The position numbers and the translations under genes were made by a program. From the NCBI GenBank assembly GCA_018398765.1, contig JAHBMJ010000068.1, positions 62,001-126,000 of the forward strand: a stretch of DNA of 64,000 nt, read 5' to 3'. Within the stretch, counting starts at the first letter, position 1, and each line of letters opens with the position of its first letter. Below the pieces are notes generated by a model. The model was not told the origin of the DNA. It did no database searches and worked only from the letters and a program-made list of their open reading frames with translations. Positions 1 to 64,000 of this stretch are shown here, piece by piece. This stretch comes from Chromera velia (taxonomy: Eukaryota).

Positions 1-816
1 TTTGTGATCGACGTGAAGAGTCACCCAAGGAAACACAGCCTGTTTTTCAGCTTTCTGTGCAGCAAGAAAGGTTTCGGCAGCAATTCTGTGCACGTAAGCC
101 CATTTTTTGGTTTTTGAGCAGCCAACTCTAAGGTACCCTGTTTTCTTGTTGAGGGACCCTGCAGTCACCTTTCCTCGCGTGTCTTTGAGAAACCCATCTT
201 GCCGCACTTTCCACCCTGTGAGGGCGCCTTGGATTGGGTAGACTACAGGAACAAATTTGAGGGGAGCAATATCTGTCGCTGCACTCAAAAGGGTCTTCCT
301 TTCATCAGGCTCGCGTTGGGGAAATCGACTCAAAGCTCCAAACCAAGACCTTCCACTTGCCATAAGCCCTCCAGAAAGGCATTGACGAGATAAAGCTCTC
401 AACATTAGACTGAGGAAGCACTGAGCAAGTAGATCCGGAATCAAGACTGCGAAGCTTTGCTTACAACCGCACTTCGTGAACACTTTGCCTCAAGGGTTCG
501 GGACGCACTGTTGCAAGCCAGCTGCTCAGCCAATTGTAGCGTTGTTCAATCCTGGACCAGGAGTTTGACAGTTCTCACAAATGGATGTGGGACGAGTCTC
601 GGAGATGCTGGCAGCTTCCTCATGACGATGTGTCATATGTCAAAACGCGTGTCATGTCAGAATTGCAAACAGATGTATTAATATATATAACTTTATTATT
701 GTCTTCCACGTTGCATCGATCTCACGGACACGTAAAGATGAATCGATTGTCAGCTGGATCAAAGCAAACAAATTAATACAACGTACGTATTAAATTGCCA
801 TATACCTTTTCATAAA

Positions 817-970
817 CTGCATGTGTATATATATATACGTATATACGTATTAACACATCATGCAAGCATGCATGCAACACCATGCAACACCTCTGTAACC
901 ATGCAAACCCGCGGCCGCATGCAATTAACTTTTTTTTATCGATGAACAGCACGTACGGGTCTGCATGTCA
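817..970. promoter_or_regulatory. (T)GCATGC(A) motif cluster upstream of the CCDC180-like gene
   Basis: Several TGCATG/GCATGCA copies lie 360-510 bp upstream of ATG 1331. The motif is an established ApiAP2 binding site in apicomplexans. Confidence 0.5.
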
Positions 971-1330
971 TTTCCGCGCGCGCAATCCGCGCGCTCTCAC
1001 TTGTTTATTCTCACGTATAGTGACGTATATACAATTAATGAAAAGCCAAAAGGATGTTGCAACACATGGCTGGATTCCTTGATTGCCCCTGACCGTGCCA
1101 GACCATGCAAGTTTCTTCCCTCTACAAACTCTTGCTGCAGGACCCAGACAAGCCTCTCGTACCAGCTCTCGTAGCTGAAGATTTGAGAACAACACTTGAT
1201 CGTTTGGATAAGACAACAGCCTGTAAATTCAACCAAATTCGAAGGGTCGGGCACAAAACAGCCCTTACCGACCCCTCACTCACTGAACTTCCATAAGAAA
1301 TCCGTCGCTTTTCTTCCACCGGACGGCCAA

Positions 1331-2932
1331 ATGAAGTCTACAAAGGTCGGGGGTGGTCCCCCTTCTTTAAAGAAAGAGAAGGGGCAAACCACCAAAACCA
1401 AAAGCCCTCCTGCACCGTCACGCGCAGTAAGCTACAGACACGTCCCCACAGTGACAAGAGACCTGAAGGCACAAATCGCACAAAGTGAAAACTTTGGGAC
1501 CTCCTTCAAGAAAGAACGTTTTTTCCCGGAGCCCAACATCAAGATGGTGTCTTCAGAAACCCAGATGGCGGCTCTGGAGGCTGCGAAGAACGACCAAAAA
1601 TTTGCAGTGGATTGGAATATGGTCGCACGTCAGCTGGAGTCACACTCTGTCCTCGGGCTCCAAGAGAGTAAGGCACTCACTAGTGATCCGACAACCGGGG
1701 AGGCCCTGACGTGGAAGAAGAACCACGTGAAGTTCTTGCAAAGCCTCAAGGACCGACACGAGGAAGCTCTACAGGTACGTGTATAAGCTAAATGTATCCA
1801 TCGGTGTGGCTCGCTACCAACCCGTCTACCTTGTCCTAGAATCTGTTGCACGGTTTGATCATATTAGAGTGGTACGCCTGTCGACGAGGTGAAGCGCTCT
1901 TCGGAAGAATTTTGGAAAGGTGCAGGCGCATTTCTGACAGCGAGGTATGACTTTGTTCCGGCCTTATTTCTCGCTATCACCCGGGATTTTTTTGTTTGTT
2001 TGTTGTTTGTCTGTTCTACCGTCTAGCGCAAGCAGTCGCTGTCCCCTTCTTCAGCGACTGACAACCGAACTCCTTTGACGCAGTCAGAAGCTGAGCGACT
2101 GATTGTCCCCTGGAATGTTTCTTGATTGATTGAATCCACACATATATATATGTGGGCCTTTCCTCTTGATGCGATTTCTTTTTTCTGTGCTGGATATTTC
2201 GCAGACCTATCGAGAGACCGACAGACGCGTCACCTATGAGCTAGAGGACCGAATTGCGGAGGAAACGAAAAACGCGAAACGGGATCTCAGGCATAGAGGA
2301 GAGGAGTCCGACGAGTTGAACACAAAACTGTCGGAGGAAATCGCGACTTTGGGAGACAGGTCGGTCGGTCAGTCAGTAGGTCGGCTCGAGTTTCCAAATC
2401 GGGCTATCGAAAAGGAAATGTAAATTGAAGGGCATTTATTTGACTTGACTGTCTGCTTTGTGGCTCTCATCGATGGGAGTTTTTGGAGGTGCGATAAGAA
2501 CGGCGGCTGCTTCCGAATGCTGCAGAATAATTTCATGAAGAAAACACCGAAAAATTGAGAAATTTATATTTCTCCCCGTGTTTTTTTTCTGGATTTTTCG
2601 GTGCCCCCTTTAATGTTTCTACTTCGCACTTATCCTCCCACTCTCTCTTTCTGAGTCGTGCGCGCATACACATGTGTGTGTGAGAGAGAGGAGGGGGGGC
2701 GACGGACGGGGCCAAAAGGCGACAGAAAGAACAGTGCCTCTCCGTTTTTTATTGCAGAGACGAACGTTATCTTGTGGAGCGTTGGGAGAAAATCGAGGCA
2801 CCCCTTGAGGCCGCATCAAGAAGGATCGACGAGCTCGAGACCACTTTTGAAAACATCGAGACGGACAGACACAACAAGGCGATGCAGAGGCTGAAGGAAC
2901 TCTCTGACAAACTTACAGAGGTCAGATACTTC

Positions 2933-3030
<98 letters not shown>

Positions 3031-4466
3031 ATTATCTGCACGCATACGGAAGAAAGAGATGCAAAGAGACAGCTCGCACGTTCCTTCGACTGACAGTCAC
3101 CGATGTCAGGCATTGCATGAAACCAAGAAAGTCAGCAGGAAGAGCAGTGAGCCAGGGAAAACAAAAAAAGGCATATCGGATGGCAGGAAGCTGAGATAGA
3201 GGAGAGATAGAGACAAAGGAAGTAAAGCAGAGAAGACAGAGTGGAGACTGGAAATGTCCGTGGTGGTGATTGCTCTGTGCTCTCCTTTCACCTAAAATAG
3301 GGTCTTGGGTGAACATCATGCAATCTCCCTGCGTGTTTTTTTTCTGAACCCTTTCACTGCGCGCCGACGAAAAAAAGGATAGAGCAAGTGCCAAAAGAAG
3401 AAACAGAAAGACAAGAAGAAAGAAAAGAAGAGAACAAAATGCATGTATGCCTTCCTGCCAGTCAGGAAACATATTGTCTGTATGTCAGTCAGTCTGGCTT
3501 TCAACAAACGAGGGAAAGGAAAGGAATAGCTCGTTTTTCTGCCTCACCTTTCTGTGTGTCTGTCGGCCTGCCTGTCTGCGCGACCATCTATCAGCAGCAT
3601 AAGGGTGACCATCTACTCCTCCCTCTTTTTGATTCGAGTGATGGCGTGCAGATTAGTCACGTGATCCGGGCCGAGATGGAAAAGATCGTGACGGAGTTTG
3701 TGGAAAAATGCAACGTCCTCTCCGTACAACAGGTTGGTCGGTTTTTTCCGGATGGGCATGTAAGACTTCAGGGTACGTGCTCAGCTTCTGAGCATGAATT
3801 GGCAGAAACTCTGAAGAGACAGCGATTCTTTGCCTTATCACACAAACACCCCAGAGACAACAAAGAAAAGTTCTTCTGCTTGTGTCTCTCTTTGTGCGTG
3901 TCCGTCCCTGCGAGTCTGAACAAGTGCGTGCACGTAAGTGTAGGAGTTGTCTCTCGCTTTCCCTCTCTCCCCTCTCTATGCGTGCGTGTGCTCTCACCAT
4001 AGGTATGTATATATAAGCGTATGTGCTTGTGGCTGAGTGAGATTTGATGCAGAGGAAAGCCCACGCCTCTCTGATCTTCCGATTGAGAGAAGAGAACGCA
4101 AAGGCGCGCCGAGTGGCCAGACGAAGATGGGAAGTCTCCTTTGACGAGTGGAAGGCTCACAGGCACAGGTGGGTTCAGCCAGGAGGAAAAAGGGGAGAGA
4201 GCAGGCACAGGGGCCAGTCGCTTGAAGGCTGAGAAGACGCAGAGAGAGATGAGTCGAGAAGGTCAAGGCGGGGATATTCAGGTAGACTCACATCACGAGA
4301 AGCAGGCAGAGAAGCGTGAATGGAAGGGGAGGGAAGGGAAGACATACGAGTCCCGCGGCGTTGCGTGAGGCTTCTTCGTACACGCAAACACTTTTCGGAT
4401 GACCTTTTGTTCTTCCCCATTTTTCACATTGATGTGTCTCACAATGGACAGTTGTTGCTGAGCACA

Positions 4467-4502
<36 letters not shown>

Positions 4503-7500
4503 ACACACACACACACAGAGCATACACAGAGATAGGTATCCCAAGAGGCGAGGCAGCGAAACAGAAAGACACTTCAGATGCAGATAGACAGACAGACCGT
4601 CTGGCCACCAACTCTTTTCACATGTCCGTTGGCTATTCCTTTCTGTCTGTCTATGCGTCTTACCGTCTAATATTGTCTCTGTCTGTGTCTGTCTGCAGGT
4701 TTACCCTGGAGGTGTTCCTGGATCGTGTGACGAATGGGCCCGAGTTTCGTCAGCCTCCGAAGATTTTGGAACTCTTCGACCGAGTGAGAGACGCCCAGAG
4801 GCTGACTTGGGAAGGACGTTTAAAGATTTTGGAGGAATTGTTTGACGCCCCCACGCTCACTTGGACAGGACCTTCTTCGGATCCGGCGACGATGGACAGG
4901 AAGACGGGAGACACGATCGCTCTTGCAATGGCATCCGCAAGGGCAGAGAAGGAAAGCAAGAGCAAGAGCAAAAAAGACACCGGAGATGCACAGCAGGGAC
5001 CGACCGCGACGGGAGATGGAGAGGGGGCAGAGGAGCAAAAAAAGAAAATCGATTTTGAGTTGAAGCCACAGCAGGACTCTGTCTTTTCTCTTCCCTTTGC
5101 CCAGCGTCTGAAGGCCTCTGTTGAACGTCTGACGGGTTTCCATGATCAAACTCAGGATTCTTTCGACCTTCTTCTCGCTGTGGAGCTCCGGGATGTCAGA
5201 GAAGAGGTCGGTCAGCCTGGCTCTCTTTATCCATGCGCTGTGTAAGTCGTCTGTTGAAAACATCCTGCAAATCAAAGTCTGGTATTCTGTGCTCTCTGGC
5301 GAATGATCGACTGATTTTGAGAGACATTGGAAAAGATCTCATGAAGGCAGGTTGTTGTAGACCGATTTCTCTTTGTTGGCGAGCGACTTTCGTGCGGAGT
5401 TTGAATGGCCATATGAAGAAAGGGGAACTAGCCCATGAAACACTCTGGGGACCACCAGCCCATGAAACACTCTGGGGACCACCAGAGCAAGACTGTTCGA
5501 GGGCGTGTATATTTTGTGGACGGCAGCCAGCATTTTGTACGCATCGATCCTCTGTATGTTCCAGCATTGATTGTCTGATTCGTTGTCGGTTGGTTTGTTG
5601 GTTGACTGACTGATTGAATAATGGGTTGCTTGATTCGTTGATTGCGGCTGCAGGTCGGCGTGCTGGGTGACGCTCTGATCAAAGAGCTTGCAGAGAATCT
5701 GCAGGCAGTGGGGGCAACGGGGGAGTGGAAAGATCACCCTGATGCAGCATCGCTTGTGGAGGCAGACGTTCGGCCTGTCGTCTCGAAGCTTCTGGGGAAG
5801 GTCGACGCTGCAATCCTCAGAGCGGGATCTCTCCTCCAGGTAGGGGGCGGGGGGGGGGCGCGCTGGATTCGTCTGAATGTATGTGGATGGGTCGATAAAT
5901 GATTGAAATGATTGAATGAGATGGTGGAAGGATGAGTGACTGGCGAAGAATGAAAATGACATTCTCTCTAGCCAGCACTTCACGTGTGCATGTGCGCCGT
6001 TCTGCCCCCAGCATGCTATTCTTGCATGTGCTCTCAACGTCCCTTTCGCATACAAACATTCAAAAACACAAACGCACTGCAGACGCAAGAGGACAACCAG
6101 CAGAGAGCAGCGGAGGCGTGCGTCAAGTGGATGCAAACAGTTGAGGCTGCTGTCAGAGCGGCCCAAACGGAAACCCGGCGTATCCAAGAGAACCAGGCAA
6201 TGGAGACTGACGACGAAGAGTGGAGACACGGACAGGAGGTGGAGGCACATGAAGCGGGATTACAAAAACTGAGAGAGTCAGTTGGAGATAGATGCGTGAA
6301 TGCGCAGAGACCAAAAGAAAAGAAAAGACCACAGGATTGTGTGGGCAGGCGCGAGGAGGTTAATTGACTTTCTCAGATGATTGAATGAAACGGTGGATCA
6401 ACCGTTAGAAGGCAGAGGGGCGTTCATTTATTTCTGGAGGGCGGGAGACTTTTCGACACCTCCTTTCTTGCAATTCACCTCACGTGACTGGACTGAAGCT
6501 CCACGATTGGCATTGTGTGGGAACGGGCTGACAAGTCTCATGCAGTGTACATGAAAACGATCGATAATTGTGCAGCCGTTTGGTGTGAAATCTCTCCGAG
6601 GCTCACAAATCCTTCACTGCATATAATCAACATGCCTACCTGTTTGCTGCTCTCTCCGCTCCCCCCGCCCTCTTCCTCCTCCTACTGCCGCTGCCTTACT
6701 GAATCTATCTATGCATGCATGCAGGGAAATTTCAGAGGCCTTGGACGACGAGCAGGTCGATGCGCTCCTTGAGAAGACCCTCGGAGCCCTGAAGCCCCTC
6801 GAGCAGTGCTACGCGGCCTTCGCAACGAACTTCGAGGCCCAACACGCGCAATTCCCCAACACTCTCAGAGACCACTTCGACCGCCATGCAGATGCCCTTG
6901 CAGCACCTTTCGGCATGCGTCACACGAAGGTTTTGGAACTCGAGGAACTCCGAAAGAAGGAAGAGGCGGAGAAAGCCGAGGCAGAGGCGCAGGCAGAGGC
7001 CGCGGCTGCCGGAGGGAAGGCGGGAGGAGGGGCAAAAGGGGGGAAGCCTTCAACGCCTCCCAAGGGCAAGGACAAAAAAGGAGCAGCAGAGCCCCCCCCT
7101 GAGGAGGTCCCTCCTGAGCCTGAAAAACGAAAGTGAGTCAGTCAGTCAGTCAGTGAAGAGAGCATATGACTGGATGGATGGATAACTGATTCCTTTGTGA
7201 CTGTCTGACTGACAGATCGATTGGTTGGGTCTTGCATTTCAGGCAGGAAGCCGCAAAGCAATGGAAAAATGAGTCAGCCTGTAGTGATTCCATTATCATG
7301 CAGCCATCCGAAGAGGTGCAGTAGACAAGGAATAACGATTGGTTCGCTCTGTCTGTCTCTCTCTCGGATGTGTCTAGCTCTTCTTGACTGTGCATGCCTG
7401 CACTTGGTCTCCGTCCTTTGAATTCTGCTCACTCCATGTGACAGGGCCGTCCTTTCCGCTTTGGTCGTTTCGTCGCAGAATGATCGCCTTGTGAATGTAG

Positions 7501-8275
7501 ACAACTGGGCTCTCTCTTTGAGAGTAAATCCTGCAGAGCAGCGGTCATATGAATATTCTTGTTTTGTAGCTTTTGGCTTTGATCTTTTCAATTGTCATCA
7601 GGGTGCGGCAAATGTATACTGGGGGAGCACTGCGCTAACCGACGAGCATGCAAGTATCCATTTGCATCGGTGGGAACAAACTGGGCACCTCTATGCATTG
7701 TATGAATTGATGGTGTGTGTCCTGTATCCTAAAGCACATCCTTCTCTCTCAATATGCACCGACGTCGCTGCAGAGTGACGGACGAAGACGGGTCGGAATT
7801 TGTCGTCCAGCGGGAGATGGAAGAAGTAGTAGCGGACTTCCTCGCACCCCCAAGGCCTCCAGAGACAGCGGAAGCAGAAGGGGAGGAGAAACCTCCAACA
7901 CCCCCTCCTGCCCCCGCAGGAAAAAAAGGTGCGCCCCCCCCTCCCCCTCCAGCCGAGGCAGAGGCACCCCCGGAGGAAACGGAGCCGCCGGAGCCTGAGA
8001 CAGCGGAACTCGACGGTATCCCTCTTGTGGAGGAGAGAAACATCACAGCAGACTGGCTACTCTCCAGTGTCGCCTCCTTATACGACAAGCTGTCTGCGTT
8101 TGTTCGTCGCATTCGTTGTGCGAACGTCGAACAGGCTGAGGCGATCCATAAGAGAGAGGCAGAAGCGCTCTCTGTCCAGCTGGATGAGAGGCTCAGACGG
8201 TCAGGAAGCCTGCCTGTCTGTCTGTCAGTCTCTCTGTCAGTCTGTCTGTCTGTCTGTCAGTCTGTCAGTCTGTCA

Positions 8276-8310
<35 letters not shown>

Positions 8311-8361
8311 CGAAAGAAAGGAAGCGATTCGGAAAAAGTGAAGTGAAGAAAAGACAATATA

Positions 8362-8396
<35 letters not shown>

Positions 8397-11300
8397 AGTC
8401 TGTCTGTCAGTCAGTCTGTCTGTCTGTCAGTCTGTCTGTCAGTCTGTCTGTCAGTCTGTCTGTCTGTCAGTCTGTCTGTCTGTCAGTCTGTCAGTCTGTC
8501 TGTCTGTCAGTCTGTCTGTCTGTCTGTCAGTCAGTCTGTCTGTCTGTCTGTCTGTCAGTCTGTCTGTCTGTCTGTCTGTCAGTCAGTCTGTCTGCCTGTC
8601 TGTCTGTCTGTCAGTCTGTCTGTCTGTCTGTCAGTCTGTCTGTCAGTCTGTCTGTCTGTCTGTCAGTCTGTCATCCCCCACCGAGCTTCCACGCATGACC
8701 AAGAGCATTAAAACCCGTCCCCTTCAGAACAGGAATCCTGAGAGAGAGAAGAGGTTCTGGAGAAGGTTTTCGGCCCCACCAGCACCGTCGCTCTTTCGGT
8801 ATGGGACTTTGAGAGTTTCGTTACCGCCGAAAGCGTCCTCCCGCAAGATACGAAGACACAGCATCAGAAGAATCCCCCTCCGCAGGAGCGCCCCCCCACC
8901 GCCCCACCCCTGTCTAAAGACCATGACGGTGCCGGTCCCCGCATGCAGTTCTGTTTCTTTTTTTCTTGTTTTGTTTTTTGTTTTTTGAATTTTTTTGTCT
9001 TGTCTTCTTTTCTTCTCTTTCTTGTCTTGAGTGGAAGCAGCAGAGGAGTAGCGTGTGAAACCAGTGATCACGTGAAAGTCTATCGGGAGGTGGAGAGGCA
9101 AGGGGCGCTTAACTCTCACCTTTCGGGCCCCCTGCCCACGCTGTTTGATTGTTGGTGCTGTTCTTTTGTCTTTGTTCTTTCTTCCTTTTGTCTGTGGTGT
9201 TCATGAAGAAAAAGAGGGAGAAGAAGAGGAAACATAGTCTGTCTGTCTGTCTGTCAACTCCATCAAATGACGACAAAATCGATAGAGGCAACCTGTTGGA
9301 ACAAATCGCGTGATAAAGAAATGAAGACTCCAATGGTCTTTTGGACATTTCGTGTTCTGTCCGGATGAATGCAACATCGGTGGCAAGTGCCTTACCGCCG
9401 CACCTTTGTTCCAATGCAGTTGTCCCGTGCGATCTTCTTTGACTCTGTCTTTCTTTCTTTCAATGCAAACGCTTTGAAGGCCGTCCGTCGATGGCGGCGC
9501 GCATGAAGGCCGTCCATGTATGCGTGGAAGCACCACATGCGTGCTGATTGTTTCTGTCTGTCTCCTTGACTGCATGACTGTACTCGATGAATGCAGACAC
9601 GTGAATCGGCCGGGCACGATCCAGCAAGAGTGGGTGAAGCCGCGAAGGAGAGAGATTGCAGAACACAGAAAAAGGTTGGCACCTACTTGGACGGGGACCA
9701 TTTGGAATATTCTAGCTCCGCAGTGCATCTCTCTTACTCCATCTTTCCTTTTCTTTGTTCACCTTCCGTGCAACGGTGCTGGACGCTGATACTGTTTTTT
9801 CCCTTAATTTGCATCTCCCAGAAACGAGTTCTTTGATCACGAAAAGGCAGGGGCTTTTTTTTTCTTCATTTTCCTTTGAAGGGTCCTTGCGTCCGACTCC
9901 TCTCTCTTTTTGGATGTCCTGCTGAGTTGGGAGGCGATCATCACCTTCTCTTTCTTTCCCTTGTATGTCAAAAATGCATACACAATTCGTCGTCTGTGAA
10001 ATGCGAGCAGACGCAGAGTCATACAGATACATAAACATACATAAACATACACACACATATACGCACATACATACGTATGCATCATGAATGGTGCTGATCA
10101 GGTACGAGCGTCACCTCCTGTCTCTTCTGGAGAGAAACAAACAGAAGAGAGACAGAGCCGCAGAGGCTGTCGAGGAGATCAAAAAACTCGAGGAGAAGAT
10201 GCGGGCATCTCTGGAGTCTCTCACAGAGTCTCTGCCTGCTTGTGCGGCCCTTGCCCCTCTCAACGCACGCATGACAGAGGCCAAAGAGGCTAAGCGCATC
10301 TTCCACGCCTCCGTCCGTCCCCTGCTGCAGCTGCTCGAGGACGCGGCAGGCCCCGCCATTGAGCAGCTGAAAGCAGCAAACACAGAATTCCTCGCGGCCG
10401 CACGAAGACAGCCCGACGTGTCACCCTGTGAAGTTGACTTCTTTTCCGAGGAACTGTCAGGGTTCGACTCCTCTCTTGACGAGACGGCAGTCGAAAGAGC
10501 GGCTGTGTTGGAGGAAATGAGGGCACTCGTGGCTTCTGTCGACGCTGCGGATGGAGAGGGGGGAGCGGGAGCGGAGCCGTCTCCGTTCAGGGCGTTTGAG
10601 AAGTCTCATGCCGAGGCTGTGGAAAGTCTGTGCGCCCGTGAGGGACTTGGACAGAAGCACGGTGCCCCCAGACGGCAGGTGCAAGAAAAGATTCGCACTT
10701 TGATGTCCAAGTTCGTCGGGGCACTCAGAGGCCTCCGGGGGTTTGTGAGAAGGTACTCGCAACTGGGGGAAACCGACTCTGAGGATGCCATCAGGTCAGT
10801 CAGTTGATCATCAGTGCCAAACAAGAGGTTGAACGAAGATCTTATGAACACAAACAGATGCATTATGTATGTGTGCACGTGCTCATAAGTATGCGATGAA
10901 GCGCCCGACAGATGCTCAACTCTCAAGAATTCTGTTCGATCATTTCGGTGACCTTTTCTGTCTGACCACCTTCCTTCTTGCATACGCTACATGATTGGAG
11001 AGCATGCAGGTATGTGATGACGGGGAGGAAGCACGACTTTGCGGCTGAAGAGACGATGGAAGAGGCCCTAGCACTAGGTTGGGCAACCCCAGAGACGCTG
11101 TCCCTTTCCAGACCGCTTGGAGGCTCAGGGCCCGGAACGTCGACACGGAAAAGCGCCCTCCGAGTTGACGAAGACAGGGGACTTCTAGAGACGCGTTCCG
11201 GGTCTCAACTACGTGAGCGTGGGGCGCTGCCCCTGGCTGCCGAGCTACGCGGTATGACATTTTTCCTTGCAGAGTTCGTTCGAGTCATTTGCCGTCAGCT

Positions 11301-13327
11301 GCAGAGTTTGAAGGCAGATGCGATCAAGGACCGATTTGGGGTGAAAGATGGGCAGCCCGGATTGATGTCGTGTGTCACGTTAGTGAGTGAGGACTTGATG
11401 TTGTTGAGTGAGGAGAAGAAAGAGGGGGAGGGGGTGGACGAAGAAAGGAGAGAGGTCTTGCGACTTCAGGCCGATCTATTTGAGGGCGTCCGGTTCCGTC
11501 TCCTCGGGGGCATCCAGGCCGATCTCTCACCAGACCTTCCGACAGCCGTTGAAGAAATTGACCAGGAGGCAAAAAAACAATTCAACGGAAAAGAACTTCC
11601 CGATTTCCTTTCCTCCTTCTTGGCCCAAGTCAGTGATTTTGTGAGATTCTATTCTCAGATGCTTGTGTCCTGTTTTTCGAGGGTCTGTCTGTTCCAACAT
11701 CTGTCAGTCCATCGGCTTATCTGTCTGCCTCTGTCATATTTTTTTTACTGTTCTCAAGCTTCTTTCTGTGGGGTCTTTTCACTCTCCCTCTCTACGCCCA
11801 TGCACTCCGCACAAAGGCCAATTCCCCTGTCGAGAAGGATAGATTCAAGAGCCGAAGCACGAATGCGCTCTTCACGAATGTAGACATGATTGACTTCATA
11901 AACCTGTGCATAGGTAAAGGAATGTATGGTCAGACGAGTGCGCGAGTGAATGAGTGAGCGAGTAAATGAATGGATGGATGAATGAGAAGGCACCCGAATA
12001 GAAGACGAATGAATAAATGAGAGGCGAAATGCATGTGTGTACAGGTCCGCGTCTCTGCCGAGTCCGAGAGAAAGAAGATGGCTCGGGATATTTTCGTTCT
12101 CTCCCGTCTCCTCAGACTTCCTGATGGCCCATTGACGAGGGCTTCAGCCTCTCTCTTTAAAGAATTGCAGCAGAGGAGGCAGGCGCAGATGATCTCAAAC
12201 ATAGCCGGACTTCGAGCTGAGATCGATGCCCTCTTCGAACAGACGATGACCGAAAGAAGTGCCAATGAGAGACAAATGACACCAGCACTCGCAAATCCCA
12301 ACAAAGCTGCAAAACTCGAGGCCTTGTGTGCACAGGTGAGTGTGAGCTCAAGTACAGCTGAACTTTCGTTGACGTCTCTCTGAGATAATTCTATTAGAGA
12401 TCCTCAGTGCACAAGAATTTTTGTGGATGAGTATGGGACAGTAGAACCGATGGACGGAATGTTTTTCGACCTTTACTCCTGCCCCGGGCATTTGATCGAG
12501 ATTCTTTTGTTCTCTCCTTGCAGGAGCGGGAACGAGCTGAGAAGTCGACTGAGCGTCTGAGAGACTCCTTCTTCCGAACACGGCAAGCTCTCAGAGCGGC
12601 CGCACGGCAGATTCACGTCGAGTGCACGTCCCACTTCGTCGCTCTCCTCCAGGCGATTGACGCCATACCTCTGCCCACCCACTTTGACCCCATCAGCGTG
12701 GGAGAGGATCCGGAGGTGATGGCTGCGGTGCCGCAGGAGTTACCCGACAAGTCCTGGGCCCCCCTATCTCTGGCAGACCTTGCTTTGCCCTCAGGTTGGA
12801 CTTCCTGGCAACCACAGCAGAATGACCAGGAGAAGGAGGAAAAGGGGGGGGTAGAAGAGCAAAAGAAGCAGGCACAGGCACCACAGCAGAAGGAGAAAGC
12901 TGCCGAAGGGAGCGGGGAGGGAGAGACCGGGATTTCTGAGGAGGAGGCACAAGAGATTCGGGACCGTGAGCTTGAGGAGACGGCCTTGAAGGAAGCAGCA
13001 GAGCGTGCAACAACGATAACATCGAAGCAGTCTGTTTTGCACAAGGCAGTTTTTAAAAGCCGCAATGAGGCTTTTCTCCAGTTCAAATCCCGACTTCTCC
13101 AAGAAGCTGCAGCTGCGCTCTCCCGTCTCTCTCAGATGAGATCTGCAGAGTTGGCGCTTGCAGGCAGCTGGGCGAAGATGCACTCCCAGCTTCTGGAGGC
13201 AGCAGCAGCAGAGGAGGACAGCGATGGCGAGGGCACATCGAAAAAGAAAGAGCCTCCACCGATTGAAGAGACGGAAAAACAACCCGAACCCCCCGCAACC
13301 GCAGGCAAAGGGGCAAAAAAAAAGTAA
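1331..13327 (+). CDS. CCDC180: CCDC180/CFAP76-like coiled-coil cilia/flagella-associated protein (DUF4455 + DUF4456 type), 15 exons, ~1721 aa
   Basis: Exons: 1331-1774, 2205-2359, 2758-2920, 3652-3732, 4053-4168, 4699-5206, 5654-5839, 6083-6276, 6725-7132, 7774-8199, 9597-9674, 10102-10794, 11010-11628, 12045-12335, 12524-13327. All are GT-AG and phase-consistent (5166 nt). Segments such as [58 protein letters not shown] and [31 protein letters not shown] follow my recollection of CCDC180 in order. The protein also has KGGK/KKGA-PPP low-complexity linkers typical of flagellar proteins. Confidence 0.82.
3044..3142. repeat. Dispersed ~100-bp intronic repeat next to (GA)n, copy 1
   Basis: ATAC(G/A)GAAGAAAGAGATGCAAAGAGACAG..CACGTTCCTTCGACTGACAGTCACCGAT..GCATTGCATGAAACCAA.AAAGTCAGCAGGAA is also present at 59930-60027. 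Confidence 0.85.
5430..5485. repeat. 27-bp unit perfect tandem duplication in an intron
   Basis: AGCCCATGAAACACTCTGGGGACCACC x2. Confidence 0.9.
8210..8672. repeat. Intronic (TCTG/TCAG)n microsatellite
   Basis: Directly visible tetranucleotide array in CCDC180 intron 10, with one short interruption. Confidence 0.95.
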
Positions 13328-14689
13328 TGAGACCATTGAAGGACAAATGGAAAGCTGAGTGATCGACATAATATATAAGCAACATATAGAATTTTATCAA
13401 ACATTAACACGTGACACCAATTATAATCAAGCAAAAAAAACTTAGAACCTTTAGCAATTCAGGCTGATATTAGAAAGGTGTGTTTCAAAGGTCCTTTTTA
13501 TAATGGTATACAATGGTGCGACAAAATTTTAATAAAACTTTCTTTTACTGCACGTTATTCACTTTTACTGCACGTTGTTTATAATTTTACTTACAGTTTT
13601 GATATTGATATATATAATTATTGAAAGATGTACATAACACGGTGTACAAAAATCTAAATAATACTAATAATATTTTAATAATTGTACGTATCGAATGGTA
13701 CTTATTCTACTGCTCGTTCTGAAATAAAAGGCGTGAACGAGTATTATTTACTAAAATTCAAGAGCTTGAAAAATTAATTTTTCTCTGACAATTACTATAG
13801 TAAAAAAAAATAAATTGATTGATTGATACAAATGCTGATATACTATATATAGATACATGTATCCGTTACGTAACTCCAATTAAGTGGAGGTCGATCAAGT
13901 TACTAAAAAACATCTTGTTCACTTTAATTTACAATATCTAAAGAATTAAGCATATGTCTGGTTTCATCTTATTATGTTCAAAAGCAAAATGAACCACTAG
14001 TTTGGCACTAGATGAACCAAGCGAATGCTGGTCACTAAACATATTATATAAGGCAGTGTCGTAAAAAAAATTTAAAATTTAAATTTTAAAATGTCGAATT
14101 TTTGTGAACAGACTCAACACTGAAGCAAGAAAGCGCCACAGTGCGTGCCCTGCCATTGCCATCATGTAATCGGACTGCTCTGTCAGTGTTCTTTATCAGT
14201 ATTCAAGTTAATAACCTAGTTAATAACAGTTTCTTTCTCCTCCCTCTGTACTTGATCTGGCTGGTGAGAGTAACCATACTCTTTCCTTCATCGTGTTCAC
14301 TTCCTGACATCAAGTGCGACTACCTGCCTCTTTGGCGATCTTTATAGAGTTGCCATGTGCAGCAATCCACCATTCCGAATTTGTTTTTCCAAGGAGAAGA
14401 AGAAGGGAAGAGGTGACAGACCTTGTGACAGACAGAAGAGAAAACAAGACGGAAGCAGCAATCAGTCACTTGGCCAGGCGCTGGCCCGCTACAAACGAGA
14501 AGGAAGGAAAAGTCTTACCCGGAGCGCAAACATGCAAGATGCTGCTGGAAGGATACAATTAATTTGTAAGCGTACAGATGGAGAAGCAGACAAAAAGAAT
14601 CCGTAGACACAAAAGAATCGTTGACGGACGGAATTACTGTCTAGAAACAAAGGACGAAAGTAGACAGTAAGTTCTTTGAACTTTGTCCC

Positions 14690-14840
14690 CTTTTTTTTTC
14701 TCTCTCTTCCTCTCTCTTCCTCTCTCTGTCTTTGTCTCTCTTTCTTTCCATTTCTTTCTTTCTTTCTTTCTTTTTTTCTTTTTTCTTTTTTTCTTTCTTT
14801 CTTTCTTTCGTTCTTTCTTTCTTTCTGTCCTTTCTTTCTT
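14690..14840. repeat. Pyrimidine-rich (CTTT)n/(CT)n tract between convergent genes
   Basis: Directly visible. Confidence 0.9.
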
Positions 14841-15819
14841 GAGTCCGAGGGCCTCTATTTGCCAATCTTTTTTCTGTGTTCTCATCTGCATTCAATTGGA
14901 AGGATGTCAACATGCGCAGCAATTTCTCATTGATAAAGAAGGACACCCCTTTGAATTTTCAATCCCTTCACGTACTTTTGTTTGCCAGTTCTTTGTCGGA
15001 ATACCATTGAGAGAGACGGAATGGGGATACAGACAATCGGGCTTTTGTGCATCATTCCGTGCGTTCATGTGTGAGAGGGGGTGAATGGATCATGCATGGG
15101 TTTGCTTGGGGCTACCGAACACCAAAAGAAAAGAGACAGACTGACTGGCTGACTTAGAAACTTATGTGGATGACAAGCCAGTCAAGTGCTGCTCCTGACC
15201 TCTTTTGGTTCTGCTCCTTGAAAATTTGGGAAGATCCACTTTCACGTAGCGAGAAGCATAGAGGTCCCAGAGAAAGCACACAAGTGCCTCCCTTCACTGC
15301 GAAGGTTCTTAAATGCGATCAGCAAAGAGAGGAGAGAGAAAGGAAGAGAAGAGAAGAACAGACGGGCTGCACATTGTCTGGTTTCTTTCCTGTCGGTCGA
15401 GAGACAGAGAGAGAGAGAAAGAGAGAGACTGCTTTGACTGATTGTCCAGCGGAGACGATCGCTCAAGTTATTTTTTTGAGCTTTGATTTTGCTGCTCGAC
15501 TCCAACATGCACGTGTCCGCCTACGTACAGCAAGACTCGACAGTTAGGGGAACGAAGGATGCCTGAATGTATGCTCTTTTTTCTCGCCCTCTCTGGCACA
15601 GGAAGGAAACGAGAGAGAGATGATAAGAGACAAAAAGGCAAACATCATTTGCACTGACTCAGTGTGTGGAACTAGAACGAGGAGTGAAGCAAATCGACGG
15701 AACAAACGTACGCTCCCCTCAAAGTTTCCGACCACATATGCACGCGCGTACACACAAATATACATACATACACATCCCTCGGTCGACAGAGTCACTCATT
15801 CCGTCAGTCAATCATTCAG

Positions 15820-18800
15820 TCATATAGTCGGACTATGTTCACGAGAAAGATGCGGTGCCGGTTCGTCGTCTGGCACGTCTTCCTGACTGCATTTCCATTC
15901 CCGCTCCTCTCCCTCTCCCTCCCCTTGCCGTTCGCTTTCCTGAAGTTGACTGCTGTCGAGACCCTCTGTGTCCGGGGGCATCGGTGCGGCCTCGTCGTGC
16001 CGCAACGAATCCACTGGCTGACTGAGGGCACTGGCTCTTCTGTCCGTACTGCTTGCTCTTCTGTCTGTACTGCTGCGAGGGCTTGCAGAAAAATCAGAAG
16101 GAATGCGTGGACGGCCTGGAAGTGATCGCTTTGCTTTCTCGGGGCTGGTCTCACGGGAGACAGGAATCTCTCTGAGACCCGAGGGAAAGTCTGATTGTTG
16201 TCGCCGAGAAGGAGAAGGAGAGTGACTCGGGTCCTCTCCTTCAACGATCCCGTTGGGGCTTAGGCTGCCCTTAAATGAAACAGCACTTGAGGTTGCAGCA
16301 TTAGGAGAAACAGGCAGGGTGAAAAACCTCGCACGGGACTCCCTCTTTTCTAACCGTGGAGGCGCCCCAGGCAGTCGGGAGCTCGAACGCCTTAGTGCCC
16401 CCTCCCCTCTCGGCCTCAGGGGATGTTCTCCCACCGGCATGTCCGCGTACGGAGAGAAGACTTCGACAGCCAATACCTCGCCCTGCTCGTTCTCGTCTCC
16501 CATCAAAATTCGGGAAGGGTCTGGAGGCCCTTGGTGATCGGGGCTCTGACTGTTATGAGACGAGCTCTGAAGCGAATCTTCCTCCCTGAATGAGGACCTT
16601 CTTTTATTCTGCAATTAGAGAGATCAATCGATCAACGAAGGAAGAAGGAAGACAATGATAGTCAGAGAAAATGGACCAAGAGATACAGATACGTGCGCCC
16701 ACAGGGCAAAACAAAGCACATCTTTGTGAGGTTTTTAAATTCGGATATCACCATGCACTACAGCTAGGAGGAATTGAATGATGATGCACTGCATGGCTGG
16801 GTGGCAGCACTTTTGCTGCAAGCTCCCTTTGTCCATGGCTGATGCGCGATTTCGCATCAAACAATAGCAAGTGGTTGCATGAAGAAAATAGGAAAGGCAA
16901 CAAATCGACGCGAATGCATGGAGACAAAGGCACGGCCCAGAAAGCTGACGGCACCCACTCACAAAGTCACGCATATATGTATATATGTGAATATTATATG
17001 GAGAGGGAGAGAGGAAAAAAAAAGAGAAGAGAAAAGAATGCAGGGGAGCTTGAGACGACGCACAGATCGAGAAAGAAGAACGTCGAACGGAGAAGAGACG
17101 TGCACGGACTTAAAAGCACTCACAGAAAAACAAAAAGGCACAGACACGCAGACAGAAGATCGCCAGAGTGTCTGTGCTTCCTCGCTTGCCTAAATGCCTT
17201 CCTGGCTGACTGACTGACATCTGCCTTTCCCTTTCTGCTTCTTGGTGTGAAGAGGTCGTCTTCTTCGTCCTCTCCGTCCGCCCCTATAACCTCAATGCCC
17301 CCACACGATGAGCACAGACAGCACCAAGGTCTGCTGATTTTTCTTCTCAAAAGCTGGGGATAAAACTTTCTCAGCATTTTCACAAGTCGATTTTCCTCTT
17401 TCATCTCCATGTCGAAAAGAATTCGTTCGTATTTCAGGATGAACCTGCAAACAAAACGTCCCCGAAAGGAACCCTCTTTCTTTGACATGAACGACAAAAC
17501 CGTTATCCTGTTTCTTCACTCACGTTGTCATGTTTGTCATTCATATCGAACTCAAGGAGATGGATCGTTCAATTGATTTGGAAAGGCAATGATTGAAGAG
17601 GCAAACGCGTGCATTTGCAAAAAGAATTGCAGAGAGTGAGGTCATCAAAACGACATGAAGAAACAAAAAACAGCTACAAAAAGGGAAGAAAAGCAGCGAG
17701 AAAGCTAGGAGAGGGACATACCAGCAGAAGGCCACAGGATCTCGAGTCAGAGGGTAGGGCTCAATCTGCAGACCGATCGCTTCGACTCTTTTGGCCCGTT
17801 TCAGCACTGTCTCGTCCGATAGACCCGCCAGCATTGCCCGAATACCCAACAGAGCGTGCTGCAAGGGTCCAGCCACGCGGCGCCAGACAAAAAATCCCCC
17901 CGCAATTTTAATTGTGAGGGCCAGAAACAGAATCACCGTCATCGACGTGATTCGAAGGGCCCTGCAATCATCAACAGAAGTCAAGCAACAACCGCAAAAT
18001 AAAGGCATGCATTTATGTGAAGCCATCTATTTATGTATCCATCGGTCCATTTTTCTCTCCCTCAATGTCCCTCCCCCATCTCTCTAGCTGCAGTTTCGTC
18101 GATTCAAATTTAAAGAAGAGACAGACAGAAGTATGGTGGAATGACGAGAAAGATGTTCGGCCCAACTGAGGTTTGAAGAACCCGACAAGCGTGCAGACAC
18201 AGGAGTGAGGAGAAAAGGATGCAATCCGCGTCAGACAGCTTGATGACCACAGCCTTCCAATGCGTGCGTCAGTATTTGGCCTCTCACCTCGTGGGGTTGT
18301 CCTCGCCTGTCCAGACCCCCCGGACGAGAAAGACGGCATCGTAGCGCTCCGAGGTCGGGACAAAGTTGATCAAGTCGGGGGGTGCCTGCGCGAGCGTGAA
18401 AATTCACACAGAATTGATTGATTTCTACTCACATGTGCGCAAAATGTGTGAAAAATGGAACAGGGAAACAATGTGTCGACTTAGATCGTGCGAACAGAGT
18501 GAAGGAAAAGACCTTCTGTGAGACAGGCTCCAGGATTGTATGAAAGCAGTTTCCTCTTCTTGAAACAAACTGCCACGCGAGATCTGATCTCTGTTTCCTG
18601 AAATAAAGAAAACAGCCTCTGAGACGAAATGCCCTTCGAACAGAATGAGGTTTCAACCGGTGCGCCGTTGTCGAGTGTGATGTGCATCGGAGACTCTCTG
18701 AGTGAACTGAGAAGCCGAATGCAAGGTGACAGGGGAGTTCGAGTAGGGAAGCCTTTGGGCATTCTGTCGATGCAAGAAGGCAAATGAGTCGATCCGCAGC

Positions 18801-20119
18801 CATGCACACCCACGAAACATGAACCTCTCTCAAGAGTAGTTACAGATCTACACCTCAGTCCACGCTCTACCACCTTCCTGATTGACTCCTCAAAGACATA
18901 CCCCCCTTCGAAAAGACAGAGCAATTTAGGAACAAAAGTACGTGCCAGGAAACACAGGAAGGACGGCAGATCCACTCACCTGGACTGCCGAGACAAAATA
19001 CTGTCTGTCCCTCAGGTCCATCATAATCGATCGTTGCGTCCCCGTCTCGGCGTCTCGCAGCAGGTCCTTCAGTGCCGTCTCTTGGCCTTCTGCAATGTCC
19101 ACATCCACACGCAGCTCGCTGGCGTCGTATGCTTCCTGTGCTCTCTCCAACTCCCTCTCTGGTTCGACCAGCTGTCGCAAACCGGCCAAAATCTCTCCGC
19201 CCATTGTGAGAGATGGAGGCTCCGAAAGAAGAGATCCCAGAAGAACCGGTTCTCGGATACCGTCTCCGTTCGTGTCTGCGAGGATGTAGATGGCTACATA
19301 CCCCCTCTGAAAGGCCGTCATGGACCATTCGTTGATCGCCGTTTTGCCATTCAGCATATCGGCAGAGATCAGGACAGCTTCCACTGCACCCGACTTTGTG
19401 GTGTCGCTGGACGCGTACACCGGGGTTGCAGTAAATCTGCATCATGCGCATATTCGTGCACGTGTTTCTTTTGTCGCCTGACTTCTATCTGTGTCTTTAT
19501 AATGATAAGCCTCGATCACTCTCTGTACTTGGTCAACCGGCAGTTTGGCATAAAGCATTGAGGCTCTTCAGTATGCTTCAAATAATTCTCTCACGAGACT
19601 GCCTTCTGGTTATGGATTTCTCTACCCACTCTCGATGCAAGGATGATTCACAGCAAATCTTCCTTCAGTCTGGTGGTGTGCATCCATCCAGGTTCACTTC
19701 GGTGTGAATACTCGATACCAGCTACGCAGATCGGAAAGGTGCGCCCAAAGCGATCATAGCAGACACCCAGGTCGTTTCTCTTATTTCTTTCTTTCGAGGA
19801 GAGACCGACCTGCCGACAATAGGCGCTGTGTCCTCCTGGCAGATGTCAGCTGCCGACAGTTTGGAGACTGAAAACTCCGCGTCAGTGTCCGAGAGACCGG
19901 TGTACCCTAGAAGAGCCAGCTTGTCATCCCACTCGGGGGATCCGAGGGGTTTGACGTCGGCAAATGTGATCGCGTCGGTTGCAATGATCTGCTTTTTGGT
20001 GTTCACAACGCGCTGTGGTAGGTCGTTGTACGTGTACTTGGATCCCTCAAAGCTCTGGTCGAGAGAGGTCGCAACAGCCATGACCCACAAATCTGGCACC
20101 TGAGGGAAGGAATACACAG

Positions 20120-20154
<35 letters not shown>

Positions 20155-23100
20155 AGCAGGTGAGATGTAGAGGTGGTATGTATAATGAAGCTCCGACCAA
20201 AGATTCGCATCCACAAAGAGCAGTATGCGCATACGCAAAGGGAGATGTACAGCGACATCAGTCTTTGTTTCACTTGAGTGGGTTTGATTTGACTCTGCTG
20301 TCCGGACGCTTTCCCGTTTTCCGGTACCCTCCTTTCCCTCTGACTGTTTCTTTGACCGAGCTGCTCTCTCTTTCTAGCCCCAAAGCAGGTCGAGACTTTT
20401 CATTTAATTTCTCTTACATTATTCTTTCAGAAATGGATGTATAGTACTTCGGTCAGTCATCGCAAGTTGGAGGCCTTCTCTGAAGAGGTCGCTAGACCCC
20501 GTGGAGAATTGAAACTCGAATGCCACTACGCGCACAACATATTTGCACGGATGGAAGTTTTTTTGTATCTTCTTTGTGCCCTTTTTCTCCATTGAAAATT
20601 CTCCAGAGACTGTTTCTACACTTTTTGATCTCCATCTCACGAGGCTTCGAATGAAATTTAGTCACCAGATACTCACCAATCTGGAGCACACCCTGAGGCC
20701 TGTGCTCGACTTTCCTTTCCAACGGAAAGACTCACCTTGACCATCATGGCGACCTCAATTTTCCTCACGTTGACTTCTCCATTCAGTGCGCTCCTGACCG
20801 AGCTAAGACTCGACGAAGAGGCGACCTCTGAGGGAGAGGTCAGAGAGGAGACTGTCCGCACCGCCGCGTTGTTGGAGACGCCACGAAATCCAAAAGCCAT
20901 CTGGTTCACCTGCACTCACCCACCCATTCAACCACTATTTCACTCACTCACTCACTCACTCACTCACTCATTCATTCATTCATTCATTCATTCATTCATT
21001 CCCAAATGATAGAAAGTTGATGGTGGGTTCATCGAGCCATGCACTTTCCCAGAGAAATACTCACCAATGCATTCATTTACCAGCTCGCTCCTTCATTCTC
21101 TCGGAAGATCATCTGTCAACTGATAAGCAATGCCTCACTCACCAGCTTAGGCAATTCACAGGAGAAAGGGAAGAAGGCCAAAACCACAGTCAACCAGAGC
21201 AACTCCATCTCTTTCACTCCCTATCTTCGCTTACCGTGTTTGGGGGAAGGCAAATTGGATAATAATCAAGCTAAATGTTTTTCTGTCGAGCTATCCAGCG
21301 GTCTGTCTGTTTCTCTGTCTGTCGGGCTGTTTTTGAGTGCGTCTGTCTGTCTGTCTGTCTGATGTACATAAAGGAAACAAGGCAGAAGAAGAAACATGTA
21401 GTCCGTCTGATTGACTGACCTTGATCATGTATGCGATGGAGAGCATATTGGCCTCGTCGACCGCCTGACTCTCGAGGTTTGCTGTCATCAGATTCAGACT
21501 GAGGTACAAAGTCATGACCATCAGCGAGAGGCCGACGACAGAGACGAGGGAGTCCAAAAGAAGTGTGCGGAGAGACGGGAGACGCCAGTGGCACACAGCC
21601 TTCAAAAATTGATGTCTGTCAGAGATTACTGACCGTCGCAAATCCTTCACTCGCAGCTCGATCTCCTCATCATTGAAAAAGTCAGACAAATGGTCAGAGC
21701 CTACTGAAGTCTGACGATTGTATTTTGCCGCCGCTTGATTGTTCATCGGCTGGGGGCGTTTTTGTGCTGCCAATTTCTTTTTTCTCATTTTCTCTTCCAA
21801 CTGCTTTTGTTTCGCCAGTTTTTCTGCCTCGACCCTCTTGCTCTGGTACAATGGTTGATTTTGGTTGGCGAGTCTGTACAACTCCTCCCTGTTGGTCAGA
21901 TACGCTCTGGCGGGCTTTGCAGCTCTCCACACGGGCAAGAGCGCCCCTGTGAAGACGAAGATCACACCAATAATGTCTGCAGCGCGACTGAGGGCCTCAA
22001 GGACTCTGATGATGGTGAAGGACTGACGGGTGTCCTCTCTTTCAACAAAGAGACCACGAACGATAAAAGCAGACCCAGTCTTACGGAGCACTGCGTTTTC
22101 ATCGGGTGCTTCGGTATTCTCAAACAAGCGTGGGTTGATCCTCTTTCCCAGCAGAATGATCTCCTGATCGTCGACTCTGCCAGTCCCCCATACTGTTCTC
22201 CTATGGTCAGAAACTGCTTGGAGACGATTCACTAGCTGCACATGCAGTTGTCAAGCCATATGCATTCATATGCGTCAAGGTTATGGTCACATGAGAGAGA
22301 ATTGGTCTATGAATCGATCGACGAAAGACATTCATGCATCGACAGTGCAGCGCTGGGAGCAAACAGATGGACTGTAGCACAGGAGCAACGAGACAACGGA
22401 TACGCACAACGAGAAAGGGCAAGCCTTTGTGCAGACAAACGGACAAAGTAAGACACAAATAGCTAAACAGACATCCAGACAAATGGACAAACAAACCGGC
22501 AGGCCGGCACACAGACAGACCGGGAAAAAATCAAAAAGTCAGACTGCGGGACTTTCTTTTTTTTCCCTTCTTTTTTGAAAACAACAGAGAAGGCAGGCGA
22601 ACAGGCAGACATACCGACAAGCGAACAGATGGACGGACAGAAGACAGACAAGCAAGCTGGCAGATTCATAGAGACAGACAGGCAGACAGACGTTTTGCGC
22701 GTCATCACCCAGTTCAATTTGCGACGCTCTAGGAAACCCGTTACTTTTGTAGAACTCTGTCACGAGCCGGGGCCCGTCAACCCCCGGGAAGGAGAGGTAC
22801 ACTGCTGCATATCCACTTCCCAGAGCGTTCACAACTCGTTCAGGAACTGCACGCAGGCACCACAGACAAGTGAGTACTTGTAGATGGACAGATTCTCCGA
22901 CTTCCTCACGAACACACGCACACACACATGCGGACAGCTTCAGGAATACCTTCTGGTTCTCGTCGGTGCAATCTTACCGCGGTTTTTGATCTCACTTCCT
23001 GTGCATTCCGCATATTGACTGACGCATGCAAACAGACAGAGACATTCATGCACACGCAGAGTAAATATGTGATCCATACTGTTTTCTTTTTTCTCTGCCT

Positions 23101-23202
23101 TCATTCAACCTCTATTCCTTTTTTCTGTTCATTGTTGTATTCCAATTGATTTAATTTTGTCCCAGTGGTTGATCGATCGATCGATCGATCAGTCGATGGA
23201 TC

Positions 23203-23239
<37 letters not shown>

Positions 23240-23240
23240 C

Positions 23241-23273
<33 letters not shown>

Positions 23274-23508
23274 GGAGTCGGCTGCACGCATGATCGACTG
23301 ACTGACTGAATGACTGACGGACTGACTGACTGACTGGACTGACTGACTGAAGGACGGACTGACGGACGGACGGGCTCACGGACTGACTGACTGACTGACT
23401 GGACTGACTGACTGACGGAAGGACTGACGGACTGACGGACTGGACTGACTGGACTGACTGACTGACTGACTGGACTGACTGACTGACTGACTGGCTGACT
23501 GGCTGACT

Positions 23509-23540
<32 letters not shown>

Positions 23541-25309
23541 TGCAGCCTTCCCATCCACGATGTCCCCTGCCACCAGAATTCCCAGGAGACTCCCACTGGA
23601 GACAATGGGTGTGAGCATCCATCTGACCAGAGGGTCCGTCCCGGTGTCCCATGGATGGAGGGGGGGGGAGGGGTCTGCCTCCTGATCCCTCTCTCTGTGG
23701 ATCGGCGGGTTCTGCAGGCACACACACCCGAGACACCCATTCATTTCGTTCGTTCGTTCGCTTAATCATTCCCTTATTCATTCGTTCATGCGCTCATTTG
23801 CGCATCCATCCATGCATTCATTCATTCATTCAAGCGTGCACATTGGCTGAGAGACCGGCTGATCAAGACACCAGAGGTTTATGGACAAAGAGACATGCGG
23901 ACATTGACACAAGATCAGGCATTGACAACGAGACCCACTGCAAAGAAATGGAAACGCAAAAGGACACAGATATGGAGGTCCAGTGCAAAAGAGGCAACCA
24001 AAAAAGGTGCGGACAAGCAAAGACTTCTTTCTCCCAAATGAGGCCACTGAGCTGTTTGTCTAGAAAAGATCATGTCACGGACCTCTCTTCTGACATCTGT
24101 GAAGGCCAAAATTTCCGTTGTCTTGATCTGGCCCAGGCTCCAGTGATTCCTCATGATCGTCACCAGCCCCGCCGGATCCCAGAGCTCTCCAGTTCTGTTC
24201 GAATTGGCGTTCACAACAATCATTCCGTTGGCATCCAGCAAAGTCGCATACTCGATTTTTCGATTTGTAATCTCAGCCGCCAATGCAGACCGAGAGGTGG
24301 CCTCATACGTCGCGATGTCAGCCCAGTTGGCCGAAGATCCCAGTGCCCTCTCGGCCAGCAGGGCTCGGTGGTTGGGGTTGCGGGACTGTCCTTTGAACCC
24401 GAATCCAATCTGGTCCATTTTCAGGCCTGCACGAAGGATTCAGCCAGACGGGCGGACCAATCACGAAATTAACTTATGCTGTAAAGTGTGACTTATGGAT
24501 GTGAAACTGATTTAAGGTTTGCTTGTTCGCCTACCGCTGCAAGACACGATGTATGGCTCGCTCCGGAGGATAGGATGGACGGTAAGAATACTCTCACTGT
24601 TGTGTGCTGAGCCTTTGACTTAGACCTCCTACCCATCTGCGGCTACATGCATTCTTTTGTGCTCACGCGTCCCGGTACAGCCCCATACACCCACCAATGA
24701 GAGACAAGAACGACTTTAAATTTCATTTCCAGCCGGCGGTCACACGGAAGGAGCTGGAATCAATTGCAAAAGAGGAGCACTTCGGACAAGCAAAGTTATA
24801 TTTCAGGGCAAGAATGATGCAGGAAAGGCGTCCCAAATATAAAGAAAGTGCACGATGCAGAACGAGCAGCGACATTGAAAGGAAAGCTCTTGTTGGCAAA
24901 CCCACACAATCAGAGAGAGACAGAAATTGGGCACGCTTACAGGCAAGCCGCCCATGGACATAGACTTACCGTAAGTCACTTCCAATAGATGGAGCTGCGG
25001 CCGCGCCTTCTCCATTCTCGTGTAGTTGAACGCTGCTGTGAACACTGCAGATTCTGCGTACGTCATTGCGATAATGAGCATCTCCAAGAATCCAATTGCC
25101 AGCAGGACTTTGAAGACCAAACTCAAGCGATGCCAAGCATCTGACAGTCTTCTGAAGACTGTCACGCGCTTGTGGAAGAAATCTTTTAAGCCCCTGTACG
25201 CTCTTTTACCGGCCTGGCTTTGATCGGTGCAGTCCGACCTATTTGTCCCGAAGCCTGACGTCCCTTGTGTCTTACTGTCTGACCTTGACGGTTGGTCATT
25301 GTCCGACAT
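15820..25309 (-). CDS. Four-TM membrane protein with two tandem extracytoplasmic sensor domains similar to cyanobacterial MCP periplasmic (Cache-like) domains; 12 exons, ~1366 aa
   Basis: Exons 5'->3': 25309-24970, 24426-24083, 23711-23540, 22846-22692, 22235-21420, 20909-20736, 20099-19810, 19436-18980, 18385-18288, 17961-17722, 17444-17219, 16608-15820. All are GT-AG and phase-consistent (4101 nt). The internal duplication is directly visible: YGLKMDQIGFGFKGQSRN / YMIKVNQMAFGFRGVSNN; EITNRKIEYATLL / EVNVRKIEVAMMV; LVAGDIVDGK / LISADMLNGK; GSGYAAVY / QRGYVAIY; FIVRG / FLVRG. Each copy is flanked by hydrophobic helices. Confidence 0.85.
23204..23539. repeat. Intronic compound (GT)n/(GA)n/(GACT)n microsatellite starting at a splice donor
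   Basis: The minus strand reads GTCAGTCTGTCAGTCAGTCA... from the donor at 23539. Confidence 0.95.
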
Positions 25310-25682
25310 TTTGCTGTTCCCGACTCACTCCAACTGTTTCCTTCGTGACTGCTGCAAATGGAAGGATTGACCGCCTTGTGTGCAGACAGAGAAGAGGCTT
25401 CCTCCAGAAGCCGGTCTCTCTCCTTACTCGCCGATACAGACGCTGCTGTCTGCTCAGATGTGACGGAACAACTTCTGTTCAACTGTTTGAAAATCCAAGC
25501 ATGCACATTTGTGCGTAAGCCGGATACATGCCCTCACGCATTCGATCGAGTCAGCATTGTGATTCGTGATGTATATGAAAATGCCCCCGCCTGTATACTT
25601 AGCTTTGTGTCTTCACCACCGTGATGACGAGAAGAGACTGCGTTGGAAAGATGTTGCAAAGAACGCGGTCAGACAGTGGCCG

Positions 25683-25830
25683 GTGCATGCATGCATGCAG
25701 AAAAAAGAAAGAATTAATGCATGCATCATTGCTGGTACGTCCGTCCATCCATCCGTCGACCTCATGCATTGCATATCTCGACCTGAGATCGCCTGCGTGA
25801 CTCGATCGATTCGACGGCACTCATGCACTC
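25683..25830. promoter_or_regulatory. TGCATGCA cluster in the divergent promoter of the sensor-domain gene and the disordered-protein gene
   Basis: GTGCATGCATGCATGCAG, ATGCATGCAT and CATGCA copies lie midway in the 914-bp head-to-head interval. Confidence 0.55.
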
Positions 25831-26223
25831 ATTCACCTCTCAGCTGAAGTCGGAACAACAAAAGTGATTCACCCCATCATCATACACAGACAACTCGCAA
25901 GAAAGAGACTTCCGCTACTTCTGAAAACTGCAGAAGAACATGATTTAATCGCTGAGTGATCTCGGCTCGGTTGGAACGTGATAAATCCAGGAGCGGGGGT
26001 CTGAACGAAGACATCGCTGTACGGCAAGTAAAGGGCGCTCATCGACTTGTCCGTTGTCATTGCGTTGGTTGACCACTTGCCTTGAGCCTGCTCGGATCGC
26101 GGGTGCCAGTGCCAATTGAATTCTGGGCACGGCAACACGAGCTGGGCAAACAAGGACGAATTAGAGACAAATCCGCAAACCAAAGCACAACATCTTTTGG
26201 AAAAGGACCCGTAGGCGTGGACG

Positions 26224-29200
26224 ATGACAGACCGTCGGTCTTCTGACCTGCGCGTGGCTCGTCTGGGCGCCGGTCGCATGAGTGTGATGGCTTTCCACAA
26301 GCCTGTGGCCTCCGGCGCAGGGACAGCGCAGAGAGATGGGGGGCTTCCACGGCGCATTGAGGCAAGGCAAGAGCCCCGCGTGCCTCCTCCAGCTGCGTCC
26401 GTCAGTGAGTGGCGGGATTTCATCGACAAGGTCCACGGAGGACCGGGGAGGGGGCTGCAGGGGGGAAGGAGGGGCTTCGAGAGTAAAGAAACTGCTGGCA
26501 AACGACGGCAAGTTCCGGTCAGTACTCAAGTACATGCAGGCAGCGAGTCGAAGGAGGTGATTCGCCGAGCCAAAAAAAAAATCAATCAAGTTAGGTAGAG
26601 ATTGACGGGAGCCGAATAAAGAAAAAGACAGCAAGAATGAGTGAGTGGAACCGCAAAGAGCTTCAGCTCCACGTGCAGGAATATGCACACATGAGAAGAA
26701 GTGTATATAGAGGAACAGACTCATACATGTAGGAAGCGTCAAGAAACAGAAAGCGGGTCTTGGAGGGTTGAAGAACGACAGCAACTGCAAAGAGGACCCC
26801 TCTTTGGTTGCTTTTTGTTTTCTTTATACGACCTTTTCTTCGTGTCCTGTTGGTTGTTTCCGTCTCGGATCCCCCATCTTTTCTCATCTTGTGCTCCTCA
26901 CAATTTGAAGTGCTCTCTTCCATTGCACCACCCAGCTTTCACCAGCGCCTTTCTCGTCTCGTCTTTTTTGCTGTGCCCGTATGCAGGAGGCGCGAGAAGG
27001 CCGGGAGACCACGCCACCGCATTTGCAATCCCTCCAGCAAGGCAAGGTCCCTCCTTTGGAGGCGATCAAGGAGACGCCATACGAAGAAGGAAAGGCCGAA
27101 TTAGATCGGAAGGGTCAGAAGAAAAGAGTTGAAGAACCGGATCCTGTGGAAGCCTTTCATGATTGTCTGCCTGTGGAGGAAACCGACAACGAAAAAAAAA
27201 ACCCTCCGCAGATTCCGCTGAATTCACAGGCTGTACCTGCTTCTGCTTCTGCCTCCGTATCTGCATCTCCGTCTCTCACGGTGGCTCCAGCGCCGACACA
27301 ACCGATTACTTCGATGGAGGAGACGGGGAACGGAATGTTGGTTAAAGAGACGTTGAGTCAAGAGGAGGACCAGCCTGTTGTTACGGGGAGGGAGGAGAAG
27401 AGAAAGACTTCGATCACGCCAGAGGAGGGTTTGGAACAGAACATGCTACCCATGTCAGAGAGCAGTTTGGATGATAGTCGTCAACCTGTCAGTGAAAAGG
27501 AAAAGCCTCTAGCTGCAGAAGTCCCTTCCGTGGCTGTCTCCTCCGTTTCTCCTTCTTTCCTCCCTTCTGCAGAAGACCAAGAACAGAGTCCGCTAGACCG
27601 CCAGTACCAGCAGCAACAGGAGGATCAGCAAAAAGAGAGAACTCTCCCGACTCGGACGGAGCAGAAAAAGCAATCACAGACGCCCGCTGAAATTCCCTCC
27701 GGACCCCACAAAGCGGGTCAGACGGAGTTTGGAGAGAAGGAGGAGGACGGTCACGTGGGATCAAATCTGGCTGAGAGTGCAGAGAAACAGCCCGAGGGGC
27801 AGATACAAGAGGGCGAGAATGATCAGAAAGGAGAACTTGATGTGAATGATCGTGCCATGATTCCGCAGTCGACCTTTCTTGGAGAGACAGCTGAGGAAGG
27901 GGTTTTGCGTGAGATTCTCAAAGAAAACGACAAAGAAGAGCAAGGGGAAGAGCCTAACCAAGTAACTAATCCCCTAGATGTGCCCCGACCTCTTCTGAAA
28001 GGGGAGGAGAGTCAAGAAGCAAACCATCAACAGGTACACCCTCTTCAACTTCCGGATGCAAAACTTGAAAGATCAGGAAAACAAACCGGGTTTCTTTCGA
28101 TAAAAACTCCAGGTGCGATGACCCCCGATACCTCTCCTATGATCACCCCGGATGTATACTCCTCCGGGGCCCCCTTTCGAGTTCCCACACCCATCGACGC
28201 TTTTCTTGCCCAAACTCTAGCCCCCCCCTCCCATGGGCCCTTCGGCACTCTCAGTGCTGTATCAACATCAAAAGGGATCACCCCTGATATCCCAACATCA
28301 AACGATGTTACTCCAGGTGTGGAGACTTCAAAGCCAGTTCAGGTCGGGAGGGAGGATGGGACACCCGACCCCATTGAAACCACAAGACAGAGGGAGCAGC
28401 AAGAAGTTGAAGGGAAGCAAGGAAGTCAAAGTCAAATCCCAGAGCAAGACAGCACAGTAGAGAATCTGCGACCTCCACGCGAAGGGACACAGATTCATGA
28501 GCCTGGTGTTGCCATGCCGTCGTCCTCCTCTTCCTCTTCCTCTTCATCGTCCTCTTCGTCTGCCGTTGCTGCCGTGGAACCTCAGGTGCCTTCCGGTCGT
28601 TTGCCTCTGCGTGCCCCCCCCCTACCATCTGAGATGATGATCATCCAAGACCACCCCCCCATATCGCCGGAAGCATATAGTTCCGGTGGCCCATTTCGTG
28701 TACCCGGGCCGCTGGGAAGTTTTTTGGCTTCGATTCTCGCTCCTTCGTCTTCCGGTTGTTTTGGGAACCTGCCCCCAACCCCTGCAGTCCAAGCACATGA
28801 ACAGAAAGGGGCAGAGAAAAAGGTCACACAGAGTATGACGCAAAAAGAAGAGACCGACCGAATAGCACTCGAAAACAGCACCAGACTGACTTCCCCATTC
28901 CACCCGCGTGCGCCTGAAGACATCACCCCTGTTGACAAAATTCCATGGCCTCGCACCCCTGCCGTCCTCCCTCCCTCGAGGCCTTTGGAGCCCGTCCCAG
29001 AAAAGAAGCCGGAACGATCTCAACCGGTGGACGCACACAGAGACAGACACACAGAGAGCAGAAAGCAGCCTCCGACGCTCCCCGAAGACCCCCCAGCCGA
29101 GTGCTTCACGACGGCACTTCAGACATTAGGAGGACAGCAGCCGATGGTGCAGGAGGCCAAGAGGGAATCGGCAACGCCCTGCAGGGACGAACCGGAAGGC

Positions 29201-30697
29201 CAACTTCCAACTCGCAGTGTGAGGGAAGCGGGGGATGAGCATGTCACTGACGTAGTGAGGTTGGGGCAGCGGCAGATGTCTGTAGAATCCTTCCATTCCT
29301 GTGTTGGCGAGGACTCTAATGTTCCTGTCAGTACCTCCATGACTCCACAGCCACTCACCGTCAATCCCCCACGATCTCCCCTTATGAACGCTCCTCCTCC
29401 TGGCCCCAGCCAGAGCCCATTGACTCATCCTCTCCACACACACCCTCTCTCGAACATTCAGACGACAGAAATGCAGCCTGACGGAAGTGGTCAAATCGAA
29501 GTCAACGTTACCGTTTCTCTTCCGGAGGAGGAAGAACCCCCAGCGTCTTCCCTCATGGCTCTGACATCCCTTCATGCACCGGGATTGGCCTCTCGCACAG
29601 ACGGTCTCCCGGCAGCAGGGGTCGGCGCTCCCGTTCTCTCCGGCACTTCCTCTCAAATATGTCAGCTCAGTGCACCCCCTCATACCGGTCCACACTTTTC
29701 CAGACCAATCCAGGGAAAGGACGGCCAGTCTCCCGACCACACTCAATCGACCTTACGGAAAAGTCCTTTCGGCCTTGAGAAGATCCAACCGCAAGCGCCC
29801 CTCAGCACACCGACAGCGCGGGTACAGTCACTCACAACAGCATCTGGAGGGTTATCTCCGAGTCACACCCAAGCCGCCTACCCACTGCCCCCCCTTTCTG
29901 CAACACCAATTCCCCTCACATGCGTTCCCGTGTTGGCCCTCCACCCTACTCCGGCTGCTGCTCACTGCTCTCTCACGACCTCCGTCCCGCCACTCAATGC
30001 TGCAAAAGGGCTGAGGATGCATGAACGTCCGACTGCACCTCCAACCTTCAGACCAGCCATGGAAACGCAAATGCCCGCCACTGTACCTCCCAGCCATCAG
30101 AGAGAACAGCCGAGCCAGTCCCATCTCATCTACTGCCCTGCTATTCCGGTCATCATACCTAGGCATCCCCGCAGCCCTAGACCGCACTCGTTTGTGGACG
30201 CTTCTCTTTCGCAAGTCACCTCTCGCCCGATCCCCCTTCCCCACCCCCAGCCCGTCACCTCTTCTCTTCCCCCTGCACGCCCTGCTCTGATTACAGACTC
30301 ATGGAGATGGGGCTCGATCAACGATCGTCTGCCTGATTCGACCCCAGTCTTTGCCAGTAACCAGCTTCCCCACGCACATCCTGCGATGTGCCCACTCATT
30401 GGACCACATCCACAGTGTCATCAGGGGGCCATGCGGTCCTGTCAGCAGTCTCTTTCTCCATCCCGTCCAAACACGAGGCTGTCTTCGGGTTTTCCGTGTC
30501 AACAGTCCATCCAACAAGTGGCTCAGAGCAACTCAAACGGTCTGACAAGCATTTTGGACTTCATATCGGAACCTCCACCAACTGAACCACGCGCCCGTGA
30601 GCTGCTTTTTGAAGCAGTCAAGAGGGTACAGGGGGGTGGAACTCTTCCCAATGACGTCCGATTTCTTGTTGAGATGCGAGCACGCCTGAATCGCTAG
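26224..30697 (+). CDS. Large low-complexity (P/S/E/Q-rich) hypothetical protein, probably 2 exons, ~1347 aa
   Basis: There is a 3.7-kb stop-free ORF at 26981-30697. A TGCAG acceptor lies just before 26987. A phase-0 donor (GAG|GTGATT) at 26556 joins it to the upstream ORF starting at ATG 26224. No recognisable folded domain. The first exon and start codon are less certain. Confidence 0.75.
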
Positions 30698-31239
30698 ACA
30701 GCATGCATCCACTTGGGGACCCTAGTGGGGATCACTATTGGAACAGAGGCACTTAACAGCGCATCTAATCGCATGTGCATCTCATGATATTTGGCCCACT
30801 ATCGTGCACTGACTTGTGGATTCTAGATAGAATAATTAATAAAACTGACAGATGTTACAATGTAAGCACTGTTCTAGGCATTGTTCTGACCTATTACTAT
30901 TCAATGACAAGTCTAATGTGACCCACTCTCTATTACCACCCTATGCGCTTTAATAGTAGTTTTAGTTTTTCTACCCTTGCTTTTAAAATAAAGACACTTC
31001 TGGAAATGACTTTTCATGTTTTTCCTGCTATCTACTCTCCCCTACTTTTTATTTGGTTCTACTTGGTTCTTCTGTTCAATTTCCTTTTCTTTGTCAGTAC
31101 TAAACGACGACGTTCAACTTCACTGAAGGTACAGCACCTATGCAATGCTTTGGTTAATCTCGGTAGCCAGTGCTAGCTCCTAGGCAAGCTCACTAAAATT
31201 TGTTGGATTTAATTATGTTGTTTTCTTTAATTCTTAAAC

Positions 31240-31481
31240 TAGGCGTATCACAGCAAAAAAAAAAAAATAAAAGCCAATTCTCGCTTATTTTTTTTTTCTT
31301 TTCGGCGATGTTCGGTGACAAACAACTGTTGTTCAAGTGTTGCATATAACTGTTATTTGGGTGTTGCATAACTGTTGCTTAGGTGTTACACAAAAAAAAA
31401 GAAAAAAAAAAAATTAAAGCTAATTCTGGTTTACTTCTAGGTTTACTTTTTTTTTCTTTTTTTTTTGCTGTGATACGCCTA
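31240..31481. mobile_element. TA-flanked MITE (~240 bp)
   Basis: Terminal inverted repeats GGCGTATCACAGCAAAAAAAA ... TTTTTTTTGCTGTGATACGCC, with TA on both sides (31240-41, 31480-81). No ORF. Confidence 0.8.
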
Positions 31482-32032
31482 GTGTGGTGTCCTAACTCCC
31501 GGCGTTCCACCGCCGCCGTTCAGTCCGTCTTGCATATGTGCCATCTTTGCTTCGATCGCCCGCCGCCGGGTTCTGTGTGTCTGGCCCCGGAAAGCTTGTC
31601 TTTGCATTTGCGTGGGGACCAGTCAGATTTAATTCACCCCCAGCCGTCTTGCTGAAATCGTTTATTCCGTTTGTCCGGTCATGAGTCTGTCTAGCAGTCT
31701 GTCCTCTGATCCGACTCCTCTCTTGAATGAATGCATCGCTAGCTCGCAGAACTTAAGTCAAACCTCTCGACTCTAAAAAAAAAAAAAACTTTTTTTCTTT
31801 TTTTATGTGTGGTGTCCTACCTCCCGGCGGCGGACGCCGTTCGGTCCGTCTTGCATGCATGCACACCGCCTTTGCTTCGATCGCCCACCGTCGGGTTCTG
31901 TCTCTCTGGCCCTGGAAAGCTCTGTCTGTCTGTTTGTCTGTCTGGAGAGGCGATCGAAGCAAAAGCGGCGCGCATGCGAGACAGACCGAACGGCGGTGAC
32001 GGAACGGCGCCGGGAGGTAGAACACCACACTA
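31480..32032. mobile_element. Second MITE family with ~80-bp imperfect TIRs and an extra internal left-arm copy
   Basis: The left arm GTGTGGTGTCCTAACTCCCGGCG..TTTGCTTCGATCGCC (31482) is inverted at the right end (GGCGATCGAAGCAAA..CGCCGGGAGGTAGAACACCACAC, ending 32030). It is also repeated directly at 31807. TA flanks both ends. Confidence 0.75.
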
Positions 32033-34065
32033 GTTCTTAAAAAATGACTGCGGAGGGTCAGCTTTAGGTTCAGCTGTCTTACAATTTCATACAAACACAG
32101 GAACTTACATTTAGAGGTCAGTTTTGACACATGTACGGTCTCAACTTATTCATCATTTTTTATTTAAATTGAAGAACAATAAAAAGTACACTATATATGG
32201 CAGGGCTTGAATTAGAGCTTGAAAAAAAAAGAAACAGTTAAATAAACTAATAAAAAAACTTTTAAAAAGCTAGAAAATAAGATAAATGATATCTCTAGTG
32301 GACACGGGGATTACACGGGATCAAAGTTTGGTTTATGCAATTCAAGAAGTCAAACACCTCAATGAGTATAATGCAAAAATCAATATAGACACTGCCACTA
32401 CCGGCAGGCAGTAGGCAAAATTTATGGTGAAATCCTCACTTGTCTACATTTTTTGAATTCAGCTAAATCCGGCCACCTTCTCAGACTAAACACATTCTCT
32501 TTTTATAGTTTAGTCTAATAGTTAATGATGAAAACTAACTATTGATCTAGTTATATTGCATGATCACATACAAGTGTTATAGTGTATGTATGTCTAGATG
32601 TATGTGTCATCTAGTGTGTAACATATATAAAACTCAAGTAACATTAGAAAACATTAATCTAGACATATATTTAAACCTTAATTAGTACATGAATCGTAAC
32701 AATTTTTTTTTTGTATTCATACGTGCATGCACTAGTGCATGCACATGTATAACGAATTCGAACGGAGCCGGCTGGGAACGCCTTCATGCAAGCCTACTAG
32801 TGTGTCTAGATATATGTGCAGATCAAAAGCAAGACAAACAGTTCATGAAGCTGAATTTCTTTCTGTTATTTGATCCTAACGGCAGCACAATGTCACAGTG
32901 TCAGAACTCACATGACCGTTTGAACAGCGACCTTCAAGTTTTAAGATTGGGGGGCGCAGAATGTACTTTGATGAGACCCGACTTGTTCCTGCTTAAGCAT
33001 ACGTACGCACCACACCGAGCTAGAACAAACCAGAAACCGTTGCACAAACAAAGCTAGCCCTCGAGCCACTCACTGCCAAAGAATGAGGTGAAAACCGGCA
33101 GAGTTTGCAGAATGAGAGCAGAGAGTAACTCCGCGACTGAGATACACTCAATCGTCCCCCCAACATTCAACGTGTCTCTTCCTTCACACGCACCCCCCCT
33201 CTTTTCCATTTCGTGAATGTCTCCATGCATGCAAAGATCTCCAGGCTGACAGTAGCCTCGCGTGTTTCTCAAATCGAAAAGAAGACCTCTAGATCTCTCT
33301 CTTGCATGCAAGATGCCCAGAAGGCTTAGTAGACCCGTATAGAAGCGGCAACTGACAAGAAGAGAAGACTGGTTGAACAAGACCATGCAATTTTCCTTTC
33401 CGAACAACCCCCATCATCTTCATCGTCACCACGCACCCCGCTTCGCTCGAGTGGGGCCGCTTTTCCCTTTTTTCTTCAGTGCCTTGGTCCCTTTAAACAC
33501 CTCTCCCATGAAACAGTTCATTTCCTTTCCTTTCCCGGCCGTTGCTGTCCCCCCGAAGCAGCCTTTCCTTTCGCTTCGCAGAAAGATGACCTCAAAAAGG
33601 CAAAACTCAGGTGATCGATCGATTGAGAAAGAGGGTGGGTGTCCCATTAGCGCCGACATATCCACACCCGATTTCAAGACCAGTGCCTCCCACATGCAGA
33701 GGCCGGTTTTGATTGATAAATAAGAAAAATTGGAACTGATGAAAGGAGAGTTCAGGTCGGGAAACACGAAAGAAGGAGAGAGCTGACGTGCAACACGACA
33801 CACGAAAGAAGTAAGGAGTGAATGAAGGAATAAGGGGAAGGAAGGAAGGGAGGGAGGGAGAGATACTGAGTGTGGAAGAGAGGATGATAAAAAATCGCAG
33901 AGGCATCCACCCTCAAACCAGCCCGACTTCAAGATCTTCTCACGATACTTCGATCAGCATCAGCCAAGTGGCACCTTGAAGAAGTGGCATTTTGAGGCAT
34001 TTCCGTCAGGTGGACAAGGAAGGAAGGAAGGAAGGAAGGAAAGAAGGGGGGCGTGCTTGGGTGGC

Positions 34066-37021
34066 CTAGAAGAAGTACCCGCTGACTGTGTTGTCGAGAG
34101 CGCTTGCTGTGAAAGCTCTCGACACACTCCTGTTCAGGCTTCCCGCCTCCCGTTCTGAAATCGGGACGTATTTCTTCTCTGCAGGCCCTGTGTAGACCTG
34201 CAAGCAAGCAGGCAGGCAGGCAGACAGGCAGGCAGGCAGGCAGGCAGGCACGTGAATTAGAACAAGAGAATGCGTGCGGCTAGTTGATTGCCTGGTCGAT
34301 TTCATGTTATCTCTGCCCCGAGAGCGCTCCGGTGCATTCAATTGGAAAGCGAAGAAGGCAAAAATGAAGGAAAGGTCAAGGCATACTGACTTTTCGATCG
34401 GGTAACAAAGAATAAGTGGTGACAGAGCAGGCAAAGAGGGGAAGGGGGAGAAGAGAAGTTTAGCGAGCCGACAACAGCGTTTTGTTCTCCCGCTTTTCGT
34501 TCGTTCGCCTCGGAGACCTTGACTCTTTTCTCGCTATATCCTTTAGGAAAACAAGATATGTTCTGTCAGGCAATTTCACTCTTCCTTCCTCCCCCGAAGA
34601 CTCCTGCCCCTCTGCTTCTTCCTTCCCTCATTGGTCTGAAACCTTTCAGTCAGGCTGGCTTGCTGGCTCTGCACCGAATCTTTGTCAGGGACTGACTGAC
34701 TGACCTGTCTCGGTCTGGCGATTTTCCTCTCGGCCGTTTTGTCCTCTATCGACTCCCTCCACTGGGTAATCCACCCCACACATCTTCCGAGAGCAAAAAT
34801 GACAGTGAACATAGAGGTGGGTATGCGCATGGCAGTCAGGGCAATTCCGGAGTAGAAATCCACGTTGGGAAACAAACGCCGCGAGACGAAGTAATCATCC
34901 GCCATGGCCTGCTTCTCCAACTCTGCATTGAAGAATATCAATATAATTAATGCGTCGTGCGTTCAATCTGTGTCAATCCACATCGACGGATTCTGTTTGC
35001 ACGTAGTTCGTGCGACTTAGAAGGAAGACCAAGTGGCCCCCTGCAGGTCCCACAAAGCCTTTCAGTCCATCTCTTCTGTTAACAGGCAGAAAGGTACACT
35101 GACCAACAGACTGACATCGGGATTATTGGCCAACCGACAGTCCAATTTGCCATGCCAAACAAGGATGCCAAACACTCTTTCTTTCGTCCGTGTGTCTTTG
35201 TTTCCACGTCACACTGAGTCAGCTGGGAAAGGAAGAAAAAACCCCCCATGGACCTCCATGGAGTGCACTCAGGAGACCCCCAACTCCTTCCTGACCCTGT
35301 CCCCGTGGGAATTGGAAGCATGCCGGAAGCAAATTCATTCATTGATTCATTCATTCATTCACTTGTACACCCTTTCATGTCGACTCTGGGCCTTTCTGTC
35401 TGTCTGTCTGTCTCTCTCTCTCACACGCGCGCGCGCGCAGAGAGAAAGAAAGAGAAGCACAACGTAATGTGTGCGTGAATGTGTTTGGCACGCATGAATG
35501 AATGATTTATATTAAATTTCCTGTTTGATGACCAGAGAGAATGAATGCCCCAGGGCCACAGGACCCACGCACCTGTTGCCAAATGCAGAAGCCGAACGAT
35601 CTCGTCTGCCTCCTTCCTGTCCGCCTCCTTGACAGACTTTGTCGCCGCCCTCCTCGTCTCGTCGATACATGCGTCCACCAGCTTTCTCATCTCCTTCGCC
35701 CTCGGGTCGTAGTTCTTGTACACTCTGTGGCCGAATCCCATCAGTCGAAACGGGTCAGACTTGTCCTTCGCTCTCGCGAGGAATTTGGGAATATTCTCCT
35801 CTGTGCCGATTTGACGCAACATCGCAATCACAGCCTCATTCGCCCCTCCATGGGCAGGACCCCACAGGGAAGCGATTCCGGCGGCGATGCACGCCATCGG
35901 GTTGGCATCCGAGGACCCTGCTACTCGCACCGTACTCGTGGATGCGTTCTGTTCGTGGTCTGCGTGCAGAATCAAGAGCGTGTCCATAGTCTTGATAAAT
36001 GCCTCCGGGATCTCAAAGTCCTCCATCGGCGTGCTGTACAGCATGTGGAGGAAGTTCGCAGTGAAACCGAGGGAGGCCTTCGGATAAACGAAGGGCTGGC
36101 CTTTCGAGTGTTTGTAGGACATTGCGGCGATAGTCGGAAGTTTGGCAACTACCCTGATTGCTGCTGTGGCGTGATCTGATTCCGACTGTTGGGTGGGAGG
36201 GGCACTCTGGTTGTGGTAGAACGCGGAGAGGGCTCCCACGACTCCCACCATGACAGCCATTGGGTGGGCATTGTCGGGAAATCCAAGGACGAAGGACCGA
36301 AGTCTCTCGTGCACCAGCATCTTGTGCACCACCTCTCTTTCAAAACTCGTGTACTCAGTCTCAGTGGGCAGCTCACCGTTCAGAAGGAGGTACACAACTT
36401 CGAGGTAAGTACCGTGCTTCGCAAGGTCCTCTATGCGGTACCCTCTGTGCATCAAGATGCCTGCAGGAATGTGTGAAAACACCTTTTGTTCTCCATACAG
36501 TGCCTTGTGTACTGTTGTGCTGCATTTGCAGGCATTGCATGGAGCTGGTGGATAGAAGAAAGGAAGACTGTGCGACTTCCCTCTAACACCCCTATATCGA
36601 CCTGCTCCACCCCACTATTTTTTGGCAGTGTGCCTGCTTGTATCTCGTTGGCGAAAGAGGCTAGGAGAGAAACGCTCGAAGAAAAGGAGGGGGTAGAGAA
36701 GGAGACGGGAAAGAAAATCACATGAGCGTCCCGTCTCCAGCGAAGAAAGTCCGAAGTTGTACATACACATGCACTAGCCATGCAGCTAAAAATACCTGCA
36801 GGTCCATCAATGAAGGTGATGTCTGAGGAGCAGCTGCTGGTGGAAGTGAAGCCAGGGTCGTGGGTGAACATCCCGGTCTGGGTGTACAGAGACTTGATGT
36901 CGATGGCCGGAGGCCCGCACGTAGGGTAGAGGACAGGAAGGTCGATCTCGACCGTCTTCCCATCCTTGCCTGTGGCACTGATCTTGACAGTCTCCGGACA
37001 GAGGTCAGCGAGTTTGGTCAT
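34066..37021 (-). CDS. gltA: Citrate synthase, bacterial type II (GltA-like), 4 exons, ~487 aa
   Basis: Exons: 37021-36796, 36460-35573, 34922-34705, 34197-34066 (1464 nt, phase-consistent). Motifs: [82 protein letters not shown]. The catalytic His, His and Asp are all present. Confidence 0.96.
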
Positions 37022-37288
37022 TTTCTGTCGAACGTGCTGGGGTAAAGAAGAAACGTAGAAGGAGACGGCTACGTGAAGACTATAACTTCCCTCGGTTTTG
37101 CTTCCGAGATCAAAGCACTCAGGTTCCAAAAGGTCCTCTGCAATTTGGGCCACAAACTCGAATTCTCAAAGTCAGCTGTCGTCATTGGTTCCTCCCCAAC
37201 GGAGAATTCGAGGGCACGCAAGAATTCGATCAACAGTACGACGCACGCTTCTGATATCTTCCACGTGCATGCATGCGTCATCGGAAGG

Positions 37289-38245
37289 ATCTGACGCAAG
37301 CAAGCTTGCGAACGGCCCCGGAAAGCAAGAAAAATGAGAACTTCACGATTGACGCACGCCGGCCAGCCGATCGGGCAGTCGCGCCGACCCCCCCCCCCCN
37401 NNNNNNNNNNNNNNNNNNNNNNNNNNNNNNNNNNNNNNNNNNNNNNNNNNNNNNNNNNNNNNCCCCCCCCGCGGGAAAAGCCGCAAAACCCCCCCTCCCC
37501 CAGGAAAAAAGCCCAGGGATGCAGCCTGTCGCTTTCCGGGGCCACTGACGCACGCATGCATGACGATGCGGGTTCATGCACGCTTTTCTGGACCATTTGG
37601 GGCGGGATCTTACCAAGGCCTTTTTTTGGCAAAAATCGGGTAATCAGGTCTGAAGTCCACCTGACGTACGCACATTTGGCGTACATTCAGCCTTTCGGGG
37701 CTGGGTTTTTACCGAAAAACAGCGTGCGTACATGCACGTAGGCTGGGGTATTTCTGTTTTCTAAGTACCCTCCGCTTCGCTTTCCGGGGCCATCTGACGT
37801 AAGCAAGCTTGCGAACAACCCCGGAAAGCAAGAAAAATGAGAATTGAACGATTGACGCACGCCGGCCAGCCGACCGGGCGGTCGCGCCGATCCCCCCCCC
37901 CCCCNNNNNNNNNNNNNNNNNNNNNNNNNNNNNNNNNNNNNNNNNNNNNNNNNNNNNNNNNNCCCCCCCCCCCCGCGGGAAAAGCTGCGGAACCCCCCTT
38001 TCCCCGGGAAAAAAGCCCGGGGGTATGCTCTGACACACGCATGCATGACGCAAATTCAGCCTTTCCGCAGTCGCTTTCCGGGGTCACCCATCTGATGCAC
38101 GCATGCATGGCGACGGGTTCATATTTTTTTGGACCATCTGAGCGGGATCTTTCCGGGGCCTTTTTTTGGTGAAAGACATTACATGCATAGGCTGGGGTAT
38201 TTTTGTTTTGTAAGTGCCCCCCGCTTCGTTTTCCGGGGCCATCTC
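37289..38245. repeat. Diverged tandem duplication of a ~500-bp GC-rich unit, each copy containing a poly-C tract with an assembly gap
   Basis: ATCTGACG(C/T)AAGCAAGCTTGCGAAC..CCCGGAAAGCAAGAAAAATGAGAA recurs at ~37289 and ~37792. N-runs at 37400-37462 and 37905-37962 lie inside C-homopolymers at the same position of each unit. Confidence 0.85.
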
Positions 38246-38764
38246 CAAAATTGCTAAAACACAAAGTTTGTGTCGCCTCGGGGGTAGCTCAGCTCTGCTG
38301 AGATCAGCCGAGAGGCCCTGAGATCGCACGCACTTGCATAATGCATTTCTTTCATTTTTTGGGGGGGGGGTTTGGTGTCTGTCTGTTTGTCTATCACGGT
38401 ATTGCCCTGATTCCAAAATATCCCCCTCAAGCAACTCGCACAGAGCCGTAATCATATTTAAACTCAATCCGCGCTCGTACTTCATGATGTATGCCCCTCA
38501 AATGACTCGCAGGGAGTTGCATGTATTATATCCACACGTATGTGGTCCCGAAAAGCACATTTTATGCGCGTTGCCGTGGCCCCCGCCAGCCACTTGCCCA
38601 TGCAGGCAAGTCATGCCCAAGCCCCTGATGGTTTGCAACAATCAAATTATGGCCGACCCCCTAAATGGCCCCCCGAGGCACTCACCTAACTAGTTAGGTG
38701 TATTTCATACACCTCTATACTCCGTTCATCCGTTTATAGTTTATAGTTTGGTCGGGGTACATGT

Positions 38765-41700
38765 ATGGAAGGCGTAGTGGTATGTGTAGAGCCTTTAGCC
38801 GAGCGTTTGAGCGTCGTCGCCACATGTCGCCGCCACTCAACGTTTCTAAACAATATTTCAGCAAGAAAGATACATTCTAACAGAAGCAACAGCAAGAGCA
38901 GTGAGAGAAGAGAATCTGAAAGACCATCTGTGAAACAGTCGGTGAAAGTGAACGAACACCCCCTCATGTGGAAGAGTCCGCTTCCTTTGATCTGGCTCCA
39001 TGAGCACTTAGCAACCAGCCTCCTTCATTTTAGGATAGATTGGTTTGACTGCGGTTCATATTCATATCTTTTATCACACCATGCATTTTGTGCCCTTGAC
39101 TCAAGTGTGAGATCTATTTGTCGCCTACAAGTGACTGAGTCTTAGTTCACACGCACTCATACTCTTGAGCTGAGTGGTGAACTCTCTTCTTGTTCATGCG
39201 TTAAGTCGAGCGTAAACTCTGTCATATGCCTCTATGCACAAAGATTCTTCGTGACAGCCTTGAGTCAAGTATGAAATCTCCTTTTTGCCCCTGCCCATTC
39301 TTCGTGCGTTAGGTCGAGTGGGAGCTCTGTTTCAATCGGTACCCCGTGAACACATATTCTTCATACCCCTACCGCATTCTGTCTGACTCATGCCCCACAC
39401 ACATGATGACACCGGATCATTGCCCGGTCACACACATTCGCATCTCTGACTCATGCCCCTGCGCACATTCTCTCTGACTCGTGCCCCTGCATGCATTCTC
39501 TCTGACTGGTGCCTCTGCATACATTCTGTCTGACTCGTGCCCCGCATATATGATAACACCGGATCATCGCCCGGTCACATAAATTCGCACCCATTCCTTG
39601 TGCCCCTGACTATATTCTCTCTGACTCATGCCCGTGCACACATCCTCTCTAACTGGTGCCCATATACACGTTCTGTCTGACTCGTGCCTCTGCGCACATT
39701 CTCTCTAACTCATACCCGTGCGCACATTCTCTCTGACTAGTGCTCATGCACATGTTCTGTCTGACTCGTGCCTCTGCATACATTCTCTCTAACTCGTGCA
39801 CGTGCGTACATTCTCTCTGACTTGTGCTCCTGCGTACATTGTCTTTGCTTCTTGCCCATGCGAACATGTCATTGATCACACCGGATCATCACCGAGTCAC
39901 ACACTCATTCCTCAGTCCCCTGACTACACGCATTCTGCTTGCTCCTGAGCATATTCTCGTCTCCTGTCACCGTATACCACATTCTTCTTGCCCCCGTGAA
40001 TGAGCAAACTCTGTTTATATGCCATTATGCATACGATTATTACCAAGCCAGACAGTCTGAGTGAGAACCTTCATGCCTCGGAGCGTCTTTGGTCTTCGTA
40101 TTTCTAAGACTTTTCACATGTTCACACTGTGATATTGATGCTGCTTCACCTGATTGAGAACGCATTCTGTTCTCGGGTTCCTCCACACATATTTTTCCTT
40201 CTATTGCACATACCCTGTTTTATCCCTCAACATCCAAGCCGTCCTCGTAAACGCATTTTATAGTCTTTGGCCACACGAGTCGTCGAAGAATTTTTGGGAT
40301 CAAAGCGAAGAACTCAGGCCGATGCACCCATGGTAAGAACCCTCGCGCTTCATCCCTCTGCATTCCTTTCTTCTTACACATGATAACGGGTAAAAATCCT
40401 TATCTGCATCCCTTCTTGCTTGTACCCAGACGAGGGCAAAGATCCCTCTCTGCAATCATTCCTTCTTATACAGATAAGGAGCACACCAATCCCTCTCTGA
40501 CCATTCGTTCCTTTTGTAGACGCAGCGAAGGGCAAAGATCCTTCTCTCTGTATCCATTCCTCCTTGCAGACACAGATCCATCCGCATTCCTTTCTTTCTG
40601 TACACAGTGAAGGGCAAGATCCCTCTTTGCATTCCTGCTTGCTTGTAGCCAGCTTGAGGCAAGGGCAAAGGTCTCTATCTGCATTCATTCTTTCTTTCAG
40701 ACAAGGGGAATCCAGATCTCTCTCTCAGTATTCATTCCTTTCTTGCAGAAAACGAAGGGCACAGATGCGTCTCTCTGCATTCACTCCTTCTTGCAGACAG
40801 TGAAAGGCAAGAATCAATCCCTCTGCATCTACTCCTTTTTGCGGACAGGGATAATTTTGAAGGCCATGAACCATCCTCTGCATGCATTCTGGCTTGCAGA
40901 CAGGCAAAGGTGCAGATCTCTCTCTCTCTCTCTTTGCACACATTCTTTAATTCCTGCAGACAGTGGAGCGCACAATTCCCTCTCTCTACATTCATTCCTT
41001 CTTATAGATGGCCAAGGATAGAGATCCCTCTCTGCAGTCATTCCCGGTTCATTCCACCTCGCAGAAAGAAAAGCTCATAGATCCCTCTCTCTGCATTCAT
41101 TCCGTTTTGCTGATAGGATAGGACAGAGATCCCTTTCTGTATCAATTCTCAGATTTATTCCGCCTCTCAGAGAGAAGCTCATAGATCCCTCTCTCTACAT
41201 TCATTCCATCTTGTAGATAGGATAGGACAGAGATCCCTCTCTATATCCATTCTCAGATTCATTTTGCCTCCCAGAGAGAAGCGTACAGATCCCTCTTTCT
41301 GCAGTCATTCCTTCTTATAGATAGGACAGGACAGAGATCCCTCTCTGCATCCATTCTCAGATTTATTCCACCTCCCAGAGAGAAGCGCACAGATCCCTCT
41401 CTCTGCATTCTTTGCTTCTTGTAGATTGGATAGTGTAGAGATCGCTCTCTATATTCATTCTCAGATTTATCCCGCCTTCCAGAGAGAAGTGCACAGATCC
41501 CTCTCTCTGCATTGAAATTTCTTTACTTCTTGTGAATAGATAGCGTAGAGATTGTTCTCTGCATTGATTTTCAGATTTATCCCGCCTTGCAGACAGCCAA
41601 AGCAAAGCTCCCTCTATGCATTCCTTCCTTCTTGCAGACAATGAAGGACACAGATCCTTCTCTCTGTATTCATTCCTTCTTGCAAATAGGATAGGGCAGA

Positions 41701-44160
41701 GATCCCCCTCTACACTCATTCTCACATTCATTCTGCTTTGCAAATAGAGAAACGTACAGATCCTTCTCTCTCCGTTCATTCCTTCTTGTAGATAGGAGAG
41801 GGCAGAAATCCCTCACTGCATTCATTTTCAGACCCGGTGGCAGCAGCAAGGTAAAGATAAGTCCTGTCTCTACGTGTTTATTTGATCGTTGATTATCTTA
41901 GTAAAGAGACGAAGGATGGTTCAGTCGTGGCTGAGTCTCCTTGTATGTCTGTTCAGTCGTTGCAAGCAGAAAATGGCACAGGTTCCCCTCTCTGCACACT
42001 CGTTCAGTCATTGTATGCAAATCCAAAGGAATGCAAAGAATTCTCTCTTCATGTTCATTCGATTTCGTTCGGTTGTTGCAGTAACAAGACAGAGATTCCG
42101 CTGAGTCTGCTAGCGTGTTCGTTCAGTCATTGTAAGCGGAAGATGACAGAGCTTCCTCTCTCTGCACACTCGTTTGGTCGTTATAAAAAGAATGCAAAGA
42201 ATTCTCTCTTCATGTTCATTTGATTTCGCTCGGTCGTTGCAGTAGCAAGGCAGAGATTCCGCTGAGTCTCCTAGCTTGTTTGTTCAGTCGTTGCAAGCGG
42301 AGGATGACAGTCTGAGAGCTTCCTCTCTCTGCACACTCGTTCGGTCATTATAAAAAGAATGCAAAGAACTCTTTCTTCATGTTCATTTAATTTCGCTCGG
42401 TTGTTGCAGTAGCAAGGCAGAGATTCCGCTGAGTCTCCTAGCTTGTTCATTCAGTCGTTGCGAACGGAGGATGACAAAGATTCCTTTCTCTGCATACTCG
42501 TTCGGTCGTTGCAAAAGGAATACAAAGAATTCTCTCTTCATGTTCGTCCGCGGCAAGGCAGAGATTCCGCTGAGTCTCTTTGCGTGTTCGTTCAATCGCT
42601 GCAAGCAGAGGACGACAGAGATTCCTCTCTCTGCGCATTTGTTTGGTCGTTACAAAAAGAATGCAAAGATTTCTCTCTTCATGTTCATTCGGTCGTTGCA
42701 AGTAAAGGATGACAGAGATTCCTCTTTCTGTGTTTGTTCGGTCGTGCAGCAGCTTATTACAGCAACAAGGCATAGATTCCGCTGATATCCCTACGTGCTC
42801 GTTCAATCGTTGCAAGCAGAAGATAACAGAAATTCCTCTCTCTACATACTCCTTCGATCGTTGTAAAAGGAATGCAAAGGTTCTCTCTGAATGTTTGTTC
42901 GATCGTTGCAGCAGTAAGGCAGACATTCTGCTAAATTTCCCCGCGTGTCCGTTTAAGCAGGATAAGAGAGATTCCTCTCAGAGTCTCTGCACACTCGTTT
43001 GGTTGTTACAAAAGGAATGCAAAGAATTCTTTCTCCGTGTTTGTTTGGTCATCGTAGCAGTAAGGCAGAGATTTTGCTGAGTGTTCCTGCACGTTCGTTC
43101 AGTCGTTACAAGCAGAACACAACCAAGAGCAGGACAGAGATTCTTCTCTCTACACACTCATTCGGTCATCACAAAAGGAATGCAGAGAATTTTATCTACG
43201 TGTTTGTCTATTCGTTGCAAGCCGGTGCATGGTAGCAGAGATCGATTCCTCTTCTCTGCACATTCGTTTGATCGTTGCAAAAGGAATACAAAGAGTTCTC
43301 TCTGCTATTGATTCGGTCGTTGCAGCAGCAAGACAGAGATTCTGTTGTATCTCCTTATGTGTTCGTTCAGTCATTGCCTAGAGTTGTTGCAAGCGGAGGA
43401 TGACAGAGACTCTTCTCTCTGCATACTCGTTTGGTCATTGCAAAAGGAATGTACAGAATTCTCTCTTCGTGTTCGTTCAGTCATTGCAGTAGCAAAGCAG
43501 AGATTCCGCTGAGTCTCCTTACGTTTTTGTTCAGTTGTTATAAGCAGAGGATGGCAGAGATTCCTCTTTCTGCGTACTCGTTTGGTCATTGCAAAGGAAT
43601 GTAAAGAATTCTCTCTAGGCAAGCAGCCGCTGGATAAGCAAACTTCTCCCCTTATATATTCGCTCTGACTCGTGCCTCTGCGCATATTCTCTCTGACTTA
43701 TGCTCTTGTGCACATCCTCTTTGACTCGTGCCCATACATATATTCACTCTGACTTGTGCCCCTATGCACTGTTCTTTCTGCAGACTATTCGGTCATCAGT
43801 GCACTGCTTTTTATATTTTATTATTCATTTCCCTACCAGATACTCTGGTCACCAAGCAGCCGCCTTTCTAATACATACATATTTTCAGGCAGCTTGCTTG
43901 CTTCCCTATCAGATTGTGCCCGCTTTTCAGACAGGGAGCTGTCTAGGATCCCTTTTGGATGATGACGCTTAAGAAAGAGCTAAAGCACAGCTTAGCCTTT
44001 CCTGCGTGCATCGGTCATCCTACGGCTTGTCGGGGCCAACCCTTTGGCAAGACGTGATCCTATACCTTTATACATCTAGTAGGCCCTCCTCTAAAAGGAC
44101 TCATATATGAAGGATATAAGGCGACGATAATTTACAAAGCTTAAATGGAAGGCGTGGCGG
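38765..44160. repeat. 5.4-kb complex minisatellite-filled element (probable non-autonomous mobile element)
   Basis: Block A (~39370-39870, again ~43655-43770): ~28-29-bp CATTCTCTCTGACTCGTGCCCCTGCGCA units. Block B (~40355-41830): ~45-bp AGATCCCTCTCTGCATTCATTCCTTCTTGCAGA units. Block C (~41950-43620): ~160-bp higher-order units. The region is bounded by short direct repeats ATGGAAGGCGT(A/G)G. The repeats are certain; the element boundaries are tentative. Confidence 0.7.
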
Positions 44161-44560
44161 AACATTAACAAATAATTTCTTTTTAGTGAATAATTTAGCG
44201 TTATTCATGCGTAAATATACTATGCTGTACCTCAGGTCAAAGGCCTTAAAAGCATATACCTAGGCACATACTCTTGTGTCACAATTCATGTGTCTAGTCA
44301 TATGTTAAATAATTATTAGAAATAACTAGAAATATATGTGAACTGCTATTGTAAATTGTAATTACCAAACTGTTTCCTAGACTGCCTCATACGTTGCTGC
44401 CAAACGCTGCAGATGCTTGAAAATAAGCTAGAATATTTGGCAAATGCCAGTGGCGATAGAGTATGATAATCATGAATCAGTATTAATGAAAATGAAGTCA
44501 TATAATAGTGCCAAACAGTAATAAACATTAGTATAGCTTGTATAAGAAATTGTCCTCAGA

Positions 44561-45297
44561 TTATTGTTGTGGACATTGTGGAGGTTCTGCTTTAGGCAAC
44601 TCAAACTCCATGTCCCCAATCACCAGCTTCGGGGGCCCCTCGTCTTTTTTTTCTCTGGGACTCTTTTCTTGTCGACCGCGTCTTCCTCCTTTTCCCCGAC
44701 TTCCGTCCAAAGTCTGGAGAAAGTCTTGCGTCAGCTTGGCCCCCTCCTCCTTTGAGGTGGCGGCGCCTCCGGCAGAGGAGCCAGCCCCGCCTCCCCCACG
44801 ACCCGCAAGTCCCGCCGCCGCCACGTCGTTTCGATTCGGAGTCGCACAGGGGATTAAAAAAACGTCGAGGAGCTGGGCTGCAGACGACAAAATTCCACAA
44901 TTGAACCATTTGAAGATGCAGAAAGAACCAAAATGAAAGGAATGAACAGGTGGTGGCGATGAGATAGAAGGGGGGAGGAAGAGAGAGGTGTGTTTTTTCT
45001 TGTGTGCACCGAATTAGAAGGAATAAAAGGCACGGTGGAAGAATGTGCGTCCCATGAAAGTAGAGCCAGGGGGGGGAAGAGAAAGCGACCACGTGGATGA
45101 AGTCTGTGTGCGCACACAAGACAGGGATGAGTGTATTAGAGAAATTCTTGGCGCAAATCTTCAGATCAGGACAAGGAAGAACCTTTCTTTTCTTCCTCTT
45201 TTCGGTGGAGCGCTTTTCCCTTTTTTTCTTTTGCGAAAACATTTTCCCCTCCCTCTGCTCTTTAGAGAAAGTGAACTTTCTTTCTCTCGCCCTCTTG

Positions 45298-45338
<41 letters not shown>

Positions 45339-48300
45339 GAGACACAGAGAGAGACGAAGGCAGAGATAAAGGAAGAAAGAGAGACATCAACGGACATACG
45401 CTAACACATTTTCGAGAGACAGACGTGCAGACTGCATGGCTGGTTGACTGACTGACGTGTTCTCTGCACTTGAGGCTTTTCCCCTTCTCGTTGAGCCCTT
45501 CTCATTAGAGACCCAGAAGAAGCGGAGGACGAACCGGCAGGAGAAGAGCTGCGGCGTCCCCCTGTACCCCCCCTCCCGCCTCCGCCCTCTCTCGGCGGCA
45601 ATTCGCCTCTCCTGTGCTTCCCTGCAGATGAGATGAAAGAAGGTTTACTTAATTTTTTTAAAAAAAAACCTCTGCTTCTCTGCAGATGAGATGAAAGAAG
45701 GTTTACTTAATTTAAAAAAAAAAAACAACCTCTGCTTCCCTGCAGATGAGATGAAAGAAGGAGAAGGAGGGGGCAGTTGAGAGAGGCGCAAAAGAATCGG
45801 GAGAAGTATCAAAAAAGTCTGTTGGAGTCGAAGGGTTTCCTTCCAGTGAGAATGAATGCTGATCGGACATCACACATCGATAAACAAGCAACTGAGCCAA
45901 AATCACGCACGAGGGAATCGAACGAAGATAGAGGGGTGCCCTCCGCACCTATACCAACGCCCCCACATATCTGGTGGAATATTCACGTTCCCGGAAACTC
46001 ATACATGCATGAGAATTGAAGTCAGTGACTCCACAACGCACACAATATGGCGCAAAAGCGTCTCTCACATTTTGGCATCATATACTTCAGAATGTAAGAA
46101 AACATACTGCGAGACTTGCACAGGATAACAGAAAATACATAAAGGTAGACCAGAAAGACAAACGAGATCCAAACATAAGCACAAATCTTCCCAGAGCTTT
46201 GCAACTGGCCTGCTGCCTCATCATCCGAAGAGGAAAGAATGGTCCGCCTCCCCCCCCCTTCTCCAATTCTCTCTCCCGACCCCTTTCGTTTTTCCCTTCC
46301 CCCTCCGTGCAGACGGGGTGCCAGCGTTCGTCTTGCAGTCCCCTGCCCGTCTCCCGTTGACCGAGCGCTCGACAGGGGACCTCTCACGGGCGCGCTTCCG
46401 GAGTCAGCAGACCCCCTGACTGCCGTCGAAGAGTTCAGAAAAGATTCTTGTGTTTGAGTGCCCACCTGCCGGGTTCTCTTGGGCGTACAGGCGTGAGAGA
46501 GAGAACCCCTCGACCCTGCCGAGGTGCCTGCACGCACTCAAAAAGACGGCACGAATACAAAAGTCAGCATCTTGAAGAAATAGGGAGACAGAGCTGGAAA
46601 CTCCATACAGACCATTGAACACCCACCACACAAGAAGTGTCCGGAAGAAGTACACTCATCAGTACAGTCTCGACTCAGCGCCACGCACGAAGGGGCAGAG
46701 TGAAGTAAAATCTCATTCACACATTCAATTTAGTCTTTTTCCTTACTGACTCGCAGAAATTGCTCCAGCACAATGTGCATGGGTTTGAGCAAGAGCCCGG
46801 AGTGCTTTTGCCTCTTCACGTAGTCTTTCTGTCTCGTCAGAAGCTGCCCTCATCTCTCTCTCTGCACGCTCCGCCGCTTCCACCCGCTCCCGGAGAATTT
46901 CTAATTGACTCTCCAGTTTCTGTACATTCCTGCTGCCCTCTCCTCCAGTATCAATCTCTCCCTTTTGCTTGCCCTCGCCTTGCCGAGAGACAGAAAGGCT
47001 GTCCAGCTCCTCCCTCAACTTGCTTGCGCTGCTCTCCGCCTGAGCCCGCGCTGCCCTCTCTGTCTGGAGCTCTGACTGCAGCACCATGACCTGGTGGGCC
47101 TGTGCCTCTTCGTCTGCATGTGTGTGAATGTGTATGTGTGTTGGGTCAGACATTTCAAAGCGATGTACCCATCCCTGCATGCAGCTGTGTGTGTTTTTTT
47201 CCCCTTCCATCGTCTCTTCTTTGTCGTGTCCCCTTTTCATCCTCGCCCTCTCTCTCTCTCGCGCGCGCGCGCGCGCATGTGTGTGTGTGTGTGTGTGTTC
47301 ATGTGCATATTTTTCCATGCAGTTCTCCCCTGCGTTCGCTTCCTCTCTCGCGTCTCTGAAAGAACAGCGACACAGACAAAAGAAACAATATTCCAATACA
47401 TACTGTGTCGGACCAGGTGACGACATGGAGACATATGTGCATGCATGCATCGCTAGCGCATGTACACACGCATCCTTGCTTACCGCCTGGCTAAGAGACA
47501 GAGATAAACGGAGAAAGTTTCATTGAACACACAGTGAAAACGAAGTAAAGATACTAAGCCAAGACTTTTTGTGACACACGAAAGACCCTTCCGTGTAAGA
47601 AAGTCGCAGCAGTAACTCTTTTGGCCGTCTCTTTCTCTCTTTCCTGGTACCTCCGTACCTTGGAGCAGCTGGCTGTGCAGTGAAGAGAGCCCCCTCCCCC
47701 CCACGGTCGTTCGCTCTCTCTTGAAAGATGATGCTGTGCTCTCCCTCCCTCTGCTCTGCCGCACTCCGTGGAGCTCTTCTGCATCGCTCTCTGTTCCTGA
47801 GAGGACTCCTCGATTTCTCCTGCAAGATGAAGGAAGGCGCAAAGTGGAAATCAAAGCACGATTTGCTGACTGATTCCATTCACGACAGTTTCTCCCCCCT
47901 TTCCGTTTCTGGTTCTGGACACAGGAAGAACAAAAGTACTGATTGTACAGGAGGACAGCGATGCATCAAGTTCTGGATAACCGTCACGTTGGGTTTCATT
48001 GATAGAAGAGCATGGTTTAGACCATCGATACAACTATTCCGGCAAGAGCCGAAGAATAGACAAGGGTTGACTTTTGGTCGTTCCGTGTGCGCATTCAGGA
48101 GAGAGGGAACTCTTTGCAATTCTATCTACCCATGTCTCTGTCTGACAACCTCTCTGCATCGTTGATTTTCATTCAAACCTGCATGCAATCCTGCTGCTGT
48201 GGTCTCCTATACCCTTTTCGTGCGGATGGATGCGTTCGGAGTGCCAGCTTTCCTTGAAGCTTCCCGCAGTTGTTTCTCTTCATCCACTTACATGGAGTCA

Positions 48301-50253
48301 AGCAGCGCTTCCAACTCCGCCACGTGTTGCCGGAGGCTCTCGAGGGCCAGGGTCATGTGGGTCACTTGGCGTTTTTCTGCATGCAGCAGGCAGGATGGAA
48401 GCATGTGCAACCTTTGATATCATGACAGAGCACGCACACTCTATCTATCTTTTTCCATTGAGAAAGGCAGGCGCGTCTGCAGGGACTACTTGATTACTTG
48501 AGGATGATGATGCAGCTTCATATCATAATGTTTTGACCGCCCAGAATATAGCGAAGAAAGACTTAGAATCTGAAGACAACATCGGAGAGAGAACTTGTAT
48601 CGGTTTCTCTGCCTGACAAGCTTTTTCCCGCTTTAAAACGAAGATCTTTACGCCTCATGATCTGAGCTGTAATCTGACCGCAGAGAACCTGTCTGGAGTG
48701 AAGAATGAATGCACAAGCAAGCGCTAAAATTGGGAGTGACGACAGAGAAACAGATCTCGCGTCCACTCTTCTTTTTCTCCACGCACGCATATTTTCTTCT
48801 TCTTACATGCATTTCATTCACACAAGAAAAATTACTGCAAAGAAGATGAGGAAATAAATACCCACGTCTGAAGTGACTCGGAATATTGCACTCCCCCTCC
48901 TCCTCCTCTGTCAATAGAGGGTGACCTGCGCCTCCTCCTCCCCTACCACTGATTCTGCTTCTCCGACTCTGCCCCAAGTGACTACTCTTCCCCAGAACAG
49001 AACTTCGAGCTTCATCCCCTCCCTCTAAACTCTCCTCCTCTACACGATCCTCGTCGTCCTCTTCCTCTTCCTCTGAATCGCCCCCAATGTTCTCAAGAAG
49101 ACGGTCTCGTGCTGCCCGCAGAGAGGGCACCAGAGCTTCAGCCCGCTCTCTGTGGTGCTTCTCCTGGTCTAGCTCCTCCCTCAACCTCGCAGCCTCACGC
49201 TCAGCTGCGGTTCGAAGGAGCGTCTCTTCCTCAGCTCGGCCTTTCTCTTTGGCCAACTCCAATGCCACACCCTCACGCTCTTTTAGCTCGGCAGCTTGCC
49301 GAGACACTGAAACCTTTAAATCAGCAATTTCAGTCTGCAATTCTTCTTCCCGTAGACCCCTCTCTCTCTCTAGGCGCAGACTCTTCCTTGTGAGGTTCCA
49401 ACGGTCTGTTGCAGACCCAGAAGCTGCTGTGGGCGACGGGAGGGGGACCGAGAAGTCGAGTCCCCTGCTCTCTCTGTGTTGCTGTGCCTGTTTGAGAGAT
49501 GCGTTCTCCTTCAGAAGAGTTGTGACTGCTGTCTCCGACTCCTCTGAAAGGCCTAAGAGGGAAACGGCACACGAAGAGAGCGCTGGAAGGTCCGCAATTT
49601 TCCTTTCGAGGTCGGCTACAGTTCTCTTCAGCCGCGACGCTTCTGCTGTGTGGGTCGCCGAAGAAGCCTCCAGCCTGCTCAGACTCAGACAGACCATTGC
49701 AGGGCGAAAAATGTACCCAGTTGCAGAAGACGACGAACGCCTTGATAGGATGAAACAACACAAATATGTTATGCGAAGAGAAAAACATACGGACGGACTC
49801 TGTGACTGCCATTCCTTGATATGCTCCGAAGCGCGTCTTGTCTTTGCCAATGAAGACAGTAGAAGTTTATTGCGCAGAAAGAAGAACATGAAAAGGGACA
49901 ACGGCAGAAGAGAAACGGAAAGTAGGCAGCTCCTTGATTCTTTTATTTTTCTTCTTTCAAATTCCTTCTCATTGTCCTGAAACAGATATGGACACTCCCT
50001 TTCCGCTTTTTCTGCTTTACGGCCTGCTCCTTCGCTGCCCTCTATCCAGATGATTCATTTCTTACTGAGACTGTGTTGTGCTCCCTTTGAGTCATTCTAT
50101 CCGCATGTCATGCGCCGAGCGTGTGTCACATCGTGTCATTTGTGGTGGCTCGATTCGTCGCCTGCCCACCGTCCTACCCGCCTGCATACCTCGGCATGGC
50201 CCGCAAGAGCCACGAAGATGCCCTTTCGGGGAAGACGTCCATGAATAGGGTCA

Positions 50254-50285
<32 letters not shown>

Positions 50286-53200
50286 CAAGCAAGGCATACG
50301 AATTTCTTTCTTTTCATGAAGCGAGATTGAGGACCGGCCGACTGACCTCAACTCGATTTGCTCTTGATTTCTTTCTGCCTTTTTCCTCCGCTCAGTTTCT
50401 TCTTGAAGTCTCCTTTTAAAATCTGCACACGCGAGAGAAGACAAACCAGAGAGGGACTCAGGTGCATGGGGAGGGGAAATGAAAGGAATTTTCCATGCCG
50501 CCCACCTTTCAAGGCACAAGAGGAAAAACCCATGAAGCAGTCTGACATGACGAGGTACGATTCAGTGGTGTGCTGTATGTTTACTAGAAGCTCAGCAGAC
50601 AGCGAGTGATGCTGCCAAAAGCAGAGAAAACCGATGCAGGGAGGAAAAGAGGTATTCGCATGCATCCATGTTGGACTTTTCTTCCACGATTTGAAAACCT
50701 TTGATAAGGCTCCTCTCCAATGGTATCAAAATCTGGCATCTGCGTACGAAGATTTTTTTTGTCCATCGCCAACCAATTTGGCTCTCTCTTTGCCTATCTG
50801 TCCGGCTGACTGACTGCCTGACTGACCTTCACAGTCCCTCTCTGCCGCCTCCCTCCTGAGACTGCTCTCTTTAACGGTGGCCTCCGCCCTTTGCAGCTTA
50901 TTCTCCAGCGATGAAACTTCTGCAACTGCAGCGTCTGCCTCCCGAGTGCTCACGGCAGCCTTGCGTTGGGCCTGCAAGCGAACGAAAAGTGAGAAAAAAG
51001 AGAAGAAAAAGAAAACCTTGAGAAAAAAACCAACAGATTCAAAGCATTGAGTTGAGTAGGGGGGCAGGGCCTGGAGACATCGATAAAGAGAGAGGACTAG
51101 GGTGGACGTCTAGACAGAAAGAAAAAGGGCCCTGATATTACACGTTCATTCTTTTTCGATCTTGCTCTCTTCCACGGATGGTGCACCTCCCTCTACCGCA
51201 TTTGCCTCTTAAAATCGTATTGCTCACCTCCTCAATCTGTCCCTGCATTTGTGTTTTTGCCATCTGCAAATAGCTCGAGGGACGGGCCCGCTTCACACAT
51301 GTCGTACAACTCATTCATACATTTTAAATGTATCAGTATCTGGAGACAAAGAGGGCGATGAAGAAAAAGATGATGGGGAGAAATTTTGTGGCATGCAGTC
51401 AACAAACAGCTAGCTTCCAGAAGGAAAGAGATGCCCCCGAGATAAGTGCAACAAGGGACTTCAAGGATGCAGTAAAGAGAGGGGATGTGCGACCCTCAGA
51501 GCCGAATAGCCGATCCAAACAGCGAAAGCAAATTCGAGAAAGCACATCAAAACTGCATTTCAGAAACACGAGCACAGAAGAAGAAATCGATGATGGGGGG
51601 GAGGCTTGAAACAAAAAGGACCCACAGATGCAGAGGCGAGTTTGGACTTTAGCTCCACGGATTCCTGCATATAGGCAGAAAAGGGAACTTCAGCAAACTG
51701 CACATGCAGAAGAAGAAGGAGGACGAAACACAGAAGCATCATGAGAATAATCATGACTGGCAATACGAATGGGACGTCAATCAACAACCTTCGCAGAGGC
51801 TCCGAGACGCATCTTCAGTTTGGCTGTGTGGATAGTGAAAATGATGTAGCTGTCTCTTTGTGCAGACAACCACAGGCTTACAGGCCCATTTATACAGAAC
51901 AGAATTCTGCACCTCGATTTGATTGACGCCGACAAGAATGAATGAATTTGCGTCACCCAAAAGACCAACCTACCGATGCCCAGCTCTGAGCAGCCCTCTC
52001 CAAGTCACGGAGAAGGGACGACAACTGAGACGCCTCCCTTGCATTCTGTCCTCCCGCTTCCCCCCCTTCATTTACTCGTCTCTCCAACAAACGCCGAAGA
52101 CGATGAATACAAAAGTCCAAATCGACGCGGTCGTGTCTGCCTCCTCCCTGAACTTCATCCACCTCATCTTCGTCTTCATATCTTTCGAAGTCATCGCTCA
52201 GGATACCTCCACTGCGAACACTGTATGTTGCCAGACCTGCCGCAACACCAACTCCCCCTCCAGCTCCCATTCCTGAATGAGCAGGCGTTTCCATGCTTCG
52301 CGGAGCAGGGGGGCGCAAAGGGCCCCGGCGGTCTTCCTCTGTGTTATCTCCGTCGGACTCCCCTCCTCCCTCTAATCCCTGCGTTTGAACTCGCAAACCC
52401 TCCGTCTGCACTTCGCTTCGCCTCTGTTTGGCGCTTCTCCTCCTTTCTCGTGCAGATGGACTCTGCAGAGAGGGGGAAAGTAGAAGGAATGGGGAAATCT
52501 CGAGAAGGAGGAAAAGAGACGAGGCGATTCTGGACAGCAAGACATGAGGCAAAACAAGAAAATGCTTCCTGCCTCATCCAAAAATATCCAAAAGCTCATT
52601 GGTCAGTATCGATCGAATGAAGCAGCTGGCGAATCTGGAGGATGCGATTGAGACACTAAACATTCGTTCAAGGATGCCAAAAGAAAACAGAGAAATAAAT
52701 AAACAAACAAAGAAAGAAAGGCGGAAAAGATAGAGAGAAAATGTCGAATGAAAAAAGGCAGAGAACGAAACGAGGAAGGAAGCCCGGGTGTAGCAGGTGT
52801 TATTCTCCGGCCGAGTTTGCTTGTCGCGATTCGTAATGAGTGCAACGATTTTCAGATTGTTTCTCGGCAGGTTCACAGACTCAATTTGTTCTGCTTTGCC
52901 TCTTTTCCTGTCCATTTTTTTGCTACAGTATTTTGGAACAGCAGCCGACGCAGGCAAATAGCAACGATGAATGTCAGTCCAGTAGTTGATCTGAAAGCAA
53001 CAGCGAAGATTGACTGGGAGACTGACTGACATTGTTCTCGCTGTCTCCCCCTTCCCCCGCGCCTTCAGGTTTGAATGACGATGAAGAGGCTGCCGAAGGA
53101 GATCTGAAATTGTCTTCCTTCACGTCTTGGTCGCTCTCGTCTATCCGAAGTGGAGACGGGCGAGACTCCGCACTTCCGACTTTGTCCCTCTCACCATTTC

Positions 53201-53971
53201 TCGACTCCCCCTTTTCTTCCCTCCCTTCCTTTCCCCTTTCTCTGTCCCTCTCGAGGTCCTCAAGGGGAGGGGATACAGAGGAGCGTGATGACGCTGCAAG
53301 AAGCAAAACCGACAGTCAGTCAACAATGAGGGAAAAACGAAACATAGAAAGACAAAAAAGAAAAGCGTGCAGCTGGAAAAGGTGTACAAACGAAAGGAGA
53401 GATAGACTGCACGTTTTCATCGGAGATGACGAGAAGACAGTCAGGAAAATTTAGTACAGGAATTTTCTCTTCTTCTTTTTCCTAAAATAACGCTTCTTTT
53501 CGCCCTCTTCTTCTCTTCATGGACACAGGAGATCGAAAAAGGCAGTCAGAAAGACAAAGAGAGAAACAGAGGTGCAGATAGATAGATAGATAGATAGATA
53601 GATAGGAAGACGACGGACACACGGATTCAGACGAACGGACCAACATTCGCACTCAATTATTTTGTGACTGAGAAATGGACACAGAGACAGGCTGGAAGAG
53701 AGACAGATCCGTGAATGGATGAGCGTACCGTCATCGTCACCTCCCCGGACAAACTCTGAGACCCAATTATAGAGGGCTTCGGAGACGTCATCAAAAGTAA
53801 GAAAGCCACCCCCCTCGCTTCCATCCGAACCTGCCGGAAGTTGCTGCAACACTTCGTCCCAGTAGCTTTTGTCTCCCTGACAGAGAGGAGAGGGTCAGGG
53901 TGGGGAAGAGGGGAAGAAATGGATGGATCAGTTTCACACACAGCTGAAAGAAAGAAAGAAAGAAAGAAAGA

Positions 53972-54015
<44 letters not shown>

Positions 54016-54636
54016 CATGCATGCGCGACCGTAGACAGGAGAACCTCTTTTGGATGTCATGAAAGAAAATGTATGATGTATGATGCTACGCTTACAACGT
54101 ACCTTGCAAGTCGCTTTCACATTTTCAAGAATTTCGCGGAGCTGATCAACAGACACCTTCGGCTCCTCCTCTTTTCCCTCAAGCTCCCTCACTGCCTCCT
54201 CTCTGAGTTCCAGCAAGGCGTCTCTGAGCTCACGCATTCCCCTGAGGCTCTCTTTGTACTCTGAACCGACGCCGTCTGCATCGGCTGAAGGCCCCCCCCC
54301 GGGAGAGCTGGGGCGTTTCTTTTCTTTCCCCTTCTCCTTCTCACCAAGTAAGTCTGCGAAAAGGGCCTCCACGGTCTTCCAATAGTCTAAAAAACCTATG
54401 CGGGACTCTCCACCCCCCTCAGAAGATGAGGGAAGTCGAGGAAAAAGAACCAAGACCTCGTCGACATTCGTCTGCTGCAGTGACTGTTTTTGGGTGCCCT
54501 CCCCCTGTTGCAACTGTTGTTCCAAGTGTTGTTTGAGAACATCACGAAGTCTGGAGGCTGAGATGGAGGCAAAGCTTGACGCAGTCGCTGGAAGGCACTC
54601 ATCATAGAGTTCCAACATCGCCGTAGCGCCCTCCAT
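44561..54636 (-). CDS. Long coiled-coil hypothetical protein with N-terminal degenerate EF-hand-like helices and C-terminal CaaX-like CPQQ; ~15 exons, ~1315 aa
   Basis: Exons: 54636-54103, 53876-53729, 53293-53031, 52462-51974, 51664-51626, 51263-51228, 50971-50827, 50422-50347, 49674-48866, 48376-48292, 47819-47659, 47113-46751, 46527-(46210 or 46183), 45621-45457, 44877-44561. Phases are consistent throughout. There are E/R/A/L-rich heptad segments. The donor of exon 13 is ambiguous. Confidence 0.72.
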
Positions 54637-55072
54637 ATTGAAGTGGAAGGATAAGCACTACAATGAAAACGGAAAGTCAGAATGCTGATTCCACAGCGTT
54701 ATCCGATCTATTCGTCTATGAGTAGGGACGGGCACTTTCGTCTCTTGCCCCACAAGGCCACATCCTTCGCCCGTGACATTAGATCCTCTCTCACTGTCCT
54801 TCTTTGGGTTAGGATCAATACGCCGAGGTGCAAACCGAACGGACCCGGGCCCCAACACGCGTTTTTGATCAGAAAGTAGGCCTTTGGTATTTACATGTAT
54901 ACAGTATACATCAAAATCGTGCCTTCTCTCTCAATGGAAAAACTTTGCACCCCTGCGCTTTCTGAGGTCCTCAGTGACAAGACCGTATGATGCGTAGGTC
55001 TCTACGTCCTGTATTGCAAGTACATTCAGCCACGCACACGAGAATAGCCTTGCAGACGTGCACCTAGCTGCT

Positions 55073-55165
55073 TGCATGATAATATACTTTGATAACATGC
55101 ATGCATGCATGCACAAGCATGCATGCATGTTCGAATTGCATGCATGATGCGCATGCATGCATGCA
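55073..55165. promoter_or_regulatory. Dense TGCATGCA cluster upstream of the coiled-coil gene
   Basis: Four (TGCA)n runs lie ~460-530 bp upstream of ATG 54636. Confidence 0.55.
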
Positions 55166-56699
55166 ATATGCGAAAAAAAAAAAGTAAGCCCCCGTTTGCG
55201 CGCGTGGTGCGCGCACGAAACACAAAATAATCGGTCACACAAAGTCTTGTCGGACAGCGGTTATCATAGCCCCCCCTAGTCTGCCTTCAGTCAAACCTGG
55301 CTGCGTGATACTGAGTGACTGTTACCTCTGCGTGGTGTGACCCGTTTTGGGTTACGCGCTGGCTCTGACCATCAACAGACACCGCACCGTGTATGTATAT
55401 ATCCATTGACACATGAACATCACCGTACGCACACCTCACCACACCCGCGTGGCAGGGGTGGGTGGGAAAAGAGCATCCGGAGGAGGCTTTTTAGCCGCCG
55501 GCTCTTGGGGGTGGGGGTTAATCGAAGCTGGTCAACCACTTTCACTTGGTCTCCTCTATGCAGGGCGGCGTCTGACAATCGAGATGCAGATTATCAATGC
55601 CGCTGGAGCGTTTTGATAGCGTTTAGACCTGTTTTTCCCATAGACGCAAATCGGCATGCTTGTGCGGGTTTTTTATCCAGGACCTCACTAGATAACGCTA
55701 CAAAGTAGACCAACACTAACCATGCATACTAGTGGGGGGGCTGGCCATGTTTGGCGTACCCGGCGTACAGGTGCACCCCGACTAAACTATAAACTATCAT
55801 ACATTATCAGCGGTTTCAAGTATCGAGAGATCGGAAGAAATAACATCTATTTAGACGTGGCATGCATGACAAAACCTTCAATCATCATTTAGACTGTGTT
55901 TTGTATTTTCAAATCAAAATAGTAATTCATACTTTTTACGACGATGGTGACTAAGAGTGAACACTAAATGAGTAAACAGAGAAAAGGCTTGCTCGACAAA
56001 GACTATGCATGATCCATGTTAAAAATTATTTTTTTAAAAAAATGCTAAGCCAGAAAAAAGAGTATCAGAGTATAATCAGGACAGTAGTTTCAACTAGTTT
56101 ACATTAATTTTTAAATCAAAGGAGAAGATCTTGTTCAGAAGAAGAAAACATATCATAACACCAATCTACCCAGTCAACACCACTGGCAGTAAAAAATACT
56201 AGAAATAATGTTACAAAGCACCAAGAATACCTAAATTGTCCCTGAAAATTGCCCTCTTAAAATTAAGCATAATGTAAGACTGTAAGTTGATGCGCCGGGA
56301 GTGGATCACGGGGGAACTCGAAACCCAGCTCGAAACATAAAACGATAAATCTTATCCGATCCTATCTTAAGTAAAACCTAGGACTAGACATGACTAGACC
56401 TAGGAACCATGACAGTATCAACTCGAAAAACCCGGAAGAACCTAGCTAGCAAAGAACTATCTAGAATCAAGGCTACCTAAACAGACTAACCTAGTTTAAC
56501 GGCTATTTTCTAGCCACTGTAGCCAGCATTCCAAACTTAGTATTCTATTTAATAATTTTCTAATATCATCTATACTATTAGATGTAGACTGCATAAAAAA
56601 ATAATGATGAACGCAGTAAATGCGCATACTAAATGACGAGTCATTGACGACTGAACCACTAGCTAAACCAGAATTACTGATCAAGTAGAATTAACCTAG

Positions 56700-57690
56700 A
56701 GTGCCGAACCTAGCCGAACCTAGAGTTGCAAACAGATTACAGCTTATTTTATTTGAAAAGGCATCAGAAAAAAGACCAAGAGAGGGAATAGAAATAGAGA
56801 AAGAAAAACTGGGACGGGTGTCCTTTTGTTATGGAAGGGTAGCACCAAGAGGAGAACACAGAAGGAGAGCAGCCTGCAGAGTAGGAGACAGGACGTTAGT
56901 AGGAACAAAGAGAAAAGTGCCAGAAAGAGGAGGGCAGAGAGTGCCGTTGGAGGAGAGACTCTGCCCTTTTTGCAAAGGATGGATAAAAACAGAGGTGTTG
57001 GAGGATGAGATCTATATACTGACTGAGTGTCCGATTTATGATAGAGAAAGAGCGGACATATATAGAATATTAGGAGCAGACTGGAACGAGGGAAGAGAAA
57101 ATAGAGCAAGAGAAGTTTGCAGAGAGAAAAGAGAAGGACAAAGAGTCTGAGGAAGACTACACACCGAGGCTCTGTTCAAATTCTTGATAAACAAAGGGCA
57201 TAGTGCGGTGGATGAGTTTCTAAGGAGGGCGGCGTTTAGAAGAAGAGTGTTCAAGAAAAGCCCAGGAAGGTACGCACCTGGAAGCTCGTTAGATAAAACA
57301 GTGCTAGCACAGAGATACGGAGTGATCACAAAAAGAAAGGGAGGAACAGAAAGAAGAAAAAAAGAATACAAGACCATCCTAGAAGCAATAGAAGCAGGAA
57401 GACAGCTGACAGAGGGAGAAGGAGAAATCGCTGAGAGAAGAATAGAGAGAGGGCGTGTACAAAGCCAAAGTGTCCTTTCGTCCTGTATCATTGGATCAAT
57501 TTTTGGAGCAGTCCCTTCTGAGCAGCCCATAGACCAAAGCATGCAAAGCACAGACAGATTGTTGTTTGTTAGCGGCCTGGGAAACCAGGAGGGCCACGAG
57601 GTGTGGTCTGAGCCTCAGCGATGAGGTACACCCCCCTGCCGTTTACGGGGGCGACCTCTATAAGACAAAACGGCGACACTGCTCTAGGGC
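56700..57690 (+). mobile_element. Decayed 3' portion of a non-LTR (LINE-like) retrotransposon ORF2
   Basis: RVPLEERLCPFCKG..EDEIYILTECPIYDRER matches the C-x2-C..E-D-x-x-H-x4-C zinc knuckle found downstream of non-LTR reverse transcriptases, with His replaced by Tyr. There is an in-frame TGA at 57148-57150, no introns and no intact RT domain. Boundaries are approximate. Confidence 0.72.
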
Positions 57691-58214
57691 ACCATGTGCA
57701 CTAATCTTTTTTCACTTATCACTTAATATAGCCAAGTGTATTGCAATGTTGCATAACTTACGTAGATATGGAAGGACAAGAGTGAGGTGGACGTGCCTTA
57801 GGACGTGTCAGAAACGGATCTCAAATGCTTCCCCCCTAAGTAGATTCTCTCTGGCTTTAACCGCTTTAATTCAATCTAATTCTTAAAAAATAAATTAAAT
57901 ATTCCATCTTATTATGACTAGTATCATGATTATATATCAATAAATAATTTAAAGCTCTACTCTGACAGAGTTTTTTTTCTATCATTTTTTAAAACTACTG
58001 GCAATATGAAGATCATATTGTACAACTAAAATTAACTTAAGAGATCCTCTAGCAGGGCCTTTAGTTTGGAAAAACCGTATTTATCTAACAGTCTACACTA
58101 TAAAAATTTTCCCACGCTGAATCCCAGCGCCTAGGTTCACCCTCCTCCTTTCACAATGATCCTTTAAGTTGTTCTTACTTCCATACAAAGACAAAAGGTT
58201 ATTTTCTCTAACTT

Positions 58215-59849
58215 TCAACGTTCAGTAATGCTGGCTGCATGATCGTTTCCTTTCCCTCCCGTCGTTTCTCCGTTGATCTCCTTCCCACTTTCTTCTGCAG
58301 GATTTCTTTTGCGCACATTCCCTCCCCCAAGGTCCCCCTCGTCGTTCACTGGGTCGGCAGATTTCTTTTTCCCTTTTGCATTTACCGTACCCCCTGCGCC
58401 TTTTTTGAATTCCCATTGGGGCCGTTCTTCCTTGTCCTCCACTCCATTCATTCCGTTTCCCTGCACTGTCCCCTCCTTTCGAGAAAGAGAAACTGACTCT
58501 GGGGGAGGCAGGGGAGCTGCACGGCGCTTGCAGAAAACTTCAACAAAATTTGACAGCGTATCACCCCTGTACACATTTCGCACAACTGAGGGATCACCCC
58601 CCTCATCGGCAATGTCCATTCTCGCCCACCTGCAGGGAGGCGAGCATGCAGTCAGCGACACAATCAGTGAAGGAGTCAATTTGGTCATCAATCGCGCGAT
58701 CACTCTACCAAAAGAGCCATGAATGGATCAGTCGGCCAGTCGCAGGCACTCCACTTATCAAAGCAGGACAGAGGACGCGAAGGGTTCGCACGGAAACATG
58801 TGTGTGCGCACCAACATTTTTTCCCGAGCCGTGTCCGTGTTTGTGCTTTGTACGCACACCTGCCGAAGTGAATAGATCAATTCAGTGAAAGAAGGAGCCT
58901 GCAGTGTCGTTTCAAGTGTTGCGGTTGCAAGTTCTGTTGCCTGGCGACGGAGGTTCGTGGACAAGTGCTGCCGTGCGATGATGCTCAAAATGTTTAAATG
59001 AGACACAACTAGAAAAAAAAACTGGGACGCGCTGAGTTCATCTCATTGGACGCCCGCTTGGACCTCCTTCTCGACTGAAAGAAACAAGGAAGAAAGAAAA
59101 GAACAAAAAAAGGAAGGCTGACTTGAACTTGTAGGACTCGTTTGTGGTCACATTCATGGAGGCCAGATAGAGGTGCCAGCCCGTGAAGGCCACCAGAGCG
59201 ACAGCCATCACAGAACAAAGAATGAAGAGGAACATCACAGCGCCATAGTTGACCATCAAGTATGAAAACACAATACCCCTGCAGGCAGGCAGGCAGTCAC
59301 ACAAGACAACAGAAGGACAGGCAGGATCGATATGAACAGTCCAATAGCGTCTGCTTCCACCTTTCTCTCAGACTCTGTGTGTGTGTGTGTGTGTGTGTTC
59401 GTGCGTGCTTGTGCATGCCTGTCGGAAGACCAAGGAAACACGCCCTCTATGATTGCATGCATGGAAAAGGGGAATCCGATGCTGACCAAGAGGCCTTGTA
59501 TTCAATTCCCGTGGATGCATCCTGGAAGGTGGCCTCGAAAAGCCTTTCCTCGACCAGGATCGCACGGAGAGTCTGGAGGAGCACGAAAGTCCCGTACACG
59601 CAGAGAAAAGTATGCAGGAGGAGGAAGGTGAGAAACAGGTGATGGTTGCCCTCTCCCACACAGTTGGCAATCCAGATGCAGTGGTGATCGAATCTGCAGC
59701 ATCCATTTATCCATCCATCCCTCGATCTCTCCTTCCATCCATCCACCTATCATCCATGCATCCTTCTGTGTTCCCATCCCTCCCTCCCTCCCTCCCTCCA
59801 TCAAACACACTTTCCTTCCATCTGTCATTCATCCACTCCAGAAAGAGAG

Positions 59850-59891
<42 letters not shown>

Positions 59892-59892
59892 T

Positions 59893-59932
<40 letters not shown>

Positions 59933-60046
59933 CAGAAGAAAGAGATGCAAAGAGACAGTCCGCACGTTCCTTCGACTGACAGTCACCGATATCAAGCATT
60001 GCATGAAACCAAAAAAGTCAGCAGGAAAGAAAAAACGAAGGCAGGA

Positions 60047-60098
<52 letters not shown>

Positions 60099-60248
60099 AA
60101 GAAAGAGAAAGAAAGAGAAAGAAAAAAAGATCGAAGGAAGGAAGGAAAAATGAATGAATGAATGAACGAACGAACGAACGAACGAAAGAAAGAAAGAAAG
60201 AAAGATCGAAGGAAGGAAGGAAGGAAGGAGGGAAGGAAGAAGGAAGAA

Positions 60249-60291
<43 letters not shown>

Positions 60292-60320
60292 GACGCAAGA
60301 GCGAAAGAGCGAAAGACCGA

Positions 60321-60353
<33 letters not shown>

Positions 60354-60400
60354 CGAAGGAAGGAAGAAGGAAGAAAAGAAAGAAAGAAAGAAAGAAAGAA

Positions 60401-60472
<72 letters not shown>

Positions 60473-61310
60473 AAAAAAGAAAGATGGTGAACGAGAACGC
60501 AACCACGGGAAGGCAGGAACAGAGACAGAGAAAAAAAAAAAAAAAACAGGCGAGGCAGGCAGATGCAGTCTTAGAGAGAGGGCGCGAAGTCAAACAGAAA
60601 TTGTGACGAAAGCTCCTCCTAGCGCTTGGCACCCATCAGTCAATCAATTAACAAGAATAAAAATAATAATGTAGGCGAGAGAGAGTTGCTGTAGAAATCA
60701 GAGACAAAAAAAAGAAAAAGGATGGACCGGACGTCATTCTAAAAGTACGCGTCACTGACCTGCTCACGCAGACTTCACAGAGGCTGCAATGTTTTGACCG
60801 CGCTGGCTTGGCGGTTTTACACGTTTTGCACCAGCTGCCCTCCTGAAACACGACTCCGTCGTACGAATACGCCCGCACCTTCTCCTCCACATTGAGTGGG
60901 GTGACGATTCCCGGATCGCTTGCCGAGGCCATGAGGAACACGGTCAGGCAGGCAGTCACGATAACAAAGCCTGCGTATGCGTGGACACTTGAGAGGAACA
61001 CGTTCGGCAACAGCGGCTGCGCATAGAGGACAAAAGACAGATACCCGCCCAAAACGACTCCCATGTAGAATATCTGCACAAGCGGGTTGTTGGTCTTGAA
61101 AAGGTAGTGGTATGTACTGTCCACATACTCAGGGCCTCTCGCCCCGCAGCAAAGGACAGTGGAGTTTCTGAAGGTCCGCGGGAAGACCACAAAGAGCCAC
61201 TTGGAAAGGAAGTCCAGAAATGTCTCCCCTCTATCGGAGTCACCAAAGAAGAGCGCAAGCAACGCTGTAATCAAAAAAGGAATTCCCACAAGAACCAGCC
61301 CCAAAAGCAT
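58215..61310 (-). CDS. DHHC-type protein S-palmitoyltransferase (Swf1/ZDHHC4-like), 4 exons, ~442 aa
   Basis: Exons: 61310-60760, 59693-59487, 59278-59123, 58629-58215 (1329 nt). The spliced Cys-rich domain reads [44 protein letters not shown] and TTNE motifs and multiple TM helices are present. An extra N-terminal TM and NPLVQIFY resemble the Swf1/ZDHHC4 subgroup. Confidence 0.95.
59930..60027. repeat. Dispersed ~100-bp intronic repeat next to (GA)n, copy 2
   Basis: Near-identical to 3044-3142; lies in DHHC intron 1 between (GA)n and (GAAA)n tracts. Confidence 0.85.
60045..60483. repeat. Intronic (GAAA/GGAA/GAAC)n compound microsatellite
   Basis: Directly visible array in DHHC intron 1. 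Confidence 0.95.
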
Positions 61311-61797
61311 TTTTTTGTTTTCTGAAAATCCGCACTTCCTCCAAAGAACAGCACAACAATGCTGTGTCCGGCCCGAGCTCTGGCTGTGATTGATGCTCTT
61401 CGAAAGCGTTCGAAGAGACGTGAAAAGGATCGAAAAAAAGGAGCCGCTTCTTGTATCGCGACGATGTGGAAATCTGGAGATGCGTATCAGCTCGTGTTCA
61501 TCTCAGCCTAGAATCCCAGGGTACAGGTGATTGCAGTGCGAAATAGGCGAAGTAGATCATGTTGATCTGACGCATATACACATTCTGTCATCTATGTTCC
61601 GTCAATTTCTGTCATCATTCTGAGGAGACGGGATCGACTAGCTCCTGCAATCTCCACATGCAGTCCATCGTCCATGATCGTCCATGCAGGTCCAGCAGGT
61701 CCAGCGGGCCGCGGTGCATTCTTATCGCCTAGCTCTCCGGGCGTGGGGCATGCCTGCATGGCCCCGGAAAGCCATGGAAAGCCTGAATGCATGCATG

Positions 61798-62521
61798 CAT
61801 TCCAGCTCCCACCCTACGAGCTTTGCTTTTACTAGGCTGGCTCGTGGGGCCGCGAGACATTCTTTACGCGTCTTGGCGAAGGTTTTACCCTCGACAAGCC
61901 GCAAAGACCACGACACTAAGCACTGACGCTGTCCGACTATCGCGCGAGATGCTCTGCTTTGTCAGTCATGTCTGCTTAGTAGCCGTAGTCCAGTCTCCTC
62001 CAGCTCCCTCTTAATTATTGTCCTCTTCTTGTAACAAACCGGTACAGCCTGGTTCATCACCTTTCGGTTTCACTGGCTGAGCAGCTTGTAATAACTCAAG
62101 AAGTGATTCAATAAAAAGAGTGGGAGGGAGGGTAGTTCAAATCAGCGAGCGATTACGCTGTCAGGTAGAGTTGCTCTCTTTCTTTGATCTTTTCATCCGT
62201 TTCGTCTTTAGTTGTTCAAGCTTGACTTCGTCTGCATGCTATTTTGTGCACGCGCTCTCCGGGGTCCGCCGGAACGCGGCGCCGACTCCGCTTCGCTACG
62301 CTTTACCTTCCATTCCAGCTCCCACCCTACGAGCTTTGCTTTTACTAGGCTGGCTGGTGGGGCCGCGAGATATTCTTTACGCGTCTTGGCGAGGGTTTTA
62401 CCCTCGACAAGCCGTAAGGACCACGACACTAAGCACTGACGCTGTCCGACTATCGCGTGAGATACTCTGCTTTGTCGGTCACGTCTGCTTAGTAGCCGTA
62501 GTCCAGTCTCCTCCGGCTCCC
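61798..62521. mobile_element. Small element with ~210-bp near-identical direct repeats around a ~300-bp core (TRIM/split-repeat-like)
   Basis: CATTCCAGCTCCCACCCTACGAG...CCAGTCTCCTCC(A/G)GCTCCC occurs at ~61798-62008 and ~62311-62521 with only scattered substitutions. Confidence 0.7.
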
Positions 62522-64000
62522 GTGCTGAAATGCGGGCCCCCAGACTGATAAGAGCTAATTAAGAAACGTTCAGAAATTTAACGTAATTTGATGTAAGTAA
62601 ATTTACGTTAACCGGACTTGATTAATTTGCGATAGATATGGCTTTTTAGTTTTTTTCATAATTTGACGGAGATCCACGTAATTTTTCTCAACCTGTGATA
62701 GTAGCGGGAAGGCCTTAAGGTAGAACATATCAATCAATCAATCAATAATAATATGATTTCAGTCATATTTTCAGTCGTAATTTTTTCATTAGATGGACTT
62801 ATAAAATAATTTTACAGTGTCTATGAGTACTTATCCTTTTAATACAATGTTTCTTTACTAATTTAAATTTTTTTACGAACCAGTTTTATTTTTAGAACCC
62901 CCAAAATTTTTATACACTCAAGGGAGCTTTTTTCTTGTTGCGGACGCATCATTTAAGTCGGTGAACACATAAAATAAGGAGAGGTACCTCTATGACAGAC
63001 TGCTCTCACTTCCTCTTGAGCTGCCTTTGCTGAACGGCTTGCAGTCGTAAGACGAGATGAGATGAATTCGGAAAAAAGAAGCAAAAAACTAAGTGAGCCA
63101 GACCAGAACTGGACAGGACGCAGCTTTCAGCTTAAGTTTGCATTGCTCAAACAGAAAACAACAAGGCACTCAGAATAAGATGGTTCTTGAACTTTTGCAT
63201 GACTGTCACAATGTTATGGAAAAAAATTGAAAATTGCTGATGCCTTGGATGCGGCGCATGCATAAGGAAGAATGGGGATTTTGAGAAGGGATACAACGGC
63301 TTTCCTTCAAATGTGTTTAATGAGTAAGCCCTTTAAAGGTATTGCAATTCATGGATACATGAACTCAGAGAACACGCGTTCAAATGCATGAAGTCCTGTC
63401 AATCATAACTCCATCTGACAAGGTTTCGATCTATCAGGAACGGACGATCAAGAAGAGTCGAAAGAAAGGAACAGTGCATGGAGAGAATAAGATGAAAAGA
63501 TGTCTGACAACAAACAGAAACGGACTGAGCGGGACCGAGCCTGGCACACAGCTCAGCTGACTCGTGTGCCGAACTATGAATTCCAGAAAAAGGGAAAGTA
63601 TCAAAAACGAAACGCGTGAGAAAACATTGTCAGTCCAGTTCCCTCAATCGAATCAATTCAAAGGACAAGAGGACAAGAAAGTTAACTCTCCTGCTCTCCA
63701 TCGATCTCGACGCAAGACCAGTCATGATGCTGCAGTGCCCATCGTACTGCCATCACTATGTCCCCTCTCAGTGCCACCCTCTGCTCTTTGCCACTCTCTG
63801 CTCTTTCTTCTAACTAAGCAGAGGGTCTGCCCTGACCGACAGACTGGCCTTCTCCCTTAAGTGTGGGGCCTTGCGGCCCGGGTGTAGGGTTGGGATGGGG
63901 GAAACCTCCAGGAGTGGGTCCTGAGAATCCTTGCTGAAAGCTCTGCCCCCCCTGTTTCTGCTGCCCCACTGCTGAATACCCGCGGAGATGGGCTTCCAGT

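What the first reader, a model, noticed from the sequence alone, without database searches (positions are those of the whole stretch)
15820..25309. Intron-rich eukaryotic receptor built from two tandem cyanobacterial chemoreceptor-type sensor domains, without a bacterial output module
Seen in sequence: the gene emerges only after splicing 12 exons, and the ORF track shows it as unrelated fragments. The product reads TM1 - ~300-aa domain - TM2 - charged cytosolic linker - TM3 - second homologous domain - TM4 - cytosolic tail. Recalled knowledge: the ordered motifs Y-x-[LI]K[MV][DN]Q[IM][GA]FGF[KR]G-x-S-x-N, E[IV]xxRKIEYATL, IVVNAN-x-x-R-x-GE-x-[WF]-x-P-x-x-LV, QIK-x-x-EI, R[WF]xxTP[IV], LVxGDIVxGK, GxGYxAVY and [LI]VRG match the periplasmic region of cyanobacterial methyl-accepting chemotaxis proteins. 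In those proteins this region is followed by HAMP/(GAF)/MCP-signal domains. Here I see no HAMP, MCP-signal, histidine kinase or cyclase domain. Inference: a prokaryotic sensor acquired by endosymbiotic or horizontal transfer, then duplicated, intronised and rewired to an unknown eukaryotic output. This is a candidate new chemosensory receptor family in a flagellated alga-like alveolate.
Basis: partly seen in the sequence, partly recalled or inferred. Interest (0 to 1): 0.9.

Follow-up and report, generated by a model that had tools for sequence, protein, structure and literature searches.

The report
Double bacterial-type sensor in protist membranes
A spliced gene of the alga Chromera encodes a predicted four-pass membrane protein made of two copies of a cyanobacterial-type sensing module with no recognisable output domain; the same design occurs in several distant protists, where it likely works as a so far undescribed small-molecule receptor.

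Summary
Twelve GT-AG exons give one 1366-aa frame; residues 77-1366 are identical to Chromera velia Cvel_2667 (A0A0G4F367, uncharacterised). Contigs of probable RNA runs (one study) bridge 8 of 11 introns. Both ~330-aa extracytosolic domains align end to end with a cyanobacterial TM-sensor-TM module; models of two paralogues fold as dCache (Z 16.5 and 14.7 to DctB). No HAMP, MCP, kinase or cyclase domain is detected.

The family is not Chromera-specific: the same output-less tandem protein occurs in ochrophytes (Pinguiococcus, Tribonema, Chrysoparadoxa) and a non-photosynthetic rhizarian (Leptophrys). All first domains and all second domains form two mirrored groups (SH-aLRT 87, 86), so the duplication is probably old and shared across SAR. 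Related modules in Cyanophora and Entosiphon keep HAMP and cyclase outputs.

Best reading: a bacterial sensor homodimer fused into one chain (predicted pairing weak: 0.59 against control 0.00) that signals through membrane-proximal helices to a separate partner. Ligand, location and partner are untested. I found no paper on it in 10 searches; supplements were not seen.

The parts
24970..25309 (-). Exon 1 (aa 1-113): start codon at 25309, cytosolic N-terminus, TM1, start of domain 1. Public annotation starts later, at 25081 (Met77).
   Evidence: contigs over 25134-25566
24083..24426 (-). Exon 2 (aa 114-228): core of domain 1 distal module
23540..23711 (-). Exon 3 (aa 229-285)
   Evidence: joined to exon 4 in contigs
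22692..22846 (-). Exon 4 (aa 286-337)
   Evidence: intron 4 skipped in 3 of 4 runs
21420..22235 (-). Exon 5 (aa 338-609): end of domain 1, TM2, cytosolic linker, TM3, start of domain 2; one open frame joins the two modules
20736..20909 (-). Exon 6 (aa 610-667); intron 5 before it is not bridged by contigs
19810..20099 (-). Exon 7 (aa 668-764)
18980..19436 (-). Exon 8 (aa 764-916)
18288..18385 (-). Exon 9 (aa 917-949)
17722..17961 (-). Exon 10 (aa 949-1029): TM4 and first half of the conserved cytosolic helical region
17219..17444 (-). Exon 11 (aa 1029-1104): rest of the helical region and a cysteine cluster
15820..16608 (-). Exon 12 (aa 1105-1366 and stop): low-complexity Ser/Pro/Arg-rich tail, predicted disordered in a paralogue
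   Evidence: a contig runs unspliced over 15612-16250, past the stop
25064..25120 (-). TM1 (aa 64-82), predicted by hydropathy
   Evidence: aligns with cyanobacterial TM1
22002..25042 (-). Domain 1 (about aa 90-415, exons 1-5): dCache-type extracytosolic domain
21927..21983 (-). TM2 (aa 422-440); carries an Asp nearly invariant in the family and is followed by an invariant Pro
21564..21926 (-). Charged cytosolic linker (aa 441-561), about 120 aa in Chromera against about 30-45 aa in the other protists
21507..21563 (-). TM3 (aa 562-580), homologous to TM1
17958..21494 (-). Domain 2 (about aa 585-950, exons 5-10): second dCache-type domain with Chromera-specific insertions
17886..17942 (-). TM4 (aa 956-974), homologous to TM2
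17306..17885 (-). Cytosolic helical region after TM4 (about aa 975-1075), conserved among Chromera paralogues; begins like HAMP helix 1; possible degenerate HAMP (lead only)

Best explanation
The gene encodes a predicted four-pass membrane protein with two homologous dCache-type domains and no recognisable catalytic output, which likely acts as a single-chain version of a bacterial sensor dimer: a small molecule would bind the dCache pockets and shift the membrane helices, and the cytosolic helices would pass this to a separate, unknown partner. Shown here: the spliced frame, the two homologous modules, their homology to a cyanobacterial TM-sensor-TM family, absence of detectable output domains, and the same architecture in alveolate, ochrophyte and rhizarian proteins. 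Predicted: dCache fold (paralogue models), membrane topology with both domains outside the cytosol, pairing of the two domains. Inferred: origin from a cyanobacterium (most simply through the plastid lineage, since the glaucophyte Cyanophora has single-module relatives with HAMP-PAS-cyclase-phosphodiesterase output), one duplication with loss of the output early in SAR, then expansion in Chromera to at least seven paralogous loci with a longer linker and a conserved helical region after TM4 that would serve as the partner-binding surface. The ligand is not identified.
For: Homology: profile-profile match of the tandem family to the cyanobacterial module, probability 100, E 8e-53, 340 columns from before the first TM to the Pro after the second. 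Fold: Cvel_10364 model pLDDT 75.9, pTM 0.68; top structural matches are dCache sensor domains, Z 16.5, rmsd 4.4, 219 aligned to DctB, and Z 16.2, rmsd 1.9, 125 aligned to CitA for the distal module; domain 2 model of P0020 Z 14.7, rmsd 4.0, 181 aligned to DctB among 48,161 chains. Breadth: of the 150 listed hits, 19 proteins not annotated as Chromera show two modules and no HAMP; of these, 6 looked up carry species names (Pinguiococcus x2, Leptophrys x2, Chrysoparadoxa, Tribonema), 5 looked up have none, 8 were not looked up. Tree of 95 domains: 26 first domains on one side of a branch (87), 25 second domains (86), with mirrored subgroups, and the 51 separated from cyanobacteria, Cyanophora and Entosiphon by a 99* branch. 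Signalling path kept: Pro after TM2 invariant in 14 of 14, Pro after TM4 in 13 of 14, Asp in TM2 nearly invariant, and Glu, Arg, Asp, Gly of the distal module conserved at positions also invariant in cyanobacteria. Domain pairing: score 0.59 against best control 0.00, runs agree in at least 89% of contacts, partner pLDDT 70; the mark was reached by 51 of 78 solved complexes and 2 of 108 mismatches, but at 0.60 or under by only 5 of 78 solved and all 4 passing mismatches, so this is weak, and dCache homodimers are solved, so it may reflect likeness. Recalled: bacterial dCache receptors work as homodimers.
Against: No ligand, location, partner or phenotype was tested. Several family members have lost the most conserved cyanobacterial helix motif (for example P0103, P0123, P0137, P0161), so one shared ligand is unlikely. 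The window's own protein was not folded singly; two paralogues were, and the proximal module of domain 2 and the region after TM4 have low confidence (pLDDT about 40-70). A HAMP is not detected by profile or profile-profile tests (anchored test p 0.04-0.18 after TM4, 0.33-0.65 after TM2). The tree is a quick search, unrooted, with 9 long end branches and 11 rows of odd composition; support for the two domain groups is under 95; no AU test. The patchy named distribution (no Vitrella, apicomplexan, dinoflagellate or diatom among 20 hits looked up) fits eukaryote-to-eukaryote transfer as well as descent with loss. Eukaryotic dCache proteins without own output (alpha2delta, CACHD1) are channel modulators rather than stand-alone receptors (PMC8915833, passages).
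Confidence: 0.55

Rival explanations
1. Auxiliary or structural subunit: like alpha2delta and CACHD1, the protein would bind and traffic or tune a channel, transporter or cyclase, or act in surface adhesion, with ligand binding optional.
For: No catalytic domain in 29 of 29 members scanned; the known eukaryotic two-dCache proteins modulate calcium channels (PMC8915833, passages); the sensor motif is eroded in several members.
Against: Four-TM layout and the Pro-started helices after both second TMs follow the bacterial signalling architecture; no VWA insertion, which that paper reports in the eukaryotic dCache_1 proteins it analysed; different Cache subfamily (closest Pfam model dCache_3).
Confidence: 0.2
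2. Organelle-lumen sensor: same mechanism, but the domains would face the ER, periplastid space, alveoli or a vacuole and report internal metabolites or ions rather than the outside medium.
For: Topology alone cannot tell lumen from exterior (established); a cyanobacterial periplasmic sensor inherited with a plastid could stay on an endosymbiont-related membrane; most named carriers have plastids.
Against: Leptophrys, a vampyrellid rhizarian (non-photosynthetic, recalled), has at least two divergent members; the N-terminus is predicted cytosolic with no evident targeting peptide (by eye).
Confidence: 0.15
3. Recent independent events: the module entered several protist lineages separately from cyanobacteria and was duplicated more than once, or spread sideways between eukaryotes, so there is no old SAR family.
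For: Patchy named distribution; long branches can attract; Entosiphon has its own tandem arrangement with cyclases whose halves do not match the SAR halves in register (BLASTP 83/80 and 64/62 bits), so tandem duplication has probably happened at least twice.
Against: First domains group with first domains and second with second across alveolate, ochrophyte and rhizarian sequences, with mirrored subtrees; independent duplications would pair each protein's own two domains. All share a 10-15 residue insertion absent from cyanobacteria before the strand with the conserved Arg. Sideways spread of an already tandem gene is not excluded.
Confidence: 0.07
4. Two genes: the locus is split at intron 5, giving a domain-1 protein and a separate domain-2 protein.
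For: Intron 5 is not bridged by contigs; public models of paralogues stop or start at this same point (Cvel_29720 ends there, Cvel_19893 runs into the intron, Cvel_19894 and A0A0G4G2E9 begin just after it).
Against: Canonical in-frame GT-AG junction; three Chromera models read through it; a split would cut the first helix of domain 2; transcript-derived homologues (P0021, Leptophrys) are single frames over both domains; contig depth is low here and the intron holds microsatellites.
Confidence: 0.03

Closest known systems
Cyanobacterial TM-dCache-TM-HAMP receptors (MCPs with GAF domains, histidine kinases); nearest Pfam model dCache_3, PF14827
   Same: Whole module homologous from the helix before TM1 to the Pro after TM2; about 30-37% identity over the distal part. 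One example lies in a PatA-type receiver, CheY, CheW, MCP, CheA-like cluster (L004; gene names from my reading of the sequences), another stands alone (L053).
   Different: Two modules in one chain; no HAMP, GAF, MCP or kinase domain; introns; insertions in both domains. The cyanobacterial family itself mostly scores below the dCache_3 cut-off (33 of 50 match at E<=0.1, best 2.5e-10) and has no solved structure found by sequence.
Bacterial dCache and sCache sensor domains of known structure (DctB, CitA, DcuS, KinD, PctA, Tlp3)
   Same: Predicted fold: long stalk helix with distal and proximal PAS-like modules.
   Different: 7-16% identity; ligand cannot be transferred; these are separate chains that dimerise (recalled).
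Eukaryotic Cache-HAMP-nucleotidyl cyclases (Naegleria, Euglena; here Cyanophora P0119 and Entosiphon P0168)
   Same: Bacterial-type sensor in a protist membrane protein; described in PMC4822843 and PMC6366073 (passages). P0119 and P0168 carry this very module.
   Different: They keep HAMP and cyclase (P0119 also PAS and phosphodiesterase; P0168 is module-HAMP-cyclase twice). The SAR tandem family has none.
alpha2delta subunits and CACHD1 (dCache_1 with VWA insertion)
   Same: Eukaryotic, two dCache domains, no catalytic output (PMC8915833, passages).
   Different: There the domains are nested with a VWA insertion; here they are side by side, each between its own pair of TMs, with no VWA and no dCache_1 amino-acid motif.
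CHASE histidine kinases (cytokinin receptors) and Sln1
   Same: Cache-superfamily sensor between TMs in eukaryotes (PMC6944256, PMC4822843, passages); AHK4 appears at Z 10.0.
   Different: Single sensor with histidine-kinase output.

Membership tests
Cache superfamily, double Cache domain | Extracytosolic domain between two TMs | tested here: met
   Hydropathy and alignment to cyanobacterial TMs; topology is predicted, not measured
Cache superfamily, double Cache domain | Stalk helix plus two PAS-like modules | tested here: met
   Paralogue models match dCache structures, Z 16.5 and 14.7; predicted models, window protein not folded singly
Cache superfamily, double Cache domain | Binds a small-molecule ligand | not testable with these tools
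   No binding assay possible
Pfam dCache_3 (PF14827) | Score above the curated cut-off of 25.7 bits | tested here: not met
   Cvel_2667 12.2 bits, best paralogue 20.1 bits; one eukaryote-type relative P0130 reaches 26.5 and one cyanobacterial-type relative P0035 32.8, so nearest family but below cut-off
Methyl-accepting chemotaxis proteins | MCP signalling domain | tested here: not met
   Absent in Cvel_2667 and in 29 of 29 members scanned
Methyl-accepting chemotaxis proteins / HAMP receptors | HAMP domain after the second TM | tested here: inconclusive
   No significant profile match; only the starting Pro and a helix are kept; language-model search of aa 895-1010 of P0001 ranks HAMP clusters second, 0.92, 128 of 256 features, a lead only
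Sensor histidine kinases (CHASE-HK, Sln1) | HisKA and HATPase domains | tested here: not met
Cache-HAMP-nucleotidyl cyclases | Class III cyclase domain | tested here: not met
   Absent here; present in relatives P0119, P0168
alpha2delta / CACHD1 (dCache_1AA) | VWA inserted in a nested dCache_1 pair | tested here: not met
   No VWA match; two side-by-side modules
alpha2delta / CACHD1 (dCache_1AA) | Amino-acid motif YxxxxRxWY (PMC8915833) | tested here: not met
   Not seen in either domain, read by eye

The most novel reading that the evidence does not exclude
An undescribed, old SAR-wide receptor class: a cyanobacterial periplasmic sensor, passed to eukaryotes through the plastid lineage, that lost its HAMP-cyclase output and was fused head to tail into a single-chain pseudo-dimer with two different pockets, and now signals environmental chemicals in protists (including Chromera zoospores and predatory amoebae that eat algae) through a eukaryotic partner; Cyanophora and Entosiphon proteins preserve the intermediate stages.
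Probability: 0.35. Interest if true: 0.88.

Novelty: new variant of a known kind. Interest (0 to 1): 0.72.

Why it matters
Few surface receptors are known in SAR protists outside parasites (recalled), and eukaryotic Cache domains have been described mainly in calcium-channel subunits, histidine kinases and cyclases (PMC4822843, PMC8915833, passages). This family escapes Pfam cut-offs, spans all three SAR branches in the named hits, is expanded in Chromera, and has soluble domains suited to ligand screens; a paper on Chromera transfection exists (PMC12407925, listing and abstract start only). It also gives a traceable series from a cyanobacterial receptor, through eukaryotic sensor-cyclases, to an output-less pseudo-dimer. 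The ligand of the cyanobacterial family was not found in my searches either, so one screen could inform both.

Tried and rejected
Single exons against Pfam gave only dCache_3 at E 0.11. Word-based searches found only Chromera and cyanobacterial-type proteins and would have suggested a Chromera-only family; the full profile search overturned this. Back-translated scans found no relative in prokaryote genomes (138 pattern matches) or metagenomes (204); the patterns were Chromera-specific, so these blanks say little. Sequence searches of the PDB gave only chance matches. A full HAMP after TM2 or TM4 was not found; homology between the two cytosolic segments was not found. Four motif loci from non-cyanobacteria (L005, L013, L019, L035) are chance matches; L027, labelled Acetobacteraceae, sits on a 0.03 branch beside a Nostoc sequence and is probably mis-binned. 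Seven of the 80 long loci (those four, and L014, L025, L071, truncated) and the 40 short loci were left out of the profile. P0164 (sensor start fused to a receiver domain) looks like a truncated or chimeric bacterial record and was not used. A donor clade within cyanobacteria could not be placed. No whole genome was held, so the paralogue count rests on database proteins. No run is on record as RNA: no RNA holder listed; lack of contig cover at introns 2 and 5 proves nothing. One contig skips exon 11 (depth 2.5, 30 nt on the short side, out of frame); not pursued. AU tests and a careful tree could not be run. Earlier-findings look-ups returned nothing.


Full report
Gene model. Reading the minus strand gives 12 exons between 25309 and 15820. 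All 11 introns are GT-AG, 277-693 nt long, and the joined frame is 4101 nt, 1366 aa, with one terminal stop. A search with exon 2 alone returned a protein identical to residues 77-1366: Chromera velia Cvel_2667, UniRef A0A0G4F367, uncharacterised. The public model starts at Met77 in the middle of the first hydrophobic stretch.

Transcript evidence. Four runs of one study, guessed to be RNA and kept as contigs, hold the stretch. Their contigs skip introns 4, 6, 7, 8, 9, 10 and 11 at the predicted ends and two contigs join exons 3 and 4. Intron 1 has a 13-nt loose end matching exon 2. Introns 2 and 5 are not bridged. Contigs run unspliced over the start (25134-25566) and past the stop (15612-16250), so no extra 3' exon is seen. 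Exon 5 holds TM2, the linker and TM3 in one frame, so the two modules are joined in genomic DNA up to the first helix of domain 2. Public models of some paralogues break at intron 5, which I read as an annotation artefact but could not exclude here.

Anatomy. Hydropathy peaks at aa 64, 422, 562 and 956, and the halves are homologous (E 3e-15). The motif came from the family itself, so this does not measure range fairly. A profile of 73 loci matches domain 1 at E 1e-50 and domain 2 at E 1e-27. Profile against profile, the match is E 8e-53 over 340 columns and ends at the Pro after the second TM, where HAMP begins in cyanobacteria. The cyanobacterial proteins continue with HAMP and GAF/MCP or kinase domains. 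Their nearest Pfam model is dCache_3 (33 of 50 members at E<=0.1), and the language-model search of domain 1 also returns Cache clusters (0.96).

Fold. The window protein exceeds the size limit, so two paralogues were folded. Cvel_10364 (both domains, pLDDT 75.9, pTM 0.68) matches dCache sensor domains (33 matches at E<=0.001, the listed ones almost all sensor domains; Z 16.5 to DctB, Z 16.2 with rmsd 1.9 to CitA). P0020 (domain 2 and tail, pLDDT 57) matches DctB at Z 14.7 among 48,161 chains. After TM4 the model shows four helices of low to medium confidence, then disorder. The two halves of the window protein, folded as separate chains, scored 0.59 against 0.00 for the best of three controls; the tool calls this weak support (at 0.60 or under, 5 of 78 solved complexes and all 4 passing mismatches), and likeness to solved dCache dimers may explain it.

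Output. No HAMP, MCP, kinase, cyclase or VWA family matches any of 29 members at E<=0.1. Tests for a HAMP remnant were not significant. Still, the Pro that starts HAMP helix 1 is invariant after TM2 in 14 of 14 aligned members and present after TM4 in 13 of 14, and the segment after TM4 draws HAMP clusters in the language-model search (0.92, 128 of 256 features, a lead only). In Chromera the linker is about 120 aa and a 100-aa helical region ending in a cysteine cluster follows TM4; in the other protists the linker is 30-45 aa and the tail is short or low in complexity.

Breadth. A profile search of 1.84 billion representatives gave 222 hits at E<=0.001, 150 listed. The best hits outside Chromera are not cyanobacterial but tandem proteins (E 6e-81, 8e-72, 6e-51 against 2e-38 for the best HAMP-bearing protein; tandem proteins score twice, so the gap is inflated). 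Nineteen listed proteins not annotated as Chromera show two modules and no HAMP. I could look up 20 hits: Pinguiococcus pyrenoidosus (2), Tribonema (2 clusters), Chrysoparadoxa australica, Leptophrys vorax (2), Chromera (4), Cyanophora paradoxa (2), Entosiphon sulcatum (1), and 6 with no species name. The first three are ochrophytes and Leptophrys a rhizarian (Tribonema recalled). Named Chromera models now include Cvel_2667, 16214, 10364, 19893/19894, 29720, 11618, 14794 and 13727, at least seven loci. Cyanophora P0119 is a single module followed by HAMP, PAS, cyclase and phosphodiesterase; Entosiphon P0168 is module-HAMP-cyclase twice.

History. In a tree of 95 domains (quick search, unrooted; 26 of the 73 loci, 14 bacterial-type hits, 51 tandem domains, 4 eukaryote-type single or cyclase modules) the 26 first domains form one side of a branch (87) and the 25 second domains another (86), each split into a Chromera group, a Leptophrys group and an ochrophyte-containing group. 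A 99* branch separates them from cyanobacteria, the Cyanophora group and Entosiphon. This favours one duplication before these lineages' copies diverged. Entosiphon's halves do not match the SAR halves in register, so its tandem is probably separate. The tree has long branches, no outgroup and no AU test, so the direction of transfer and the route are inferred. A first tree with all 73 loci could not place a donor.

Mechanism. Cache domains bind ligands and pass a change through the following TM to a cytosolic domain (PMC8915833, passages); they act as dimers (recalled). A head-to-tail copy supplies both protomers in one chain and lets the two pockets diverge. With the catalytic domain gone, the conserved TM2 Asp, the Pro-started helices and, in Chromera, the linker and post-TM4 helices are the likely route to a partner in trans; cyclases are plausible partners given the relatives' outputs, but nothing here tests that. 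I put this at 0.55, an auxiliary-subunit role at 0.2 and an organelle-lumen sensor at 0.15.

Known versus new. Eukaryotic Cache domains are described in alpha2delta/CACHD1, histidine kinases and Naegleria or Euglena cyclases (PMC4822843, PMC8915833, PMC6944256, PMC6366073; passages only). None has this side-by-side four-TM layout without output. Ten full-text searches found no description of the family or of six Cvel gene numbers; the library lacks most subscription papers and the supplements listing eukaryotic Cache proteins could not be read.

Noticed in passing
P0168 / P0140 (Entosiphon sulcatum transcript): Tandem [TM-dCache-TM-HAMP-class III cyclase] twice in one 1329-aa chain; both cyclase halves appear by eye to keep the catalytic residues.
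   Followed up: partly
P0119, P0136 (Cyanophora paradoxa); P0144 groups with them: Single cyanobacterial-type module with HAMP-PAS, in P0119 followed by cyclase and phosphodiesterase: a candidate plastid-derived receptor in a glaucophyte.
   Followed up: partly
P0027 (Cvel_14794, 1996 aa): Chromera paralogue with a long tail holding a stretch near aa 1560-1640 that looks PAS-like by eye; no Pfam match and no significant match to the Cyanophora PAS.
   Followed up: partly
window 25081-25309: The public model Cvel_2667 lacks the first 76 residues and half of TM1; several paralogues are annotated as fragments.
   Followed up: yes
window 35421-37165 (minus): Citrate synthase gene (Pfam Citrate_synt E 1e-93).
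   Followed up: no
window 60648-61502 (minus): Exon of a DHHC palmitoyltransferase-like gene (E 2e-6, just under cut-off).
   Followed up: no
window 26909-30697 (plus): Single 1262-codon Pro/Ser/Gln-rich open frame with no Pfam match, oriented away from the gene studied.
   Followed up: no
window about 1200-13330 (plus): Fragments of a large multi-exon coiled-coil-rich gene, no Pfam match for the five exons tested; contigs also cover 15000-15389.
   Followed up: no
window 37069-38288: Two similar stretches each containing a run of N, probably an assembly gap within a repeat.
   Followed up: no
L121:2740-5019: A contig in the viral collection carries a full cyanobacterial-type sensor-HAMP-histidine kinase gene, possibly host DNA flanking a provirus.
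   Followed up: no
window 16608-17722: One low-depth contig joins exon 10 to exon 12, skipping the 226-nt exon 11; minor isoform or artefact.
   Followed up: no
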